From: Longimicrobiales bacterium
Lineage (GTDB): Bacteria; Gemmatimonadota; Gemmatimonadetes; Longimicrobiales; Gaopeijiaceae
Assembly: GCA_965116095.1 (NCBI GenBank)
Contig: OZ220481.1
Coordinates: 1,525,192-1,589,191, forward strand
Direction of reading: 5' to 3'
DNA: 64,000 bases
Positions 1-64,000 of this stretch are shown here, in pieces. The notes under the pieces were generated by a model. That model was not told the origin of the DNA. It worked only from the letters and a program-made list of their open reading frames with translations, and searched no databases. A program made the position numbers and the translations under genes. Positions within the stretch are counted from its first letter, which is position 1; every line of letters begins with the position of its first letter.

Positions 1-748
1 AGACGCTGCCGATCAGGATCGCAAGCCAGAGGAGCGTCCATCTGCGCCGGAGAAGAATCGCTCCGCCGGCAAGCAGGAGCGGAATGAGGTATCCGTAGAG
101 CCCCGCCGGCGACGGTCTCGCGCTCTCCAAGAGCAGGGGCGCACTGACGCCGCCCGCGTAGGCTAGGACCGAAAAGACTGATCGGTCGTACCTAAGCGCA
201 AGGTAGAAGGCCAGCGCCGAGACGGAGGCCAAGGCGGCGAAGGCCGCCCCGTAGGGAATGAGCGCATGCACCTCCCGCGCCGCGTAGCCCGAAAGGTAGA
301 GGATCGCGACCGCCAAACCGGAGCAGGCATAGCCGACCCAGCGCCTCCGGCTCTCCATCCAGCGTCCCGTGGCGAGCAGCGCCGCTCCCAGCAGAGCGCC
401 CAGCCCGACCTGCAGCCATGGAGTGATCCATCCTTGATCGAAGACGTACTTCACAAAGAAGCCCGCGGAGAGAAAAAGGAAGAGCGCGCCCACCAAGGGC
501 ACCCACCTCGCGCCCCGTCCGCGCAGCTTTCCGAGCCCCCTGCGGACGCCTGGCCACAGGAGGCGGGAGGGGTCCTTGCCCTTTCCCTTGTCCTTGCCTT
601 TTCCAGACCCGGGGCGCGGGCGCACAGTCTTCTTCCGCCCCGCTTCCAAGCGACGGACCCTCTCCTCCAGATCGAGGATGCGGCGCTCCGCCTCCGGCGG
701 GATCCGCGATGGATCCTCTTCGCGCGAAGGGCGGACCGGCTGGCTCAA
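1..748 (-). CDS. DUF2339-like polytopic membrane protein, C-terminal part runs off the window start. It has an N-terminal coiled-coil (EAERRILDLEERVRRLEAGRKK), a Lys/Gly-rich linker, then multiple TM helices (WVPLVGALFLFLSAGFFVKYVF...).
   Basis: My own translation of the minus strand. That reading frame is not in the supplied ORF list below about 560. Hydrophobic helices and a coiled-coil N-terminus. Candidate TTG start at 748..746 preceded by AAGGAGG. Start is uncertain. Confidence 0.45.
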   Translation of the reverse strand, partial: MSQPVRPSREEDPSRIPPEAERRILDLEERVRRLEAGRKKTVRPRPGSGKGKDKGKGKDPSRLLWPGVRRGLGKLRGRGARWVPLVGALFLFLSAGFFVKYVFDQGWITPWLQVGLGALLGAALLATGRWMESRRRWVGYACSGLAVAILYLSGYAAREVHALIPYGAAFAALASVSALAFYLALRYDRSVFSVLAYAGGVSAPLLLESARPSPAGLYGYLIPLLLAGGAILLRRRWTLLWLAILIGSV

Positions 749-776
749 GCGGGCCGTCCCCTCCTTCCCGACGCCG

Positions 777-3644
777 CTACGACACGCCTCCGGAGCGAAT
801 CTCCAGCCCCAAGGTCTTGCCCTTCTCCAGGGCGGGCACTCCTTCCTCCAGCCAGACCGGAGCGGGCGCGTCCTTGAGGTAGTGGTCGAAGAACTGCTGC
901 ATGCGGACCGCCCAGTCCTTTTGGTTTGCCGCGCGCCGGAGTCCGTGCGCCTCCCCGTTGTAGTTGAGCATCCAGACCGGCTTGCCCAGCCTCCGCATCG
1001 CCACGAACATCTCAATCCCCTGATACCAAGGGACCGCCCCGTCCTCGTCATTGTGGAGCATCAGCAGCGGCGTGCGGATCTTATCGGCGAAGAAGAGGGG
1101 GGAGTTGTGCAGGTACTCGGCGGTGGCGTCCCAGAGGGTGGCGCCGATCCGGCTCTGCGTGCGCTCGTACTGGAACATGCGGCTCATCCCGGTTGCCCAG
1201 CGTATTCCGCCGTAGGCGCTCGTCATGTTGCTGACGGGAGCGCCGGCTTCGGCGGCTGCGAAGAGGTCCGTCTTCGTGATCATGTACGCAATCTGGTACC
1301 CGCCCCAGGAGTGTCCCTGCACGCCGACCCTCTTCGGGTCGACATATCCTTCCGCCAAGATGCTCAGCACGCCCGGCACGACCGCGTCCAGCGCGCTCTC
1401 GCCGGGATATCCGACCTCGTAGGGGATGTCCGGGATGAAGACGACGTAGCCTCGGCTGGCATAGAAGGACACCGAGATGGAGGAGCCGCCGGGTCTGGGG
1501 CTTCGGTACTGATGCAGGCCGTCGGACATGCGCTCGTAGAAGTAGACCATCATCGGGTAGTCGCGGCTCTCGTCGAACCCGTCCGGCTTCACGAGAATTC
1601 CCTGAAGCGGCGCGCCGTCGTTTGAAATCCAGCTGACGAGCTCCGCCGATCCCCAGCGCGCCTCCGCCTGCTGGGGATTCGCGTCCGAAAGGCGGAGAAG
1701 ATTCTCAAAGTCCGGCCCCGTCGCCCAGAGATCGGGAAATTCCCGGAAGTCCTCGCGCGTGACGAGCCAGCGGTCCGCATCCTTCGCTTTGCCGCGAAGG
1801 CGGAATCTCTTGTCCTCCATCAGCAGCGGAGTTGGCGCTGCGGGCCGGTCCGTCCGTCCCTTGTGAAATCCAGACGCCTTGTTGGAAAGGTGGAACGCTT
1901 CCCAGACGGCCTCGCCCTCGGGAGCAAAGGGATCCTCGGGATCCATTCGAGCAAGCCGGTACCGCACGCCGGTCGCGCGTCCCCGCCCCGCCGTGACGGA
2001 CTGGACCTCGCCGGTCTCGGGCTCGAAGCGCCAAACATCGAAGCGGTCGTAGAAGAGAAGCGCCTCTTCCCCCTTGGTCCAGCCCGCAGCGCCGTAGGGG
2101 GGAGGAATATCCGGGTCGTCGCTCAACTCGTTCCAAAGCGGCTGGCCGACTTCTTCCCCCACGGCCCGCGTCTTTCCGCTCTCCATATCGGCGACGATCC
2201 AGCGTTTCGCGTCGCCGTCCCACCAATGGGCGTAACGCCCAGTCGGCGAGAGCGCGGCAAAGCCCTTCGTCTTCTCCGCGATCCGCCTCTTTGCGCCCGT
2301 CCGCGCGTCGACCGCGTACAGGTCGGAGTATCTCCCGTCCCACGAAACCAGCTGCCTATAGAGAAGATCGCTCGTGCCCAGGTACCATCCGCCTCCCTCC
2401 GCCGGAGGCCGGATGCCGGGCACATCCTCGCTCCCCAGCTGGACCACGCGGCCATCCTCCAGATGCACGATCGCCAAGTAGCTCCGGTTGCGCTCGCGCT
2501 CCAGCTGCCTGAGCTGCATCGGCTGGAGGTACGGATCCTTCCAGTTCCAGATGTCCAGACGCACCCGGTCCTCGTCCAAGACGCCGTCTTCGGGCTCGGA
2601 CTCTTGCCGGGGCGCCGTGCCGAAGCGCAGCTCTTGTCCGTCCTTGGAAAACGCGATGTCGCCGTGCTCGCTGACCGTCCATCCGTCCGGGAGCGCCTCG
2701 GACGCGGAGGAGGCGCGCGCCGCGGCTTCAAAGCCCGGCGCCGAAGCATGATAGACGCTGAATTCACCGTCCTCGGAGCCCTCTTCGCCGCGATCCGCCC
2801 GGTCGCTCAGGAACGCGACCTGCGTCCCGTCCCTCGAAAGCGCGAGCTGCGCGTACCTGCCCTCCCCGGACGCGACCGCAAAGGAGCGAGGGCCTTCTTC
2901 GTCCAGCGCGAGAACCGTGACCCCGTCCGCCGCGCCGTCCGTGCTCGAAGCGGCGAAGGCGAGCGTTTCGGACTCTTCGGCAAAGACGTATTCGGTCGCG
3001 AATTCATAGCGAAAGCGCGCGCCCGACTCGAGAGACAGCGCGATCAGAGAGGAGCCCGCCTCCTTGGATGCCCCGGCCCCGCGCCCGGGCCCTCCTTCGG
3101 CAGGCGCCTCCTCCTCCGCGCCCTCCTCCCCTTCTTCGCCCTCCGCGTCTTCGGCTTCCGGCTCCTCCGTCGGTTGAAATGCCGCCCAAGCGCCCGTGGG
3201 CGCAGCCTTCCAGCTTTTTACCTCGCCCGCCCTGCGCGCCTCTCCTCCCCCTGCGCCGATTTCGTCCAAGACGAAGTAGGCGAGGGTGTCCTTCGGAAGA
3301 TCGCTCCCCTTTGAGCCCTCCATCTTGAGCGAGTCCAAGACCGCATCCGCCGGCGGGATCCGAAAAACGAGGAATTTCGACCCGCTCGTGAAGACCGGCG
3401 CCGCGCCTCGGATCCTTGCCTCTTCGCTCCCCTCTACGCTGCGCACAACGAGGACTGGATCGCCCTCGTAGGGCGTGAGCGCGTACGCGACCCACCGCCC
3501 GTCCGGCGAGAGCTGCGGCTGGGCGATGCTTCGCCAAGCCAGCGCGTCATCGTGGTCAAGCGCCGGCGGCGCCTCTTGGGCGGCGAGCGGCGCCTGAAGG
3601 GCCGCGAACGCGAAGAGAGCGGTCAGCGGGTTCCTAAGGTTCAT
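777..3644 (-). CDS. S9 family serine peptidase (prolyl oligopeptidase / dipeptidyl aminopeptidase type) with an N-terminal beta-propeller region and a signal peptide
   Basis: GHSWGGY nucleophile-elbow motif, C-terminal alpha/beta hydrolase region with D and H. Acidic low-complexity insert (EEPEAEDAEGEEGEEGAEEE). Start moved from the ORF-track start to the ATG giving MNLRNPLTALFAFAALQAPLAAQ (signal peptide). Confidence 0.85.
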   Translation of the reverse strand: MNLRNPLTALFAFAALQAPLAAQEAPPALDHDDALAWRSIAQPQLSPDGRWVAYALTPYEGDPVLVVRSVEGSEEARIRGAAPVFTSGSKFLVFRIPPADAVLDSLKMEGSKGSDLPKDTLAYFVLDEIGAGGGEARRAGEVKSWKAAPTGAWAAFQPTEEPEAEDAEGEEGEEGAEEEAPAEGGPGRGAGASKEAGSSLIALSLESGARFRYEFATEYVFAEESETLAFAASSTDGAADGVTVLALDEEGPRSFAVASGEGRYAQLALSRDGTQVAFLSDRADRGEEGSEDGEFSVYHASAPGFEAAARASSASEALPDGWTVSEHGDIAFSKDGQELRFGTAPRQESEPEDGVLDEDRVRLDIWNWKDPYLQPMQLRQLERERNRSYLAIVHLEDGRVVQLGSEDVPGIRPPAEGGGWYLGTSDLLYRQLVSWDGRYSDLYAVDARTGAKRRIAEKTKGFAALSPTGRYAHWWDGDAKRWIVADMESGKTRAVGEEVGQPLWNELSDDPDIPPPYGAAGWTKGEEALLFYDRFDVWRFEPETGEVQSVTAGRGRATGVRYRLARMDPEDPFAPEGEAVWEAFHLSNKASGFHKGRTDRPAAPTPLLMEDKRFRLRGKAKDADRWLVTREDFREFPDLWATGPDFENLLRLSDANPQQAEARWGSAELVSWISNDGAPLQGILVKPDGFDESRDYPMMVYFYERMSDGLHQYRSPRPGGSSISVSFYASRGYVVFIPDIPYEVGYPGESALDAVVPGVLSILAEGYVDPKRVGVQGHSWGGYQIAYMITKTDLFAAAEAGAPVSNMTSAYGGIRWATGMSRMFQYERTQSRIGATLWDATAEYLHNSPLFFADKIRTPLLMLHNDEDGAVPWYQGIEMFVAMRRLGKPVWMLNYNGEAHGLRRAANQKDWAVRMQQFFDHYLKDAPAPVWLEEGVPALEKGKTLGLEIRSGGVS

Positions 3645-4023
3645 CAGACTTCTCCGGTTGCGCTCCGTCGGACGCGAACAGCCTCTCGTACAGAGCTTCG
3701 TTGAATCCCGCCACGAAGACGGTTCCCGCGCGGATCGAGGGCGCCCGGAGCTTTCCGGTCCGCCCAAAGATCGGCGAGAGCGCGTCATCTCCAAGGGGCG
3801 CGCCCTCGAGGTTGAAGGAAACCACCTTCTTGCCGCGAGTCGCATACAAGGTACGGACGCCGGAGAGGATCTTCCGCGCCTCGCTTCGGTCCACGGGCGC
3901 CTTCCCGGCGTGCCGCACCTCTCCGTCTCGTACGCCGTGCTTTGCAAGAAACTCTTGCGTGCGCTTGCAGCTGGTTCAGCCCGGCCGGTGGTAGCGCCAG
4001 GCGAGCTTCGGTTGATCGCTCAT
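3634..4023 (-). CDS. ArsC/Spx/YffB-family thioredoxin-fold protein with an in-frame TGA at codon 16. This is either a selenocysteine (UxxC) candidate or a recent pseudogene. The ORF track only reports the part after the TGA (3634..3918).
   Basis: Read through the TGA, the product is MSDQPKLAWRYHRPG-[TGA]-TSCKRTQEFLAKHGV...LRAPSIRAGTVFVAGFNEALYERLF, 129 codons. This aligns residue-for-residue with the Spx N-terminus ([21 protein letters not shown]), with the TGA on the first Cys of the CxxC motif. A GAGGAGG Shine-Dalgarno sequence sits just 5' of the ATG at 4023. The C-terminal motif is like the ArsC/YffB-family C-terminus. Confidence 0.4.
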
Positions 4024-4126
4024 CGCCTCCTCGCTCTCATTGGTCGCGCCGCCGCCAAGACGCGCTCCCTTCTCTCGTATGCCCTTTGATCAATGCGCCG
4101 GCGCAGCGCCGTTCCAAGCGTGCAAC

Positions 4127-7100
4127 CTAATTGCCCGCCTTGAGCATCGCTTCGCGCAGGCTCGCCGTCGTTTGAATTTCGTAGCGCCCCGCATCTCGGC
4201 CGCGAAACACCTCGGGCGGCGGCCCTTTCAGCAGAGCCCGCACGCTTCCGGTGGCCGGATCTCTCACGATCGTCACGGGTCGCGAATCGTCCGCCCCGAT
4301 TTGAACAAGGCCCTCGGGACCTTCCAGCTGAATGACGTCGATCCGCTCCGCCAGATCCCCCGCGAGCGGAACCGCAAAGAAGAAGTAACTGTCGCCGTAG
4401 GCCCCCGCATCCGGCTCAAACGCAAGCGAGCGCAGCGCGCGACCGGCCGCGTCCCGAAGGTCGACGCGGTAGGAGCCCGCCTCGGTCGGAAGCTGCGGCG
4501 CAGCCTCCAGGACAAGCGGACTCAGGAGCCTTAGCTCGCCGTCCAGGACGCCTCCCCGAAGGATGAGAGACCTCTCTTTCTCCGCAGCCGATCCCTCGTC
4601 CAGCGAAAATGCGGCGCGCCCTCCCCCTTCGGCCTCCTCCCGGTAGTCGATCACCTTCTCGTAGTTCCAGTCGCTCAGCCAATTCAGTCCCGACCGGTAG
4701 CAGTACCCCATGAAATCCCGGTATACCACCGGATCGACCAGCGCTTCCGAGCCGAAGTCGTAGCCCCAGACGCCGATCGCGCCGTCTACGTGCGGAAAGT
4801 CCGGGTCCGCGTCCGTCACGCCGCCGCACGGGGCGTGCACCAGATTCAAGCTGTGGCCCACCTCGTGGGCCAGCTCCATCGGCCACGGCTTCCCGATGCT
4901 CGCCCACCCCCCGAGTCTGGCCCTGCCCCGCACGTAGCCGTTGCGGCTTGCGCCGACTCCGTAGTAATAGCCCGTCTCTCCGTCGACCGCCCGAAGAAGC
5001 TCCATCTCAAGCACGAGCTCCCACTGACCCCCGTCGCTCGTGAGGTCCAAACCGGTGTAGTAGGGCTCGCGGGAACGGGCGGTAAACTCCCCGAAGGGAA
5101 AGCTGTTCCTGAACGGCGCCGTCTGCTCCCCCGTTCCGTCGATGCCGCCGACCCATTCCAAAGCCGAGGAATCCGGATCGACCGCCTCGAGAACGGGCAC
5201 GACGGTGAGCCGCATCGGCGGCGCGCGAATCACCTCGAGCGCACGCCGACCCGACTCCGGGAAGCGCGTCGAGCTTCCCTCCGAAAGCGGAATGCCGCCC
5301 GAGCGAAGCTCAACGACCAGCTCGGTCCCGGGCTCGAGCGCATGCCCCGGAATTACGGCGTTGTGGGAGTGCTCGAGCCCGGATTCGTCGAAGCGGACGG
5401 AAAGAAGGTCGGCCCTCCGCTCCGCCGTCGTCTCGAATACGCGCCGCCCGTCTCTGAAAAAGGTCGCGACCACCTCGGGCTCGAAGAACGCGCCATCCCG
5501 ATCCGCAACGACGAAGACGCGAAGGAGCGCGTCGCGCCCCGCAATGAGGCGCGTGTCCATGCCGGGACTCTGCACCGATTGAATGAGGTACGCCCAGGGG
5601 ATCCTCACCTTGACCTCCTCCACGTTTTCGCATCCCCGGCCGGAGTGGCTCCAGAGGCCTCGGAGCCACCTCTGAAACGAGGGCGCGGGCGAAGCGCAGA
5701 GCTCCGTGTCGGCGAAGTTGAAGGCGCGCAGTCCTCGAAGCTCCTTCATCGAGCGGGGCAAAACGCCGGAAAGCCCGTTGCGGCTCAGGTCAAGCCCCCT
5801 CAGCTCCGCAAGATGCGCGATCTCTCGGGGCACGCCGCCCGCCAGATCGTTTCCCGAAAGATTGATGCTGCGAAGCTCGGAGAGGTGGGCAAGCTCATGA
5901 GAGAGCGCGCCCGCCAGGCCGTTGTCCCTTAAGTCGAGCGCCACGACGCGGCCATCGCTTCTTCGCGCCGAGACGCCGTGCCACGCGCTGGGCGGAAGAG
6001 GCCCTCCCCAATGCCGGGCGTTCGACCATCCTTCTCCGTCCGTGTCTTCGAAGAGCCCCGCCAGGGCAAGACGCTCGACTTCCTCGTCATCGCAAAAACG
6101 CACCCAGTCCGGCTCCGCAAGCTCCTTCGCCCAGTCGCGCATCTCGCGGTTGCTCCGGGGAACGCACAGCCCGGACTCCGAGCTCTGAAAGGACTTCAGA
6201 CCCCCTTTATCGCGGATGCACGCCGGGACCACGCCCTTGAGCCGCGTGGACGAGATCCACAGGCGGCCCAGCGATCTCGCTCCGCGACAGAGCTTGGCGG
6301 AAAGCCGCCCGTCGATTCCGGTCGAGGTAAAATCCAATTTCTCCAGCGTTTCGATGTCCCACAGGGTTTCCGGAATCGACCCGGTCAGACCGGTTTCCGA
6401 CAAATCGAGCTCCTTCAGCCGGGAAAGGCGTCCAAATTCCCAGGGTATCGTCGAATCGATTTCAGAATTCCGATCCAAATACAGGCGCTCCAGACTCCGC
6501 AAGCCGCCCAGCTCCGGAGGGAGAGCGCCGCTCAGCCGGTTGCTGCCAAAACTCATGACCTTGAGCGAAGCAAGCGCCCCCAGCTCTTTGGGCAGCGGTC
6601 CGGTCAGACGGTTTCCGCTCAACTGCATGCTCTCCAGTTTGGCGAGCGCGCCCAGTTCGGGCGGAATCGGTCCTTCAAGGGCCGCGTTGTAGAGCCCGAG
6701 ATCCACGAGGCTCTCCATGCGTCCAAGCTCCTTCGGAAGCGGACCGCTCAGGTCGCTGTGCCCCAGATAAAGCCACTCCAGCTTCTTGAGCTGGCCCAAT
6801 TCGGGAGGAATCGATCCCTCAAGGGGGTTTTCGCCCAACCAGAGCACCTCCAGATTCTCGAGATTCCCCAGCTCCTTCGGGATGCCGCCCGTAATTTCCG
6901 CCCGAAGCGCGTGAAATCGGCGCAGCTTTGTGAGGTTTCCCAGCTCCGAAGGGATCGGGGCGCCGAAGGCATTCCCTGAGAGCGACAGCTCCTCTAAGCG
7001 GCTCAGCTCGCCCAATTGAGACGGGATCGGCCCCTCAAGCGCGTTGCCGTAGAGTTCCAGAACTCGTAGCGCCGGCAGCTGCGAAATGGACGCCGGGATC

Positions 7101-8134
7101 GAGCCGCTCAAGCCGTTGTAGGTGAGCGTTAAGGTATCAAACGCCTCAAGCGGGGACGGAATCTCCGGTATTTCGCCCCGAAGATTCTCATTTTCCGCAA
7201 TGGTCAGACGCTTCAACCGGGAGAGATCCCAGATGGAAGACGGAAGCTCTCCGTCCAAGCCGTTGGCCACTAGGGACAGCCGAGTCACGAACCCCGCGGA
7301 GTCGGCTTCGACGCCCCGCCACTGGCTGATCGGCGCTTCCGTGAGCCAGTGCTCTCGCCGTCTCCACCCCTCGCCTCCCGTCGCCTCGTACAACTCTCGC
7401 AGCGCCTCCCGATCCGGCGTGATCGGAAGACAGACCACGACGCGATCGCCTTCGTTTTCGATCGACCTGAGCCACTCCAGCATCTCTCGCGGCAGACACA
7501 GTCCGCTCGCGTCGAACCAGAAGGTGCGCAAGCTGAGATCTTGAAGCCAAAGCGGAAGGACGCCCTTCATCTGCGTATTCGCCGCGTCGAGAAACTCAAG
7601 CTTCTTCAGGCCGGCAAGAGAATCCGGGAAGTTGCCCGAGATGCCCGTGTCGTTCAAGGGCAGCCGGCGGAGCTCCCCAAGGCCGCCCAGCGCGCCTGGA
7701 AGGGCTCCGGCAAGCTCCGGGTTATAGCTCAGGTCGAGCGCTTGAAGACCTTCCAAGTCGCCGACTTCAGGGGGGAGTTCGCCCCTCAGGTTGTTCTCGT
7801 ACAGCTCTAGACGGCTTACCCGCCCGTCGTCCCGCACCCAGACGTTTGCCCAATCGGCGAGCGGCGCGTCGGTGAGCCAACCGGTCTTGCGCGCCCAACC
7901 GGGACCGCCCAGCGCATTGTACATCGCCACGAGAGCCGCCCGGTCGGCTTGAACCAAACGAACGCCATCGCGCGCGTCCGCAACCTCCGGCGCGACGGCC
8001 GAGCGGTCCGGGCTGCACGACGCCGCTGCCGCCAAGGTCAAACACGCCCAGGTTGTTGAACGGCGACGAGACCGGTTGGCCTCGCGCCCTCGCCTAGGCG
8101 CCCCGCCAAACCCCCGCTCCGCGACAGTCGTCAC
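4127..8134 (-). CDS. Large lipoprotein-like secreted protein. It has three plant-type leucine-rich-repeat modules, each headed by an LRRNT-like cap, followed by a C-terminal metzincin-like zinc metallopeptidase domain.
   Basis: 24-residue LxxLxLxxNxLxGxIPxxLGxLxxL repeats. Three caps of the form LxxLYxATxGxxW...W.GV. HEVGHSLNLVH fits the HExxHxxGxxH metzincin pattern with N at the Gly position, as in pappalysin/M43. The ORF-track start (GTG at 8224) overlaps the upstream gene. I propose GTG at 8134, which overlaps the upstream TGA stop as GTGA, giving an N-region and hydrophobic stretch ending AAASC (lipobox-like). Confidence 0.7.
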   Translation of the reverse strand: MTTVAERGFGGAPRRGREANRSRRRSTTWACLTLAAAASCSPDRSAVAPEVADARDGVRLVQADRAALVAMYNALGGPGWARKTGWLTDAPLADWANVWVRDDGRVSRLELYENNLRGELPPEVGDLEGLQALDLSYNPELAGALPGALGGLGELRRLPLNDTGISGNFPDSLAGLKKLEFLDAANTQMKGVLPLWLQDLSLRTFWFDASGLCLPREMLEWLRSIENEGDRVVVCLPITPDREALRELYEATGGEGWRRREHWLTEAPISQWRGVEADSAGFVTRLSLVANGLDGELPSSIWDLSRLKRLTIAENENLRGEIPEIPSPLEAFDTLTLTYNGLSGSIPASISQLPALRVLELYGNALEGPIPSQLGELSRLEELSLSGNAFGAPIPSELGNLTKLRRFHALRAEITGGIPKELGNLENLEVLWLGENPLEGSIPPELGQLKKLEWLYLGHSDLSGPLPKELGRMESLVDLGLYNAALEGPIPPELGALAKLESMQLSGNRLTGPLPKELGALASLKVMSFGSNRLSGALPPELGGLRSLERLYLDRNSEIDSTIPWEFGRLSRLKELDLSETGLTGSIPETLWDIETLEKLDFTSTGIDGRLSAKLCRGARSLGRLWISSTRLKGVVPACIRDKGGLKSFQSSESGLCVPRSNREMRDWAKELAEPDWVRFCDDEEVERLALAGLFEDTDGEGWSNARHWGGPLPPSAWHGVSARRSDGRVVALDLRDNGLAGALSHELAHLSELRSINLSGNDLAGGVPREIAHLAELRGLDLSRNGLSGVLPRSMKELRGLRAFNFADTELCASPAPSFQRWLRGLWSHSGRGCENVEEVKVRIPWAYLIQSVQSPGMDTRLIAGRDALLRVFVVADRDGAFFEPEVVATFFRDGRRVFETTAERRADLLSVRFDESGLEHSHNAVIPGHALEPGTELVVELRSGGIPLSEGSSTRFPESGRRALEVIRAPPMRLTVVPVLEAVDPDSSALEWVGGIDGTGEQTAPFRNSFPFGEFTARSREPYYTGLDLTSDGGQWELVLEMELLRAVDGETGYYYGVGASRNGYVRGRARLGGWASIGKPWPMELAHEVGHSLNLVHAPCGGVTDADPDFPHVDGAIGVWGYDFGSEALVDPVVYRDFMGYCYRSGLNWLSDWNYEKVIDYREEAEGGGRAAFSLDEGSAAEKERSLILRGGVLDGELRLLSPLVLEAAPQLPTEAGSYRVDLRDAAGRALRSLAFEPDAGAYGDSYFFFAVPLAGDLAERIDVIQLEGPEGLVQIGADDSRPVTIVRDPATGSVRALLKGPPPEVFRGRDAGRYEIQTTASLREAMLKAGN

Positions 8135-9417
8135 CCGGCGCCGCCCCGAATCTCGTCTCTCATGGCGCCCAGAGCGCGGAGGGCGCGCTCGACGTGCTCC
8201 TCCGTGTTGTAGACGTGGGGGCACAGCCGCACCCCGCCGGTCTCGGCGCCCGCGATCCCGAATTCGCGGTAGAGGCGATCCAAGACGACGCTACGGTTAG
8301 GTCCCGCGCGCGCGATGCACACGCCCAGGGACAGCTCCTTTCGCATCGGGGTGACAAGCTCCAGCCCCAACGCGCGCATCCCCTCCTTCAGGCGCTTGGC
8401 CAGCTCTTGAATGCGGGCCTCGATTCGCGCGGGTCCGATCTCCTCGTGCAGCGCGACGGCCGTCCCCAGCGCGCCCAAGCAGGCATCGTCCCGCTGTCCC
8501 AGAGACTCGAACTTGCGGGCGCCCATGGGATCGGGTTCGATGTCGGCTCCCCAGCTGGGCGCCACGCTGTGCGGCCAGAGCTCGGAGACGCGCTCCGCGC
8601 GAACATAGAGAATTCCGGCCTCCTTGGGACCCATGAGCCACTTGTGGGCGGACGCGCTATAGGAGTCGCACCCCATCTCTCGCAGGTTGACGTCGGCCGC
8701 GCCCCAGCTCTGCGCGCCGTCCACGTGCACAAAGACGCCCCTCCTTCGCGCCTCCAAGGCAATCTCTCGCACCGGCAGGCGGATGCCTGTCACATTCGAG
8801 ATGTGCGTGAGCGCGAGGACCCGCGTGGATGCGCCGAGCGCCTCCAGGAACGGGGCCGCGAGTTCGCCCGCGTCGCTAGGGCTCGTTGGCGTGGACGCCT
8901 TGCGCGTCCGCACGCCCGTTCGCTGCGCCCGCACCTCCCACGCCACGTTGTTCGTGGGGTGATTCTGATCCCAGAGGAGGACCTCGTCGCCCGGACCCAG
9001 ATCCAGGCCCGCGCAGATGGTGTTATTGGCCTCGCTGGTATTTCGCACGATGGCGATCTCGTCTGCGGATGCGCCTAGCAGCTTCGCGATCCGCGCGCGG
9101 GCATCTTCGGCCATCCCCCGGAACTTCGCGCGGTTCTGGAAGGAGCAGTCGCGGTCAATATCCCGCGAGAGCTCCTCCACGCGCGCAGCCACCTCAATCG
9201 ACGAAGGGCAGAGGTTTGCGGCGTTCATCGGCACGCGCTCTTCGGCAAAGGAGAACCGGGCCCTCACGTCGTCCCATGGGACTGACCCGCCCGCCCGTGG
9301 AGTCTCCGCGCGGAGACGCCCGCGCCGGATTTGACCGTCCAAGAGACCGGCGACGGCGCCGGGAAGCGCCGCGCACCCAAACGTCCCGCCCAGAAAATCG
9401 CGCCTCGAAGGGTCCAA
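8131..9417 (-). CDS. Class V (fold type I) PLP-dependent aminotransferase / cysteine desulfurase-like / isopenicillin-N-epimerase-like enzyme with a twin-arginine (Tat) signal peptide
   Basis: SRRDFLGGTFGCAALPGAVAG Tat motif. Class V signature around SASAHKWLMGPKEAGILYV (PLP lysine). Start proposed at TTG (codon LDPSRRDFL) preceded by GGAGGG. The ORF-track ATG at 9546 would overlap the divergent gene's ATG. Confidence 0.75.
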   Translation of the reverse strand: MDPSRRDFLGGTFGCAALPGAVAGLLDGQIRRGRLRAETPRAGGSVPWDDVRARFSFAEERVPMNAANLCPSSIEVAARVEELSRDIDRDCSFQNRAKFRGMAEDARARIAKLLGASADEIAIVRNTSEANNTICAGLDLGPGDEVLLWDQNHPTNNVAWEVRAQRTGVRTRKASTPTSPSDAGELAAPFLEALGASTRVLALTHISNVTGIRLPVREIALEARRRGVFVHVDGAQSWGAADVNLREMGCDSYSASAHKWLMGPKEAGILYVRAERVSELWPHSVAPSWGADIEPDPMGARKFESLGQRDDACLGALGTAVALHEEIGPARIEARIQELAKRLKEGMRALGLELVTPMRKELSLGVCIARAGPNRSVVLDRLYREFGIAGAETGGVRLCPHVYNTEEHVERALRALGAMRDEIRGGAG

Positions 9418-9544
9418 GCTCCCTCCTGAAAAACCCGAATCGCGCCGGACCGCTCTACCCGCCGACCGCGGCCTGGACGCAAAGGAAGCGCGCCCAGACC
9501 GTATACTGGCTAGGCGACATCCACATCCGCAACCAAGGGGACGC

Positions 9545-10837
9545 ATGAAGCCGATCGCAGCGCGAATGGCCAATCTGGGCACGGAAAACGCCTTTAGCAT
9601 CGGACGCGACATCGCCAAGTGCGAGGCTAAGGGCATGCGGGTCATCCGCTTCAACCTCGGCGCGCCGGACTTCAGAAGCGCGCCCTTTCTCAATCGGATT
9701 GCGGCGGATGCGCTCGCGGCGGGCCGGAGCGGCTACTGCGACCCCCAAGGAATTCCGGCGTTTCGCCAGGCCGTGTCGGATCATCTTCTCGCGAGCCGCA
9801 AGGTTGAAGTCTCGCCGGATCGAATCGTGATCTTTCCCGGCGCAAAGCCTCCGATCGGCTTCACCTTCCTCAGCTGCGTCAATCCAGGCGACGAGGTGTT
9901 GTACCCCTCCCCCGGCTTTCCCATCTACGAGTCGTGGGTCCGCTTCGTCGGCGCGACGCCGATCCCCTATCCAGTCACTCAGGCGCGCGACTTCGCGCTC
10001 GGCGCGGACGACATTGCGCCCTTCCTCTCCCCGAAGGTCAGCTTGATCATCCTCTGCTCCCCATCCAACCCCACCGGGGGCGTCCTGAGCCGAGAGGAAC
10101 TCGCAGGGATCGCGGCGTTGATCCGGGAGAAGGCCCCGGCGAGGGCCCGGGTGTACTCCGACGAGATCTACGAGCAGATCCTCTTCGACGGTCGGTCCCA
10201 CGAGAGCATCCTCTCGCACCCGGGCATGGCGGAGCGGACGATTCTGGCGAGCGGCCTCTCCAAGGGATTTGCGATGACTGGATGGAGACTGGGCTGGGCG
10301 GCGCTGCCGACGCCGAAGGAGGCGGAGCTGTATACCCGCCTGAACATCAATACCGTCAGCTGCGTCCCGCCCTTCCTGCAGGAAGCCGGCGCGGCGGCGT
10401 ACGCCGATCCCAGGTCCGCGCCGATCGTCTCGAAGATGGTTCAGGCCTTTGAGAGGCGCAGGGACTGGATCGTGCCGGCGCTGAACCGGATCCCGGGCTT
10501 CTCTTGCCGCCTGCCGCAGGGAGCGTTCTACGTCTTCCCCGACGTTTCGGGCGCGTGTCTTCGCCTTGGGGCGATGGAGGCGTTCGAGAGACTCTCTCCC
10601 GAGGCCCGGGCGCGCACGTCGCCGGCGGGCATGCTGCAGCTGTTTCTCTTGTACAGGCACGGCGTTGCCGCGATGGATCGGGCATCCTTTGGGCGGATCG
10701 GCGCGGGCGAAGAGCACCACCTGCGGCTCTCGATCGCGAACTCGATGGAGGATATCCGGGAGGGCGCAAGCAGACTGGCGCGCGCCGCCCGCGACGCTGA
10801 GGGCTTTCGGAGCTTCGCCGAAGGCTGGAGCTGGTAG
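9545..10837 (+). CDS. Class I/II aminotransferase (aspartate/aromatic aminotransferase family)
   Basis: N-terminus like Thermus-type AspC. SGLSKGFAMTGWRLGWA PLP-lysine motif. Full length 430 aa. Confidence 0.85.
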   Translation: MKPIAARMANLGTENAFSIGRDIAKCEAKGMRVIRFNLGAPDFRSAPFLNRIAADALAAGRSGYCDPQGIPAFRQAVSDHLLASRKVEVSPDRIVIFPGAKPPIGFTFLSCVNPGDEVLYPSPGFPIYESWVRFVGATPIPYPVTQARDFALGADDIAPFLSPKVSLIILCSPSNPTGGVLSREELAGIAALIREKAPARARVYSDEIYEQILFDGRSHESILSHPGMAERTILASGLSKGFAMTGWRLGWAALPTPKEAELYTRLNINTVSCVPPFLQEAGAAAYADPRSAPIVSKMVQAFERRRDWIVPALNRIPGFSCRLPQGAFYVFPDVSGACLRLGAMEAFERLSPEARARTSPAGMLQLFLLYRHGVAAMDRASFGRIGAGEEHHLRLSIANSMEDIREGASRLARAARDAEGFRSFAEGWSW

Positions 10838-10854
10838 CCCGGAACCAACCTTGG

Positions 10855-12591
10855 CTATTCGGACAAAGGGTGTGACGCGCGCCTCTGGACCGCGGCGATC
10901 GCGTCCAGCTTCTCCGCGACTTCGGGGGCGATCTCTTCTGCGGGAACAAAGTCGGCGAGTTCGTGAAAGCTCTTCTTCCGCAAGAGGTTGGGAAGGTTGA
11001 TCCTTCGGAAGTAACTCCTGAGGATCGGCTTCAGAACCTCGTCGCTCGCCTTGATCCCTTGGTCCCAAGGCGACGCGCCTTTCAGCGTGCGCAGAGCGCG
11101 AGCGACTTCCGAGATCGCCGCGCGCATCGAGGCGAGTCTATTCTCCTCTTCTTGGGGCGCAAAGAGGGGCGCCGGATCACCCTCCTTGGCCGAAGCGCGC
11201 GCGTACGCCTCAAGCGTCGCCTTGGAGCAGAGGTAGTTCTCAGTCTCCCGGCGCTTCCAAGAGAGGCGCTGCAGGCGCGGCTCGCCAGCGTCCGTTTTGT
11301 CAAGCCGATCAAAGAGGGCGACGCCCTTTAAGTCCGGGAGCGCTTCTCGCAAGCCATAGAAGTGGCGCATGGCGTCGGACGGTCGATTGCCGACATAGTG
11401 AACAAATGGCTTCTCCAATGCGCCCGCCGCTTCCTCGTTGGCCAAGCGCCGCGCGAAGGCCTGAAGTATGGCGAGATCGGTGGAACCCTCCAAGTACAAG
11501 ACCCAGCCGGTCTGTTCGGCTTGGAGATAGTGATCCGCGCTGATCTCGGCCAGGGCTTTGCGCGTCTGACCTGGTCGGTCGATCCGATGCGGCGCTCCCA
11601 CAAAGGAGATCACCACGTCCTTTCCGGCCGCCTCGTTCAGCAACGCCTCCGAGTGGGTGGCCGCGATAATCTGGCTACCGCTCTCGCTGGCCGCGCCCGC
11701 GATCTCTCCGTAAATCTGTCGCTGCCGTATGATCTCCAGACCGGCGTCCGGTTCGTCCAGCAGGACGACGGCGCCGGGATTTGCATGCATGTACGCAAGA
11801 ATCAAGAGCGTCTGCTGCAGGCCCCGCCCCGCGGAGGAGAGGTCCAGCGCCGCGCCGCGCTCCCGATACCCCAGCGTGATTTCGCCCCGCTCCCGGAAAT
11901 AGCGGGGCTCCTCCAGCTCCACTCCGAAGAGCGCCTTGATCCGCGCCTTGAGCAGCTCCCAACGTTCCAGATCCCGCTCCGAGATGCGAAGACAGAGATT
12001 TCGGAGCACTTCGGCTGTGCGCCCCTCGCCGATTCTGACATCCACCGCGCCTTGGTCGAGACGCGTTTCCACGGCGGCCAAGCCGGAGAGCGGAGGAAGG
12101 AAAACGACGCGGGTTGAGGCCGCTTCCTTGGGGACCGGCATCCGCGCCGGCCGCTTCCCCTCTTCCAGCCGCAGAGGTCGGCAGTAGAGCGACTCTTCAT
12201 TGGCGTAATCGAATTCAAGGCCGCACCGCCAAGTCTTGCCCCTTTGGATGCCTTGGACGACGATGTCGATCCGCACATTGCTTGTCCGCGCGCTGCCCCG
12301 GACGCGGCGAACGTCGCGGGTGCGCAGATTGCGCCAGAGAAGTTTGGCGGAGGGATGCGGGATCGCGAGCGCGTCTCGGCGGTTAATCGCGACGCCGGGC
12401 CGGCGCTCCGGCGCGCTCTGGCCGGCGCGCTTCTCGCTCCAGCGCTTGACGCCGATATCCCAGAGGGCCAGCGCCTGCATCGCCGAAGTCTTGCCCGAGT
12501 TGTTCGGTCCGACGAAAACGACGGGGTTTCCGAGATCGATCTCGATCTCGTTGAAGCGCTTGAAGTTCCGCACGGTCAGCTTCACTAGCAT
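10855..12591 (-). CDS. OLD-family (overcoming lysogenization defect) class 1 nuclease: N-terminal ABC-type ATPase fused to a C-terminal TOPRIM domain. Candidate anti-phage defence protein.
   Basis: Walker A FVGPNNSGKTS, ABC signature LSSAGRGLQQ, Walker B VVLLDEPDAGLE, H-loop IIAATHS. C-terminal VLYLEGSTDLAIL (TOPRIM Glu) and ALFDRLD (DxD). At 578 aa it is similar in size and motif order to phage P2 Old (586 aa). Confidence 0.7.
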   Translation of the reverse strand: MLVKLTVRNFKRFNEIEIDLGNPVVFVGPNNSGKTSAMQALALWDIGVKRWSEKRAGQSAPERRPGVAINRRDALAIPHPSAKLLWRNLRTRDVRRVRGSARTSNVRIDIVVQGIQRGKTWRCGLEFDYANEESLYCRPLRLEEGKRPARMPVPKEAASTRVVFLPPLSGLAAVETRLDQGAVDVRIGEGRTAEVLRNLCLRISERDLERWELLKARIKALFGVELEEPRYFRERGEITLGYRERGAALDLSSAGRGLQQTLLILAYMHANPGAVVLLDEPDAGLEIIRQRQIYGEIAGAASESGSQIIAATHSEALLNEAAGKDVVISFVGAPHRIDRPGQTRKALAEISADHYLQAEQTGWVLYLEGSTDLAILQAFARRLANEEAAGALEKPFVHYVGNRPSDAMRHFYGLREALPDLKGVALFDRLDKTDAGEPRLQRLSWKRRETENYLCSKATLEAYARASAKEGDPAPLFAPQEEENRLASMRAAISEVARALRTLKGASPWDQGIKASDEVLKPILRSYFRRINLPNLLRKKSFHELADFVPAEEIAPEVAEKLDAIAAVQRRASHPLSE

Positions 12592-12725
12592 CCGGCGCCT
12601 CGCCTCTCGTTCCGGTCAGGCCTCGAGCGCAGACGGGCGCGGTCCGTCGAAAGCGGCTCGGCGGCCCGCCCCGCTGCCCAGCTAAGGTCTCTTGAGCTCA
12701 GCCCCGTATCGCGCGAAAGCCCGAG

Positions 12726-13508
12726 CTACCTCTCGGATATCTCAACCTCGAAGAGCTGCCTCCACAGCTTACCGGTGAGATAAAACTTGCCGCTCGCCGC
12801 ATCGTACGCGATCCCGTTCAGGACGGCGCCCGCGTCTGGAGATCGCTCCGCCTGAAGAGTAAGGCCGTAGGCATCAAGCGCGCCGGTCACTTCGCCCAGA
12901 AACTTGTCGATTCTCACGATCTCGTCCGTCTGATAGACGTTGGCGTAGATGTCGCCGCCCGGGAGGCACTCCAGCTCATTTAGGCTGCGCGTGGAATAGC
13001 CCCCCCGCCGCACCGGAAGCTCCCCCTCCGCCTCGAACGTTTCGGGATTTCGGATCGTCAGCGTTCCCGATCCGTTGGACATGTAGAGCCGGCTCCCGTC
13101 AAAGCAGAGGCCCCAGCCCTCTCCCTCGTAAGAGAGCGAGTCGGAGAGCTCCAGAGTCCGAGCGTCGTAGCGGTAGGCGACGCCTGCCTTCCAAGTCAGC
13201 TGGATGACCTGGGAGTCTACGACCGCAATCCCCTCCCCGAAGCGATCCTCGGGCAGCTCGACCTGCGCCAACACCTCGCCCGTCGCCACGTCCACGCGCC
13301 TGAGCGTGCTGCTGCCGTATTGGCCCGTGCTCTCCAGAAAGACGCCGTCGTAGAGCTCCAGCCCCTGCGTGTAGGCCCCGCCGTCGTGCGGCAGCGTACG
13401 GAGGACGGAATAGCCCAGCTGCGCCTCGCCGCCTTGGTCGCAGCCAAGCGCCGCGAGGGGGAAAAGCACGCATGAGAGCTTGATCGGAAACGATCTAGGT
13501 ATCTTCAT
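12726..13508 (-). CDS. Glutaminyl-peptide cyclotransferase (plant/bacterial beta-propeller type), secreted or lipoprotein
   Basis: YTQGLELYDGVFLESTGQYGSSTLRRVDVATGEV and repeated propeller blades. Signal peptide with LAALGC. Confidence 0.8.
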   Translation of the reverse strand: MKIPRSFPIKLSCVLFPLAALGCDQGGEAQLGYSVLRTLPHDGGAYTQGLELYDGVFLESTGQYGSSTLRRVDVATGEVLAQVELPEDRFGEGIAVVDSQVIQLTWKAGVAYRYDARTLELSDSLSYEGEGWGLCFDGSRLYMSNGSGTLTIRNPETFEAEGELPVRRGGYSTRSLNELECLPGGDIYANVYQTDEIVRIDKFLGEVTGALDAYGLTLQAERSPDAGAVLNGIAYDAASGKFYLTGKLWRQLFEVEISER

Positions 13509-13562
13509 TCGCCGCCCCTTGGGCCACGGGAGCCCGACGCCCCTCTCCGCCGGAGAAACTCA

Positions 13563-14696
13563 ATGCCGGCTCGACATTCCGCCGTTGATCCCGACGGCCT
13601 TCTCGAGTATTCCGTCGTCTTCACGAGTCGTTCCTTAAACCAGTTGTCCCGGCGCTTCGGCCGAACGATGCGGCGACTATCCGCCCTTCTCCGGGAAAGA
13701 TACAAGGCCCATGCCATGGCGGTCGTGCCTGGCGGAGGCACCTTCGCGATGGAAGCAGCGGCCCGCTGCTTTGCTGCGGACGCGCGCTGTCTGGTCCTGC
13801 GAAACGGGTGGTTCGGCTACCGATGGAATCAAATTTTGAGTATGGGGAGCATTCCCCAAGAAGTTCGGGTCTTAAAGGCGAGGCCTGTATCCTCCGCCGA
13901 CCGTGCCCCCTGGGCTCCGCCGGAGGCGGACTGCGTCGAGCGCGAGATCTTGGCCTTTCAACCGGATGTGGTGTTTACGGCGCATGTCGAGACATCGGCC
14001 GGCCTGATGCTGCCGGACGACTACCTTAGGCGCGCGGGAAAGGCCGCGCGCGCCGCGGGCGCCCTCTTCGTCGTTGACGCGATCGCGTCTGGATGCGCGT
14101 GGCTGGACATGGAGGCGCTGGGAATTGACGTTTTGATCACCGCGCCCCAAAAGGGCTGGAGCGCCTCTCCGTGCGCAGGCGTCGCGCTTCTCTCCCAAAG
14201 GGCCAAGGAACGGGTCGAGGCCGCATCTTCCACCTCCTTTGCGGCAGACTTAGGGGCTTGGCTTCGGGTTTCGGAGGCATTTGATCAAGGCGGCCACATC
14301 TATCACTCGACCCTTCCCACGGATGCGCTTCGCGTCTTCGCGAAGCGCGTCGAAGAGACCCGCGACTTTGGATATGACCTTGCGCGGAGCAGACAGTTCG
14401 AGCTTGGTTCAAGGGCCCGCGCGCTTCTTGCCGCCCACGGCTTTCAAGATGTGGCCGCGCCTCCCTACCAAGCCCCGGGCGTCGTCGTGAGCTACACCAG
14501 CGATCCCGAAATTCAGAATGGCGCGCGCTTTGCCGACGCAGGCGTTCAGGTCGCCGCCGGAATTCCGCTTCGCTTGGGCGAGGGCGTGGACTTCAAGACC
14601 TTTCGAGTCGGCCTCTTCGGCTTGGATAAGCTGTCGGACGTAGAGGCGACCATGGAGGAACTAGGGAAGGCTTTGGAGCGAATCCGCGATAGGTGA
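13563..14696 (+). CDS. Class V aminotransferase (alanine-glyoxylate / serine-pyruvate / phosphonate aminotransferase family)
   Basis: LITAPQKGWSASPCAGVALLS PLP-lysine region. About 377 aa, typical for this family. Confidence 0.75.
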   Translation: MPARHSAVDPDGLLEYSVVFTSRSLNQLSRRFGRTMRRLSALLRERYKAHAMAVVPGGGTFAMEAAARCFAADARCLVLRNGWFGYRWNQILSMGSIPQEVRVLKARPVSSADRAPWAPPEADCVEREILAFQPDVVFTAHVETSAGLMLPDDYLRRAGKAARAAGALFVVDAIASGCAWLDMEALGIDVLITAPQKGWSASPCAGVALLSQRAKERVEAASSTSFAADLGAWLRVSEAFDQGGHIYHSTLPTDALRVFAKRVEETRDFGYDLARSRQFELGSRARALLAAHGFQDVAAPPYQAPGVVVSYTSDPEIQNGARFADAGVQVAAGIPLRLGEGVDFKTFRVGLFGLDKLSDVEATMEELGKALERIRDR

Positions 14697-15321
14697 GAGT
14701 CTCGGGTAAGTACCCGTAGGGACGCGTGAGCGCGCCAGTGGATGGAGGCTCGCCTCTCCATCGGGGTCGCAGCGCTTTGAGCGAATGTCCGTGGATTCGG
14801 TCGCGCCCCACAGTGGGTGCTTTGTGGAGGCGAAGCATTTCGACGACCGACCTCAGCATGTCCGTTCGAATCCGCTTGCTCTTGGGAAGCACTCCTTGAG
14901 GACGCACGGGTTCGGCGCCCCTGACGGCGCTGAGCGCGCAACGGACTGACGCGGAAGAGTGTGCGGCTCTTGACGCGAAATGATGTCGAGCGACTCTCTT
15001 TCGCCGAGAGGAGGGGAAATTGCGGAAAATCCAACCCAGCGGCATTATGGATGATGCAGTCGCTCTGCCCCATTCTCCGCCTGACAACCCTTAGTCCACA
15101 TCAACATGAGCCAAGACGGATTCCAGCGCGCGCTTGACCAGATCCGGTCCATTGCCACCCACCAAGCGGACAAGGGCCGGCTATTCGAGCGACTGATGGC
15201 GGCGTTCTTCAAGGAGGACCCCGTTTATCGAGAGCGATTCTCGGGAGTCTGGCTGTGGAAGGACTGGGTCGACAAGAGGCTCGCGGAGGCCGCAAAGTAC
15301 TGTCCTTCAAGGCGATACCAT

Positions 15322-15335
15322 CCCCCCCCCCCCCC
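15322..15335 (+). repeat. Homopolymeric poly-C tract (14 C) inside the restriction-modification gene, at the nuclease/helicase junction. Slippage-prone contingency tract.
   Basis: Seen directly. Translated as PPPPP in the 15106 ORF, which terminates 5 codons later. 13 or 16 C would fuse it in-frame to the downstream frame (GIDLVAEEADG...). Confidence 0.9.
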
Positions 15336-18300
15336 AATTTGGTTTAGATAGGGCTGATCTCGGCATTGATCTGGTCGCAGAAGAGGCGGACGGAAGTGGC
15401 TGGTGCGCGATCCAGTGCAAGTGCTACGCGCCGGGAACGCGCGTAAGCAAACGACACCTCGATTCCTTCATCTCGGCGTCGGCGCGCGAGCCGTTCACCG
15501 CGCGCATCGTGGTCGACACCGGGGACTCTTGGGGTCCGAACGCCCTAAAGACCCTCAAGGGGCTGAAGCCCGCCTGCGCGGTTCTCAGATTCGGCGACCT
15601 TGCGGACCGACGCTTTGAATGGCCGGATCTTTCGGCGCATCGGCCCGAGGATCTCCGCTACGCCGGCGCGCCGTTTACGCTTCGTCCGCACCAGAAAGAG
15701 GCGCTGGACGATGTAATGGCCGGCTTCGAGGCCTTTGATCGCGGCAAGCTGGTGATGGCATGCGGCACCGGCAAGACCTTTACCGCCCTTCGGATCGCGG
15801 AGGCGGTCGCGGGCCCCGGAGGCCGGGCGCTTTACTTGGTGCCTTCGATCTCACTGTTTGCGCAGTCTATGCGCGAGTGGGCCACGCAGAAGTCCATTCC
15901 TCACGGCTACATCGGCATCTGTTCGGATACAAGCGCGGGGCGCTACAGAGAAGACGCCACGCTGATGGAGCTTGAGATCCCGGTCACGACCTCGCCGGTT
16001 CGCATTTCGGAGGAGCTTCGCAAGGAGCGGCCGGAGCAGATGACGGTCGTGTTTTGCACCTACCAGTCGCTCCCGTTGGTGGAGCGCGCTCAACAAGAGG
16101 GGGCCCCGCCGTTCGATCTCATCCTCTGCGACGAGGCGCATCGGACCACCGGAGTGGAGCGAGCGGACGACAAGAAGACCTCGCCCTTCGTCCTCGTGCA
16201 CGACAACGCCCGAATTCGTGGACGCAAGCGGCTGTACATGACCGCGACGCCGCGCATCTACACGGACAGATCAAAGAGGAAGGCCGCCAAGCACAGCATT
16301 GACGTCTTCTCGATGGACGAGAAAGAGATCTACGGCCCCGAATTCCACCGCCTTTCCTTTTCGCGAGCGATTGAACGCGAGCTGCTCTCCGACTACAAGG
16401 TCGTCATTCTCGCCTTGGCGGAAGACAGGGCGAACGCAGTGCTCCGGAAGCACGTCTCCAGTAGCGAGGCGAGCGAACTCAACATCACCGACGCCGCCAA
16501 GATCATGGGCTGCTGGCGGGCGCTTCAGCGACGCCAGGCTGCGGGAGGCAACGGGAAAGCGGACGACGAGTCCGAACGCCCGCTTACGCGGGCGATCGCC
16601 TTCGCGAATACCATCAAGGCCTCCCGTCTTTTGGAAAAACACTGGGACGGCGTGGTCGAGCAGGCGATCAGCATGCTGCCGCCGGAGGAACGGGCGAGCG
16701 CGCTGCGATGCTCTACGAAGCACGTAGACGGAAAGACGCGGGCGCTGGACCGCAAGGCGCGGATCGAGTGGCTGAAGGGCAAGGAGGACGGCGTCTGCCG
16801 GATCCTGAGCAACGCCCGCTGTCTTTCGGAGGGCGTCGACGTACCGGCGCTGGACGCCGTGTTCTTTACCGCGCCGCGCAGGTCTCCCGTCGAGATCGTC
16901 CAAGCGGTGGGACGGGTCATGCGCAAAACCCCGGACAAGGACTACGGGTACATCGTGCTCCCGGTCGCCATTCCGCCGGGAGTGTCGCCGGAGAAGGCGC
17001 TGAACGACAACAAACGCTTCGAATCCGTGTGGGAGGTCCTGCGCGCGCTCCGCTCCCACGACGACCGGTTCGATGCCGAGGTCAACCGGCTCGATCTGAA
17101 GAGGCCGGAGCGGATCATTATCGACATCGACGACTCGGATCAGTGGGAGATCGCATTTCCGCCGCTCGACCTACCGCCCGAGGCGATCTTCGCGAAGATC
17201 GTCGAGAAGTGCGGCGACCGAAAGTACTGGAAAACGTGGGCCAGTGACATCGCCGACATTTTTGCTCGCTTAGTGGAGCGAATCGGGAGTCTTCTGGCCG
17301 ATCCAGCAAACGAAGCGCTCAAGGAGTGGTTTGACGGCTTCCACCAAGAGCTGCGCGAGTCGATCAACAAGTCGGTCAGCGAGAGCGACGCCGTAGACAT
17401 GGTTGCGCAACACATCCTCACTCGACCGGTTTTCAACGCGCTCTTCGAGGGATACGACTTTGCTCGTGGAAATCCCGTCGCGCGGGCGCTGGAGCAGCTG
17501 CGCCAAGACTTCGGAGAGTTTGGGCTGGAAAACGAGCTCCGCGACATGGAGCCCTTTTATAAAAGCGTCCGGCTTCGCGCCAGAGGTTTGGACGACAGCG
17601 CGGCGCGCCAACAGGTACTGAAAGAGCTGTACGAGCACTTCTTCAAGATCGCGCTAAGCAAGGCAGCCGAGCGCTTGGGAATCGTCTACACGCCCGTCGA
17701 GGTGGTGGACTTCATTCTTCGAAGCGCGGATCACGTGCTGCGGGAAGAGTTTGGCAAGGGGCTTACCGACGAGGGGGTACATGTACTGGATCCCTTCACC
17801 GGGACAGGCCTCTTTCCAGCGCGAATGCTCCAGCTTGACCTGATTGACGACGCCGACGTGGCGCGCAAGTACCAAGAGGAGATTCACGCAAATGAGATCG
17901 TACTGTTAGCCTACTACATCGCAGCGGTCAACGTCGAAGAGGCTTTTCGCGCAAGAAGGGGCCTCGGAAGTGAATACAGCCCTTTCGAGGGCATCGTTTT
18001 GACTGACACATTTAACATGAATGAGTGCCAGACGAGCGTCTTCCTGTCAGAAAACAGCGACCGATCCAGCCGGCAGGAACAGGCGCGCATTGAAGTAGTC
18101 GTTGGCAATCCGCCTTGGTCTGCAGGGCAACGGAGTTCTGCCGACAATAACCCAAACGCAAGATACCCGGCGGTGGAGGCGCGAATCGCGAAGACCTACG
18201 CGGTGCGCTCGACAGCAGCAAACAAAAACAGCTTGTACGATTATTACAAAATGGCCATTCGATGGGCCTCTGACCGCATCGGCGATCAGGGCGTCGTCGC

Positions 18301-19107
18301 TCTCGTAACGAATGGGTCTTGGATCAGCGGCAACGCGGATTCGGGAGTCCGCGCGTGTTTGGCGGAAGAGTTTACGTCAATCCATGTAGTGAATCTTAGA
18401 GGTAATCAGCGCACACAGGGCGAACGGTCTCTTCAAGAGGGCGGAAAGATTTTTGGCCAAAGCTCCCGTGCGCCAGTAGCGATTACGCTATTGGTTCGTA
18501 ACCCCAAGAAATACAAGAACGGGTGTCGTATCTTGTATCACGACATCGGCGACTACCTGAAACGAGAAGACAAACTCAAAATTCTGCGCAGGGTCAGGTC
18601 GATTCAGGGAATATCCCAAATCAATTCTAAAAATGGATGGCGAGAGATCACACCAGATCCACATCATGATTGGATCGATCAGCGAGATCCTCGCTTTCAA
18701 CGTTTTTTTCCAATTAGCGTAAAGGTCAGTGGAGCAGATAGAGATGCAAGACCGGATGCAGTGTTCCGCAAATACAGTCATGGGTATCAGACCGGCAAGG
18801 ACGCTCATGTGTATAGTTTCTCGCCCAAAGCCTGTCTAGACAATGCCCGCAGTATGATTGCTGAATATCACTGTGCCGTGCGTGAATACGCTGATAACAA
18901 GGATTCAGTTTTTCATCGATTTGCTTCAAATATAAAATGGAATGCAAAACTGCGAAATCGCGTTAAAAATGGACTTGCGCGCAAATTCTCCGATAAATAC
19001 CTGAGAAATGTTGCATATCGACCCTTTGTTGGACAAATTCTCTATGGGGATCAGTTTTTTGCACACAGGCCCGCACACACAAGAGCCATGTTCCCTACTA
19101 CTGAACA

Positions 19108-19140
19108 TCGGGGAACAGGAATCGGGGAACAGGAATCGGG
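19108..19140 (+). repeat. Direct tandem repeat of a 14-nt unit (tcggggaacaggaa, 2.4 copies) inside the restriction-modification gene
   Basis: Seen directly. Translated as EQESG / NRNR in the two overlapping frames. Confidence 0.8.
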
Positions 19141-19190
19141 TCATTTGTGTTTCGGGTTTGGGATCGACGAAGCCCTTCTCGACGCTCGTC

Positions 19191-19440
19191 GTCAACGTGC
19201 TTCCCGACTCGGAGCTGGTGTCAAAAGGACAGTGCTTTCCCCGTCACCTATACCGAACAACCGAGCGATCTGCCTTCCCGGCATTGGGTCCGGGAGAGAA
19301 TTCTCGGTCTTTATCGTTGACAGACTGCCGGATTACCACATCCTTACAAACGGGCAGTGCTTCCCTCGCTGTGATTGGGTCCATTCACGGGGGTACCTTT
19401 GACCACCCTGACGTGTTTTCCCAGGAGTCGCCGACACTCC
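19191..19440 (+). repeat. Imperfect tandem duplication of a unit of about 122 nt, with the two copies read in different frames (VVNVLPDSELVSKGQCFPRH... versus IVDRLPDYHILTNGQCFPRC...)
   Basis: Both overlapping ORFs (ending 19402 and starting 19008) carry an LPD-x7-GQCFPR peptide about 122 nt apart, not a multiple of 3. Confidence 0.6.
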
Positions 19441-20198
19441 AGCGAATCGACAACATTACCGACGCGGCCTTGCTCCGGTTTCGGGCTGAGTACCAAGACG
19501 AGGACATTCAAAAGGACGACATCTTCAACTACGTCTACGGCATCCTGCACTCGCCGCGCTATCGCGACCGGTTCAAGAACGACCTTTCCAAGGGCCTGCC
19601 GCGAATTCCCTTTGCTCCTGACTTCGACGCCTTTGCTGGAGCGGGATCGGCGCTCTCGGAGCTGCATCTTCGCTACGACGACGAGAATCTCACGCGGTAT
19701 CCACTAAAGGTGGTGTCTTCTACGGGCCGCGATTTGGAAGCCGGCGATTTTCGATTGGGGAAGCGCCGGATGCGCTTTGCGGACAAGACGAAGCGCGATA
19801 CGCTGATCGTGAACGACCAAGTGAGACTCTTCGGCATTCCGAAGGAGGCCCACCGCTATGTCGTTGGCGGGCGAACGCCGCTTGAGTGGTTTATCTTCTA
19901 CTTTTTCGTAAAGACCGATAAGAGGAGCGGAATCGTAAACGACGCGAACGGGTGGTTTGAAGACCCTCGAGACTTGGTGCCAGCCATTGAGCGACTTGTC
20001 TATGTGAGCGTCGAGTCGGCTAGAATCGTTGATAGTCTCCCCGACCCGTTCGGCGACGTGCATAATGCATAGCTGCGTGAGGTCCGCGATATTTGAGGCC
20101 TGACTGAGCTTTCGACCACAGGCGCGTCGGAGTCGCGTCTTCCCTCCTTGCGGTTTCCTCGGACGAGCTGGCAAAGGCACTGGAGCGAATCTGGAAAC

Positions 20199-21176
20199 AT
20201 GAGAGCATCTTGCCAAGAGCCCGCTCAGCACACCCGTGCGCGCCTGCGGGCGGATGTCCGCCTGTCCATTGCCATCGCCCTGCTTTGGGCCGTTGGCTGC
20301 GAACCGTCCGTGCCGACTCCTTTTCAGCGAATGCCCGTGGATCCGCTCGCAGATCCACAGTGGGCGCTTGAGGAGGCGGAGCGCTCCGACGACTTGGTCA
20401 TCCTTCACGTGACGCGCCGGGGAGAGGGCTTTGAAGCGGAGCACATCCACGGCGCGCGACCACTTGCCTTGGAGGACATTTCATTTGACGGGGAGACGGG
20501 TGTTCGGGTGGAAATGCGCTCCCGGGATGAAATCGTCGAAGCGCTTCGCGCCGCCGGCGTTGGAAAGAACTCAACTGTCCTCTTCTACGGTCCGATGACG
20601 GCTGCTGCGCGCGCGTGGACCACGATGGACTTCTTGGGTTTGGGTGATCGGGCGTATCTGCTGGACGGCGGCATTCGAGAGTGGAAATCCCTGGGCGGAG
20701 AGGTTTCGTCAGGACCTCCGGGAGAGTGGTTCCGGGGAGATGTCGAAGCGCGAGTTGCAGCGGACTTCAGGGTTTCCGCCGAAGAGCTCCAGGGAATGCT
20801 CGGAGCACCCTCGCTTGCGCTCTTGGACGCCCGTCCAGATGACGAATACACCGGCCACGACAATGGCCTTGGCGGGCGCGTCAGGCCGGGCCACATCCCG
20901 GGCGCGAGACAGCTTTATTGGAGGGAGCTTGTCGATCCAGAAAACGAAACGCGCTTCAAGGGCGCGGACCAAGTGGCGCAAATTCTTGCGGACCATGGCG
21001 CGGGGCCGGATCGAACGCATGTCGTGTACTGCATGCTGGGAATGCGCGCCAGCGTGACCTACCTCGCGCTCAGGCGTCTGGGATACGACGCGCTCTTCTA
21101 CGACGGGAGCTGGCTGGATTGGGGCGACCGCGAGGATCTTCCGACCGAGACGGGGGCGGACCGGGGCGCGCCTTGA
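20199..21176 (+). CDS. Tandem-rhodanese-domain sulfurtransferase (thiosulfate / 3-mercaptopyruvate sulfurtransferase family), lipoprotein-like signal
   Basis: Two rhodanese modules. Active-site loop VVYCMLGMRAS. Start moved to MRAS... giving the LLWAVGCEPS signal. Confidence 0.8.
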   Translation: MRASCQEPAQHTRARLRADVRLSIAIALLWAVGCEPSVPTPFQRMPVDPLADPQWALEEAERSDDLVILHVTRRGEGFEAEHIHGARPLALEDISFDGETGVRVEMRSRDEIVEALRAAGVGKNSTVLFYGPMTAAARAWTTMDFLGLGDRAYLLDGGIREWKSLGGEVSSGPPGEWFRGDVEARVAADFRVSAEELQGMLGAPSLALLDARPDDEYTGHDNGLGGRVRPGHIPGARQLYWRELVDPENETRFKGADQVAQILADHGAGPDRTHVVYCMLGMRASVTYLALRRLGYDALFYDGSWLDWGDREDLPTETGADRGAP

Positions 21177-21718
21177 CGGCGGAGAAGAAACGCCAGGAAG
21201 AAGGCGGCACGCTAACTGGCGACGCTCGGCCGAAGGGCCCGGACGACCTGTTTCGCCGCTTGGACGAGCTCGCAATCGCCCATCGGACCGTGCGCCACGT
21301 CGCCGTCTTTACGGTGGAGGAGGCGCGGCGGCTGCGCGGCCGGTTCCAGGGATCCCACTCCAAGAACCTCTTTCTCCGGGACAAGAAGGAGAGACACTGG
21401 CTGGTTTCCGTTGAGAGCGAGCGGAAGGTGGACCTCGCTTGGCTTGCGGGAAAGCTCGGCACCGGCAGGCTCACCTTCTGCTCGGCCCGAAGACTCATGG
21501 GGTTTTTGGGCATTCGGGCTGGATCGGTTTCGCCCTTCGCGGTGATCAACGATCACCAGGGCGCGGTTCGCGTGGCGCTTGATCGCGCGCTTTTTCAGAC
21601 CGAGCCGCTGCACTTCCACCCCTTGGACAACACTCGGACGACCAGCATCTCCGGAGCAGAGCTCATTCGGTTCTTGGAAGAAGAGGGGCATCCGCCGCTC
21701 GTCCTGAACTTCCCCTGA
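21173..21718 (+). CDS. YbaK/ProX-family aminoacyl-tRNA deacylase (prolyl-tRNA editing protein homolog)
   Basis: LFRRLDELAIAHRTVRHVAVFTVEEA...HSKNLFLRDKKERHWLVSVESERKVDL...GSVSPFAVIND is a typical ProX pattern. Start is uncertain (TTG at 21173 directly after the rhodanese stop). Confidence 0.6.
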   Translation: MTAEKKRQEEGGTLTGDARPKGPDDLFRRLDELAIAHRTVRHVAVFTVEEARRLRGRFQGSHSKNLFLRDKKERHWLVSVESERKVDLAWLAGKLGTGRLTFCSARRLMGFLGIRAGSVSPFAVINDHQGAVRVALDRALFQTEPLHFHPLDNTRTTSISGAELIRFLEEEGHPPLVLNFP

Positions 21719-21818
21719 CGACCCATCGCCGAGGACGCTCCGAAGTCGCGCGCCTGATCAAGGCGCGATTCCCCAGTCAAGCCAACGGACCAACAACGCG
21801 GGCCAAGTCGCCCGCGTC

Positions 21819-22151
21819 TCAAGACTCGGAGAGCTCCTTCTTCCAAGCCCAGTCTCTCAGGCAAGTCCTCCACGCGCGAGTCCATTCCTTATGCGTGATC
21901 GGCTTGTCCGCCGGATGGTCGTCTCGCCACTCGGGCGGTTCCAACCCCATCCGCAACGCCGCGTCAATATGCAGCCTCTCCGGCCCCTTGTGTTCGCCAT
22001 GCGACTCATCCTTGCCGGCGAAGTCGTTCGGCGCGAACGCGATATAGAAGTCCTGAGCTAGCCGCGGGAACAGCCGACCTAAGTGGCCAACCACGGTGCC
22101 GGACTCGTATTCCACTCGACCGTTCCGGTACTTGCCGCGCCTAACGTCCAT
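21819..22151 (-). CDS. Hypothetical protein (110 aa), no family recognised
   Basis: ORF with non-GC-artifact composition (W/K/E/H-rich: WRDDHPADKPITHKEWTRAW). No motif I can name. Confidence 0.4.
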   Translation of the reverse strand: MDVRRGKYRNGRVEYESGTVVGHLGRLFPRLAQDFYIAFAPNDFAGKDESHGEHKGPERLHIDAALRMGLEPPEWRDDHPADKPITHKEWTRAWRTCLRDWAWKKELSES

Positions 22152-22367
22152 TTCGAGCTGCGAATATCCGCAGGCTACGTACTCCGTGCCTTTGTCCGCT
22201 GGCCTCTCGCTGATTCACCAACACCACCAGACGCGATCATGTCTGCTCACCGAAGCCTCCATCCGGAGCGCTCGTCGGTTCATCCGCGGGACCCCCGGCT
22301 CGCGCTCCGCTTTGACTCCCGACCCGTCCCGCGACGCCCAACGCCGCCGTCCGCCGGCTCCCGCAGC

Positions 22368-23576
22368 TTACCGGAAGGCGGGCAGGATCGCCGAGACGAT
22401 CAGGCTCATCGTTTCCCGTTCGTATCGCCCAGGTCCCCCGTCCGCACGCGCGAATGGCCAGTAATTCGTGGCGGCGACCACCAGCTTCTCTTCGGGAGAC
22501 ACGACCACGAATTGACCGCCGTACCCCCACGCGAAGTACAGCGGAAAGGGCGCGCTGGGCGCCAGCCACCACAGCCGACCGTAGTCGATTCCGGACAGAC
22601 CGCCCAAGGGCAGACCCAGCTCCCAGCCTTCAGTGGTGGAGGCGCGGATCCAGTCGCGGGGCACGACGGACATCCACCCGCTCCTTCCCTCCTCAAGCGC
22701 GAGCCAGCCCAGCCGCGCTAGGTCCCTCGTCGAGAGGTCAAGCCCGGAGCCCCCGTTGTGCTGTCCCATCGGCATGCGTTCCCAGCGCGCCGCCTTCACG
22801 CCGATGTGATCGAAGAGCACCCTCTGGGCAAAGTCGGGAAGCCCGACGCCGGTCGCCCCTTCGATCACGAGTCCCAAGAGGTGGACCGCGGCCGAGTTAT
22901 AGCGGTAGCGCTCTCCGGGAGGAGCCGCCGTCGGGAGTTCCAGGAGGTGTCGGACGGGGTCGTCCGATTGGATCCACCGCGCGTAGGAGTCGCCGCCGTG
23001 CTCGTCCCACTCGAATCCCGCGGTCATCGTCAGGAGATGGCGCACCGTGATCTTGCGCGAAGACTCGGACATCTCCTCGCCGTACGGACCCAAGTAGGAG
23101 GACGCTGGATCGTCCAAGCTCGCGATCCAGCCGCGATCCACGGCCACGCCCGCAAGGAGCGAGACGACGCTCTTCGTCACCGAACGGACATCGTGCAGCG
23201 AGTCCCGAGTCATTGCGCCGAAGTACTCCTCCAGCACGATTCGACCGTCTTTCGCGACCAACAAGCTGCGCATTCGATGGTTCCGGCCGGCCCTTTGCAC
23301 GGCAGCCTCCAGCGCGGAGGCGGACGCCCCGGCTTCTTGGGGCGTGATGCTCTTCCAAGGCCGAGAAAGGTCCAAGACGCCGGACGGAGGCTCTCCCGGA
23401 TCGACGATACCCGAACACGCCCCCAAGGTCGAAAAGAGCCCGGCGCTCAGCAGAACGAGAGTCAGCGCGCGCGCCCGGCGGCGCCAAAGAGAGCTTCCGC
23501 GCCGCTCATCGGGCCCATGCGCAGCCCGTCTCGCACGCGAACAGTTCAAACGGCCCTCCCGTCCATTTCTCGCCAT
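22368..23576 (-). CDS. Serine hydrolase of the beta-lactamase / penicillin-binding-protein (class C-like) family, lipoprotein
   Basis: SVTKS (SxxK) motif. Start moved to MARNG... with the LGACSG lipobox. Confidence 0.75.
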   Translation of the reverse strand: MARNGREGRLNCSRARRAAHGPDERRGSSLWRRRARALTLVLLSAGLFSTLGACSGIVDPGEPPSGVLDLSRPWKSITPQEAGASASALEAAVQRAGRNHRMRSLLVAKDGRIVLEEYFGAMTRDSLHDVRSVTKSVVSLLAGVAVDRGWIASLDDPASSYLGPYGEEMSESSRKITVRHLLTMTAGFEWDEHGGDSYARWIQSDDPVRHLLELPTAAPPGERYRYNSAAVHLLGLVIEGATGVGLPDFAQRVLFDHIGVKAARWERMPMGQHNGGSGLDLSTRDLARLGWLALEEGRSGWMSVVPRDWIRASTTEGWELGLPLGGLSGIDYGRLWWLAPSAPFPLYFAWGYGGQFVVVSPEEKLVVAATNYWPFARADGGPGRYERETMSLIVSAILPAFR

Positions 23577-23629
23577 TGACCCACCGGCCCCGCCTCTTGC
23601 GCTCGCTCGCCAGCGCGTGCGTAAGTTAC

Positions 23630-24280
23630 ATGGCCGACCCGCCGAACAAACGGCGCCCATTCGGGTTCGCCGCAGCTACGGAGACCCTCTTGAAGATACT
23701 GTACGCACGCCGGATTCGCGCCGCGCTCTTCGTTTTTGCCTTCGTTTGGGCATGCGATGTCTCGGGGCAAGCCGCAAACCCTGAGGAGCAGATCGCTCAA
23801 GCCCTCCTCGCCGCGCCCGCGGACAAGGCCGAGGGCGCATGGATCTTCGGGTACGCGCGCAACGGATCAATCGTCCAGCTGCGGGAAGGCGCCGGGGATT
23901 TTCACTGTTTCGCGGACAACCCCGCCGACGAGTCCTTCTCGACCTCTTGCCACCACGCCTCGCTGGAGCCGTACTTTGCTCGCGGGCGCGAACTCTCGGC
24001 AGAGGGAGTCACGGGCGAAGAGCGCTACGCCATTCGTTTCCGCGAGATAGAGTCCGGGACGCTTCAGGCGCCCGCGCCATCGGCGACCCAGTACATCTTC
24101 GACGGCGCTTGGGATCGGGCGACCCAAACGGGAACGGGCAGCGTGCGGTGGGTGGTCTACGTGCCGGGCGCCACGCCGGAGAGCACCGGTCTTTCCGAGC
24201 AGCCTTCGGAAGGCGGGCCGTGGATTATGCTCTCCGGCACTCCGGGGGCCCACATCATGATCATGCCGCCTCAAGGCTGA
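23630..24280 (+). CDS. Hypothetical secreted protein (signal peptide; His/Cys-containing)
   Basis: MADPPNKRRPFGF...RRIRAALFVFAFVWA signal-like N-terminus. No recognisable domain. Confidence 0.45.
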   Translation: MADPPNKRRPFGFAAATETLLKILYARRIRAALFVFAFVWACDVSGQAANPEEQIAQALLAAPADKAEGAWIFGYARNGSIVQLREGAGDFHCFADNPADESFSTSCHHASLEPYFARGRELSAEGVTGEERYAIRFREIESGTLQAPAPSATQYIFDGAWDRATQTGTGSVRWVVYVPGATPESTGLSEQPSEGGPWIMLSGTPGAHIMIMPPQG

Positions 24281-24334
24281 TCGGGCCGGGGCCGTCCCTC
24301 GGGGAAGGCCCATAGGCCGACCGGGCGCATCAAA

Positions 24335-25774
24335 GTGGTTGCGGCATTCTATTGGCTGGGCGTGATCGGCCTAGTTCTCCTTCACGCCATCTTCGTCATC
24401 TTCGTCCTTCTCCGACCAAGGGGCGGACAGCCCTCCTCAATGGCGTGGATTTTCGTGATCGTCGTCCTGCCCGTCGCGGGGATCGTGCTCTACCTGATGC
24501 TGGGTGAGGTGCGTACGGGAAGCAGGCGGCGGCGCCACCGCATGATTCAGGAAAAGACCGGACGGGCCTTGGAGGCGGCGTGGAAGGCGGACCCTTCCGA
24601 GTGGACGCCGACATCAAGCGGCCCCGCGGCGGTCGTTCGGCTCGCGAGCCTAGCGGCTGACACCCGTCCCCGCACCGGACATCGCGTCGCCCTTTTGGGC
24701 GATACGAACGACCTCGTTCAATCCCTGCTGGCCGATATCGAGAACGCGCGGCATCACATCCACCTGCAGAGCTACATCTACCTTGACGACGCGGTGGGGA
24801 GAGCCGTCGCCGCGGCTCTGGAGCGGGCTGCCCGGCGCGGCGTCGCATGCCGGGCGCTTCTCGACAACGTTGGGTCGTCGCGGTTTCTAAAGTCTGAGCT
24901 TTGCGCGCGGCTGCGGAAGGCGGGGGCGAGGGTCGAGGCCGCGCTCCCGACGAGCATCACCCAATTCGCTTCGATCCGCTTTGACATGCGCAACCACCGC
25001 AAGCTCGTGGTGATCGACGGCGCCGTCGGGTATACGGGGAGTCACAATGTCTCCTCCGAGGAGTTTCATCCGAAGCCTCGCTACGCTCCCTGGGTCGACG
25101 CCGCCATTCGGCTCGAAGGTCCGTGCGTGCGAGACCTGCAGGCGCTCTTCGTGGAGGACTGGTTCATGGACACGGCGGAGGATCTGGACGATCTGATTCG
25201 CCTGCCCACCCGGTCATGGCCGGACGGCGTGCCCCTTCAGGTCGTGGGCACGGGCGCGAATTCGTTAAACCAAGCCTTGGTGCGGGTGATCCAGTGCGCC
25301 GTCCATATGGCGCGCGAAGAGCTCGTCGTCACCACGCCGTACTTCGTGCCCGACGAAGGAACGGTTGCGGCCCTGACCACCGCCGCGATGCGCGGCGTGC
25401 GCACCGTGATCGTCGTTCCCGCGCGCAACGACTCGACCCTGGTCCGCTTCGCGAGCCGGAGCTTCTACCTGGCGCTGATGAACGCGGGCGCGGAAGTGCA
25501 TGAATTCACCGAGGGACTCCTGCACGCGAAAACGATCACCGTCGACCGCACCTTCTCTCTCGTAAGCAGCGCAAACCTCGACCGCCGCAGCTTCGAGATC
25601 AACTTCGAGGTATCGACGCTCGTCTACGACGAAGCGTTTTCGATGGAGCTCCGCGCCCTTCAGGAGCGCTACCTAAAGAGCTCACGCAGAGTGCGCGCCG
25701 AAGCGTGGCGGAAGCGCCCTTGGCCGCGCCGTCTCGGAGAAAACGCCGCCGGCTTGGTCAGCCCGCTTCTTTAG
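24335..25774 (+). CDS. cls: Cardiolipin synthase (phospholipase D superfamily, two HKD motifs, two N-terminal TM helices)
   Basis: HRKLVVIDGAVGYTGSHN and HAKTITVDRTFSLVSSANLDRRS HKD motifs. Confidence 0.85.
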   Translation: MVAAFYWLGVIGLVLLHAIFVIFVLLRPRGGQPSSMAWIFVIVVLPVAGIVLYLMLGEVRTGSRRRRHRMIQEKTGRALEAAWKADPSEWTPTSSGPAAVVRLASLAADTRPRTGHRVALLGDTNDLVQSLLADIENARHHIHLQSYIYLDDAVGRAVAAALERAARRGVACRALLDNVGSSRFLKSELCARLRKAGARVEAALPTSITQFASIRFDMRNHRKLVVIDGAVGYTGSHNVSSEEFHPKPRYAPWVDAAIRLEGPCVRDLQALFVEDWFMDTAEDLDDLIRLPTRSWPDGVPLQVVGTGANSLNQALVRVIQCAVHMAREELVVTTPYFVPDEGTVAALTTAAMRGVRTVIVVPARNDSTLVRFASRSFYLALMNAGAEVHEFTEGLLHAKTITVDRTFSLVSSANLDRRSFEINFEVSTLVYDEAFSMELRALQERYLKSSRRVRAEAWRKRPWPRRLGENAAGLVSPLL

Positions 25775-25784
25775 GCCGAACGCG

Positions 25785-26822
25785 TTGGATCCCGCATGGG
25801 AGGCGGCAATCGACTGGGCGGGGCTCCGCGCCGCGCGACCTAAGGGCGAAGGCCGCGCCCATCGGCCCGGATCGGCTTGGGTCTTGGGTCCCGGAGGCGG
25901 CCAGCTCGCTCGCGCCTTGGCTGCAGTCGGGGCGAGGACGCGCCGGTGGAGCAGACTCGCCTGCGGAGAATATGTCCCGGAGCCTTGGCCCGCGCGCGAT
26001 CTGGCGCGGGAAGCCTGGGCTCTCCTGCCCCGCTCCGGCGCCGAAGCGAAGATGCTCTTGCATATCGCCGCCGCCAGGACTCTTCCCGGAGGGCTGATCT
26101 TCCTCGCGGGAAGGACGAGATGCGGGATTCGCTCGGCAGGGCGCCGCTTTCCAAGAGGCGTGGGACCGCCCGTGACCGTCCTCGTTCGCCGAAGGTGCCG
26201 CGTGCTTCGCGCAAGGCGCGAAAGCGCGCCGCTAGCGTGCCTGGGGCCTCGACTCTGGCGGAGCGAAATCGAGCTTGATTTTGGGCGGGGTCCGCGTCGA
26301 TGGATCTCCTATCCGGGCATCTTCGCCCACGGACGCCTGGACGAAGGGACGCGCCTGCTGATCGAGCGGCTTCCCAAGATCTTCCCTGGCGCCCGCGCGC
26401 TGGATTACGGGGCCGGCGCGGGGCAGATTGCGGCGGCGGTGCTCGAGCGGCAGCCGAAGGCGCGAGTGACGATGGTCGAGCCGGATGTGCTCGCCGCGCG
26501 CGCCGCGGCGGAGAATGTTCCCGGCGCTCGGACTGTCTTGGGCGCGAGCATTGAAGCGGCGGCGAAGCATGGACCCTACGACTTCGTGCTCTCCAATCCG
26601 CCGATCCACCTGGAAGGCCGGCAGCGCCTCGATGTCGCGCGGGATCTTTGGCGGCGGGCAGGGGCGCTTCTCAACCGAAGAGGATCGCTCATCGTCGTGA
26701 GCCAGCGCCGCTTTGCTCCCGAGTCCGGGGCGCTAGCGCTGTTTCACAGAGTCGAGACGCTAGGCGACCGAGGGCCTCATCGGGTCTGGCGCGCGAGGGC
26801 GCCGAGACAGCCTCGCGCCTAA
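25785..26822 (+). CDS. Class I SAM-dependent methyltransferase of the RsmC/RlmG (rRNA guanine-N2) type
   Basis: GAGAGQ SAM-binding loop and NPPIH catalytic motif. Length about 345 aa. Confidence 0.7.
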   Translation: MDPAWEAAIDWAGLRAARPKGEGRAHRPGSAWVLGPGGGQLARALAAVGARTRRWSRLACGEYVPEPWPARDLAREAWALLPRSGAEAKMLLHIAAARTLPGGLIFLAGRTRCGIRSAGRRFPRGVGPPVTVLVRRRCRVLRARRESAPLACLGPRLWRSEIELDFGRGPRRWISYPGIFAHGRLDEGTRLLIERLPKIFPGARALDYGAGAGQIAAAVLERQPKARVTMVEPDVLAARAAAENVPGARTVLGASIEAAAKHGPYDFVLSNPPIHLEGRQRLDVARDLWRRAGALLNRRGSLIVVSQRRFAPESGALALFHRVETLGDRGPHRVWRARAPRQPRA

Positions 26823-26881
26823 CTCCAAGACGCGAGGGATCGGGCTCCGCGACTCCAAGGCATGACCTAGAGGTCCCGATC

Positions 26882-27694
26882 TTATCCGTAGCGCCCGGCG
26901 ATGTACTGCGCGGTGCTCCTCCTCTTCGGCGACGCGAAGAGCGTCACGGTGGGTCCCCGCTCGACCACCCGCCCGAGGAGCATAAAGACGCAGTGATCGG
27001 ACGCCCGCTTTGCCTGAGCCATATTGTGCGTCACGATCAGAATCGAATAGTCGCCTCTCAGTTCGTAAATCAGCTCTTCGACGGCCTCCGTGCCCGCGGG
27101 ATCCAGCGCCGAGCAGGGCTCGTCCATCAGCAGAACTTGCGGCTTCACCGGCAGCAGTCGGGCGATGCACAGCTTCTGCTGGCGCTCCAGCGACAGCTCC
27201 GTCGCATTCATCGACAGGCGATTCTTGACCTCGTCCCACAGCAAGACCCGTTTGAGCGCGGACTCCACGACCTCGTCCTCGCGCTCCTTCGAACGCCTGC
27301 CGTTCTCGCCCGCGTGCAGGCGGTAGCCGAACAGCACGTTTTCGCGGATGGAGACCGGGAGGGGGTTGGGCCGCTGAAAGACCATCCCGACCTGCTGGCG
27401 AACCTGCAGGATCTCCACGTCGGGCGCGTAAATGTCCCGCCCCAAGATCCGAACCTCTCCGGTCGTGCGCACGCCCGGGGCGCGCTCGGCGATCCGATTG
27501 CAGCTCCGAAGCAGCGTCGTCTTGCCGCATCCGGAGGGTCCGATCATCGAAGTAATCAGCCCGCGTTCGACGCTCAGATTGACGTCGAAGAGCGCTTGAA
27601 AGTCGCCGTACCAGAGGTTTAGGCCGCCGATTTCGATCGCCGGCGAGCCGCGATTAGCCAAAGCGGCCCTCAATGTAGTCCCGCGTGCGCTCAT
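26882..27694 (-). CDS. pstB: Phosphate ABC transporter ATP-binding protein PstB
   Basis: NLWYGDFQALFDVNL...GPSGCGKTTLLR, characteristic PstB N-terminus. Walker B and signature motifs. Confidence 0.9.
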   Translation of the reverse strand: MSARGTTLRAALANRGSPAIEIGGLNLWYGDFQALFDVNLSVERGLITSMIGPSGCGKTTLLRSCNRIAERAPGVRTTGEVRILGRDIYAPDVEILQVRQQVGMVFQRPNPLPVSIRENVLFGYRLHAGENGRRSKEREDEVVESALKRVLLWDEVKNRLSMNATELSLERQQKLCIARLLPVKPQVLLMDEPCSALDPAGTEAVEELIYELRGDYSILIVTHNMAQAKRASDHCVFMLLGRVVERGPTVTLFASPKRRSTAQYIAGRYG

Positions 27695-28496
27695 CCTTCA
27701 CTTCGCCCGCGAAGAGAGCGCTGGTTTCTCCGACTTCAATGACCTTGCCGGAGAGAAAGAACGCGGTTCTGGAGGCCAGGCGCTCGGCCTGCTGCACAAG
27801 GTTGGTGACCAAGATGATCGTCATCTCGCTCCTTAGCTCGCGCAGCACGTCCTCAATGCGACTCGTCGTGACCGGATCGACCGCAATCGAGAACTCGTCC
27901 AATAGCAGAAACTCCGGCTCCTGTGAAAGAGCCCGAGCGATCGTAAGCCGCTGCTGTTGTCCCCCGGAAAGAAGGCTCCCCAGCGAGTCCAGTCGGTCTT
28001 GAACCTCTGTCCAAAGCGCCGCGCGCTTCAGGCACCGCTCGACAATCTCGTCCAGCTCGTCCTTGCGCGAGATGCCCCGCAAGCGCGGCGCGAAGGCGAC
28101 GTTCTCGTACACGGAGAGCGGAAGTCCCACCGGGAGGGGAAAGACGACCCCGACCCTTCGCCTGAGCGCGTAGAGATTTCGCCAGTCGCGCACGGAGCGG
28201 TCGTTGATTCGAAGCTCTCCCTCCAGCTCCATCCCGGGGGTGAAGACGTCCATCCGGTTAATCGCGCGCAGAAAGGAGGTCTTTCCGCTTCCCGCCGGAC
28301 CGACAATTCCGAAGATCTCGTGCTCGCGGATCTCCAGATTCGCCCGCTCGAGCGCGACCTTTTTGTTGTAGCGGATCGTCAGGTCCTCCGCTTGTACGAC
28401 AGCTTCTCCGACCTCGGGCGCGTCGGCGTGATCAGGCCCGCGCCCGATCTCCTCGGCCAGGTTGATCATGCGAAGCGCAGCAGCGCCTCCTACCAT
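27654..28496 (-). CDS. pstB: Second PstB-type ABC ATPase (pstB2). The ORF-track N-terminal extension is rejected.
   Basis: GPAGSGKTSFLRAINRM, LSGGQQQRLTIARAL, LLLDEFSIAVDP. Start set to MVGGAAALRMINLAEE at 28496, just after the pstA stop. Confidence 0.85.
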   Translation of the reverse strand: MVGGAAALRMINLAEEIGRGPDHADAPEVGEAVVQAEDLTIRYNKKVALERANLEIREHEIFGIVGPAGSGKTSFLRAINRMDVFTPGMELEGELRINDRSVRDWRNLYALRRRVGVVFPLPVGLPLSVYENVAFAPRLRGISRKDELDEIVERCLKRAALWTEVQDRLDSLGSLLSGGQQQRLTIARALSQEPEFLLLDEFSIAVDPVTTSRIEDVLRELRSEMTIILVTNLVQQAERLASRTAFFLSGKVIEVGETSALFAGEVKDERTRDYIEGRFG

Positions 28497-29401
28497 CGCT
28501 TTTGTCCTCTGAAGTAGATGCGAAAGGCGATCGAGACCGCGTTCATGAGAAGCACGCTCGAAATTAGGACCAGGGCCACGCCGAAGGGCACGGCCTCCGG
28601 AATGCCGGTCACTTGGGTCTGTATGACGAATAGGTGCAGCGAGAGCGCCATCGTCTGGTCCAAGACGCTCTGGGGAAGGACGGCGAGGAAGGCTGCGGCG
28701 CCGGTGAACATGATCGGCGCCGTTTCCCCGGCGGTGCGGGACACCTCCAGGATGATCCCGGTGAGGATGCCGCTCATTGAGTTCGGGAGCACGACCTTGC
28801 GAATCGTCTGCCAGCGCGTCGCGCCCATGTTCCAGCATGCGGCCCGGAAGGACTGGGGTACCGCCTGAAGCGCCTCCCGGGTGGCGACGATCACGACCGG
28901 AAGCGCCATGATCGCGAGGGTGAGGCTCGCGGCCAAAATGCTGGTGCCCATCCGAAAGAACAACACGAAGGCGCCCACGCCGAAGAGCGCGTGCACGATC
29001 GACGGCACGCCGGCGAGGTTGATGACGGCGAGGTTGATCGCCCGGGTCAGTCGGTTGTCCTTGGCGTACTCGCTGAGGTACAGAGCCGCAGCCACTCCGA
29101 TCGGCACGGACGCGAGAAGGGAAACCACCACGAGCCAGATCGTTCCGACCAACGCCGTGAGGATGCCGCCCTCCGCTCCGCCATTTCTTGGGGGAGTAAA
29201 GAGAAACTCCCAAGTGATCGCGGGGGCTCCGCGGACGATCAGGACTCCCAGGATGAGCAGCACCGGAATCACCAGCGCGACCGTCGTAAAGAAAAACAAC
29301 GCGCGGGCGAGGCGCTGAGTCCGATAGCTGCGCGCGTTTGCGGCCGTGGATTCGAACACCTTTGCGCCTCTACCCCTTGCGAGTCCGGCGGATGAAGACA
29401 T
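28490..29401 (-). CDS. pstA: Phosphate ABC transporter permease PstA
   Basis: Six TM helices. EAA-like loop (ALPVVIVATREALQAVP). Confidence 0.9.
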   Translation of the reverse strand: MSSSAGLARGRGAKVFESTAANARSYRTQRLARALFFFTTVALVIPVLLILGVLIVRGAPAITWEFLFTPPRNGGAEGGILTALVGTIWLVVVSLLASVPIGVAAALYLSEYAKDNRLTRAINLAVINLAGVPSIVHALFGVGAFVLFFRMGTSILAASLTLAIMALPVVIVATREALQAVPQSFRAACWNMGATRWQTIRKVVLPNSMSGILTGIILEVSRTAGETAPIMFTGAAAFLAVLPQSVLDQTMALSLHLFVIQTQVTGIPEAVPFGVALVLISSVLLMNAVSIAFRIYFRGQKRW

Positions 29402-30290
29402 CGGCCGCCAAGTTGATCAGGAAGGTGATCGTGAAGAGAAGGATGCCCAGCGTAAAGAGGGAGCCGTAGTGATCGGAGCCGTAAGCGGTGTCGCCCAGCT
29501 CCGCGGCGATCGTCGCGGTCAGGGCCCGCACGGCATCGAAGGGGCTGGTCGGAATGTTGACTGCGTGGCCCGTCGCCATCAGCACCGCCATCGTCTCGCC
29601 GAACCCCCGACCGACGCCCAGCAGGACGGCGGCGACGAGCCCGTGGCGGGCGGCGGGGATCACCACCCCCCGGACGACCTCCCACTTCGTGGCGCCCATC
29701 GCTTCGGCCGCTTCCCGATATCCGTCGGGCACGGCCTTGAGCGCGTCTTCGGCGATCGTCGCCATGATCGGCGCCGCCATCAGCGCCAGGATGATTCCGG
29801 CGTTGAAGGCGTTAAGCCCGACGGGAACTCCAAATAGATCGACGATGAGTCCGTTGAGGATCGTGGCGCCGACGAAGCCCCAGACGACCGAGGGGATCGC
29901 CGCAAGCATCTCCACGAGGATCTTGAGGATCTCGCCGACGCGTCCGGTCGCGAACTCTGAGATGAAGATGGCGGCGCCCAACGCGAGCGGAACCGAAAAG
30001 AGCATCGCGATCCCCGTGACCGACGCCGTCCCCACGATGAGCGCCAGCGCGCCGTAGGTGGGGTTGTCGGAGGTGGGCCGCCAAGCGATCGACGTGAAGA
30101 ACTCGCGCAGATCCAAAGTGGAGATGACGAACGCCAAGCCCTCCTTCGTCACGAAGACGAAGATCCCGATGACGAAGACGATCGCCGATACGCCGCCCAG
30201 AAGAATGAGCAGGTGCGCGATCCTGTCCGTCCACCAAGCGCGGTCCCGTCGGTCGACCAAGTGGGAGTCCGATGTAGTTGGCGCGTTCAC
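29370..30290 (-). CDS. pstC: Phosphate ABC transporter permease PstC
   Basis: PstC-like TM topology (EAMGATKWEVVRGVVIPAA). Start set at GTG overlapping the pstS TGA (GTGA). The ORF-track 5' extension overlaps pstS in another frame. Confidence 0.8.
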   Translation of the reverse strand: MNAPTTSDSHLVDRRDRAWWTDRIAHLLILLGGVSAIVFVIGIFVFVTKEGLAFVISTLDLREFFTSIAWRPTSDNPTYGALALIVGTASVTGIAMLFSVPLALGAAIFISEFATGRVGEILKILVEMLAAIPSVVWGFVGATILNGLIVDLFGVPVGLNAFNAGIILALMAAPIMATIAEDALKAVPDGYREAAEAMGATKWEVVRGVVIPAARHGLVAAVLLGVGRGFGETMAVLMATGHAVNIPTSPFDAVRALTATIAAELGDTAYGSDHYGSLFTLGILLFTITFLINLAADVFIRRTRKG

Positions 30291-31192
30291 GATCTGGCGG
30301 ACGGGCAGGCTAGGTCCTTGGCGATCGGCGCGTATCCGCGCGCCTGCACAATGCACTGCCCCGTCTCCGACAAAATCCAGCTCAGGTAGTCCCGCACGTG
30401 GCCTTGCGGCTCTCCGGCGGTGTACATGAGGAGCGGCCTCGCGATCGGAAAGGTCCCGTCGATGGCGGTCTCCACCGAGGGCGCCACGCAGGCGCCGCCC
30501 TCTTGGGCGAGGCACGGCATTCCCACGTGCGGCGTGGCGTAGGCGAGCCCCGAAAAGCCGATCGCGCAGGGCGTGTGCCCGACGAGCTCCACCACGTCCT
30601 TGGAGCCGTGCATGTCCAGGGAGCCCAGTTTGTAGTCGGCGCCGCGGCCTAGCACCGCATCCCGAAAGTAGATATAGGTGCCGGAGTTGTTTTGGCGGCT
30701 CACGCGCACGATTTCCTCCGAAGGGCACCCCGGCACTTCCACGCCCAGTTCGCTCCACTTGGTCGTGGATCCGTCCGCCGCGTAAATGCTCCTGAGCTCT
30801 GAGATCCTCATCTCGCGAATCGGATTGCGGGCGTTCAGAAAGACCGCGACCGCGTCGTAGCCGACCACGTGCTCAAGCGGCTCAATCCCGTTGGCCCGGG
30901 CTTGCTCAATCTCCGATTCGCGCATTCGGCGAGAGGAATTCGCGATGTCCAAGGTGCCGTTGATCAGGGCGGAAATACCCGTTCCGGATCCGCCGCCGGT
31001 CACGGCGATGTACACGCGCTCGTGCATGTCGCCGTAGGCCTCGGCCCACGCCTGAGCGACATCCAGCAGCGTGTCCGACCCCTTGTTCTGGATCTGGGCG
31101 TGATCTCGCGAGCCGGGCCGACCGCAGGCGAAGAAAAACAGGCCGGCAAGGAGCAGCAGCCGAGTTGGAGGGGTTTGAGCGCGGATCTTCAT
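30287..31192 (-). CDS. pstS: Phosphate-binding lipoprotein PstS
   Basis: MKIRAQTPPTRLLLLAGLFFFACG lipoprotein signal. GSDTLLDVAQAWAEAY...TGGGSGTGI PBP domain. Confidence 0.85.
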   Translation of the reverse strand: MKIRAQTPPTRLLLLAGLFFFACGRPGSRDHAQIQNKGSDTLLDVAQAWAEAYGDMHERVYIAVTGGGSGTGISALINGTLDIANSSRRMRESEIEQARANGIEPLEHVVGYDAVAVFLNARNPIREMRISELRSIYAADGSTTKWSELGVEVPGCPSEEIVRVSRQNNSGTYIYFRDAVLGRGADYKLGSLDMHGSKDVVELVGHTPCAIGFSGLAYATPHVGMPCLAQEGGACVAPSVETAIDGTFPIARPLLMYTAGEPQGHVRDYLSWILSETGQCIVQARGYAPIAKDLACPSARS

Positions 31193-31355
31193 TGCTGCGG
31201 GAGGAGGAACGCGGCCCTGATGTCGCGGATCAACTTCCCGGCTCCGCGTCACGACGGGGTAACGGCCGGGAAACCGTCGCATGGGAGGTCGATCCCTCTT
31301 GGCTGGACGGGCAAGTCCCGCCTTCGGGAGCCGTCCGCGCGAATGGAATGGCCCC

Positions 31356-32645
31356 CTAGCCCTGCTCGTCGTCCGCCGGACCGCCGATTCGCTTGCTTGC
31401 CTCGCCCAGCACCTGCGCCAGATCAATGCCCAAAAGGGACGAAATCGACTCCATCGTCCCATAGGCGCTCTGGAGCCTCTGGTTGAGCGCGTTGGCGGAG
31501 CCATCGCCGCTTCCGCCGTCCAGCACGACCATCCGGTCGATCTTTACGTCCTTCACGGCGTCGACCGCCGTCTGCATCAGCTCTGGAAGCTTGTCGGCCA
31601 AGAAAACCGCGAACGCCGCATCGCCGCCGGCCTGGGTCTGCTCATATAGCTGCCTCAAGACCTCCACGCGCGCCTTTCCTTCCTCAAGGAGCGGCGCCGC
31701 CTGCGCCTGCGCGTCGGCAAACGCCGCCAGCTTGCGGGCTTCAGCCGGCTCGATCACGTCCGCCCTGAGCCGCTGCTGCTCGCGCTCCACCCGTCTGACT
31801 TCCAAGGTCTTCTGCGCTTCCACCTCGGCTTCCTCCGCCTTCACCTTGGCGATCTTCTCGGCGGTTTCGGCCTCGCGTCCCAACTCGGCTTCCCGGACCC
31901 GCAGAGCGTTTTGGGCCTCCGCCACCTTTACTTCCGCCTGCGCTTCGCGGACGCGCGCTCGTCGTTTCGCGTCGGCCCTGGCCTCCCGCGTATCCGCTTC
32001 GGCGACCGCTTCGGCAATCTCTGCTTGGCGGATCGCCTCGGCCGACTTTTTTCGACCGATCGCGGCGAGGTAGCCTCTCTCGTCTGCGACGTTCTGGATC
32101 TTGAGCACATCCAAGTGGAAGCCCAGCGACGCCAAGTCCTCGCCCGCGTCATCGGACAGGGCCTTCCCGAAGCCAAGGCGATCCTCGTTCACTTCTTCCG
32201 GCGTGAGCGTCGCGAGGACGCCCCGGAGGTTGCCTGTCAGCGTATCCTGCGCGAGCAGGCGAATCTCCTCGTCGTCCTTCCCCAAGAGGCGCTCCACTGC
32301 GTTGTTGAAGACCCATTCGGGGTCCGAGGCGATCTTCACATTGGCGATCGCCTCGACGTTGAGCGGAATATTGCCCTTGGAAAAGGCGTTCGTGACCGAC
32401 ACCTCAATGGGGATCGTCTCCAAGTTGAGGTAATCGACCGTCTCCACGATCGGGATCCTCAGGGTCCGTCCACCCTTGATGGAGCGGAAACCGACCCGCC
32501 GCCCCTTTCCGGTGGCGCGGCTCTTTCCCGTGATCACCGCGGCAATGTTCGGGGGGACGATGACGATTAGCCGCTTGACGGTCAGGATCGCGGCGAGAAT
32601 CGCGAAGAGGACGGCGGCGGCGGCGAAGAGAACCGTTTCACTCAA
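31356..32645 (-). CDS. Flotillin / SPFH (band 7) domain protein with a long Ala/Glu-rich coiled coil
   Basis: SPFH core (IPIVETVDYLNLETIPIEV...), EA-repeat coiled coil. N-terminal TM. Start is uncertain (TTG at 32645 or ATG at 32726). Confidence 0.8.
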   Translation of the reverse strand: MSETVLFAAAAVLFAILAAILTVKRLIVIVPPNIAAVITGKSRATGKGRRVGFRSIKGGRTLRIPIVETVDYLNLETIPIEVSVTNAFSKGNIPLNVEAIANVKIASDPEWVFNNAVERLLGKDDEEIRLLAQDTLTGNLRGVLATLTPEEVNEDRLGFGKALSDDAGEDLASLGFHLDVLKIQNVADERGYLAAIGRKKSAEAIRQAEIAEAVAEADTREARADAKRRARVREAQAEVKVAEAQNALRVREAELGREAETAEKIAKVKAEEAEVEAQKTLEVRRVEREQQRLRADVIEPAEARKLAAFADAQAQAAPLLEEGKARVEVLRQLYEQTQAGGDAAFAVFLADKLPELMQTAVDAVKDVKIDRMVVLDGGSGDGSANALNQRLQSAYGTMESISSLLGIDLAQVLGEASKRIGGPADDEQG

Positions 32646-33312
32646 GGGACACGCTCCCGTTGGCGGGTGGTGAGCCGAGGGACGGACGAGGGTCGCCCGC
32701 CTCCAGAGCCGGCTGCGGCTCTTCAAGCGTTGAAATTAAGGCGACGCCTTGGCGCATTTCCACGACGACCGCCTGGCCGCCCCGGAGGATTGGAGGGCCG
32801 TCTTCGTCCCAGAGGCACGCGCGGAGGCGCAGCTGCTGGTCGCCGAACTGGACGGCCACGCTTCCGGGACTGTCCTTCTCTACCGGCAGAAGGACCGTGC
32901 CCGGTAGTCCTTCGTAGTCCTGTTCGGTGCTCAGTTCTCCCGCCTCCGTGCGGCGCAACAGACCGAAGAGGTAGTGCACCGAAAAGCCGGATGCGAGGCC
33001 CGCGCCGCTTGCGGCGAGCGCGGTAAGGAGCGTGCGCGCTCCTCCAAAGGCCAAGTGCATCGCGGTGCCGGACAAGCCGAACGCAAAGAGTGTGTAAATC
33101 AGAGCGCGGATGGAAAAGATCGCCGCCGGACCGGCAGCGTTGGCCCCATCCGGATCAATATCCAGCTCCGCCGCTCCGTCCGCCTCCGCGTCGCCGCCGA
33201 AGAGCGAGAAGAGGACCAAGCCTCCTCCGAGGATGAGGCACGCCGCGTAGGCAGTCAGCATTGAGGGGCGATAATTGACCCGAGGAGCGAGTGGTCGGAG
33301 CGACTTCCTCAT
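32638..33312 (-). CDS. NfeD-like membrane protein (short YuaF type), partner of flotillin
   Basis: N-terminal TM helices, C-terminal OB-fold-like VAVQFGDQQLRLRACLWDEDGPPILRGGQAVVVEMRQGVALI. Gene order nfeD then flotillin. Alternative start at 33261. Confidence 0.6.
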   Translation of the reverse strand: MRKSLRPLAPRVNYRPSMLTAYAACLILGGGLVLFSLFGGDAEADGAAELDIDPDGANAAGPAAIFSIRALIYTLFAFGLSGTAMHLAFGGARTLLTALAASGAGLASGFSVHYLFGLLRRTEAGELSTEQDYEGLPGTVLLPVEKDSPGSVAVQFGDQQLRLRACLWDEDGPPILRGGQAVVVEMRQGVALISTLEEPQPALEAGDPRPSLGSPPANGSVSLE

Positions 33313-33820
33313 GCGAGGGCGCGCTCCTCTTGATTCCGCCCGCCTTTCGGCAAGCGTCGCTCGGCGAGAGACGGCCCGCACACAGTACTGTACCGAAAGC
33401 GACTGGTTTGCCGCAAGCGATAGAAACCCGATGTTTCGGAATTTCAGAGAAAGACTGGAGCATGCTTCTCCCCGCCCGCGCCCTGCTTGTCGACAGCGGC
33501 TGCAGTGGAGAGTCGGTTTCGCCGACAACCACTCGCCGTGATCGAATTCGCCCGACATCGAAAAGCGAATGGACAAGCTCGCCAATTCGCTGCTGCTGAC
33601 CGTCCAGCACAGGCAGGAGGCGCTTGAGATCCCATGGGCGCAGACTCCCGGCGCTCCGGCATGCACGCCTTCATTGAGCGGCGCGCCATTCTCCTGGGCT
33701 AGTCCGAAGCGCGCTCGCGGGAGGCTTTGGCCGGTAGAGGTTTCCGCGTCGCCGTCTCGCGCTTTAACTGAAACTCCGATACGCCAACAAACTCGGTTCA
33801 ACAGCCTGCGCCCGCCTTCC

Positions 33821-33866
33821 AAGAAGAGAAGCGGGGTTCCAGAGCCTATGCTCCGGAACCCCGCTC
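33821..33866 (-). terminator. Rho-independent terminator candidate downstream of the large repeat protein gene
   Basis: Ten-bp GC-rich stem (gcggggttcc / ggaaccccgc) with a loop. On the minus strand it is followed by UUCUCUUCUU. Confidence 0.5.
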
Positions 33867-33902
33867 AATCCTCTAACGTCCGCGCGATTCAACCGGCGCC
33901 GT

Positions 33903-36900
33903 TTAGCTGAGCGGAACGTAGCTGATCCGAATGAACCCCTTGGTTTGGAGCGCATGGCATTGGTAGGCCGATGGCGGGTCAAACTCTTGATGCGCGCCCC
34001 ACGCCGCCTTGGTCGGATCATGCGGCACAATGATCCTCCTTGTTGCTGGGCGGCTCCACTTGGTGGAGTCCGGTTCGTTAAACACGCCGCTGCTTGGGTC
34101 GCATGCAACGCCATTACTGCCCCACTTCATCTCGAATTTTCCATCCTTGCTTTTCGCGCCGTTTTCTTGCTGCAAGACATAGCGGCCCGGAGCCAGCTCG
34201 ATTACGGGCTCGTGCCCATCAAGCTTGAGCCAAAAAGAGAGAATTTTGTCGTTGCCTTCCGTCACCATAGGGTACTTTCCGCCCACGTACCTCTTTAGCG
34301 TCGCTACCGAGTCGGTCCCGTAGTCGGCCACCGCCGAATCCGTAATCGTGAGCGCGTGATATCTGGGGTGAGAAAAGCCGTCGCCGCAATCCACGAAGGT
34401 GGTGTCGTTATTTCCGGCTCGCCTGCTTGAAGCTCCGCATTTGAAAAACGGAAATTCAATCATGCCCTCGTGCTTTTTCCTGCTCGAGTCCACCGAATCC
34501 TGCCCAGGGTACATCCACACCTTCGTCTTGATCTTCCGGTTCGCCACCATCCCAAAGCCCAAAGCCTGATGTCCGGGAGCCGCCAAGCCGCTTAGGCGCG
34601 GCCCCTCGTTGGCCGCGTATTCCTCCATGATCACGCCCGTCCGGTGATCCTGGCGCACCGCGTCCGTCTTGGCGCCCCAAGCGCCGCCGCCTGCACAGAG
34701 AACCGATTCTCCCTTGCACTGGAACCTCTTGTTGTCTCCGGCGAACGGCTCTTGAATCGTCGCCGCTTTGTCGAAGTTCTTTGTGTCCGTCTCGTTGTCG
34801 CTGGGGTATGCCAGCTGCGTTCCCGCGCCGGCAACGGTCACTTGGTAGACCTCCGACGGCAGCCCCTCGAACTCGAAGGTCCCGTCGTCGTCGGTCCGCG
34901 TCCGCCGGGCGTGGCCACGCGGCACCGACAGAATCTGCGTCGTCTCTTTCGCCTCAGCCTTCACCTTGCCCGTTACCCGCACCTTCAGCGATACCTGCTT
35001 GCCGCCCTGGACGAACGTTTGCGTCCCATCCACGTACGTCGCGCCGGACAAACCACGCGTCACGTTCGAACAATCGAGGTCCGCTGTCGGCGGGAGCGTG
35101 TCGGCGTCGTTGAAGCAGATGCCCGTCACGCGCACGGCCGCCCTGCCCTCGAGGCCCGCATCCATAAAGCGCGTCTCGTAGTGCGTCATCCCCTCCGGCA
35201 TCAGCTCCTTCAGGCCCGTCGCTTCGTCCGCGCCCACCGTCGCCATACCCAACGACATCGTCTCCGAATACGAAATGCCCGTAAACCGCGTCCCGTTGTC
35301 CTGCAACATCCGGAACATGTAGTCGGAGTCGCCCGCCGTAGCCGTCACCGCGTACGTGCCGTCCAGCATCTCCCGAATCACCGCCTTGCCCATGTCGTCC
35401 GTATTTTCCTCCATCGTCTTGCCGCCGTGCAGGGCCTTCGCCATTAGCTCGACGTCCATCCCGTCCGCATTCATCGGATCTCCGGCGCTCCTGAACATCG
35501 CCGACAACGAGTTGCCCATGCGCTTGTAGCCGAAGCTCGAACACATTTTCTTATCCCGAGGATTCGCCTTGCACGCCGCGTACATCGGCATGTGCGCCAT
35601 CGAGTTCGGATCCAAATCCATCGTCTCCGACCCCACGATCATCCCGCCCTCCTCCTCGAGCCACGAATCCAGCTCCGCCCGCAGCCGATACTTCCCCTCC
35701 TGCGTCATGACGCCCTTGAAGACGTGCGAGGAGTCCAGCATCGTCGTCGACGACACGATCTCCCAGCTCCCGCCGTCCGACATCTTCTCCAAGTGCAGCT
35801 CCACGTCGCCCTCCGACGGCGCCACGTCCTTCCTGTCCCCCGTGCACGTCTTGTCCGTCGCCTTCAGCGGCACGCACGACACGCCAGGCACGTCGTCCAG
35901 CTCCCGGTGCGCGCCGACCTTGACGTCCACCTTCTTGTGACCCACCACCAGCGTCCCCAGATGCATCGCCTCGTCCGGCGGATGCAGGCCGTTGTGCGTG
36001 AACTCCAAATACTCCATCCCCTCGTCGTCCATGTCGTGGTGGAAGTACAGATTCATGTCCTTCATCCCCACGCGATACTTCCCCGTCTTCGACGGCGCCG
36101 CCGTCAGCGTCAAGGACGCCGATCCGTTCGAGCCCGTCGTCGCCGTCGCCGACGCCGTCTTGCTCGTCCCCTTGAACGCCGCCACCTCCGCCTTGTTCAT
36201 GTACCCGCCGCCCGCGCTCCCCCGACGCACGCTCCGCACCGTCAACGACACGTTCGCCTTGTTCGCCAGGTACAGCAGCGGATCCATCGACTCCGACTTT
36301 AAGGACATCGGATCCACCATCGCCGTGTCCGTTGCGTCCTCCGCCTTAAAGTCCGCCGCCATATCTCCCATCGATCCCATGAGATACACCATGTTCCCCG
36401 CGAGAGAGCCCGTCGGAATCTCGAGCATCGCCATCCCGTCCTCGTCGGTCTTCGCCTCCGCCAGCGCCTCCTGACCCCACCCCTTCGCGTGATCCTCGGG
36501 GTCGCTCGCCACCGCCTTCACCATGACGCCCTCGACCCCCATGTCGCTCATGCAATCGTCCTTCGCGCAATTCGCGTAGCCGTACTTCGCCATCACGGTC
36601 AGCGAATGATGCGTCAGCTCGTACTCGAAGTCATGCTTCATCTCTTCGCCCGCATCCAGCTCGATCACCATCCCCGTCGTTCCCAGTCCGCCGCCCGTCA
36701 TCTTCGTGTGCGTCGGATTCATCGGAGGCGACGCGTACACCAGCCGGTAGCTCCCGGCTTTTAGCTCCCCGAAGCTGTACATCCCCATATCGTCCGTCAT
36801 TGCGGTCCTCGCGTCCGCCACGCCCGGCCCGTTCAACGTCAGCTTCACCGCGCCGGACAGACCCGCCGCGCCCGCGTCGCGCAGCGTCTTCTCGCCGCCC

Positions 36901-38339
36901 GCCAAAACCAGCATCCCCGAAACCCTCGCCGTGCGCACGTGCGTCCCGCTGAAGTTCGCCCGCGTCTCCATATCATCCATCGCCTCGACCTCCATCTCCA
37001 TCTCCTCGAAAGCGTACATCCCCATCTGCGCCTCCGTCGGCATGAGCGCTGCCATGTACGTCCCCGCCTTCAAGCCCCGGAAGGAGTACACCCCCGACGC
37101 ATCCGTAGTCGCGTTCATCGCCTCGTCCATGTCCCCGCCCGTCAAGCGCACCGCCATCCCGGCGACGAACATCCCCTCGACGCTCACCGCGCCCGCAATC
37201 GCCGCCGTCCGCAGCATCGATCCCTGAAAGTCCACCGTCCCCCGCTCCCCCGGATCCAGCGTTACTTCCCTCGAGGTCGCCGCAAACTCGTACGACTCCG
37301 CGTCGTACCCCGAGATCGACACCGTCCACGTCCCGGGCAGCAGCCCGGAAAAGACGTACATCCCGTCCGCGTCCGTTCGCGCGGACGGCGCATCCTCCGG
37401 CCCGTCCAACTCGACCACGGCGCCCTGAACCGGCTGACCGTCCGCAAGCACGTGCCCCGAAATCGACGCGCCCCTCAAGAACGTCCCCGAAAAGTCCGCC
37501 TTGACCACCGCGTTCGCCGCAGCCTCCACGTCCATCGACTCTTCGGAAAAACTCACGCGATCCGCGTCGTACCCCGATATCGTCACCGCGTAGCTCCCCG
37601 GCAGCAGATCCGCAAAGGCGTACATGCCGTCCGAATCCGTCGCCGCCCGATGCTCCTCGACTCCCGAAATCTCGACCGCGACGCCCGCCAAAGGCTCGCC
37701 CTCCGCCTCGACCACGCCTTCGATCCCCGCCGTGCGCAGCATCGTCCCGGCAAAGTCCGCCACCTCCGTCGACGCCACCGCCAGCGTCCGCGTCACGCTC
37801 GTCTCCGCAAAGGCGTACAAATCCGCGTCGAATCCCGAAATCTCCACCGTGTGCGTTCCCGCCCGAAGCCCCGAAAACGCATACGCGCCCATCGCGTCCG
37901 TCATGACCGATCCCTCGGACATCCCCGAAAGACGCACCGTCACGCCCTCAAGGCGCATGTCGCCGGCCATCACCGTACCCGTCAGCGCCGACGTCCGTAT
38001 CCACGACCCCGAAAAGTCCACCGTCACCGACTGACCCGCCGACGCTATCGTCGCAGACCCCGTCGCGGCGTCAAACGCCGCGTCCGCCGGATACCCCGTT
38101 ATCGACACCGCGTAGGTACCCGCCTCCACGCCGTCGAACCGATACGACCCGCCGCCCGACGTCGTCTGCGAACTCCCGTTCGACAGCGACACCGACACGC
38201 CGTCCAGCCCTTCCCCCTCCACCATCACCTTCCCCAGAATCGACCCCGCCTCGGGCGGCGCCGTAGCCTCGTCACAGGCCCACGCGCCTACCGCCAGCAG
38301 CGCCCCGATCCCGAGCGCCCTCATCTTGCCTCTGCTCAT
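33903..38339 (-). CDS. Giant secreted protein (about 1478 aa). It has a signal peptide, about eight CarboxypepD_reg-like (transthyretin-like) beta-sandwich repeats, an extremely Met-rich central region (~10 % Met) and a Cys-containing C-terminal domain of unknown function.
   Basis: Repeats of about 90 aa ending ...YxFxGLxAGTYTVxISGxDA. Start moved to MSRGKMRALGIGALLAVGAWAC, because the ORF-track start has no signal peptide and includes translated poly-G. Met count is about 10 to 11 per 100 aa over about 600 aa. Confidence 0.75.
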   Translation of the reverse strand: MSRGKMRALGIGALLAVGAWACDEATAPPEAGSILGKVMVEGEGLDGVSVSLSNGSSQTTSGGGSYRFDGVEAGTYAVSITGYPADAAFDAATGSATIASAGQSVTVDFSGSWIRTSALTGTVMAGDMRLEGVTVRLSGMSEGSVMTDAMGAYAFSGLRAGTHTVEISGFDADLYAFAETSVTRTLAVASTEVADFAGTMLRTAGIEGVVEAEGEPLAGVAVEISGVEEHRAATDSDGMYAFADLLPGSYAVTISGYDADRVSFSEESMDVEAAANAVVKADFSGTFLRGASISGHVLADGQPVQGAVVELDGPEDAPSARTDADGMYVFSGLLPGTWTVSISGYDAESYEFAATSREVTLDPGERGTVDFQGSMLRTAAIAGAVSVEGMFVAGMAVRLTGGDMDEAMNATTDASGVYSFRGLKAGTYMAALMPTEAQMGMYAFEEMEMEVEAMDDMETRANFSGTHVRTARVSGMLVLAGGEKTLRDAGAAGLSGAVKLTLNGPGVADARTAMTDDMGMYSFGELKAGSYRLVYASPPMNPTHTKMTGGGLGTTGMVIELDAGEEMKHDFEYELTHHSLTVMAKYGYANCAKDDCMSDMGVEGVMVKAVASDPEDHAKGWGQEALAEAKTDEDGMAMLEIPTGSLAGNMVYLMGSMGDMAADFKAEDATDTAMVDPMSLKSESMDPLLYLANKANVSLTVRSVRRGSAGGGYMNKAEVAAFKGTSKTASATATTGSNGSASLTLTAAPSKTGKYRVGMKDMNLYFHHDMDDEGMEYLEFTHNGLHPPDEAMHLGTLVVGHKKVDVKVGAHRELDDVPGVSCVPLKATDKTCTGDRKDVAPSEGDVELHLEKMSDGGSWEIVSSTTMLDSSHVFKGVMTQEGKYRLRAELDSWLEEEGGMIVGSETMDLDPNSMAHMPMYAACKANPRDKKMCSSFGYKRMGNSLSAMFRSAGDPMNADGMDVELMAKALHGGKTMEENTDDMGKAVIREMLDGTYAVTATAGDSDYMFRMLQDNGTRFTGISYSETMSLGMATVGADEATGLKELMPEGMTHYETRFMDAGLEGRAAVRVTGICFNDADTLPPTADLDCSNVTRGLSGATYVDGTQTFVQGGKQVSLKVRVTGKVKAEAKETTQILSVPRGHARRTRTDDDGTFEFEGLPSEVYQVTVAGAGTQLAYPSDNETDTKNFDKAATIQEPFAGDNKRFQCKGESVLCAGGGAWGAKTDAVRQDHRTGVIMEEYAANEGPRLSGLAAPGHQALGFGMVANRKIKTKVWMYPGQDSVDSSRKKHEGMIEFPFFKCGASSRRAGNNDTTFVDCGDGFSHPRYHALTITDSAVADYGTDSVATLKRYVGGKYPMVTEGNDKILSFWLKLDGHEPVIELAPGRYVLQQENGAKSKDGKFEMKWGSNGVACDPSSGVFNEPDSTKWSRPATRRIIVPHDPTKAAWGAHQEFDPPSAYQCHALQTKGFIRISYVPLS

Positions 38340-38532
38340 ACGCGCTTTCCCTTTCCTAAGTGCGCGCCGGAAAGCCCGGCCCGAGCCCATGACGGACCCG
38401 TTCAAACCGAAGCCTCCCGCGCCTTCCCGCACACGCAAACCCAAGCGCATGCGTTTCGGCACGCCTATATAGGTGCAAGAGTCGTGCCAAAAATGAGAAA
38501 AATTGCGTAAATACCTGCGGTTCAAGGAGATA

Positions 38533-38550
38533 CCCCCCCCCCCCCCCCCC
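38533..38550. repeat. Homopolymeric C18 (G18 on the minus strand) tract in the divergent promoter region between the giant protein gene and the PQQ dehydrogenase gene
   Basis: Seen directly. About 190 bp from each flanking start codon. Confidence 0.9.
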
Positions 38551-38574
38551 ATTTTCTCCGCGATGCGCGAAAAC

Positions 38575-38607
38575 TCGAATTTTCGACGACCCTCATCGAA
38601 ATTTCGA
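38575..38607. promoter_or_regulatory. Pair of 12-bp palindromic operator-like sites, TCGAATTTTCGA (38575..38586) and TCGAAATTTCGA (38596..38607), 21 bp centre to centre, plus a GC-rich hairpin (38631..38660)
   Basis: Seen directly. AT-rich palindromes stand out in about 68 % GC DNA. Spacing is two helical turns. Confidence 0.35.
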
Positions 38608-38741
38608 CACTTGAAGGGCCGGGTTGAGACCAGAAGGCCGTCCCGCATTTCGCGGGAGGCCTCTAACTACGCAGTCGCCGCCGAAGTGGTTGTTTCCTAC
38701 GTTTACCTGAACGCCGACAAACGGAGCGGCGGCGAAACGAC

Positions 38742-40784
38742 GTGAAACGGTTGGTTCAAAGATCCCCGAGGCGCGCGATAGGAAGATCTGACGGAGAGAC
38801 GCACGGCGAGCATCTTCGGCTCGCGCCGCGTCTTTGTGCTGCTTTCGCAGCGGCGCTCTTTGCTTTGGGCGGGCCCGCTCTCGCCCAAAAGGGGGCGCTC
38901 GGGGGAGAGTGGAGGCACTACGCGGGCGACTACGGCGCCACGCGCTACTCCGCGCTGGATCAGATTCACGCGGGCAACGCCGATTCGCTGAACATCGCGT
39001 GGCGCTGGACCGCCGCAAACTTCGGTCCCGTTCCTGAAGTGAATTATCGGACGACGCCGCTGATGGCGAACGGAGTCCTCTTTGCGACCGCGGGATACAG
39101 GAGGACGGTCGTCGCCATCGACGCGGGAACGGGCGAGACCCTTTGGACATATCGCTTGGACGAAGGCGACCGCTCGGCGCCCAGACGCAATTCGGGGCGT
39201 GGCGTCGCCCTCTGGGAGGATTCTCGCGGCAGGCTCAGGGTCTACGTCGTCTCTCCTGGCTTTCAGTTGATCTCGCTTGATGCCGCGACCGGCCTTCCCG
39301 TGCAAGGCTTCGGAAGCCAAGGCATCCTGGACCTCAGGGCGGGACTCGTGCCGCCCGGCGAGCTGGAGACCACCCCGCTGGGATCCTCCTCTCCGCCGGT
39401 CATTCTGGACGACGCGCTCGTTGTCGGATCGGCGCTTCCCTCCGGCGCGGCCCCGCCGTCGCCTGAAATGCCGAAGGGCTTCGTCCGAGGGTACGATCCA
39501 GAGACCGGCGAGCTCCTCTGGACCTTCCACACGATTCCCCGGCCCGGCGAATTCGGACATGAGAGCTGGGAAGGGGACTCTTGGAGCTATACTGGAAACA
39601 CCGCCGTCTGGACTCCCTTTTCCGCAGATCCTCGGACCGGCGTCGTCTACCTCCCCGTCGAGGCGCCGACGGGAGACTACTACGGGGGTCACCGGCTCGG
39701 CGACAATCTCTTTTCCCAGAGCTTGGTCGCGGTGCGCGCCCGCGACGGAAGGCGCGTCTGGCACTACCAGACGGTGCGTCACGGCATCTGGGACTACGAT
39801 CCGCCGGCGCCCCCGATCCTGGCCGATGTCGAAATAGGCGGACAGCTGCGCAACATTGTCGCGCTGCTTACGAAGCAGGGATTCACCTTCGTCTTCGACC
39901 GCGCAACTGGAGAGCCGATCTGGCCGATTGAAGAACGCGCCGTGCCCGAGAGCGACGTTCCCGGCGAACGCGCCTCCCCCACGCAACCATTTCCTACGAA
40001 GCCGCCGCCCTTTGATCGCCAAGGCGTGGATCCCGCCGAGCTCATCGACTTCACGCCGGAGCTTCGGGCCGAAGCCCTGGAAATCATCTCTCGCCTGCGC
40101 CACGGTCCGCTCTACACGCCGCCCTCCCTTGTATCGGAGTCGGGCACCCAAGGCACGCTGATGGTGCCGGGTTCGCTGGGCGGAGCCAACTGGCCGGGCG
40201 GCGCACTTGACCCTGAAACCGGCCTGCTCTACGTGCAGTCGGTCACCGCTCCAAGCGTGATCGCGCTCCGCGCCGACCCGGAAATCTCACAGATGCGATA
40301 CGTGCGCGGCGGCGGCCTTCGGCTGCGGGGAGGCGGCGGACCCAGGGGCCTTCCTCTCTTTCGCCCTCCTTGGGGGCGAATCACGGCGATCGACCTCAAG
40401 AGCGGGGAGATCGCATGGCAGATCCCAAATGGAGAGGCGCCGGAGTACGTACGAGAACACCCAGCGCTGGAAGGCGTCCAGGTTGGGCGCACGGGCCGGC
40501 CCGACCGAGGCGGACTGCTTGCGACGCGCACGCTGCTCTTTGCCGGCGAGGGGGGCGGAATGTACGCGGCCTACGGGTCCGGCGGCCGCATGTTTCGCGC
40601 GCACGACAAGTCGACCGGCGAGATCCTCGCCGAAATCGAACTCCCGGCGAATCAGACGGGGCTTCCGATGACCTACATGCACGAGGGCCGTCAGTTCATC
40701 GTGCTGGCGGTGGGCGCGCAGCGGCATCCGGGAGAGCTGGTCGCCCTCACGCTTCCGGAGCGCCCCGCGCCCGGGAGACCGTAA
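38742..40784 (+). CDS. PQQ-dependent dehydrogenase (quinoprotein glucose/alcohol dehydrogenase family, 8-bladed propeller), secreted
   Basis: WRHYAGDYGATRYSALDQI, repeated W-containing PQQ propeller motifs. Signal peptide. Exact start is uncertain. Confidence 0.8.
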   Translation: MKRLVQRSPRRAIGRSDGETHGEHLRLAPRLCAAFAAALFALGGPALAQKGALGGEWRHYAGDYGATRYSALDQIHAGNADSLNIAWRWTAANFGPVPEVNYRTTPLMANGVLFATAGYRRTVVAIDAGTGETLWTYRLDEGDRSAPRRNSGRGVALWEDSRGRLRVYVVSPGFQLISLDAATGLPVQGFGSQGILDLRAGLVPPGELETTPLGSSSPPVILDDALVVGSALPSGAAPPSPEMPKGFVRGYDPETGELLWTFHTIPRPGEFGHESWEGDSWSYTGNTAVWTPFSADPRTGVVYLPVEAPTGDYYGGHRLGDNLFSQSLVAVRARDGRRVWHYQTVRHGIWDYDPPAPPILADVEIGGQLRNIVALLTKQGFTFVFDRATGEPIWPIEERAVPESDVPGERASPTQPFPTKPPPFDRQGVDPAELIDFTPELRAEALEIISRLRHGPLYTPPSLVSESGTQGTLMVPGSLGGANWPGGALDPETGLLYVQSVTAPSVIALRADPEISQMRYVRGGGLRLRGGGGPRGLPLFRPPWGRITAIDLKSGEIAWQIPNGEAPEYVREHPALEGVQVGRTGRPDRGGLLATRTLLFAGEGGGMYAAYGSGGRMFRAHDKSTGEILAEIELPANQTGLPMTYMHEGRQFIVLAVGAQRHPGELVALTLPERPAPGRP

Positions 40785-43014
40785 CCCGCCCGCTCGCGTC
40801 CACAAGCACCCTCACGGTGCCGTGCAGGTCCGTGCGATGAACGAGAACGCCTCGACTTTCGAGCGCCTCAATCACTTCCGGCGCCGGATGGCCGTGTCGA
40901 TTGCGTCGTCCAGCACTGATGATCGCATGATCCGGGCGCACCCGCTCAAGAAACGCATCGCCGGTGGAGGTGCGGCTGCCGTGGTGGCCCACCTTCAGGA
41001 TGTCGGACTGTTCCAGCCGATCCAGAATCCGATCCTCCGCCGCTTTGTTTGCATCCCCCATCAGCAGAATCCGAACGCCCGCGTACGTGGCGAGGAGGAT
41101 GACGGAGAGTTCGTTGGGCCCGATGTCGCGTTGAAGATGGGCTTGGGCGTCCGGACCCAAAACCTCGAACAGCACTCCGTCCGTGCGCCACGAGACGCCG
41201 TCATGGACGCGGCGCCAAGGGATATTCTCGGCGCGCGCCGCCGCGACGCCCGCCGCGTGTCCGCTCTGCCCGAACGCGGTGCCGGGGCCAAGCACGCTGC
41301 CTGCCCGAAAGGCGCGAAGCACCGAAGCGAGCCCTCCCGCATGATCCTGGTCCGAATGAGTAAGCAGGACCGTCTCCAGCCGAGTCGCGCCCCGCGCCCG
41401 AAGAAATGGGACGACGCGTCTTTGGCCCGCGTCGCCCCCTTGGTAGGCGGGCCCCGCGTCGATGAGCATCCAGCGACCCATAGGCGTCCTGATCGCAAGC
41501 GCGTCGCCCTGCCCCACGTCGATGGCCGACAGCTCCAGCCGACCCCTTCCCAGGAGATGCTGCGCCGCTTCGCCCAAATGAAGCGCGCTGACTGCGGAGA
41601 GGACCGCGACTAACAGCTTTAGGCCGCCGCTTGCGCGCGGACGCATCCGAAGAAGAAAGAGCGACAGAAGCGCGCCGCCCGTGAGCAGCGTGGCCTCCAA
41701 GGGAGAGGCGCTGACGACGGTATGCGGGATTTGCGCGAGCGCCTTCGCCGCGATCGCGAGAAAGGAGAGCAGCGTGTCCGCCGCTCCGCCTGCGACGGAG
41801 GCCCCTGGAAGGCCCAGAATATCCAGCGCCGCCGCCGCGAAGATCCCTGGAACCGCAGCAACGACCAGCGGCGTCAGGGCCAAAGAGGAAGGCAGCGAGA
41901 GAAGCGGAATCTCTCCGAAGTGGATTGCAAGCACCGGGGCCGTAAACACACTCGCCCCGGCTCCGACGGCTGCGGCCTGAAGCGTTCGACCGAGCCAGCC
42001 CCTAGCGGCCGTCAGCCGCCGACGCGCCCACCGATCCGCGAATAGAATTCCCAAGACGCCGGTCAACGTCAGCTGAAAGCCGGCATGAGAAGCGACGGAA
42101 GGATCGACCAGCGTCATCACGAGGGCCGCGCAGGCAAGCGCTCCCAAGGGGTGTACGGGAACGCCTTTGATTCGCCCAACCGATAGCGCTGAAATCATCC
42201 ACGCGGCCCGAACGGCCGATGTCGGCGCGCCGATCAGCGCCACGTACGCCCATACGACGACGGGCACGAGGATCGCCCTTGCGCGAAAAGTCGCCTTCAG
42301 CGCGGCGAGAAAGAGGCCCCAGAGCAGCCCGACGATTCCCACGTGGAATCCGGAAATGGCCAGCAGGTGCGCGATCCCGGCTCTCGCGAAGGCCTCGCGC
42401 AGCTCCGGCGAAATCCCGTCGCGGTCGGCCAGCGAAAGCGCTTTGGCCATCCCCGCGCGCTCCGGTATCCGACGCTCCAAGGCGAGCGACGCCCTCTCGC
42501 GCGCCCGAGCCGTCCACCTGGCGACAAGAGGAACCTCGGCTTCCGCCGCCTTTGCGTCCTCCGCGCGCGCAAAGAACACTGGCGACAAGCCGCGTCCCAA
42601 GCCCCACTCGCCCGGGATGCGAAGCGGGGCGCCCGCAGCAGGCGGCGCGCCGCGCCCCGCGAGGTATACCCGGACCTTTGCGCAAGCGCTCCGCGGGGCG
42701 CCGGTCCGCACGAACGAGCTCGCGCCCTGGAGGCGCGCCACCGCAAAGTAGCCCTCGATTGCCGCAGCGCGACCCGCCGCGGCTTCTCTTCGGCACCTCT
42801 CAAGGGAAGCCTCGTGAGCCCCTCTCCATCCGGCGCCCGCGGCGAAGGCCGCCGCGACGGCGACGAACGTCGATTTTGGGCCGATCCATAGCCCTAGGGG
42901 AACGACTAGCAGCGCAGCCGCAAGAAGGCCGGACCCTGCCGGAAGAAGAAAATGAAGGGCGGCGCCGGAAACGAAGCCGAAGGCCGCCCAAGCTACGGGC
43001 GGGCCGGTGGTCAA
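40747..43014 (-). CDS. comEC: DNA internalization competence protein ComEC/Rec2 (competence domain plus C-terminal metallo-beta-lactamase domain)
   Basis: AGIAHLLAISGFHVG competence motif. MBL HxHxDH-like LLTHSDQDHAGG. Confidence 0.85.
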   Translation of the reverse strand: MTTGPPVAWAAFGFVSGAALHFLLPAGSGLLAAALLVVPLGLWIGPKSTFVAVAAAFAAGAGWRGAHEASLERCRREAAAGRAAAIEGYFAVARLQGASSFVRTGAPRSACAKVRVYLAGRGAPPAAGAPLRIPGEWGLGRGLSPVFFARAEDAKAAEAEVPLVARWTARARERASLALERRIPERAGMAKALSLADRDGISPELREAFARAGIAHLLAISGFHVGIVGLLWGLFLAALKATFRARAILVPVVVWAYVALIGAPTSAVRAAWMISALSVGRIKGVPVHPLGALACAALVMTLVDPSVASHAGFQLTLTGVLGILFADRWARRRLTAARGWLGRTLQAAAVGAGASVFTAPVLAIHFGEIPLLSLPSSLALTPLVVAAVPGIFAAAALDILGLPGASVAGGAADTLLSFLAIAAKALAQIPHTVVSASPLEATLLTGGALLSLFLLRMRPRASGGLKLLVAVLSAVSALHLGEAAQHLLGRGRLELSAIDVGQGDALAIRTPMGRWMLIDAGPAYQGGDAGQRRVVPFLRARGATRLETVLLTHSDQDHAGGLASVLRAFRAGSVLGPGTAFGQSGHAAGVAAARAENIPWRRVHDGVSWRTDGVLFEVLGPDAQAHLQRDIGPNELSVILLATYAGVRILLMGDANKAAEDRILDRLEQSDILKVGHHGSRTSTGDAFLERVRPDHAIISAGRRNRHGHPAPEVIEALESRGVLVHRTDLHGTVRVLVDASGRVTVSRARGAPEA

Positions 43015-43280
43015 TCCAGAGGCGACTCCCTCTCCGCCGCGACGGGCATCCGGCTAGACGCGCGCTCTTCGCGCAGCAGGCGCCTGACCCGAAGGTCGGA
43101 ATACAGCCCCGCAAGGAGCGTCGCCGCCATGCCGACCAGCATTCCCCCGAAGGCCACGTAGGCGACCGGCACCTCCCGGAGCCGAACGACGCCCAAGTCG
43201 AGCGCAACCCACTGGTCCGAATTCAGCCGAGCCAAGACCGCGCCCGCAAGCGCTACGATCAAAAGCGCCGGGATCCTCAT
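43011..43280 (-). CDS. LapA/DUF1049-like small inner-membrane protein
   Basis: MRIPALLIVALAGAVLARLNSDQWVALDLGVV... two-TM LapA-like pattern. The ORF-track upstream extension is rejected. Confidence 0.45.
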   Translation of the reverse strand: MRIPALLIVALAGAVLARLNSDQWVALDLGVVRLREVPVAYVAFGGMLVGMAATLLAGLYSDLRVRRLLREERASSRMPVAAERESPLD

Positions 43281-43305
43281 CGCCCACGGTCCGAGGCGCA
43301 CCTTT

Positions 43306-44676
43306 CTACGAGGCCCTTTGACGCGGCTGAAGCTCGGGGGCGCAGGCGCGCTCCGCAATAAAGGTGGCTCCAGTGGTGCCCGCCAGCCGAGCATGCACAT
43401 AGGCGCCGATTTCGCTCTCTTCCGCGGGCACGACCAGCGCCTTAAAGCGTCGGGTGCGTCCCATGAGCATTCCCTTGGTCTTGGCGGGCCGCTCCAGCAG
43501 GGCTTCCTCCACCCGCCCCACCTCGCCCAGGTTGATCTCTCGCTGAATGCGCCGAGTCAGGCGAATGAGGCGGGTCAAACGCTCGCTTGCGGTATCCGGA
43601 TCGACGAACTGATCGCGCGGAAGTCTGGTGGCGGGCGTGCTCGGTCGCTCGCTGTAGCAGTAGGTAAAGGCCTCGTCAAAACGCACCTCCCGAAGCAGAT
43701 CCAGCGTCTCCTGAAACTCCGATTCGGTCTCTCCGGGGAAGCCCGCGATCACGTCGGTCGAGAGCGCGACATCGGGAACCGCGCGGCGGATCAGCTCGAC
43801 CTTCTCCAGGAAACTCTCCCGCGTGTAGCGCCGAAGCATCCGCTTGAGCGTGCGGTCGCACCCGGACTGAACCGGCAGGTGAAACTGCTCGCACACGGCC
43901 TCTTCGCTGGCCATCGTCTCCGCGAGCTCCTCCGTGACATCGTTCGGGTGCGGAGAGGTAAAGCGCACCCTCCGGATCCCCGGCGTCCGTCCCGCCTCCC
44001 TGAGCAGTCGCGCAAAGCTCCAGCCATCCACGCTCCATGAATTGACGGTTTGCCCAAGCAGCGTGACCTCGGAGACTCCCGACTGCGCAATGCGCCCGAC
44101 CTCGGCCAACACCTCCCGGGGATCCCGGTTTTTCTCCGAGCCGCGCACATAGGGGACGATGCAGAAGGTGCAGCGGTGGTTGCACCCCCTTTGGATCGGA
44201 ATCCACGCCGAGATGCTTGATCGCCGTCGCTGCTCCAGCCCTTGGTAGTTCTCGTCCATCGAGAGGCCAAGCACCGACAGCTGCTTCTGCTTCGGCCCGC
44301 CTCCGGGCGGCCGCGCGGCTCTCCGCCCCGCCTCCCGCACCGCGCTCGCAAGACCCCGATATCCGTCCGGTCCCACGACGAGATCCACGTGAGGCGCGCG
44401 CGAAAGAAGGTCATTCCCCATCCGCTCCGCCATGCATCCGGTGACGCCCAGCACGAGGTCCGGCTTGCTCTTGCGGAGCCCGTTCAGCTGTCCGATGCGA
44501 CCAATCACCCGTCGCTCGGCATGCTCTCTGATCGCACAGGTGTTCACGAGGACGACATCGGCGTCCCCGGCCTCCTCCACGATCTCAAAGCCGTCCGATT
44601 CAAGGAGGCCCTCCATGAGCTCGCCGTCCGAGATGTTCATCTGGCAGCCGTAGGTCTCGACGTACGCTTTCTTCAT
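43306..44676 (-). CDS. miaB: tRNA-i6A37 methylthiotransferase MiaB (radical SAM)
   Basis: MKKAYVETYGCQMN, CNHRCTFCIVP radical-SAM cluster, TRAM C-terminus. Confidence 0.9.
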   Translation of the reverse strand: MKKAYVETYGCQMNISDGELMEGLLESDGFEIVEEAGDADVVLVNTCAIREHAERRVIGRIGQLNGLRKSKPDLVLGVTGCMAERMGNDLLSRAPHVDLVVGPDGYRGLASAVREAGRRAARPPGGGPKQKQLSVLGLSMDENYQGLEQRRRSSISAWIPIQRGCNHRCTFCIVPYVRGSEKNRDPREVLAEVGRIAQSGVSEVTLLGQTVNSWSVDGWSFARLLREAGRTPGIRRVRFTSPHPNDVTEELAETMASEEAVCEQFHLPVQSGCDRTLKRMLRRYTRESFLEKVELIRRAVPDVALSTDVIAGFPGETESEFQETLDLLREVRFDEAFTYCYSERPSTPATRLPRDQFVDPDTASERLTRLIRLTRRIQREINLGEVGRVEEALLERPAKTKGMLMGRTRRFKALVVPAEESEIGAYVHARLAGTTGATFIAERACAPELQPRQRAS

Positions 44677-45989
44677 GTCTCGTCCAGCCTGACCCTGAGT
44701 CCGTCTTGCGAAAGCGTGCCCGCGTGGAGCCGGCCGGGATCCGGCCTTCGCCGGGACTGTACTTCGACGCGCAGGTAATCGCTCGTCAGCGCGGAGCCTT
44801 CGTTTCCTTCCAGCACGACCCGGACCCGGGCGCCGCCCCGCGCTCGGGCATATCTGATCCCCTTGCGACGCGCAAGCTCCCGCAGCTCCCGGCTCCGCGC
44901 GCGGGCCTTGCGAGGCGAGACCCGCCCCTCCATCTCCGCCGCGACGGTGCCGCTCCTCGCGGAGTAGGGAAAGACATGCAGGTAGGTGAAGGGAATCTCC
45001 CGCACCAACCGCATGGTTTGCTCATGGTCATCGTCCGTTTCTCCGGGAAAGCCGGCAATGATGTCCGCGCCCAGTCCGATGGGGCGCGCCCTCTGCGCGA
45101 TCTCCCGGGCTCTCGCGCGGTACTGCTCGCGCGTATGCCACCTGCGCATCCGCCTGAGCACCGCATCCGCGCCGCTTTGAAGGGGCATGTGTAGGTGGCG
45201 GGCAAGGCGCTCTCCGCTCGTCTCCAAGAGACGAATCAGGTCGTCGTCCACCTCCGTGGCCTCAATGCTGCCAAGTCGAAACCGCGTCTTCGGCGTCTCC
45301 TCGAGCAGCCTTGCGACGAGCTCCGAAAGGCTCCGCTTAGGCTCTAGATCGCGCCCGTAGTGACCGATGTGCACCCCGGTGATCACGAGCTCCGGGTGCG
45401 AGGCGGCGAGCGTCCGGGCTTCCAAGAGAATGCGGCCAAAGCTCCGGCTTCGGCTGGGGCCGCGCGCGAGGCGCGTCGCGCAGAACGCGCATTTGCGGTC
45501 GCAGCCGTCCTGGATCTTGAGCCATCCCCTGGTCGCTCCAGAGCGACGAAGGAGCACCTTGGCCGCCATGCTCTCGATGTGGCCTCTATCCAGGGACCGC
45601 GCTCCGCCCAGCTGGGCCAGCCCCCGCGCGCGCGTCCCCAGCGCGCGAACGGAGGCATGGAACACCTCCTTCGGATCGTGCCCGCCGACGACCGAGCTGA
45701 CCTCCCGCATCTTATCGTAGGGCTCTGGCGACAGGGCGGCGCCGCAGCCCGCGACCACGATGCGCGTCTCGGGACTCTCCCTCTTTGTGCGCCGGATGAA
45801 GCGCCGGGCCGCGCGATCCGCGCGGTGCGTCACGGTGCAGCTGTTCACGACGCACAGGTCTCCCGCTCCCCGTTCGGCCCTTTGCATCCCGCCGGCCTCA
45901 AGGAGCTGGCGCATCCGCTGGGTATCGTACTGATTCGTTTTGCAGCCGAAGGTCCGGAAGGAAACCGTCGGCGCGCGCGGCAGAGGCAT
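44673..45989 (-). CDS. Second radical-SAM methylthiotransferase of the MiaB family (MtaB/RimO-like)
   Basis: VSFRTFGCKTNQYD, CDRKCAFCATRLARG. Start moved to MPLPRAPT to avoid a 100-nt overlap with the upstream gene. Confidence 0.8.
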   Translation of the reverse strand: MPLPRAPTVSFRTFGCKTNQYDTQRMRQLLEAGGMQRAERGAGDLCVVNSCTVTHRADRAARRFIRRTKRESPETRIVVAGCGAALSPEPYDKMREVSSVVGGHDPKEVFHASVRALGTRARGLAQLGGARSLDRGHIESMAAKVLLRRSGATRGWLKIQDGCDRKCAFCATRLARGPSRSRSFGRILLEARTLAASHPELVITGVHIGHYGRDLEPKRSLSELVARLLEETPKTRFRLGSIEATEVDDDLIRLLETSGERLARHLHMPLQSGADAVLRRMRRWHTREQYRARAREIAQRARPIGLGADIIAGFPGETDDDHEQTMRLVREIPFTYLHVFPYSARSGTVAAEMEGRVSPRKARARSRELRELARRKGIRYARARGGARVRVVLEGNEGSALTSDYLRVEVQSRRRPDPGRLHAGTLSQDGLRVRLDET

Positions 45990-46006
45990 CGTTCTCGCCG
46001 CTGCCG

Positions 46007-47188
46007 CTAAAAGCGGGAAATCCCCAGAGAGACCGTTGCCCGCCAGAAGCGTTCGCTCAACGGCGCGCTCGCCCGGCTTCCCCGCTCCAACGCCAGGTCC
46101 ATCCACCCCGCGCGCACGCCGTTCAGCTGGGCGAGGTTAAAGCCCAAGCCCATCGTCCACGCCGTCTCCCGTCCGTCAGCCCCGGCAAAGCGAAAGGGGA
46201 GCGCGGAGGACCGGTATCCAATCCGAACGGGCAGACTCCGCGAAGCCCCGTCGATGGCGGTCCATTCGATTCCGGCTCCGTAACTCGCTCTCGCCTCGCT
46301 CAGCGCGTCTTGGGGGAAGCCCGCAGCCCCGCGCCAGTCTTGGAAGGCGGCCGAGAGGTTAAGGCCTAGGCGCGGCGTGAGCATGCCGGAGACGCCGGCG
46401 AGATAGCGCGCGGGCAGATCGAAGTACGACGACTCTCCCGAAGTTCCCTCCAGCGGCGCGGACTCCAACCGACCGGACCACTCCACTGTCGCCGCCGCGT
46501 GAATCAGCGGGTGCGGGTCCAGCGCAATCGATGCCGCCGCGTTGTAGCCGCGGTAGTCCCAGGAGCCGCTCTCGCGAAAGCTCTCGATGCCGCTTCCCAG
46601 CCCGAGGGAATCGAGAGTCCGGTCGAATTCATGGTCCAGGCGCCCAAGGTATGTCCCTAGGGCGACGCCCGCGCGTATCCGCCCCCCCAGCCGCTGCGCC
46701 CACCCTAGCCGCGCGACCGAGGAGCCGCCCCGGCTCTCGAAGCGATCCACCAAGTTCAGGGGCTCGCCCCCGAGCGTCGTGGATCGCGGGACCTCAGACA
46801 CCCAGCTCTGCTCCATATGGCCCGAGAGGGAAAAGAAGACGGCGCCCCGAGCGGACAAGACCGGATATCCGATCGCCACCAAAGGAAAGCGCGTGGCGGC
46901 GCTCCCGCCGCTCACCTCGCCCAGCGCGTACTCGCCCCAAACCGGCTGCATCGAAACGGTGACGGTCGGGAAGAGAAGCGTCGCCGCTCCCGCGAGGTCC
47001 GTCGCCGAGAGCTCGAGGCCGGCCAAGCCGACGCCCACGTTGCCCAGCGCCGCGCTTCTTCCGTCCAGGGCGCCGGCGGGCACGCCTAGGCCCCGGTATC
47101 CAAGCAGCGACTGCGCCGAAGCATGAAAGAGGGAGAGATGCGCCGCGCCAAGAAGGAGCAGGGTGGTCTTCAGGAGGCGCGCCATCAT
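46007..47188 (-). CDS. Putative outer-membrane beta-barrel protein (signal peptide, C-terminal Phe)
   Basis: MMARLLKTTLLLLGAAHLSLFHASAQ signal. Alternating-hydrophobic strands. Terminal ...SLGISRF. Confidence 0.45.
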   Translation of the reverse strand: MMARLLKTTLLLLGAAHLSLFHASAQSLLGYRGLGVPAGALDGRSAALGNVGVGLAGLELSATDLAGAATLLFPTVTVSMQPVWGEYALGEVSGGSAATRFPLVAIGYPVLSARGAVFFSLSGHMEQSWVSEVPRSTTLGGEPLNLVDRFESRGGSSVARLGWAQRLGGRIRAGVALGTYLGRLDHEFDRTLDSLGLGSGIESFRESGSWDYRGYNAAASIALDPHPLIHAAATVEWSGRLESAPLEGTSGESSYFDLPARYLAGVSGMLTPRLGLNLSAAFQDWRGAAGFPQDALSEARASYGAGIEWTAIDGASRSLPVRIGYRSSALPFRFAGADGRETAWTMGLGFNLAQLNGVRAGWMDLALERGSRASAPLSERFWRATVSLGISRF

Positions 47189-48492
47189 CCGGGCCCCGCC
47201 CTCGCGAAAGAAAGAAGAAGCCGGAGCTCCGGCGCGCGCGGAGACTCCGGCCCATGAAAGGCGCCGTACTCCAGCGACGCCGGCTCCAGCACGCTAAGAA
47301 GGGAGAGCGAGGCGCGCGCGTTGCTCGAATCCGGGTCCAAGAGTTCGCGCACGAATCCCGTCACGGGCACTTCGAACGCCTCCCCCGCCCGCTCCCCAAA
47401 CCACTCGGGCGGGGCGGCGTGGCCGACGACGCCCAGCAGAGAGCTTCCGAGCGGAGACTTCGGGAGGATTTCAGGCGCAAGGACCCGTCGCGCGTCGATC
47501 CTAAGCGAGTCCGACGGAGCATACGCGGGCTCCGTCCGTTGCGTCGTAAACCGCAGGCCCGCATATGTCACCTGACTCGGCCGGATCGCGACCGGACACC
47601 CCACCGCGCGGCAGAGTTCGGGCGGTCCTCGCAGCGTTCTCGGCGCCTCCACTTCCACGACCGTCCGCCAAGCCGGGGCGCCGCCGATGCGAAGGGAGCT
47701 CCCCGGCGGCGGGGCAGGCAGCGGCGTATACAGGAAGGTGGATGTCCGCGTTGATGCCTGGAGTTCAAGCAGCGTGTCGGGATCAAGCGAGGGCCGGGTC
47801 TTGATCCAGAGGAGCGTCGAGGCTACTTCCAGTCGCGTGCCCTTATCCTCGGTCGTGAGCCGAAGGCCCAGCGCTCCTCGCGCGGAGTCCGACCAGATCC
47901 CGGTCCACAGAGAATCCACCGCAATCGAGATCGAATCGCCCTTCGAAGGATCCCAGATCGCGCTTCCCAGACGCGCGGCACGCCCGCCTCCGGGCTCGCT
48001 CCAAGCCCTTTGGACTCCGCCGGTGTCCACCGCCAAGGTCCAGCTCGCGCTCCCAGCGTCCCAAGGCTCGGTCATGGCCTCGGCGATCACTCGAACGGGC
48101 GCGCGCGCAACCGACGCCAATGTGTCGAAGCGGGGCACGATCCTCGCCGAGATAAAGGTCAGGCTCGAGTCCGGACGCGTCGTGCCGCCGGTGTCCTGAA
48201 CGGGCGCCACCTTCGGGTAGGCGCCGACCCGCACTAAGGTCCGCGCGCTCAAGCTGTCGCCGTAGCCGCGAGCGACGAAGCCGCGTCCCAGGTCGGAGGG
48301 CCGCCCGTATCCGCCCAGCGACTGCGCCGACTTCGCGAATTCGGAGAAGGGGAGCACGACCTCCATCGTCACGACTTCCGGGATCAGCTCCTCCAGAGGC
48401 GCCGATGGCGTCTCCTCGGCGCAAGAGACGACCCCGAGCAGGGCAAATGCCGCCGCGGGCCCGTGGCGGTACAGCCCCCGGACTCCGGTCAC
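47185..48492 (-). CDS. Hypothetical lipoprotein
   Basis: LLGVVSC lipobox. ATGA overlap with the downstream outer-membrane protein gene. No recognisable domain. Confidence 0.45.
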   Translation of the reverse strand: MTGVRGLYRHGPAAAFALLGVVSCAEETPSAPLEELIPEVVTMEVVLPFSEFAKSAQSLGGYGRPSDLGRGFVARGYGDSLSARTLVRVGAYPKVAPVQDTGGTTRPDSSLTFISARIVPRFDTLASVARAPVRVIAEAMTEPWDAGSASWTLAVDTGGVQRAWSEPGGGRAARLGSAIWDPSKGDSISIAVDSLWTGIWSDSARGALGLRLTTEDKGTRLEVASTLLWIKTRPSLDPDTLLELQASTRTSTFLYTPLPAPPPGSSLRIGGAPAWRTVVEVEAPRTLRGPPELCRAVGCPVAIRPSQVTYAGLRFTTQRTEPAYAPSDSLRIDARRVLAPEILPKSPLGSSLLGVVGHAAPPEWFGERAGEAFEVPVTGFVRELLDPDSSNARASLSLLSVLEPASLEYGAFHGPESPRAPELRLLLSFARAGPG

Positions 48493-48899
48493 AGCGAAAA
48501 GGGCGCCGGAAGCAACGCTCCCAAGGACCAGCGCCGCTCTTTTCCTCCGGCCACGGAGCGGATTTCCAGCCCCGGGCCGGAAAACTCGGCCAGAACCTGC
48601 CTACAGGCGCCGCAGGGCGAAACCGGCTCTCTCGACTCGGTAGCGATCACAAGCTCCTTCGCCTCTCTTTCCCCGCCCGCGACCATCGCGCACACCGCAG
48701 CGCGCTCGGCGCAGATCGTCAGCCCCAAGGAGGCATTCTCAACGTTGCATCCCACGAAGATCGTCCCGGACTTCGCCTTCAGGGCGGCGCCCACGCGAAA
48801 GCCCGAGGAAGGCGCGTAGGCGCGCAGCATGACGCGACGCGCCTCTTGGGCAAGCGAGTCCTCCGAGGAATCCACGATGGTCTGATTCAAGCGCCCCAC
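48489..48899 (-). CDS. cdd: Cytidine deaminase
   Basis: CAERAAV...PCGACRQV zinc-binding motifs. Confidence 0.85.
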   Translation of the reverse strand: MGRLNQTIVDSSEDSLAQEARRVMLRAYAPSSGFRVGAALKAKSGTIFVGCNVENASLGLTICAERAAVCAMVAGGEREAKELVIATESREPVSPCGACRQVLAEFSGPGLEIRSVAGGKERRWSLGALLPAPFSL

Positions 48900-50029
48900 A
48901 CCCTGGGCAACCGTCGAGCGAGCCCGGTCAGCACCTCGTAGTCGATCACGCCCGCCCGCCGGGCCGTTTCATCAAGGGAAATCACGCTCCCCATATACTG
49001 CCCAATTAACGTAACCGCATCGCCAACCTTCACCCGTCCGCCCTCCGGCACGCGGATCACCGTCACGTCCATCGAGACGCGTCCCACAATGGGAGCCCGG
49101 ATCGCTCCCCCGCCGTCTCGCGCTCGGACCAACGCTTGGCCGCGATTGCCCAGCGCCCTCGGATATCCGTCCCCGTAGCCGATGGAGAGCGTGGCCCACT
49201 CTTCGGGGCCGCTTGCCCGGTACGTCGCCCCGTATCCCAGGGTGGCGCCCCTCCGCGCCTTTCGGACCAGCGAGGCGCGGGCGCGAAGGCTGACCACGGG
49301 CCGGGCCGCAGGGTCGCGCGCGCCCGCGGCCCCGCCGAAGAGACGAATGCCCGGGCGAATCGCGTTTGCGCATCCGGCCGGAAGACGAAGGGCGGCGGCG
49401 CTGTTCGCAAAGTGAATAAGCGGGCGCTGGCGGCGAGCGGCTGCTTGGAGGACCGGCTCAAGCAGCTTCAGCGCCTCTTGAAAGAGGCGGGTCTGGCTTC
49501 GGGCGGCGTCAAGGAAAGGCTCGTCCGCAGAGTGGAGATGCGTAAAGACGCCCTCGAGCCGCGCGCCGGACTCCAACGCCTTAAGGATGCTCGCGCGGCG
49601 CTCCCTGAGTCCTTGGAGCGCAAAGCCGGAACGCCCCATCCCCGTGTCCACCTCAATCTGAAACCCGGCGCCCCTCCGCCCCTTCTTCGCCGTACGGCTC
49701 ACGACGGAGAGCCCCGCCCGGCCCGAAATCGCAGGGACAAAGCCCAGCCGAAGCGCGCGCTCGAGCTCATCCGGAGCGAGAGGGCTGTAGATCATGATGC
49801 ATCGCTTGATCCCCGCATCGCGCAGCTCGACGCCTTCCCGGACGCACGCGACCCCGAAGGCGTAAGGATCCTCCGACTCCAACGCGCGGGCCACCGCAGG
49901 GGCGCCCAGCCCGTACCCGTCCGCCTTGATCATCGGGATAAACCGAGTGGCGGCCGGGTGCAAAGCGCGAAGGCGGCGGGCGTTCTCAAGGAGCGCGCCC
50001 GAATCCACCTCTATCCAAGCGCGGCGCAT
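48887..50029 (-). CDS. alr: Alanine racemase
   Basis: IPMIKADGYGLG PLP-lysine motif. GRVSMDVTVI C-terminal domain. Start moved to MRRAWIEVD. Confidence 0.85.
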   Translation of the reverse strand: MRRAWIEVDSGALLENARRLRALHPAATRFIPMIKADGYGLGAPAVARALESEDPYAFGVACVREGVELRDAGIKRCIMIYSPLAPDELERALRLGFVPAISGRAGLSVVSRTAKKGRRGAGFQIEVDTGMGRSGFALQGLRERRASILKALESGARLEGVFTHLHSADEPFLDAARSQTRLFQEALKLLEPVLQAAARRQRPLIHFANSAAALRLPAGCANAIRPGIRLFGGAAGARDPAARPVVSLRARASLVRKARRGATLGYGATYRASGPEEWATLSIGYGDGYPRALGNRGQALVRARDGGGAIRAPIVGRVSMDVTVIRVPEGGRVKVGDAVTLIGQYMGSVISLDETARRAGVIDYEVLTGLARRLPRVWGA

Positions 50030-50337
50030 CCCCCGGCGCTTGTTCGAGAAGGCATACCCTCCGTCGGGGGCGCCTGTTGCCCGAGGCCGGATTCCCCTCC
50101 GCTTACCGAAACGCGCGCTCCAGGCCGCCTTCCGACGAGATTCGGTCATAAACTTCCGCTTGATTTCGGGCGACAAAAAGCAGGGCGTTTGGAGGGCATC
50201 CAGCTTTCCAAGAAACGCGACGGGAACCATTTCGCTTCGGACAAGTATTGCTCCTTGGGCGACGAAGACGATCCAGACAGCCGATTCGCCGCCTCCAAGA
50301 GTATTCTCGGTTCACATTCTTGCTCAAGGAGCATCAC

Positions 50338-51387
50338 ATGGAAACACCTCGCGCGCTTCACCCGACATCCCTCCGTCTCCCGCTCCCGGGAGCCGCAGCC
50401 CTCCTCGCATGGGCCATATTCTCGGCCTGCGGCGACAATACCGCTGCCCCGGATCCGCCTGTCGCGACCGCCATCGCCGTCTCGCCCGCCTCGGTAAAGA
50501 TCGGCGCAATCGGGGACACCGTACGCGTGACCGCAACGATTACCGATCAAAACGGCGCCGCCTTCGCGGGCTCTCCCGTCTGGGCCAGCGATGCGCCGGA
50601 CGTCTTCTCCGTCAGCTCTGACGGACTCGTGGAGGCTCTGGCGGAAGGCTCCGGCGCCGTAACCGCGACCTACGAGTCGCTTTCCGCGTCGGCGGAAGTC
50701 ACCGTGGACGCCAATCGGGCGCCCGTCTTCCTGCTTGACACCGCGGCGCAGCTGATCATTGACGTTGGCCAATCAAGCGCGGGCTCCATCGGCGACTTCT
50801 TCCAGGATCCGGATGGAGACGTGCTGGCCTTCACCGCCTCCTCCTCCGACACCTCCATCGTGAAGGTGGAAATTCAGGGCGAGGACGGAGTCGCGTACGG
50901 CGCAGCGGCGGGATCGGCCGTGATCACGCTCACCGCGATTGATCCGGGCGGGCTCTCGGCGAGCGGCGAGATGAACGTCACGGTCGTCGCAAGCAACCGT
51001 GCGCCCGTCCCGGTTCTGGATTCCTTTCCAACCAGGCAAGCAACGGTAGGGGACACGGTCACGATCGACTTTTCGGAGTTCTTCGTCGACCCGGACGAGG
51101 ACGCGCTGACCTTCGCCGCAGCCTCCTCCGACTCTACGATCATCTCCATCTCGGTCGATGGAAACTTGGGATTCCTGCGCGCGCTTGCCGCAGGCGCGGC
51201 GGGAATTGAAGTCACCGCTTCGGATCCCGGAGGTCTGTCCGCAGCCATCGTCCTTCCGGTTGAGATTGCGAGCCCTCTCGCGCCCATCGCCGCTTGGACT
51301 CCCGGCGCGAAGTCCGCTCATTCAATGTCCGAAGAAAGGCGAATCGAACGCGGACCAGCGCCTCCTCGCCCTATTGAAAGGCGCTGA
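50338..51387 (+). CDS. Lipoprotein with a Big_2 (bacterial Ig-like) domain and dystroglycan-type cadherin-like repeats (FxDPDGDxLxFxAxSSD)
   Basis: IFSACGD lipobox. AAGGAG Shine-Dalgarno before the ATG at 50338. Repeat signature. Confidence 0.7.
   Translation: METPRALHPTSLRLPLPGAAALLAWAIFSACGDNTAAPDPPVATAIAVSPASVKIGAIGDTVRVTATITDQNGAAFAGSPVWASDAPDVFSVSSDGLVEALAEGSGAVTATYESLSASAEVTVDANRAPVFLLDTAAQLIIDVGQSSAGSIGDFFQDPDGDVLAFTASSSDTSIVKVEIQGEDGVAYGAAAGSAVITLTAIDPGGLSASGEMNVTVVASNRAPVPVLDSFPTRQATVGDTVTIDFSEFFVDPDEDALTFAAASSDSTIISISVDGNLGFLRALAAGAAGIEVTASDPGGLSAAIVLPVEIASPLAPIAAWTPGAKSAHSMSEERRIERGPAPPRPIERR
50841..50885 (+). repeat. 45-nt stretch identical to 52147..52191 in the paralog (ctcctccgacacctccatcgtgaaggtggaaattcagggcgagga)
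   Basis: Seen directly. Flanks are about 85 % identical over about 120 nt. Confidence 0.8.
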
Positions 51388-51631
51388 TTCGCATGGCGTC
51401 GTCAACCCCAACGGGCGCAGTCGCCCGGTCTCCGCCTTTAGATTCCAGCTTGGCCCAAGGCGTCGGGCTCGTCCGATGTCCTGCGGGAGGAGCACGAGTC
51501 GCGGACGGTCGATTCCCGCGATCCTCGCGATGAGCCTTTGCGCGGCGCCCTCCGACCGCCTTCCACCCAAACTGTGAATCTCGACGCGACGACGAAGATC
51601 TCTCCTTCGCACCCGACCTGAGGAATCTTGC

Positions 51632-53518
51632 ATGCACAGCGCTTCACCCCCACGACACGCGCCTTTTATTACATCACGCATCGCCATCATCGCAGCGGCG
51701 CTCCTTGCCTGGGCTAGCTGCGGAGACGGCGCCACGACGCCCAGCGATCCGCCGCCGGATCCCCCCGCCGCGTCTGCGATCGTCATCTCTCCGGAGTCGG
51801 CCACGATCACCACAATCGGCGACACGGTCCGCTTCACGGCGGCGCTCACCGATCAGTACGGGGCCGCCTTCACCGGCTCGATCACCTGGTCCAGCACGGT
51901 GCCGGATGTCTTCTCCGTCACCTCCGATGGATTGGTGACGGGTCTTGACAACGGGTCCGGGGCGGTGACCGCGACATTCCAATCCCTTTCGGCGGAGGCT
52001 TCGGTCACGGTCGACGCCAATCGGGCGCCCTACTTTCGGCTTGACACGGCGGCGACGCTGGATGTGGAGGTCGGCGAAACGAACACCGGCTCCCTCCAGG
52101 AATACTTCGACGACCCCGACGGCGACGCCTTGGTTTTCTCGGCCGTCTCCTCCGACACCTCCATCGTGAAGGTGGAAATTCAGGGCGAGGAAGGGACCGT
52201 CTATGGCGCGGCGGAGGGATCGGCCGTGATCGAAATCACCGCGACCGATCCCGGGGGGCTTGAGGCGATGGGAGAGCTTCGCGTGTCGGTGACGCAGACC
52301 AATCACCCGCCCCAAGTGCTCGTGGACGAGGTCGACACGTTGATGCTCGCTCCCGGGGACACCATGACCGTGAACGTCAGCGACTGGTTCATTGATCAGG
52401 ATTTGGATTCGCTTTCGTACATGGCGACGACATCGGATTCATCGGTCGCGGTTGCGCATGCGCGCGGAGCATCCGTCGAAATCGAGGCAATGGGCGAAGG
52501 GATGGCGACCGCGACCGTGACCGCTACCGACCCCGACGGTCTGTCCGCGGAGGTCGACGTTCCGATCAAGGTGGTGGCTCCGCCGGAAAATCAGTCGCCC
52601 ATGGCCGTGGGGTCCATCGAGGATCAGTCGGTGAGCTCGGGCGACACGATGTCGCTGGACCTTTCGGGTTACTTCAGCGATCCGGATGGCGACGCGCTCA
52701 TCTACGCGGCGTCCTCTTCCGACGGGGGCGTGGCGACGGCGGAGGTGGACGGCGAAGAGCTGGTCCTTGCGGGAGCTGGACCCGGCGAGGCGACGATCAG
52801 CGTCTCGGCGACCGATCCCGGCGGCTTGTTTGCGGAGCAGACATTCACGGTCTCCGTGCCAAACTCGGCGCCGCAGCTTGTCTTGGAGATCGCCGATACG
52901 GTCCTCGCCTACGAGGCGGATACCCTGGTGGTCAGGGACCTCTCGGCGTACTTCCAGGACCCCGACGGAGAGGACCTCGTCTTTGAGGTCGAGACGGACC
53001 TGGACTGGGATTACGCGGTGGAAGGCTCCGAGCTCGTGATTCGCCACGGCAGGGACATCGCGACGCTCTCGGATACGGTGGCTGAGAGCGGAGCGTTCAC
53101 GGTGAGTGCATTTGACGGGGCGGGGCTTCAGGTCGTAGACACTTTTGAGGCGACCGTCGAGGAGTGGGTCCCGCTCGCTGCGGTTGAAGTCGCTCCGGGC
53201 GTGGTGACCATCACCCTTCCCTCGCTCTCCTTCCCGGTGGTTTCCTGTTTCCCGGTGGACAACTACGTGGTGAACGATCTCAGACTGACCGCCCACTTTA
53301 CCGAATGGCAGACGCGGGCGGACTCCGCGTCGGATTGGATGGCCGTCGCCGGCACCCGAGTGGAAAAGCAGGTCTGCCCGTATCCACCCCTCGGAGTGAC
53401 GCCTGATCCCGGAGAGTACCGCGTCGTTGGAGAGCTGGAGGGTCTTGGCGGGCCTGTGCGCAGGAAGTACCGAAGCATCAACACCTTCACCGTGCCGGCT
53501 GGGTATCCGGGTCGCTAG
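51632..53518 (+). CDS. Paralogous lipoprotein: Big_2 domain, five cadherin-like repeats, and a C-terminal domain of unknown function
   Basis: N-terminal 190 aa about 60 % identical to the upstream gene. WASCGD lipobox. Confidence 0.7.
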   Translation: MHSASPPRHAPFITSRIAIIAAALLAWASCGDGATTPSDPPPDPPAASAIVISPESATITTIGDTVRFTAALTDQYGAAFTGSITWSSTVPDVFSVTSDGLVTGLDNGSGAVTATFQSLSAEASVTVDANRAPYFRLDTAATLDVEVGETNTGSLQEYFDDPDGDALVFSAVSSDTSIVKVEIQGEEGTVYGAAEGSAVIEITATDPGGLEAMGELRVSVTQTNHPPQVLVDEVDTLMLAPGDTMTVNVSDWFIDQDLDSLSYMATTSDSSVAVAHARGASVEIEAMGEGMATATVTATDPDGLSAEVDVPIKVVAPPENQSPMAVGSIEDQSVSSGDTMSLDLSGYFSDPDGDALIYAASSSDGGVATAEVDGEELVLAGAGPGEATISVSATDPGGLFAEQTFTVSVPNSAPQLVLEIADTVLAYEADTLVVRDLSAYFQDPDGEDLVFEVETDLDWDYAVEGSELVIRHGRDIATLSDTVAESGAFTVSAFDGAGLQVVDTFEATVEEWVPLAAVEVAPGVVTITLPSLSFPVVSCFPVDNYVVNDLRLTAHFTEWQTRADSASDWMAVAGTRVEKQVCPYPPLGVTPDPGEYRVVGELEGLGGPVRRKYRSINTFTVPAGYPGR

Positions 53519-53933
53519 ACCGGAGCGCCGCGCGCTGGGTCAGTGCGTGCGCGCGCAGGCTCGGGCGAGCAAGCTGGGCTTCGACTGGCCGGAGGCGTTG
53601 GACGCGCTTCCGAAGGTCGAAGAGGAGGCGGGCGAGCTTCGGGCGGCCTTGCGGGCCGTTCGAAGTTCGCCTTCAGCCGGGACCGACGCGTCCGTCGTTC
53701 AAGAAGTTGGGGACCTACTATTTTCTGCCGTTAACGTCTCTCGCCTTGCCGGCGTGGACCCCGAGCGAGCGCTCCGGTCCGCCGTAGCGAAGTTTGAGCG
53801 GCGGTTTGGCGAAGTAGAGCGGCTGGCGCGGGCTGCGGGGCTTGCGATGCCGGGGAGTTCGCTTGACGCGCTGGACCGGCTCTGGGAGAAAGTCAAGGCT
53901 GGCGAATCAGGGAGACCCGAGAAAAGCCGGTAA
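53427..53933 (+). CDS. MazG-like nucleotide pyrophosphohydrolase (small single-domain type)
   Basis: EEEAGELRAALRA...VQEVGDLLFSAVNVSRLAGVDPERAL MazG motifs. Start is uncertain (the ORF-track ATG overlaps the upstream gene by 92 nt). Confidence 0.55.
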   Translation: MESWRVLAGLCAGSTEASTPSPCRLGIRVARPERRALGQCVRAQARASKLGFDWPEALDALPKVEEEAGELRAALRAVRSSPSAGTDASVVQEVGDLLFSAVNVSRLAGVDPERALRSAVAKFERRFGEVERLARAAGLAMPGSSLDALDRLWEKVKAGESGRPEKSR

Positions 53934-54336
53934 GGCGAAGCCTGCCCAGACTCCAACTTCGCTTCGATCCCGCCGGGGCGCAGAGCATCTTCGCCGCGCA
54001 GCAGCCACGCCGCCATTCGCATAGCTTTAGCAGCTGGCGCAGGATTGACCTCTTGTCCTCGGACAGTCGCATCGGGCTCAGCAGCTTGATCGCCCCGCGC
54101 TTCGAGCGGAAATCGGCGCTTCAACTTAAGCTGTCCGGTTGACGGCGGTGCTCTTCCATCCGCGAATCGGCGCGAGGAGGCCTCGGACACTCCTGTCGCA
54201 GCTCTGGCGGGAATCGCGACCGGAGCGACCGCTTGAGAAGGAGACCGAGTACCGAAGGGTCGTAGGCCCGCGCCTGTAGAAGCGTTGCTGACCATACCTT
54301 GTGTTCCGTTGTCGCCTTGGAACCCGAAGAAGAGAA

Positions 54337-54900
54337 ATGGACGCGTCTTGGTCTACATGGGGCGAGATCCTGCCCACGCTTGCGGCCATTGGAGCGGTAT
54401 GCGGCTCCGTAGTGGTCTGGTTCCGGCTCTCCGGCCGGGTGGTGACCCAAGCGGTTGAGCACACGAGCCTTGCGGCCGACAAGAAGGTCGACGACAAGCT
54501 CGAAGAGCTTGATGTCAAGCTCGAGAAGATCGACGCCAGATTCGCGCGCGTCGAAGAGCGGTTCGAGAAGATCGACGCCAAATTCGAGCGCGTCGGCGAA
54601 ATGATCGACGCCAAGTTCGAGCGGCTTCGAGAGGAAATCAGAAAAGACCACGCCAAGCTCGACGCTCGGATCAGCGCGATGGAGCGCCGCTTGGATACGC
54701 GCGTGGACCGCATTGAGACGCTCTTGCTGTCGATCCTTAGCTCCACAGGCGCGCTCCCCGCGCAAATTAATCGGAAGAACGCCTCGGATTCTCCGGCAAC
54801 GCTGACCGACAGAGACCTGCCAGCAACCGAAAAAGCCCCGTCAGGGACTCAGGCGGTTGATCAGCCTGGGAAACGCGGACAGCTCGCGGATGTGTCTTAG
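54337..54900 (+). CDS. Small membrane-anchored coiled-coil protein with 11-residue repeats (KIDARFARVEE / RFEKIDAKFER / VGEMIDAKFER ...)
   Basis: N-terminal TM (ILPTLAAIGAVCGSVVVWF). 33-nt DNA tandem repeats. Its 3' end overlaps the convergent asnS by about 60 nt. Confidence 0.45.
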   Translation: MDASWSTWGEILPTLAAIGAVCGSVVVWFRLSGRVVTQAVEHTSLAADKKVDDKLEELDVKLEKIDARFARVEERFEKIDAKFERVGEMIDAKFERLREEIRKDHAKLDARISAMERRLDTRVDRIETLLLSILSSTGALPAQINRKNASDSPATLTDRDLPATEKAPSGTQAVDQPGKRGQLADVS

Positions 54901-56130
54901 GCCGGCGATCCATGCGGCCGTTCGTTCGATGCCCAATCCAAAGCCCGAATGCGGAAAGCTCCCGTACCGCCTGAGGTCCAAGTACCAGGAGTAGGACTCC
55001 TCGGGAAGACCTTCCTCCCGAATCCTTGAACGCAGCCGGTCGTAGTCGTCTTCCCGCTGGCTGCCGCCGATGATCTCTCCGTACCCTTCTCCCGCAAGCA
55101 GATCGTTACAGAGCACCGTGCGGGAATCCTTGGGGTTCTCCTTCATGTAGAACGCCTTGGCCTGCTTCGGATAGTTGTAGACAAAGACCGGAAGCTCATG
55201 CCAGCTTGCAATCTGGACTTCCTCCCGCACTCCGAAGTCCCTGCCCCACTCCAGATCGAAGCCTTCGCTATTGAGTCGCTCCACCGCGTCAGAGTATGAG
55301 ATCCGGGGAAAGGGCGGTCGTATCCTCTCCAGCGGCGTCGTATCGCGGCCAAGGACCTCAAGCTCCTTGCGGCAGCGAAGGAGCGCCCCCTGGACCACGG
55401 CGGAGACCAACTCCTCTTGGAGCGCCATGTTGTCGTTTGAGTCCGCAAACGCCACCTCGGGCTCCACCATCCAAAACTCCGTTAGATGGCGGCGAGTCTT
55501 CGACTTCTCGGCGCGAAAGGTGGGCCCGAAGCAGTAGACTCTCCTGAAGGCGGGGCAAGCGCTCTCCACGTACAGCTGTCCCGTCTGCGCCAGAAAGGCC
55601 TTCTCGCCGAAGTAGTCGGTCTCGAAGAGCGTGCCGGCAGACTCGCCGATGGAACCGGTCAGGATCGGCGTGTCGATCCTCGTGAAGCCGCGCTCGTCCA
55701 AGAATTCCTGGACGAGCCGCGCGACGCGGGAGCGGACCGAAAGTCCGGCCCGCTGGCGCGACGACCTTATCCAGAGGTGTCTGCGATCCAGCAGAAAGTC
55801 GGCGCCGTGCTCCTTGGGCTGGATCGGATACTCCGCGCTCTCTCCGAGGCGGACGACTCCGTCCACCAGCAGCTCCACCCCTCCAGGGGCCCGCGGCGCC
55901 GCCTGCAGCGTCCCTTCCAGCCGGACGCAGCTTTCCTTCGAGAGCGTCGAGCCGAGTTCCCATAGCGCCTTAGGCAGCGTCGACCGGACCAGCACGCCCT
56001 GAATCACGCCGGTCCCGTCGCGCAGGTCGACGAATCCGACTCGCCCGTGGACCCGTACCGACTCCACCCAGCCCGAAAACGCCGCGCGGCCCTCTCCGCG
56101 CCCCGCAGCTTCACGCACCGTCGTCTCCAT
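54841..56130 (-). CDS. asnS: Asparagine--tRNA ligase (class IIb)
   Basis: FRAEKSKTRRHLTEFWMVEPEVAF and GGSQRE...LRRYGSFPHSGFGLGIERT closely match the E. coli AsnRS motifs. 429 aa. Confidence 0.85.
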   Translation of the reverse strand: METTVREAAGRGEGRAAFSGWVESVRVHGRVGFVDLRDGTGVIQGVLVRSTLPKALWELGSTLSKESCVRLEGTLQAAPRAPGGVELLVDGVVRLGESAEYPIQPKEHGADFLLDRRHLWIRSSRQRAGLSVRSRVARLVQEFLDERGFTRIDTPILTGSIGESAGTLFETDYFGEKAFLAQTGQLYVESACPAFRRVYCFGPTFRAEKSKTRRHLTEFWMVEPEVAFADSNDNMALQEELVSAVVQGALLRCRKELEVLGRDTTPLERIRPPFPRISYSDAVERLNSEGFDLEWGRDFGVREEVQIASWHELPVFVYNYPKQAKAFYMKENPKDSRTVLCNDLLAGEGYGEIIGGSQREDDYDRLRSRIREEGLPEESYSWYLDLRRYGSFPHSGFGLGIERTAAWIAGLRHIRELSAFPRLINRLSP

Positions 56131-56146
56131 GACGAGAATTTACCCC

Positions 56147-58273
56147 CTACAGAGTCTCGGAGAGTTTGGCGCGCTCCTGGTACCTTCGCACGAGGTGCGC
56201 GCGCACGCCGGCGTTTGACGGCTCCTGCAGGTTCGGGTCGGCCTCCACGATCCGCCGAGCCCGCGCTTGGGCAAGCGCAACGACCTCTTCATGCACCACC
56301 GGGTCGAAAAACCGAAACCGCACGCGGTGGCCGTGTTGGGCCTTGCCCACCAAGTCGCCCGCGCCTCTGATCTCAAGGTCCCTGCGCGCAATTTTGAAGC
56401 CGTCGTTCGTCTGGACCATCGCCTCCAAGCGCGCATCCGCGTCCCTGCCTCCGTTCGAGATGAGAATGCACCTCCCGGCGCGGCTTCCCCTGCCGACGCG
56501 ACCCCTGAGCTGATGCAGCTGCGAAAGGCCGAAGCGCTCGGCGTTCTCGATGACGATGCATGTCGCGTTCGCCACGTCGATGCCGACTTCGATGACCGTC
56601 GTCGTCACCAGCAGGTCGATCCGGCCCTGAAGAAAACCCCGGGAAATGCGAGACTTCTCTTTGTCCGGCAACCGCCCATGCAGCAGCGCCAGCCGGTAGG
56701 GCCGGAAAACATCGCGCCGCAGCGTCCGAAACTCCTTTTCCGCCGCTTTCAGGTCGATCTTTTCCGACTCCTCGACGAGGGGAAAGACGAGATAAGCCTG
56801 CCTGCCCTTTGAGAGCTCCCGCCGGACCTCTTCGTAGACCGCTTCCCGTTCGCCGGGCCGCGCGAGCCTTGTCTTTACCGGCGTCCTTCCCGGGGGAAGC
56901 TCGTCGATCACGCTGAGATCAAGGTCGCCGTAGTAGGTCAGCGCCAAAGACCTGGGGATCGGCGTGGCGGACATGACCAGCACGTCCGGCGGAGGCTTCC
57001 GGTCGGCCAGCTGCAGCCGCTGCTTCACTCCGAAGCGATGCTGCTCGTCGATTACGGCTAGACCCAAGCGCGAAAACTCGACCCCCTCCTGAATCAGCGC
57101 CTGCGTGCCGACGATCAGCCGCGCCGCCCCGTCGCGAATCCGTCTGCGCGCAGCCAAGCGCGAGGACCCCGAGAGCACCCCGACCACAAGCTCGACATCA
57201 ATTCCCAAGGCTTTGGTCAACCGCTGAATCGTCGTCGCGTGCTGTTCGGCCAGCACGCCCGTCGGCGCCATGATCACGGCCTGGTAGCCGGATTCAATCG
57301 CGAGCAGCATGCAGAAGAGCGCGACCAGCGTCTTTCCGGATCCCACGTCGCCCTGCAAGAGACGCCTCATGCGGCGAGGCGCATGCATGTCTGCGAAGAT
57401 CTCGCGCAGGGCCTTCGTCTGCGCCGCCGTCAGCCGGAACGGGAGCGCCGCATACAGCGGGCGAATCAGCCGATTCGTGCGCTCAAAGGAAATGCCGGGC
57501 ACCAAGCGGGTCGCGCGGTACCGTGCGCGCGCGCGCAGCAGCTGCAAAAAAAACTGCTCGTCGTAGGCGAGCCTGCGACGGGCGGCAGCGACCTCCTCCA
57601 TGCGATCCGGGCGGTGAAAGGCCCGCAGCGCCGCATCCAGCGCAAGGACCTTTGCGCCTTGTCGCTCTGACCGGGAGAGGTACTCCTCGCCCTTTGCCCC
57701 AGCGAGAAGAAAGTCCAAGTTCCGGGCGAGGATCCGGCGGAAGTACCACTGAGGCACGTCCTCCGAGGCGGGGTACGTCGAGAAGATCCTGCCGCGACCC
57801 GGGCGCCTCCTCGCCTCCTCGCCAGCCGCGCCCTTCTCGCGGTCCGCGGCCCTCAGCACGACGACGAGCTCCCGGGGCTGGATCTGCACGCCGTTGAAGA
57901 AGCGCACCGGCCCGGAGACGAGGATTAGATCGTTCACTCGAATCTGCCGATCAATCCAAGGCTGGCCCGGCCACGCGCAGGTCATCACGCCGCTGTCGTC
58001 CCGAATCACCGCCTGAAAGACTCGGAAGCCGGAGCGCGTCGGGATGACGCCCTTGCTCGCAACCTCCCCGACGCAGGTGACGTCCATTCCCGTCCGCAAG
58101 GCGGCGACGGGCGTCACGGTGGATGCGTCGTCGTGCCTCCGCGGGACGTGGTATAGCAGGTCCCTTGCAGTCGCGATGCCCATCCGAGTGAGGGACTCGG
58201 CGTATTTCGGCCCTACGCCCTTCAGGAACTGTACGGGCTGGTCCAGCCGCGAAAAGGGCGCGCGCCGGGTCAA
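56147..58273 (-). CDS. recG: ATP-dependent DNA helicase RecG
   Basis: Wedge domain N-terminus. GDVGSGKT, DEQHRFG, QLRGRVGRG helicase motifs. Confidence 0.9.
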   Translation of the reverse strand: MTRRAPFSRLDQPVQFLKGVGPKYAESLTRMGIATARDLLYHVPRRHDDASTVTPVAALRTGMDVTCVGEVASKGVIPTRSGFRVFQAVIRDDSGVMTCAWPGQPWIDRQIRVNDLILVSGPVRFFNGVQIQPRELVVVLRAADREKGAAGEEARRRPGRGRIFSTYPASEDVPQWYFRRILARNLDFLLAGAKGEEYLSRSERQGAKVLALDAALRAFHRPDRMEEVAAARRRLAYDEQFFLQLLRARARYRATRLVPGISFERTNRLIRPLYAALPFRLTAAQTKALREIFADMHAPRRMRRLLQGDVGSGKTLVALFCMLLAIESGYQAVIMAPTGVLAEQHATTIQRLTKALGIDVELVVGVLSGSSRLAARRRIRDGAARLIVGTQALIQEGVEFSRLGLAVIDEQHRFGVKQRLQLADRKPPPDVLVMSATPIPRSLALTYYGDLDLSVIDELPPGRTPVKTRLARPGEREAVYEEVRRELSKGRQAYLVFPLVEESEKIDLKAAEKEFRTLRRDVFRPYRLALLHGRLPDKEKSRISRGFLQGRIDLLVTTTVIEVGIDVANATCIVIENAERFGLSQLHQLRGRVGRGSRAGRCILISNGGRDADARLEAMVQTNDGFKIARRDLEIRGAGDLVGKAQHGHRVRFRFFDPVVHEEVVALAQARARRIVEADPNLQEPSNAGVRAHLVRRYQERAKLSETL

Positions 58274-59181
58274 GGCCCTTGCAGCAGGCCTCGCGCGAAG
58301 GCCCGCGGGTCGAAGGAAATAAGATCTCCCTCGCCCTCCCCGCAGCCGACCAGCTTTACTCGGACGCCCGTGCGCTCCTCGACCTGCACGACAATCCCGC
58401 CCTTTGCGGTGGAATCCATCTTGGTCAAGACGATGCCGGAGACCTGGACCGCGCGCTGAAAGGCTTCCGCCTGCCTCAGCCCGTTCTGGCCCACCGTCGC
58501 ATCCAACACCAGCAGCGTCTCGTGAGGCGCACCTTCAACCCGCCGTCCCGCGACGCGCGCGATCTTCTTGAGCTGCTCCAAGAGTCCGACGTTGGTGTGC
58601 AGCCTCCCGGCGGTGTCCACGAGCACCGCGTCGCTTCCCTTGGCGAGGGCCTGATCCAGCGCGTTGTACGCGATCGACGCGGGATCCTGGCCTCGGCGGC
58701 CCCGCACGAACTCCGCGCGCGCTCTCTCGGCCCACCGCGCGAGCTGGGTTGCGGCCGCAGCGCGGTAGCTGTCGCACGCCGCGATCAAGACGGAGCGCCC
58801 TTGGCTCCTCAAACGAAGGGCCATCTTTCCCAGCGTTGTCGTCTTGCCCGCCCCATTGACGCCCACGGCCATATAGACGGCGGGCGAGGCCTCAGGCCGG
58901 GCGAGCTCCCGCGGCGCGTCCCCAAGGATGCGTACGACGGCATCCACCAAGATCTCGCGCGCCTTGGCCGCGTCCATCTTCGGCGCGCGCCCGCGCTTTC
59001 GCGCCAGCTCCTTCGTCAGGCGCTGCGCAGCGTCCAGTCCAAAGTCCGCGAGGATCAAGCGCTCTTCAATTTCCTCCAGCGCGTCCTCATTGAGCCGTCG
59101 AATGGCGGGGAGCACCTTGGCCAGCGCGCGCCGCCAGAGCCCGGCTCTACTGCGCCCGCGCGCTTCCTTGCTCGACGTCAC
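58270..59181 (-). CDS. ftsY: Signal recognition particle receptor FtsY
   Basis: GVNGAGKTTT, DTAGR, TKMD SRP-GTPase motifs. Confidence 0.9.
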   Translation of the reverse strand: MTSSKEARGRSRAGLWRRALAKVLPAIRRLNEDALEEIEERLILADFGLDAAQRLTKELARKRGRAPKMDAAKAREILVDAVVRILGDAPRELARPEASPAVYMAVGVNGAGKTTTLGKMALRLRSQGRSVLIAACDSYRAAAATQLARWAERARAEFVRGRRGQDPASIAYNALDQALAKGSDAVLVDTAGRLHTNVGLLEQLKKIARVAGRRVEGAPHETLLVLDATVGQNGLRQAEAFQRAVQVSGIVLTKMDSTAKGGIVVQVEERTGVRVKLVGCGEGEGDLISFDPRAFARGLLQGP

Positions 59182-59188
59182 CCTCCGC

Positions 59189-61141
59189 TCACCCCAGCCC
59201 CGCGCGCCTGCGGCCGATCCACTCGGCGCATAACGCCGCGAGGATCAGCAAGTAAATCCAAGGGCTGCTGCGAAGCGCCCTTCCGGAGGCGAACCGCGCC
59301 AGCTCCGCCCCTCCTGGAACGAAGAAATCGCTGAGATCGCGCTTCGGGCGAAGCGCGTCGCCCGACCAGCGAGACGAGAATACGCGGCCTACGCGCTCCT
59401 CGCCGCCCGCGCTCGCCTGGTACTCGTAGGCGCCTTCGGGGAGCGGCGGCCCCATGAACGTCCCGTCGGGAGAGATCCGCGTCCGCGCGCGCGCCTTAAC
59501 CTCTCCCAAGGAATCAAAGACGACGAGCTGGACATCTTCTCCCGCGCGGCCGGGCGCGCGCCAAGCCGTCGGACGCTCCGAGGGCTGAACGAGCGGGTTT
59601 GGGACAACCCCGTCCAGCGCGTCGACTTGGTCCCCTGCGATCAGCCAGTCGGCTGCGCCTGACCAAAGCCCCCGGTATGCCGCCCTCGCCTCGCCTTCGC
59701 GCACCGCCCACCGCCAGAATCCTCCGGCCAGCGCAACGGCGGTCCGCCCGCAGGGGCCGCCTCGGGAACACTCGCCCAAAGTCTCTTCCTCTCGCAGAAA
59801 GAGCGCGCCCTGAAGGTCGGGTTGTCCGACGCGGCGAACCTCCAGCGCCCGCGTCCAGGAGGCATCGGCCGAAGACGCCCGCTGCTCCAAAAGAGGAAGG
59901 TCCGCGAAAGCTGCGCCGGCGATCAGAGGCAAGCTGGACCGGGCTGGATAGGCGAGGTCGCCGGAGTTCGCGCTTGCCTCTAGGCCGGCGGATTCCGCCC
60001 CGGCTGCGTTTCGAGCGAGGACGAGCAGCCCCGCGCCGCCGCTCCGAGCTGAGAAAAACCACTCGGGAGTATCCTCGTCCGCTTCGACCACGACGATCAG
60101 TCGCGCGAAGCGCGCGGCCGCGCGCGCGCCCTCCCCGTTCAGGGCGGAATCGACTGCGTGCGCGGTCGCGCCGGCAAACTCCTGATAGCGATCATCTCCG
60201 GTCCTGATGAAGCCGCGCCCGGAAAGCCCGGTGACGCGCTCCAGCACGGAAAGCAGGTGTTTGGACTCCCACGAGGCGCCGGCGGCAAGCAGTATGATCT
60301 CCGCCGGGACCTCCTCGGCATCCAACGGGGCAATCCGCTCGTCGTCGAGTTCGAAGCCGTCCGCAGAGGTGATTCGCGCCGTCACGGCCCCCGCCGCAAC
60401 TCCCGGCTCGAGAAAAAGCCGTACCTCCGCGCGACGCGCTCCGCCGGGCGGCGCCTCCAGGAGGGTCCGCTCCAGGATGGCGCCTTCGGCAAGGAACTCG
60501 ACCCGCGCGGAGTCGCCGGAGGCTTCGCCTTGGAGTTCAATCCAACCCTCCAGCGAATCTCCCGAAGACGCGCCCCTGGTCAGCTCGAAGCCGGAAATGC
60601 CCAGGTTCGGTCGGCCTTCGGGGAGCGGGGGCGCGCGAAGTTCCGCGCCGGCGCCCCGCGCCGCCTGCGCCGCGCGCGCGACATCGGCCACTCGCCCATC
60701 GGTCAGGAGAACGATCTCGCGGGCGCCGCTCTGGACGGCAATCCCCACCGCATCCGCAACCTGGGAGCGAAGCCCCGCGGGGATTTGACCGGATAGTTCG
60801 GCGGTCGATGTCCGTCGGGCGCGGTCTCCTGCGAGAATCACCTCCGCGCCGTTTCTCTCATGCGACTGGGCGACCTCCAAAGCGTGTTCCCAGATCGAGC
60901 GTCCGTCGATCGAAAGCGTCCGCATCGACTCAGAGCCATCCAGAATGACGGTTGCGGCAGGCGAGGAGGACGCGCCGCCCGGAAGCGGAGGGTTCCAGAC
61001 GAGAGCGGCAAGAAGAAAAACGACCAAGAGCCTGACCGCAAGGAGGAGTCCCTTGAGGCGCACGCGGGACTCCCTTCGGAGGTACAGCCACGCCGAAAGC
61101 GCGCCGGCCGCGAGCAACAGCCCGACCGCGACGTGCGCCAC
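59189..61141 (-). CDS. Membrane-anchored protein with a possible vWA-like domain (BatA-like?), otherwise unknown function
   Basis: N-terminal TM helices. TVILDGSESM resembles a MIDAS DxSxS motif. Low-complexity, Ala/Gly-rich remainder. Confidence 0.45.
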   Translation of the reverse strand: MAHVAVGLLLAAGALSAWLYLRRESRVRLKGLLLAVRLLVVFLLAALVWNPPLPGGASSSPAATVILDGSESMRTLSIDGRSIWEHALEVAQSHERNGAEVILAGDRARRTSTAELSGQIPAGLRSQVADAVGIAVQSGAREIVLLTDGRVADVARAAQAARGAGAELRAPPLPEGRPNLGISGFELTRGASSGDSLEGWIELQGEASGDSARVEFLAEGAILERTLLEAPPGGARRAEVRLFLEPGVAAGAVTARITSADGFELDDERIAPLDAEEVPAEIILLAAGASWESKHLLSVLERVTGLSGRGFIRTGDDRYQEFAGATAHAVDSALNGEGARAAARFARLIVVVEADEDTPEWFFSARSGGAGLLVLARNAAGAESAGLEASANSGDLAYPARSSLPLIAGAAFADLPLLEQRASSADASWTRALEVRRVGQPDLQGALFLREEETLGECSRGGPCGRTAVALAGGFWRWAVREGEARAAYRGLWSGAADWLIAGDQVDALDGVVPNPLVQPSERPTAWRAPGRAGEDVQLVVFDSLGEVKARARTRISPDGTFMGPPLPEGAYEYQASAGGEERVGRVFSSRWSGDALRPKRDLSDFFVPGGAELARFASGRALRSSPWIYLLILAALCAEWIGRRRAGLG

Positions 61142-61172
61142 GCGTCAGAGAACCTTCGGGAGGCGAGGCGAG

Positions 61173-62486
61173 CTAGCGTTCCCGGTCGTCAGCTCTCAAT
61201 CCAGGGGAGGCGCCCGTTCTCCAAGCGTTGCGCAGGAATTCGGCATCGGAAAGAAGCGCCGCCTTTTCGTCGCGCTGCCGCTCCCACTCGTCCCATTCGG
61301 CCGCTGCGATCTTCTCTCCGGGGGGACGGTCGATCGTCTCCGGGTTCAGGGGGCGTCCATGAAGGCGCAGCTCGTAGTGGAGGTGCGGCGCCGTCGCCAA
61401 TCCGGTCATCCCGACATACCCGATGACATCGCCCTGGCGCACGCGATCCCCCACCTTTTGACCCGCTTTGAATGACTGCATGTGCGCGTACCGCGTGAGG
61501 TAGCCGTTCGCGTGCGCGATGTCCACGACGTTGCCGTAGCCGGACGACGCGGCTTGCCGCGCGACCACGCCGTCGCTGGTCGCCATGATCGGCGTTCCGG
61601 GCCGGGCTCGGTAGTCCACGCCCCAATGGGGGCGATAGACCTTGAGGATGGGGTGAAAGCGCCGTCGCTGATAGGCGGAGGAAACGGAACTCGAGGCGAG
61701 AGGCGCAAGGAGAAAGAAGCTCTGCACCGACCGGCCCTCCAGATCGTAGAAGCCGGACTCGCCCTCTGGATTCACATATCGGACGGCCTCAATTCTCCGC
61801 CCTCTGTGCGTCATCTCCAGCGCGAGCACAACGGCAGATCTCATCGTTCCATCAGGCCTCTTTTCCCATTCCACTACGGCCCGGTACTCGTCGCCGCCCC
61901 ACAGCTTCATGAAGTTGACCTTGGCGCCCAGCGTCCGCTCCACCAGCCCGGCGAGGCTTCTCCGCTCGAGGGACCTGAACCCGTTCACGAAGTCGCTGGT
62001 CCTAATCGACGCCGCAAGCGACTGGCCGGAGCCGATCACGCCCTGAAGAAAAAGCGTATCCAAGCTTACCGCCACGGCGCGCATGGAGGCGCGCCACTCC
62101 CCGGGCGCGTCGCTCCGAAAAACGTGCACCGTCGAGTCCGGGCCAAAGTCGAGCTCCAGGTGTTCCAAATGATTGGTGCCCGCCACCCAGTGAACGCGCA
62201 TCCCCGAGCCCGCCCGAACTTGGCGAAGGTCGACCCGGTAGCCCAGGGCGACAAGGATGCTCGCGCGCGTCGCTCGCTCCAGCGGGAGGCGGTCCAGCAC
62301 GGACTGTACGGTGCTTCCGCTCTCTACTTTCGTCGCCTCCACCGTGATCGGCGCGCCCGCCCGGTGGGGATCCGCCGGGCGAAACACGGGCGCCCCAATC
62401 GGAGTTAGAAGAGCTAGCGCCGCGCATGCGGCGAGCGCCAGCGTACAGATGGCGACCCGAAGCAGCTTCCCGCGTTGCGTCTTCAA
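61173..62486 (-). CDS. M23 family (LytM-type) metallopeptidase
   Basis: HWGVDY...GYGNVVDIAHANGYLTRYAHM...HLHYELR M23 motifs. Confidence 0.8.
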   Translation of the reverse strand: MKTQRGKLLRVAICTLALAACAALALLTPIGAPVFRPADPHRAGAPITVEATKVESGSTVQSVLDRLPLERATRASILVALGYRVDLRQVRAGSGMRVHWVAGTNHLEHLELDFGPDSTVHVFRSDAPGEWRASMRAVAVSLDTLFLQGVIGSGQSLAASIRTSDFVNGFRSLERRSLAGLVERTLGAKVNFMKLWGGDEYRAVVEWEKRPDGTMRSAVVLALEMTHRGRRIEAVRYVNPEGESGFYDLEGRSVQSFFLLAPLASSSVSSAYQRRRFHPILKVYRPHWGVDYRARPGTPIMATSDGVVARQAASSGYGNVVDIAHANGYLTRYAHMQSFKAGQKVGDRVRQGDVIGYVGMTGLATAPHLHYELRLHGRPLNPETIDRPPGEKIAAAEWDEWERQRDEKAALLSDAEFLRNAWRTGASPGLRADDRER

Positions 62487-63700
62487 GCTGACAGTCTTCG
62501 GATGAATAGCGGAATCTCCTTCTCCATTCCGACCGACAGGGCAAACGCAGGCGGCGACTCGGAGCGGTCCACTGAGTTTGAAGTTCGCAGGCGCGCCGAG
62601 CTTTCATTGTAACGGATGTCCGCCGAGCTTGCGACGGGAGGGGAGGTCCTCGGCCGCTGCGGCGGCCGGACGGCAGAGCTCTTCGCGACCCGAACCGAGC
62701 GAGGGGAGCCGTTCCGGACGGCCCCCGACCCGTACAGCTTCATCGTCTCGAAACCGGTCGCGATGACCGTGACATGCACCTTCCCCTCCAAATCGGAGTC
62801 GCGGGCCGATCCAAAGATAATCTCGGCTTCGTCGCCGGCCTCTTTCTGAATCGTCGCGGCGACGTCCCAGACATCCTCCATCGTCAGGTCGTCCCCTCCC
62901 GTGATGTTGATCAGAACTCCTTTCGCGCCGTTGATCGAGAGGTTGTCCAAGAGCGGGCATTCAATGGCGGTCTTGGCCGCCGTCGTCGCCCGCTCCTCGC
63001 CCTCGCCCCGACCGATGCCCATCAGCGCGGTCCCGTGATTCGTCATGACGGTGCGAACATCGGCGAAGTCGACGTTCACCTCGCCGGTGACTCGGATCAC
63101 GTCGCTGATCCCCTGCGTCCCGTGCAGGAGCATTTCGTCCGCCTTGGCGAGCGCGGCCCGAAAGGAGGTGCCCTTCGTGCACACGGACAGGAGGCGGTCG
63201 TTCGGCACGACGACCATTGTGTCGACGCAGGGACCGAGATCCTGCAGGCCTTCTTCGGCCTGCGCCATTCTGCGCCTGCCCTCGAAGCCGAAGGGCTTGC
63301 TGACCACGCCGACGACGAGCGCTCCCAAATCGCGGCCGATTTCGCCGACGATGGGCGCGGCGCCGGTCCCCGTGCCGCCCCCCATTCCGGCGGCGACGAT
63401 GACGAGGTCGGCCCCCTGAAGCGCCTCTCGCACCTCATCGATGTCCTCCTCGATTGCCTCGCGCCCCACGCCCGGTCGCGCGCCCGCGCCCAACCCCTTG
63501 GTGAGCTGCTTTCCGATCTGGATCTTGGTTTCCGCGCCGGACCTCGCCAGGGCTTGGGCGTCGGTGTTTACCGAGATGAACTCGACGCCCTCGACCTTCT
63601 CCTTGATCATTCGGTTGATGGCGTTGCAGCCCGCGCCTCCGACTCCGATGACCTTCATCACCGCCGTGGGGTTGGGTTGCTCCGCTAGCTCGAACATCAT
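62483..63700 (-). CDS. ftsZ: Cell division protein FtsZ
   Basis: GVGGAGCNAI, tubulin signature GGGTGTGAAP. Start moved to MMFELAE with a perfect AGGAGGA Shine-Dalgarno. The ORF-track extension is rejected. Confidence 0.95.
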   Translation of the reverse strand: MMFELAEQPNPTAVMKVIGVGGAGCNAINRMIKEKVEGVEFISVNTDAQALARSGAETKIQIGKQLTKGLGAGARPGVGREAIEEDIDEVREALQGADLVIVAAGMGGGTGTGAAPIVGEIGRDLGALVVGVVSKPFGFEGRRRMAQAEEGLQDLGPCVDTMVVVPNDRLLSVCTKGTSFRAALAKADEMLLHGTQGISDVIRVTGEVNVDFADVRTVMTNHGTALMGIGRGEGEERATTAAKTAIECPLLDNLSINGAKGVLINITGGDDLTMEDVWDVAATIQKEAGDEAEIIFGSARDSDLEGKVHVTVIATGFETMKLYGSGAVRNGSPRSVRVAKSSAVRPPQRPRTSPPVASSADIRYNESSARLRTSNSVDRSESPPAFALSVGMEKEIPLFIRRLSA

Positions 63701-63755
63701 CCTTCCTCCTCTGTGATGGTGTATCTGGGCGCGCCGCGCCCGCTCGGGTCTACCT

Positions 63756-64000
63756 CTAGAAGAACTCTTCCAGCCACGCTCTGACTCGTCCCACGAAGCC
63801 CTGAGCAACTGTCGCCGCGCCCTGTCCCGTCCGGATATAGCGATCCAGCTCGTGGACCGCGAGACCGGCGGCTGCGGTGAACGCGAAGGGATCGCACTGC
63901 GCATCAAGCCCGGCGGGCGACGCCGGGGGCTTGGCCAGACGGACCGGCAGATCCAACGCCGATCGCGCGAAGGTTGCGATTCCCGGAATTCTCGCGCCGC
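63756..64000 (-). CDS. ftsA: Cell division protein FtsA, C-terminal fragment (the gene continues beyond the window end)
   Basis: C-terminal amphipathic helix ...GRVRAWLEEFF. Position immediately upstream of ftsZ. Confidence 0.75.
   Translation of the reverse strand, partial: GARIPGIATFARSALDLPVRLAKPPASPAGLDAQCDPFAFTAAAGLAVHELDRYIRTGQGAATVAQGFVGRVRAWLEEFF

What the first reader, a model, noticed from the sequence alone, without database searches (positions are those of the whole stretch)
38533..38550. C18 homopolymer centred in the divergent promoter region between the Met-rich giant protein gene and the PQQ dehydrogenase gene
An 18-nt poly-C (poly-G on the other strand) sits about 190 bp upstream of both divergently transcribed genes. 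Promoter-located poly-C tracts drive phase-variable expression of Bordetella fim genes, and poly-G tracts do so in Neisseria. This is the second long homopolymer in one 64-kb window of a 68 % GC genome, which suggests that homopolymer-based contingency loci may be a feature of this organism. The supplied ORF 38503..38745 (MRKYLRFKEIPPPPPP...) is just this tract translated.
Basis: partly seen in the sequence, partly recalled or inferred. Interest (0 to 1): 0.6.

Follow-up and report, generated by a model that had tools for sequence, protein, structure and literature searches.

The report
Poly-C tract upstream of sigma-54 promoter
A run of 18 C's sits between a conserved sigma-54 promoter and a likely activator site upstream of one of ten near-identical giant surface-protein genes in a Gemmatimonadota genome, so it is a credible but unproven slippage-based expression dial.

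Summary
The C18 run (38533-38550) is real and far beyond chance. The only other long run in the window is a C14 at 15322-15335. The tract is not in a sigma-70 -35/-10 spacer, and nothing ties it to the PQQ dehydrogenase gene. It belongs to the control region of the minus-strand giant gene. It lies 43 bp upstream of an exact sigma-54 promoter (TGGCACGACTCTTGCA, 38489-38474), and the same promoter type precedes homologous giant lipoprotein genes in five other Gemmatimonadota genomes. Upstream of the tract are two 13-bp near-palindromes 21 bp apart, a likely activator site. The gene is one of ten full-length paralogues in the same 2.86-Mb contig, with conserved N-terminal parts and hypervariable C-terminal parts. 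The C14 frameshifts a Type ISP restriction-modification gene; C13 or C16 would restore it. Both tracts share a 29-nt left flank (21/29 matches), which I cannot explain. Best reading: a Bordetella-fim-like contingency tract that changes activator-to-promoter spacing at a sigma-54 promoter. Length variation, the paralogues' promoters and the rest of the genome could not be examined, and the exact tract length is not trustworthy.

The parts
38533..38550 (.). C18 homopolymer (G18 on the strand of the giant gene), about -70 to -87 from the predicted sigma-54 transcription start
38474..38489 (-). Exact sigma-54 promoter TGGCACGACTCTTGCA (-24 GG at 38488/38487, -12 GC at 38476/38475); predicted start about 38463, giving a leader of about 124 nt
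   Evidence: The only exact match in the window. The same element lies upstream of homologous genes in L004, L005 and L010, with near-consensus versions in L011 and L012.
38575..38608 (.). Two 13-bp near-palindromes TCGAATTTTCGAC and TCGAAATTTCGAC, 21 bp start to start, centred about -117 and -138: candidate binding sites for an enhancer-binding protein (UAS)
   Evidence: the only exact copies in the window. The function is inferred.
38506..38532 (.). Box next to the tract (CGTAAATACCTGCGGTTCAAGGAGATA), shared with the C14 locus
   Evidence: family D8; 21/29 matches; 4 of 20000 random pairs reach this
38489..38502 (.). Two A5/T5 tracts 9 nt apart, immediately upstream of the -24 element: a possible intrinsic bend
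   Evidence: Read directly from the sequence. The function is inferred.
38636..38661 (.). Stable G+C-rich hairpin between the palindromes and the PQQ-DH side: a possible insulator, terminator or cassette boundary
   Evidence: z-score -3.5 and -3.8 on the two strands
33903..38339 (-). Giant Met-rich secreted, lipoprotein-like protein (1478 aa, CarboxypepD_reg/SdrD_B repeats). It is one of ten paralogues in the genome.
33829..33866 (-). 17-bp-stem intrinsic terminator after the giant gene, which makes the gene monocistronic
38742..40784 (+). PQQ-dependent dehydrogenase ORF (start codon uncertain). No evidence links the tract to it.
15322..15335 (+). Second tract, C14, inside the Type ISP R-M gene. 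The present length is out of frame; C13 or C16 restores a 1431-aa ORF.
15291..15319 (+). Copy of the box next to the tract (CGCAAAGTACTGTCCTTCAAGGCGATACC) within the Type ISP coding sequence
15106..19402 (+). Type ISP restriction-modification gene (Mrr_cat_2, ResIII/helicase, ISP_coupler, N6_Mtase, Type_ISP_C), split by the C14

Best explanation
The C18 is a slippage-prone spacer in the enhancer-to-promoter interval of a sigma-54-dependent promoter. That promoter drives one member of a ten-paralogue family of giant, variable, secreted lipoprotein-like proteins. Read 5'->3' on the gene's strand, the layout is: hairpin, two palindromic sites 21 bp apart, 24 bp, G18, a 27-nt box, two phased T5 tracts, the -24/-12 promoter, a leader of about 124 nt, the ORF, and a terminator. 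If an enhancer-binding ATPase binds the palindromes, it must loop over only about 90-115 bp to reach sigma-54 holoenzyme. Each C gained or lost by slipped-strand mispairing then rotates the activator by about 34 degrees around the helix and changes the loop length. That would give heritable, reversible, graded or on/off changes in expression of this paralogue. Shown here: the tract, the promoter and its conservation in other genomes, the paralogue family, the palindromes and the geometry. Inferred: activator binding, dependence of expression on tract length, and hypermutability.
For: The tract is a clear outlier from the run-length distribution. The exact sigma-54 consensus occurs once in 64 kb, at 38474-38489, and its strand and position, upstream of the giant gene's ATG at 38339, follow. 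By my own base-composition estimate, about 0.05 exact matches are expected in the window. Exact sigma-54 promoters also lie 69-185 nt upstream of homologous giant lipoprotein genes in L004, L005 and L010, and near-consensus ones in L011 and L012. In each of L004, L005 and L010 it is the only exact match in a 10-12 kb locus. Tandem palindromes 21 bp apart occur exactly only here, at a distance typical of upstream activating sequences (own knowledge). Ten full-length paralogues sit on the same contig, with N-terminal parts 87-96% identical and C-terminal parts 53-67% identical with indels. That is the profile of a variable surface-protein family, the usual cargo of contingency loci. A second tract in the window sits in a restriction-modification gene in an out-of-frame state, another classic phase-variable gene class (PMC12707154). 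Precedents: the Bordetella fim2/fim3/fimX/fimN promoters carry a C-stretch of C7-C22 next to a conserved 'fim box' (PMC1891110), and the H. pylori sabA T-tract acts as a rheostat (PMC4081817).
Against: There are no data on tract-length variation. No close relative (above 75% aa identity) or alternative assembly was found. The nine other paralogues' promoters could not be retrieved, so it is unknown whether the tract is a family feature. None of the five homologous promoters in other genomes has a homopolymer of 7 or more, so the promoter type works without one. No enhancer-binding protein or rpoN gene lies in the window. Sigma-54 enhancers often tolerate changes in distance, so length changes could have little effect. 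The role of the palindromes is unproven, and they could serve the PQQ-DH gene instead.
Confidence: 0.4

Rival explanations
1. A neutral mutational by-product. A C-rich stretch expanded by slippage in a spacer that tolerates length change, because sigma-54 enhancers can act at variable distance. It may vary in length but has no selected function.
For: Five homologous sigma-54 promoters in other genomes have no tract. No functional data exist. Both tracts are C on the same strand and share a flank, which could reflect a local mutational or recombinational peculiarity rather than selection.
Against: Runs of 8-13 are entirely absent from the window, while two very long runs sit at exactly the two gene classes that are classically phase-variable: a variable surface-protein family and an R-M enzyme.
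Confidence: 0.25
2. A structural DNA element whose effect does not depend on length variation. Options are a rigid poly(dG).poly(dC) segment, or a G-quadruplex or i-motif (18 nt is just enough for four runs of three) that forms under negative supercoiling and modulates looping or protein access at the promoter.
For: A length of 18 meets the minimum for an intramolecular G4 or i-motif (inference). The tract lies next to phased A/T tracts that suggest an architecturally organised loop.
Against: There is no evidence for such structures here. The same kind of tract also occurs inside a coding sequence, where the obvious effect is on reading frame.
Confidence: 0.1
3. The tract acts on the PQQ-dehydrogenase gene. 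It would sit either in that gene's promoter, or in its 5' leader as poly-C RNA, comparable to the G-repeat in the H. pylori tlpB leader targeted by the small RNA RepG.
For: The tract is 192 bp upstream of the first possible start of that ORF. The gene's true start and promoter are unknown.
Against: In relatives the entire region upstream of PQQ-DH is 134-200 bp and has no tract. No sigma-70-like promoter was found around the tract. A stable hairpin (38636-38661) lies between the tract and the gene. Rfam finds no leader element.
Confidence: 0.07
4. A sequencing or assembly artefact, or at least a wrongly called length.
For: The contig is 2.86 Mb, so it probably comes from long reads, where long homopolymers are poorly resolved. 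Many database homologues of the Type ISP protein are truncated by frameshifts. The out-of-frame C14 could be a length error.
Against: Two tracts with a specific shared flank are not a known artefact pattern. With C13 the Type ISP ORF reads through a loop that is 2 residues longer than in its nearest homologues (19 aa against 17). That argues that the tract is really there, even if its exact length is uncertain.
Confidence: 0.08
5. An intragenic translational switch. This follows the database gene model P0241 (1581 aa from ATG 38648), which reads the tract as Gly6.
For: The ORF is open from 38648, and the deposited protein uses that start.
Against: All nine paralogues start at MSR(S/G)K(T/M)RALGIGALL, which corresponds to ATG 38339. 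The 103-codon extension has GC3 of 0.66 against 0.84 for the gene. The sigma-54 promoter lies inside the supposed extension.
Confidence: 0.02

Closest known systems
Bordetella fim2/fim3/fimX/fimN promoter 'C-stretch' (PMC1891110)
   Same: A long poly-C (C7-C22 there, C18 here) lies in the promoter between an activator-binding region and the core promoter. It is next to a conserved box, in a family of paralogous surface-structure genes. Slippage changes transcription.
   Different: There the promoter is sigma-70 type, activated by BvgA, and the tract lies directly upstream of the -10 region. Here the core promoter is sigma-54 type, the tract is at about -70 to -87, and the activator is unknown. 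Length variation and its effect on expression are demonstrated there and untested here.
H. pylori sabA promoter-proximal T-tract 'rheostat' (PMC4081817)
   Same: A homopolymer upstream of the core promoter changes the axial alignment between upstream elements and RNA polymerase, giving graded output rather than a simple on/off switch.
   Different: That tract is T/A, lies next to the -35 element of a sigma-70-type promoter, and acts through UP-like elements and the polymerase alpha subunits. No looping activator is involved.
Neisseria opc/porA-type tracts between -35 and -10
   Same: A poly-C or poly-G tract in a promoter of a surface-protein gene.
   Different: No -35 or -10 hexamers flank this tract, and it lies outside the core promoter.
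Phase-variable Type I/III R-M systems (phasevarions; PMC12707154)
   Same: The C14 tract sits in the coding sequence of an R-M enzyme, and one-base slippage switches the frame.
   Different: The enzyme here is a single-polypeptide Type ISP. I found no report of a phase-variable Type ISP. This applies to the companion tract, not to the C18.
Face-of-the-helix dependence and intrinsic curvature at sigma-54 promoters such as K. pneumoniae nifLA and nifH (own knowledge, not checked in the library)
   Same: Activator sites about 100-140 bp upstream, bent or A-tract DNA in between, and activation that is sensitive to helical phase at short distances.
   Different: No natural case is known to me in which a hypermutable repeat supplies the phase change.

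Membership tests
Promoter-located homopolymeric contingency locus (Bordetella fim type) | Homopolymer much longer than the composition predicts | tested here: met
   C18; 2e-4 to 3e-5 expected per window; no runs of 8-13
Promoter-located homopolymeric contingency locus (Bordetella fim type) | Tract lies between an activator-binding site and the core promoter | tested here: inconclusive
   The core sigma-54 promoter is well supported. The upstream palindromes are only candidate activator sites.
Promoter-located homopolymeric contingency locus (Bordetella fim type) | Tract length is polymorphic within or between populations | not testable with these tools
   No reads are available. No close relatives or alternative assemblies were found, and the genome is absent from the searchable collections.
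Promoter-located homopolymeric contingency locus (Bordetella fim type) | Transcription depends on tract length | not testable with these tools
   Requires reporter fusions or RNA data.
Promoter-located homopolymeric contingency locus (Bordetella fim type) | Controlled gene encodes a surface or variable product, often in a paralogous family | tested here: met
   Signal peptide followed by a Cys. Ten paralogues with hypervariable C-terminal parts.
Sigma-70 spacer tract (Neisseria opc/porA type) | Tract lies between recognisable -35 and -10 hexamers | tested here: not met
   No sigma-70-like promoter in 38200-38950 on either strand.
Sigma-54-dependent promoter | TGGCAC-N5-TTGCW with GG and GC 10 nt apart, upstream of the gene on the correct strand | tested here: met
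   Exact match at 38489-38474, 136 nt from the ATG.
Sigma-54-dependent promoter | Element conserved upstream of homologous genes | tested here: met
   3 of 5 loci are exact and 2 of 5 near-consensus.
Sigma-54-dependent promoter | rpoN and a cognate enhancer-binding protein present in the genome | not testable with these tools
   Neither is in the window. The one GSFTGA motif is in an ABC ATPase. The rest of the genome could not be retrieved.
Intragenic frameshift switch | Tract lies inside the translated ORF | tested here: not met
   For the C18: the paralogues' start codons, GC3, and the promoter lying inside the annotated extension all argue against it. The feature is met for the companion C14.
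Mobile or repeated element carrying the tract | Box plus poly-C recurs in other genomes or in viruses | tested here: not met
   GTDB species representatives gave 1 chance hit. JGI metagenomes gave 4 chance-level hits in unrelated low-GC contigs. Viral contigs gave 0. Recurrence elsewhere in this genome could not be tested.
Known RNA family (riboswitch or leader) | Match to an Rfam model | tested here: not met

The most novel reading that the evidence does not exclude
The 29-nt box plus poly-C is a portable 'contingency cassette'. It would be native to the sigma-54 promoters of the ten-member giant-lipoprotein family and would have been copied by gene conversion into a hypervariable loop of the Type ISP R-M gene. 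Hypermutable switches would then spread between unrelated loci in this Gemmatimonadota genome. The C18 would also be the first natural case of a simple-sequence repeat tuning enhancer-to-promoter phasing at a sigma-54 promoter, allowing combinatorial expression of a variable surface-protein repertoire in a free-living environmental bacterium.
Probability: 0.12. Interest if true: 0.8.

Novelty: new variant of a known kind. Interest (0 to 1): 0.55.

Why it matters
Simple-sequence contingency loci are known almost entirely from host-adapted pathogens and from sigma-70-type promoters or coding regions. If this tract varies and matters, it would extend the principle in two ways. First, it would apply to a barely studied environmental phylum, Gemmatimonadota. 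Second, it would apply to sigma-54 enhancer-dependent promoters, where helical phasing offers a natural graded control. The ten-paralogue family with a conserved N-terminal part and a hypervariable C-terminal part would be a candidate variable surface repertoire, for example against phages or predators, or for substrate binding. The shared box at two unrelated tracts hints at a way in which such switches arise or spread.

Tried and rejected
1. Retrieving the source genome or the paralogues' upstream DNA. The exact-protein look-ups for P0001, P0242 and P0244 found nothing on record, and the cluster look-up gave no accession. The genome-contig scan showed that the genome is not in that collection.

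2. Box plus poly-C as a widespread element. Only chance-level hits were found in genomes and metagenomes, and none in viruses.

3. An enhancer-binding protein in the window. The single GSFTGA motif is in an ABC-transporter ATPase.

4. Defining the PQQ-DH promoter by conservation. The upstream alignment with L002 and L003 is unreliable; only a shared TTTCCTACG 9-mer stands out.

5. An RNA element. Rfam found nothing at gathering scores or at E<=1, and there are no tRNAs.

6. An adapter or template-switch-oligo origin for the box. I considered this by eye only. The similarity to the SMART oligo is patchy, the orientation is wrong, and with C13 the Type ISP reading frame is restored across the patch, so I rejected it without a formal test.

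7. A terminal inverted-repeat partner for the box. Only a weak 13-nt, 77% inverted repeat exists (38514-26 and 38610-22), and the C14 locus has no counterpart.

8. Literature search for a repeat between an upstream activating sequence and a sigma-54 promoter, or for a phase-variable Type ISP enzyme. No direct precedent was found.

Full report
OBSERVATION. The + strand reads ...GGTTCAAGGAGATA-C18-CATTTTCTCC..., with the run at 38533-38550. A census of all homopolymers shows C-run counts falling smoothly to two runs of length 7. There is nothing at 8-13, then a C14 (15322-15335) and this C18. The expected number of C runs of 18 or more in 64 kb is 2e-4 under an iid model and 3e-5 under a first-order Markov model. 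The window is 65.1% G+C, not 68%. The tract is 194 bp from the giant gene's ATG (38339) and 192 bp from the first possible start of the PQQ-dehydrogenase ORF at 38742. The exact length should not be trusted to within 1-2 nt, because the sequencing technology behind the contig is unknown.

ORGANISM AND GENES. The PQQ dehydrogenase (PF01011) has its best named homologues in Gemmatimonadota. An identical protein (P0001) is recorded on a single 2,856,470-bp NCBI/ENA contig, and the next-best hits are only about 75% identical. No close relatives are therefore available for comparing non-coding DNA. The minus-strand gene (33903-38339) encodes a 1478-aa protein. It has a signal peptide followed by a Cys and carries CarboxypepD_reg and SdrD_B repeats. 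Homologues in other genomes have canonical lipoboxes.

THE TRACT BELONGS TO THE GIANT GENE, NOT TO A SHARED DIVERGENT PROMOTER. In two relatives (L002, L003) the order is Band_7, then a 193-aa NfeD-like gene, then PQQ-DH, with only 134-200 bp upstream of PQQ-DH and no tract. In the window the NfeD-like orthologue ends at about 33261. The giant gene and its flanks (about 33262-38685) are therefore a lineage-specific insertion. The gene is followed by a terminator with a 17-bp stem at 33866-33829, so it is monocistronic. A stable hairpin at 38636-38661 separates its control region from the PQQ-DH side. No sigma-70-like promoter is found in 38200-38950, and no Rfam family matches.

A SIGMA-54 PROMOTER. 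On the minus strand, 38489-38474 reads TGGCACGACTCTTGCA. This is the only exact match to TGGCAC-N5-TTGCW in the window, and from base composition I estimate about 0.05 exact matches by chance. I fetched five homologous giant lipoprotein genes from other Gemmatimonadota genomes. Three have an exact match 69-185 nt upstream of the ATG: L004 (TGGCACCATTCTTGCT), L005 (TGGCACCACAATTGCA) and L010 (TGGCACGCCTCTTGCA, one base different from the window). In each of these it is the only exact match in a 10-12 kb locus. The other two loci have near-consensus elements that keep the GG and GC: L011 (CGGCACAGATGTTGCA) and L012 (TGGCGCCGATTTTGCC). Sigma-54-dependent transcription of this gene class is therefore conserved, which fits the proposed role of sigma-54 in controlling the cell exterior (PMC3162934). 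With the C at 38475 taken as -12, the start site is about 38463 and the leader about 124 nt. The tract then spans about -70 to -87 (corrected by one base on re-reading).

UPSTREAM ARCHITECTURE. Immediately upstream of the -24 element are two A5/T5 tracts 9 nt apart (38489-93 and 38498-502), which may form an intrinsic bend. Beyond the tract lie TCGAATTTTCGAC (38575-87) and TCGAAATTTCGAC (38596-608), 21 bp apart (two helical turns). They are the only exact copies of this palindrome in the window. Their centres are about 93 and 114 bp from the -24 GG, or 8.9 and 10.9 helical turns with C18. C19-C20 would put them exactly in phase, and about C14 or C25 half a turn out of phase. This is the geometry of an upstream activating sequence for an enhancer-binding ATPase, and the tract acts as the spacer. 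Whether an activator binds there is inference. No such protein and no rpoN gene lie in the window.

A TEN-MEMBER PARALOGUE FAMILY. The same contig encodes nine further full-length paralogues (P0242-P0247, P0361, P0364, P0365). Mean pairwise identity is 87-96% over the first 1000 residues. It falls to 53-67%, with many indels, over the last roughly 500 alignment columns. All nine start with MSR(S/G)K(T/M)RALGIGALL. The database model of the window gene (P0241, 1581 aa, which reads the tract as GGGGGG) therefore carries a false 103-aa extension. The extension has GC3 of 0.66 against 0.84 for the gene, and the sigma-54 promoter lies inside it. A family with a conserved anchor and a hypervariable distal part is what contingency loci usually control. 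The paralogues' promoters could not be retrieved.

THE SECOND TRACT AND THE SHARED BOX. [quoted passage not shown] The present length is out of frame, and C13 or C16 would give an uninterrupted 1431-aa protein. The tract falls in a roughly 17-19-aa loop that only the nearest homologues share (...SGPPVQL... there...YHPPPPQF... here). At the DNA level, identity with a homologue (L013) is about 80% on both sides but collapses over about 15270-15355, where the window carries a GC-poor patch. The two tracts share their left flank: CGCAAAGTACTGTCCTTCAAGGCGATACC against CGTAAATACCTGCGGTTCAAGGAGATACC, with 21 of 29 positions matching. Only 4 of 20,000 random pairs from the window do as well. The box plus poly-C is not found in GTDB species representatives, JGI metagenomes or viral contigs beyond chance-level hits. 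I cannot explain this similarity. The most economical idea is that the box belongs to the paralogue-family promoters and a patch was copied into the R-M gene. That needs the rest of the genome to test.

MECHANISM AND COMPARISON. The best-supported reading is a contingency tract that changes activator-to-promoter spacing and phase at a sigma-54 promoter. It works like the Bordetella fim C-stretch, which is C7-C22, lies next to a conserved 'fim box', occurs in four paralogous fimbrial genes, and has a length-dependent effect on transcription (PMC1891110). It also resembles the H. pylori sabA T-tract rheostat (PMC4081817). It is not a Neisseria-type -35/-10 spacer tract. I found no report of a repeat between an enhancer and a sigma-54 promoter, nor of a phase-variable Type ISP enzyme. 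The rivals are a neutral expansion in a length-tolerant spacer, a length-independent structural element (G4 or i-motif), an effect on PQQ-DH, and an artefact. They are listed with their evidence in the rival explanations.

VERDICT. The tract is best filed as a new variant of a known kind: a promoter homopolymer in a sigma-54 setting, in Gemmatimonadota. Hypermutability and function are untested. Confidence in the proposed mechanism is 0.4 and interest is 0.55.

Noticed in passing
window 33903-38339, plus proteins P0242-P0247, P0361, P0364, P0365 (same 2.86-Mb contig): There are ten full-length paralogues of a roughly 1470-1510-aa Met-rich CarboxypepD_reg protein in one small genome. The N-terminal 1000 aa are 87-96% identical and the C-terminal roughly 400-500 aa are hypervariable with indels. 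The substitution pattern looks mosaic, as gene conversion would produce.
   Followed up: partly
window 15291-15340 and 38506-38555: The two poly-C tracts share a 29-nt left flank (21/29 matches, p about 2e-4) although one is in a promoter and the other inside an R-M coding sequence. This is unexplained.
   Followed up: partly
window 15106-19402: A Type ISP R-M gene is frameshifted by the C14 (C13 or C16 would restore it). Its 3' specificity end drops to about 50% G+C (18-19 kb), which suggests horizontal acquisition or domain swapping.
   Followed up: partly
window 38340-38648 (-): The deposited gene model (P0241, 1581 aa) starts 103 codons too early and translates the promoter and the G18 as protein.
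   Followed up: yes
window 38742-38870: The PQQ-dehydrogenase has no canonical start codon just upstream of its signal-peptide-like segment (RLCAAFAAALFALGGPALA). The options are GTG 38742 or TTG 38751, which give a long odd N-terminus, or the database's TTG 38865, which removes the signal peptide. This may reflect an indel or an unusual start.
   Followed up: no
window 33262-33902: About 640 bp downstream of the giant gene are apparently non-coding. ORF 32638..33822 is real only from about 33261 (the NfeD-like part).
   Followed up: partly
L004 2854-2876, L005 2905-2927 (5' leaders); partial in L010: A conserved leader element, TTGACAACCCTTGACAATCGTC, lies downstream of the sigma-54 promoters of giant lipoprotein genes in other Gemmatimonadota. 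It is absent from the window's leader.
   Followed up: no
L004, L005, L010, L012 and window 40747-43014: In other Gemmatimonadota the giant lipoprotein gene sits in a conserved ComEC - FBPase - giant gene arrangement. In the window, ComEC lies just beyond PQQ-DH, on the opposite strand to the PQQ-DH gene.
   Followed up: no
L013 2540-2560 and proteins P0121-P0240: Many database homologues of the Type ISP N-terminus are truncated by frameshifts, for example at a C4G3 run in L013. These are either assembly errors or frequent natural inactivation of this enzyme class.
   Followed up: no
window 38636-38661: A stable G+C-rich hairpin (about -22 to -23 kcal/mol, z about -3.5 to -3.8) lies between the palindromes and the PQQ-DH side. 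It may be a bidirectional terminator or a cassette boundary.
   Followed up: partly
window 50449-52054 and 54521-54637: There is a 300-nt direct repeat (73% identity, 1306 bp apart) with FxDPDGD-like units in a large + strand ORF, and separately three tandem 33-42-nt repeats.
   Followed up: no
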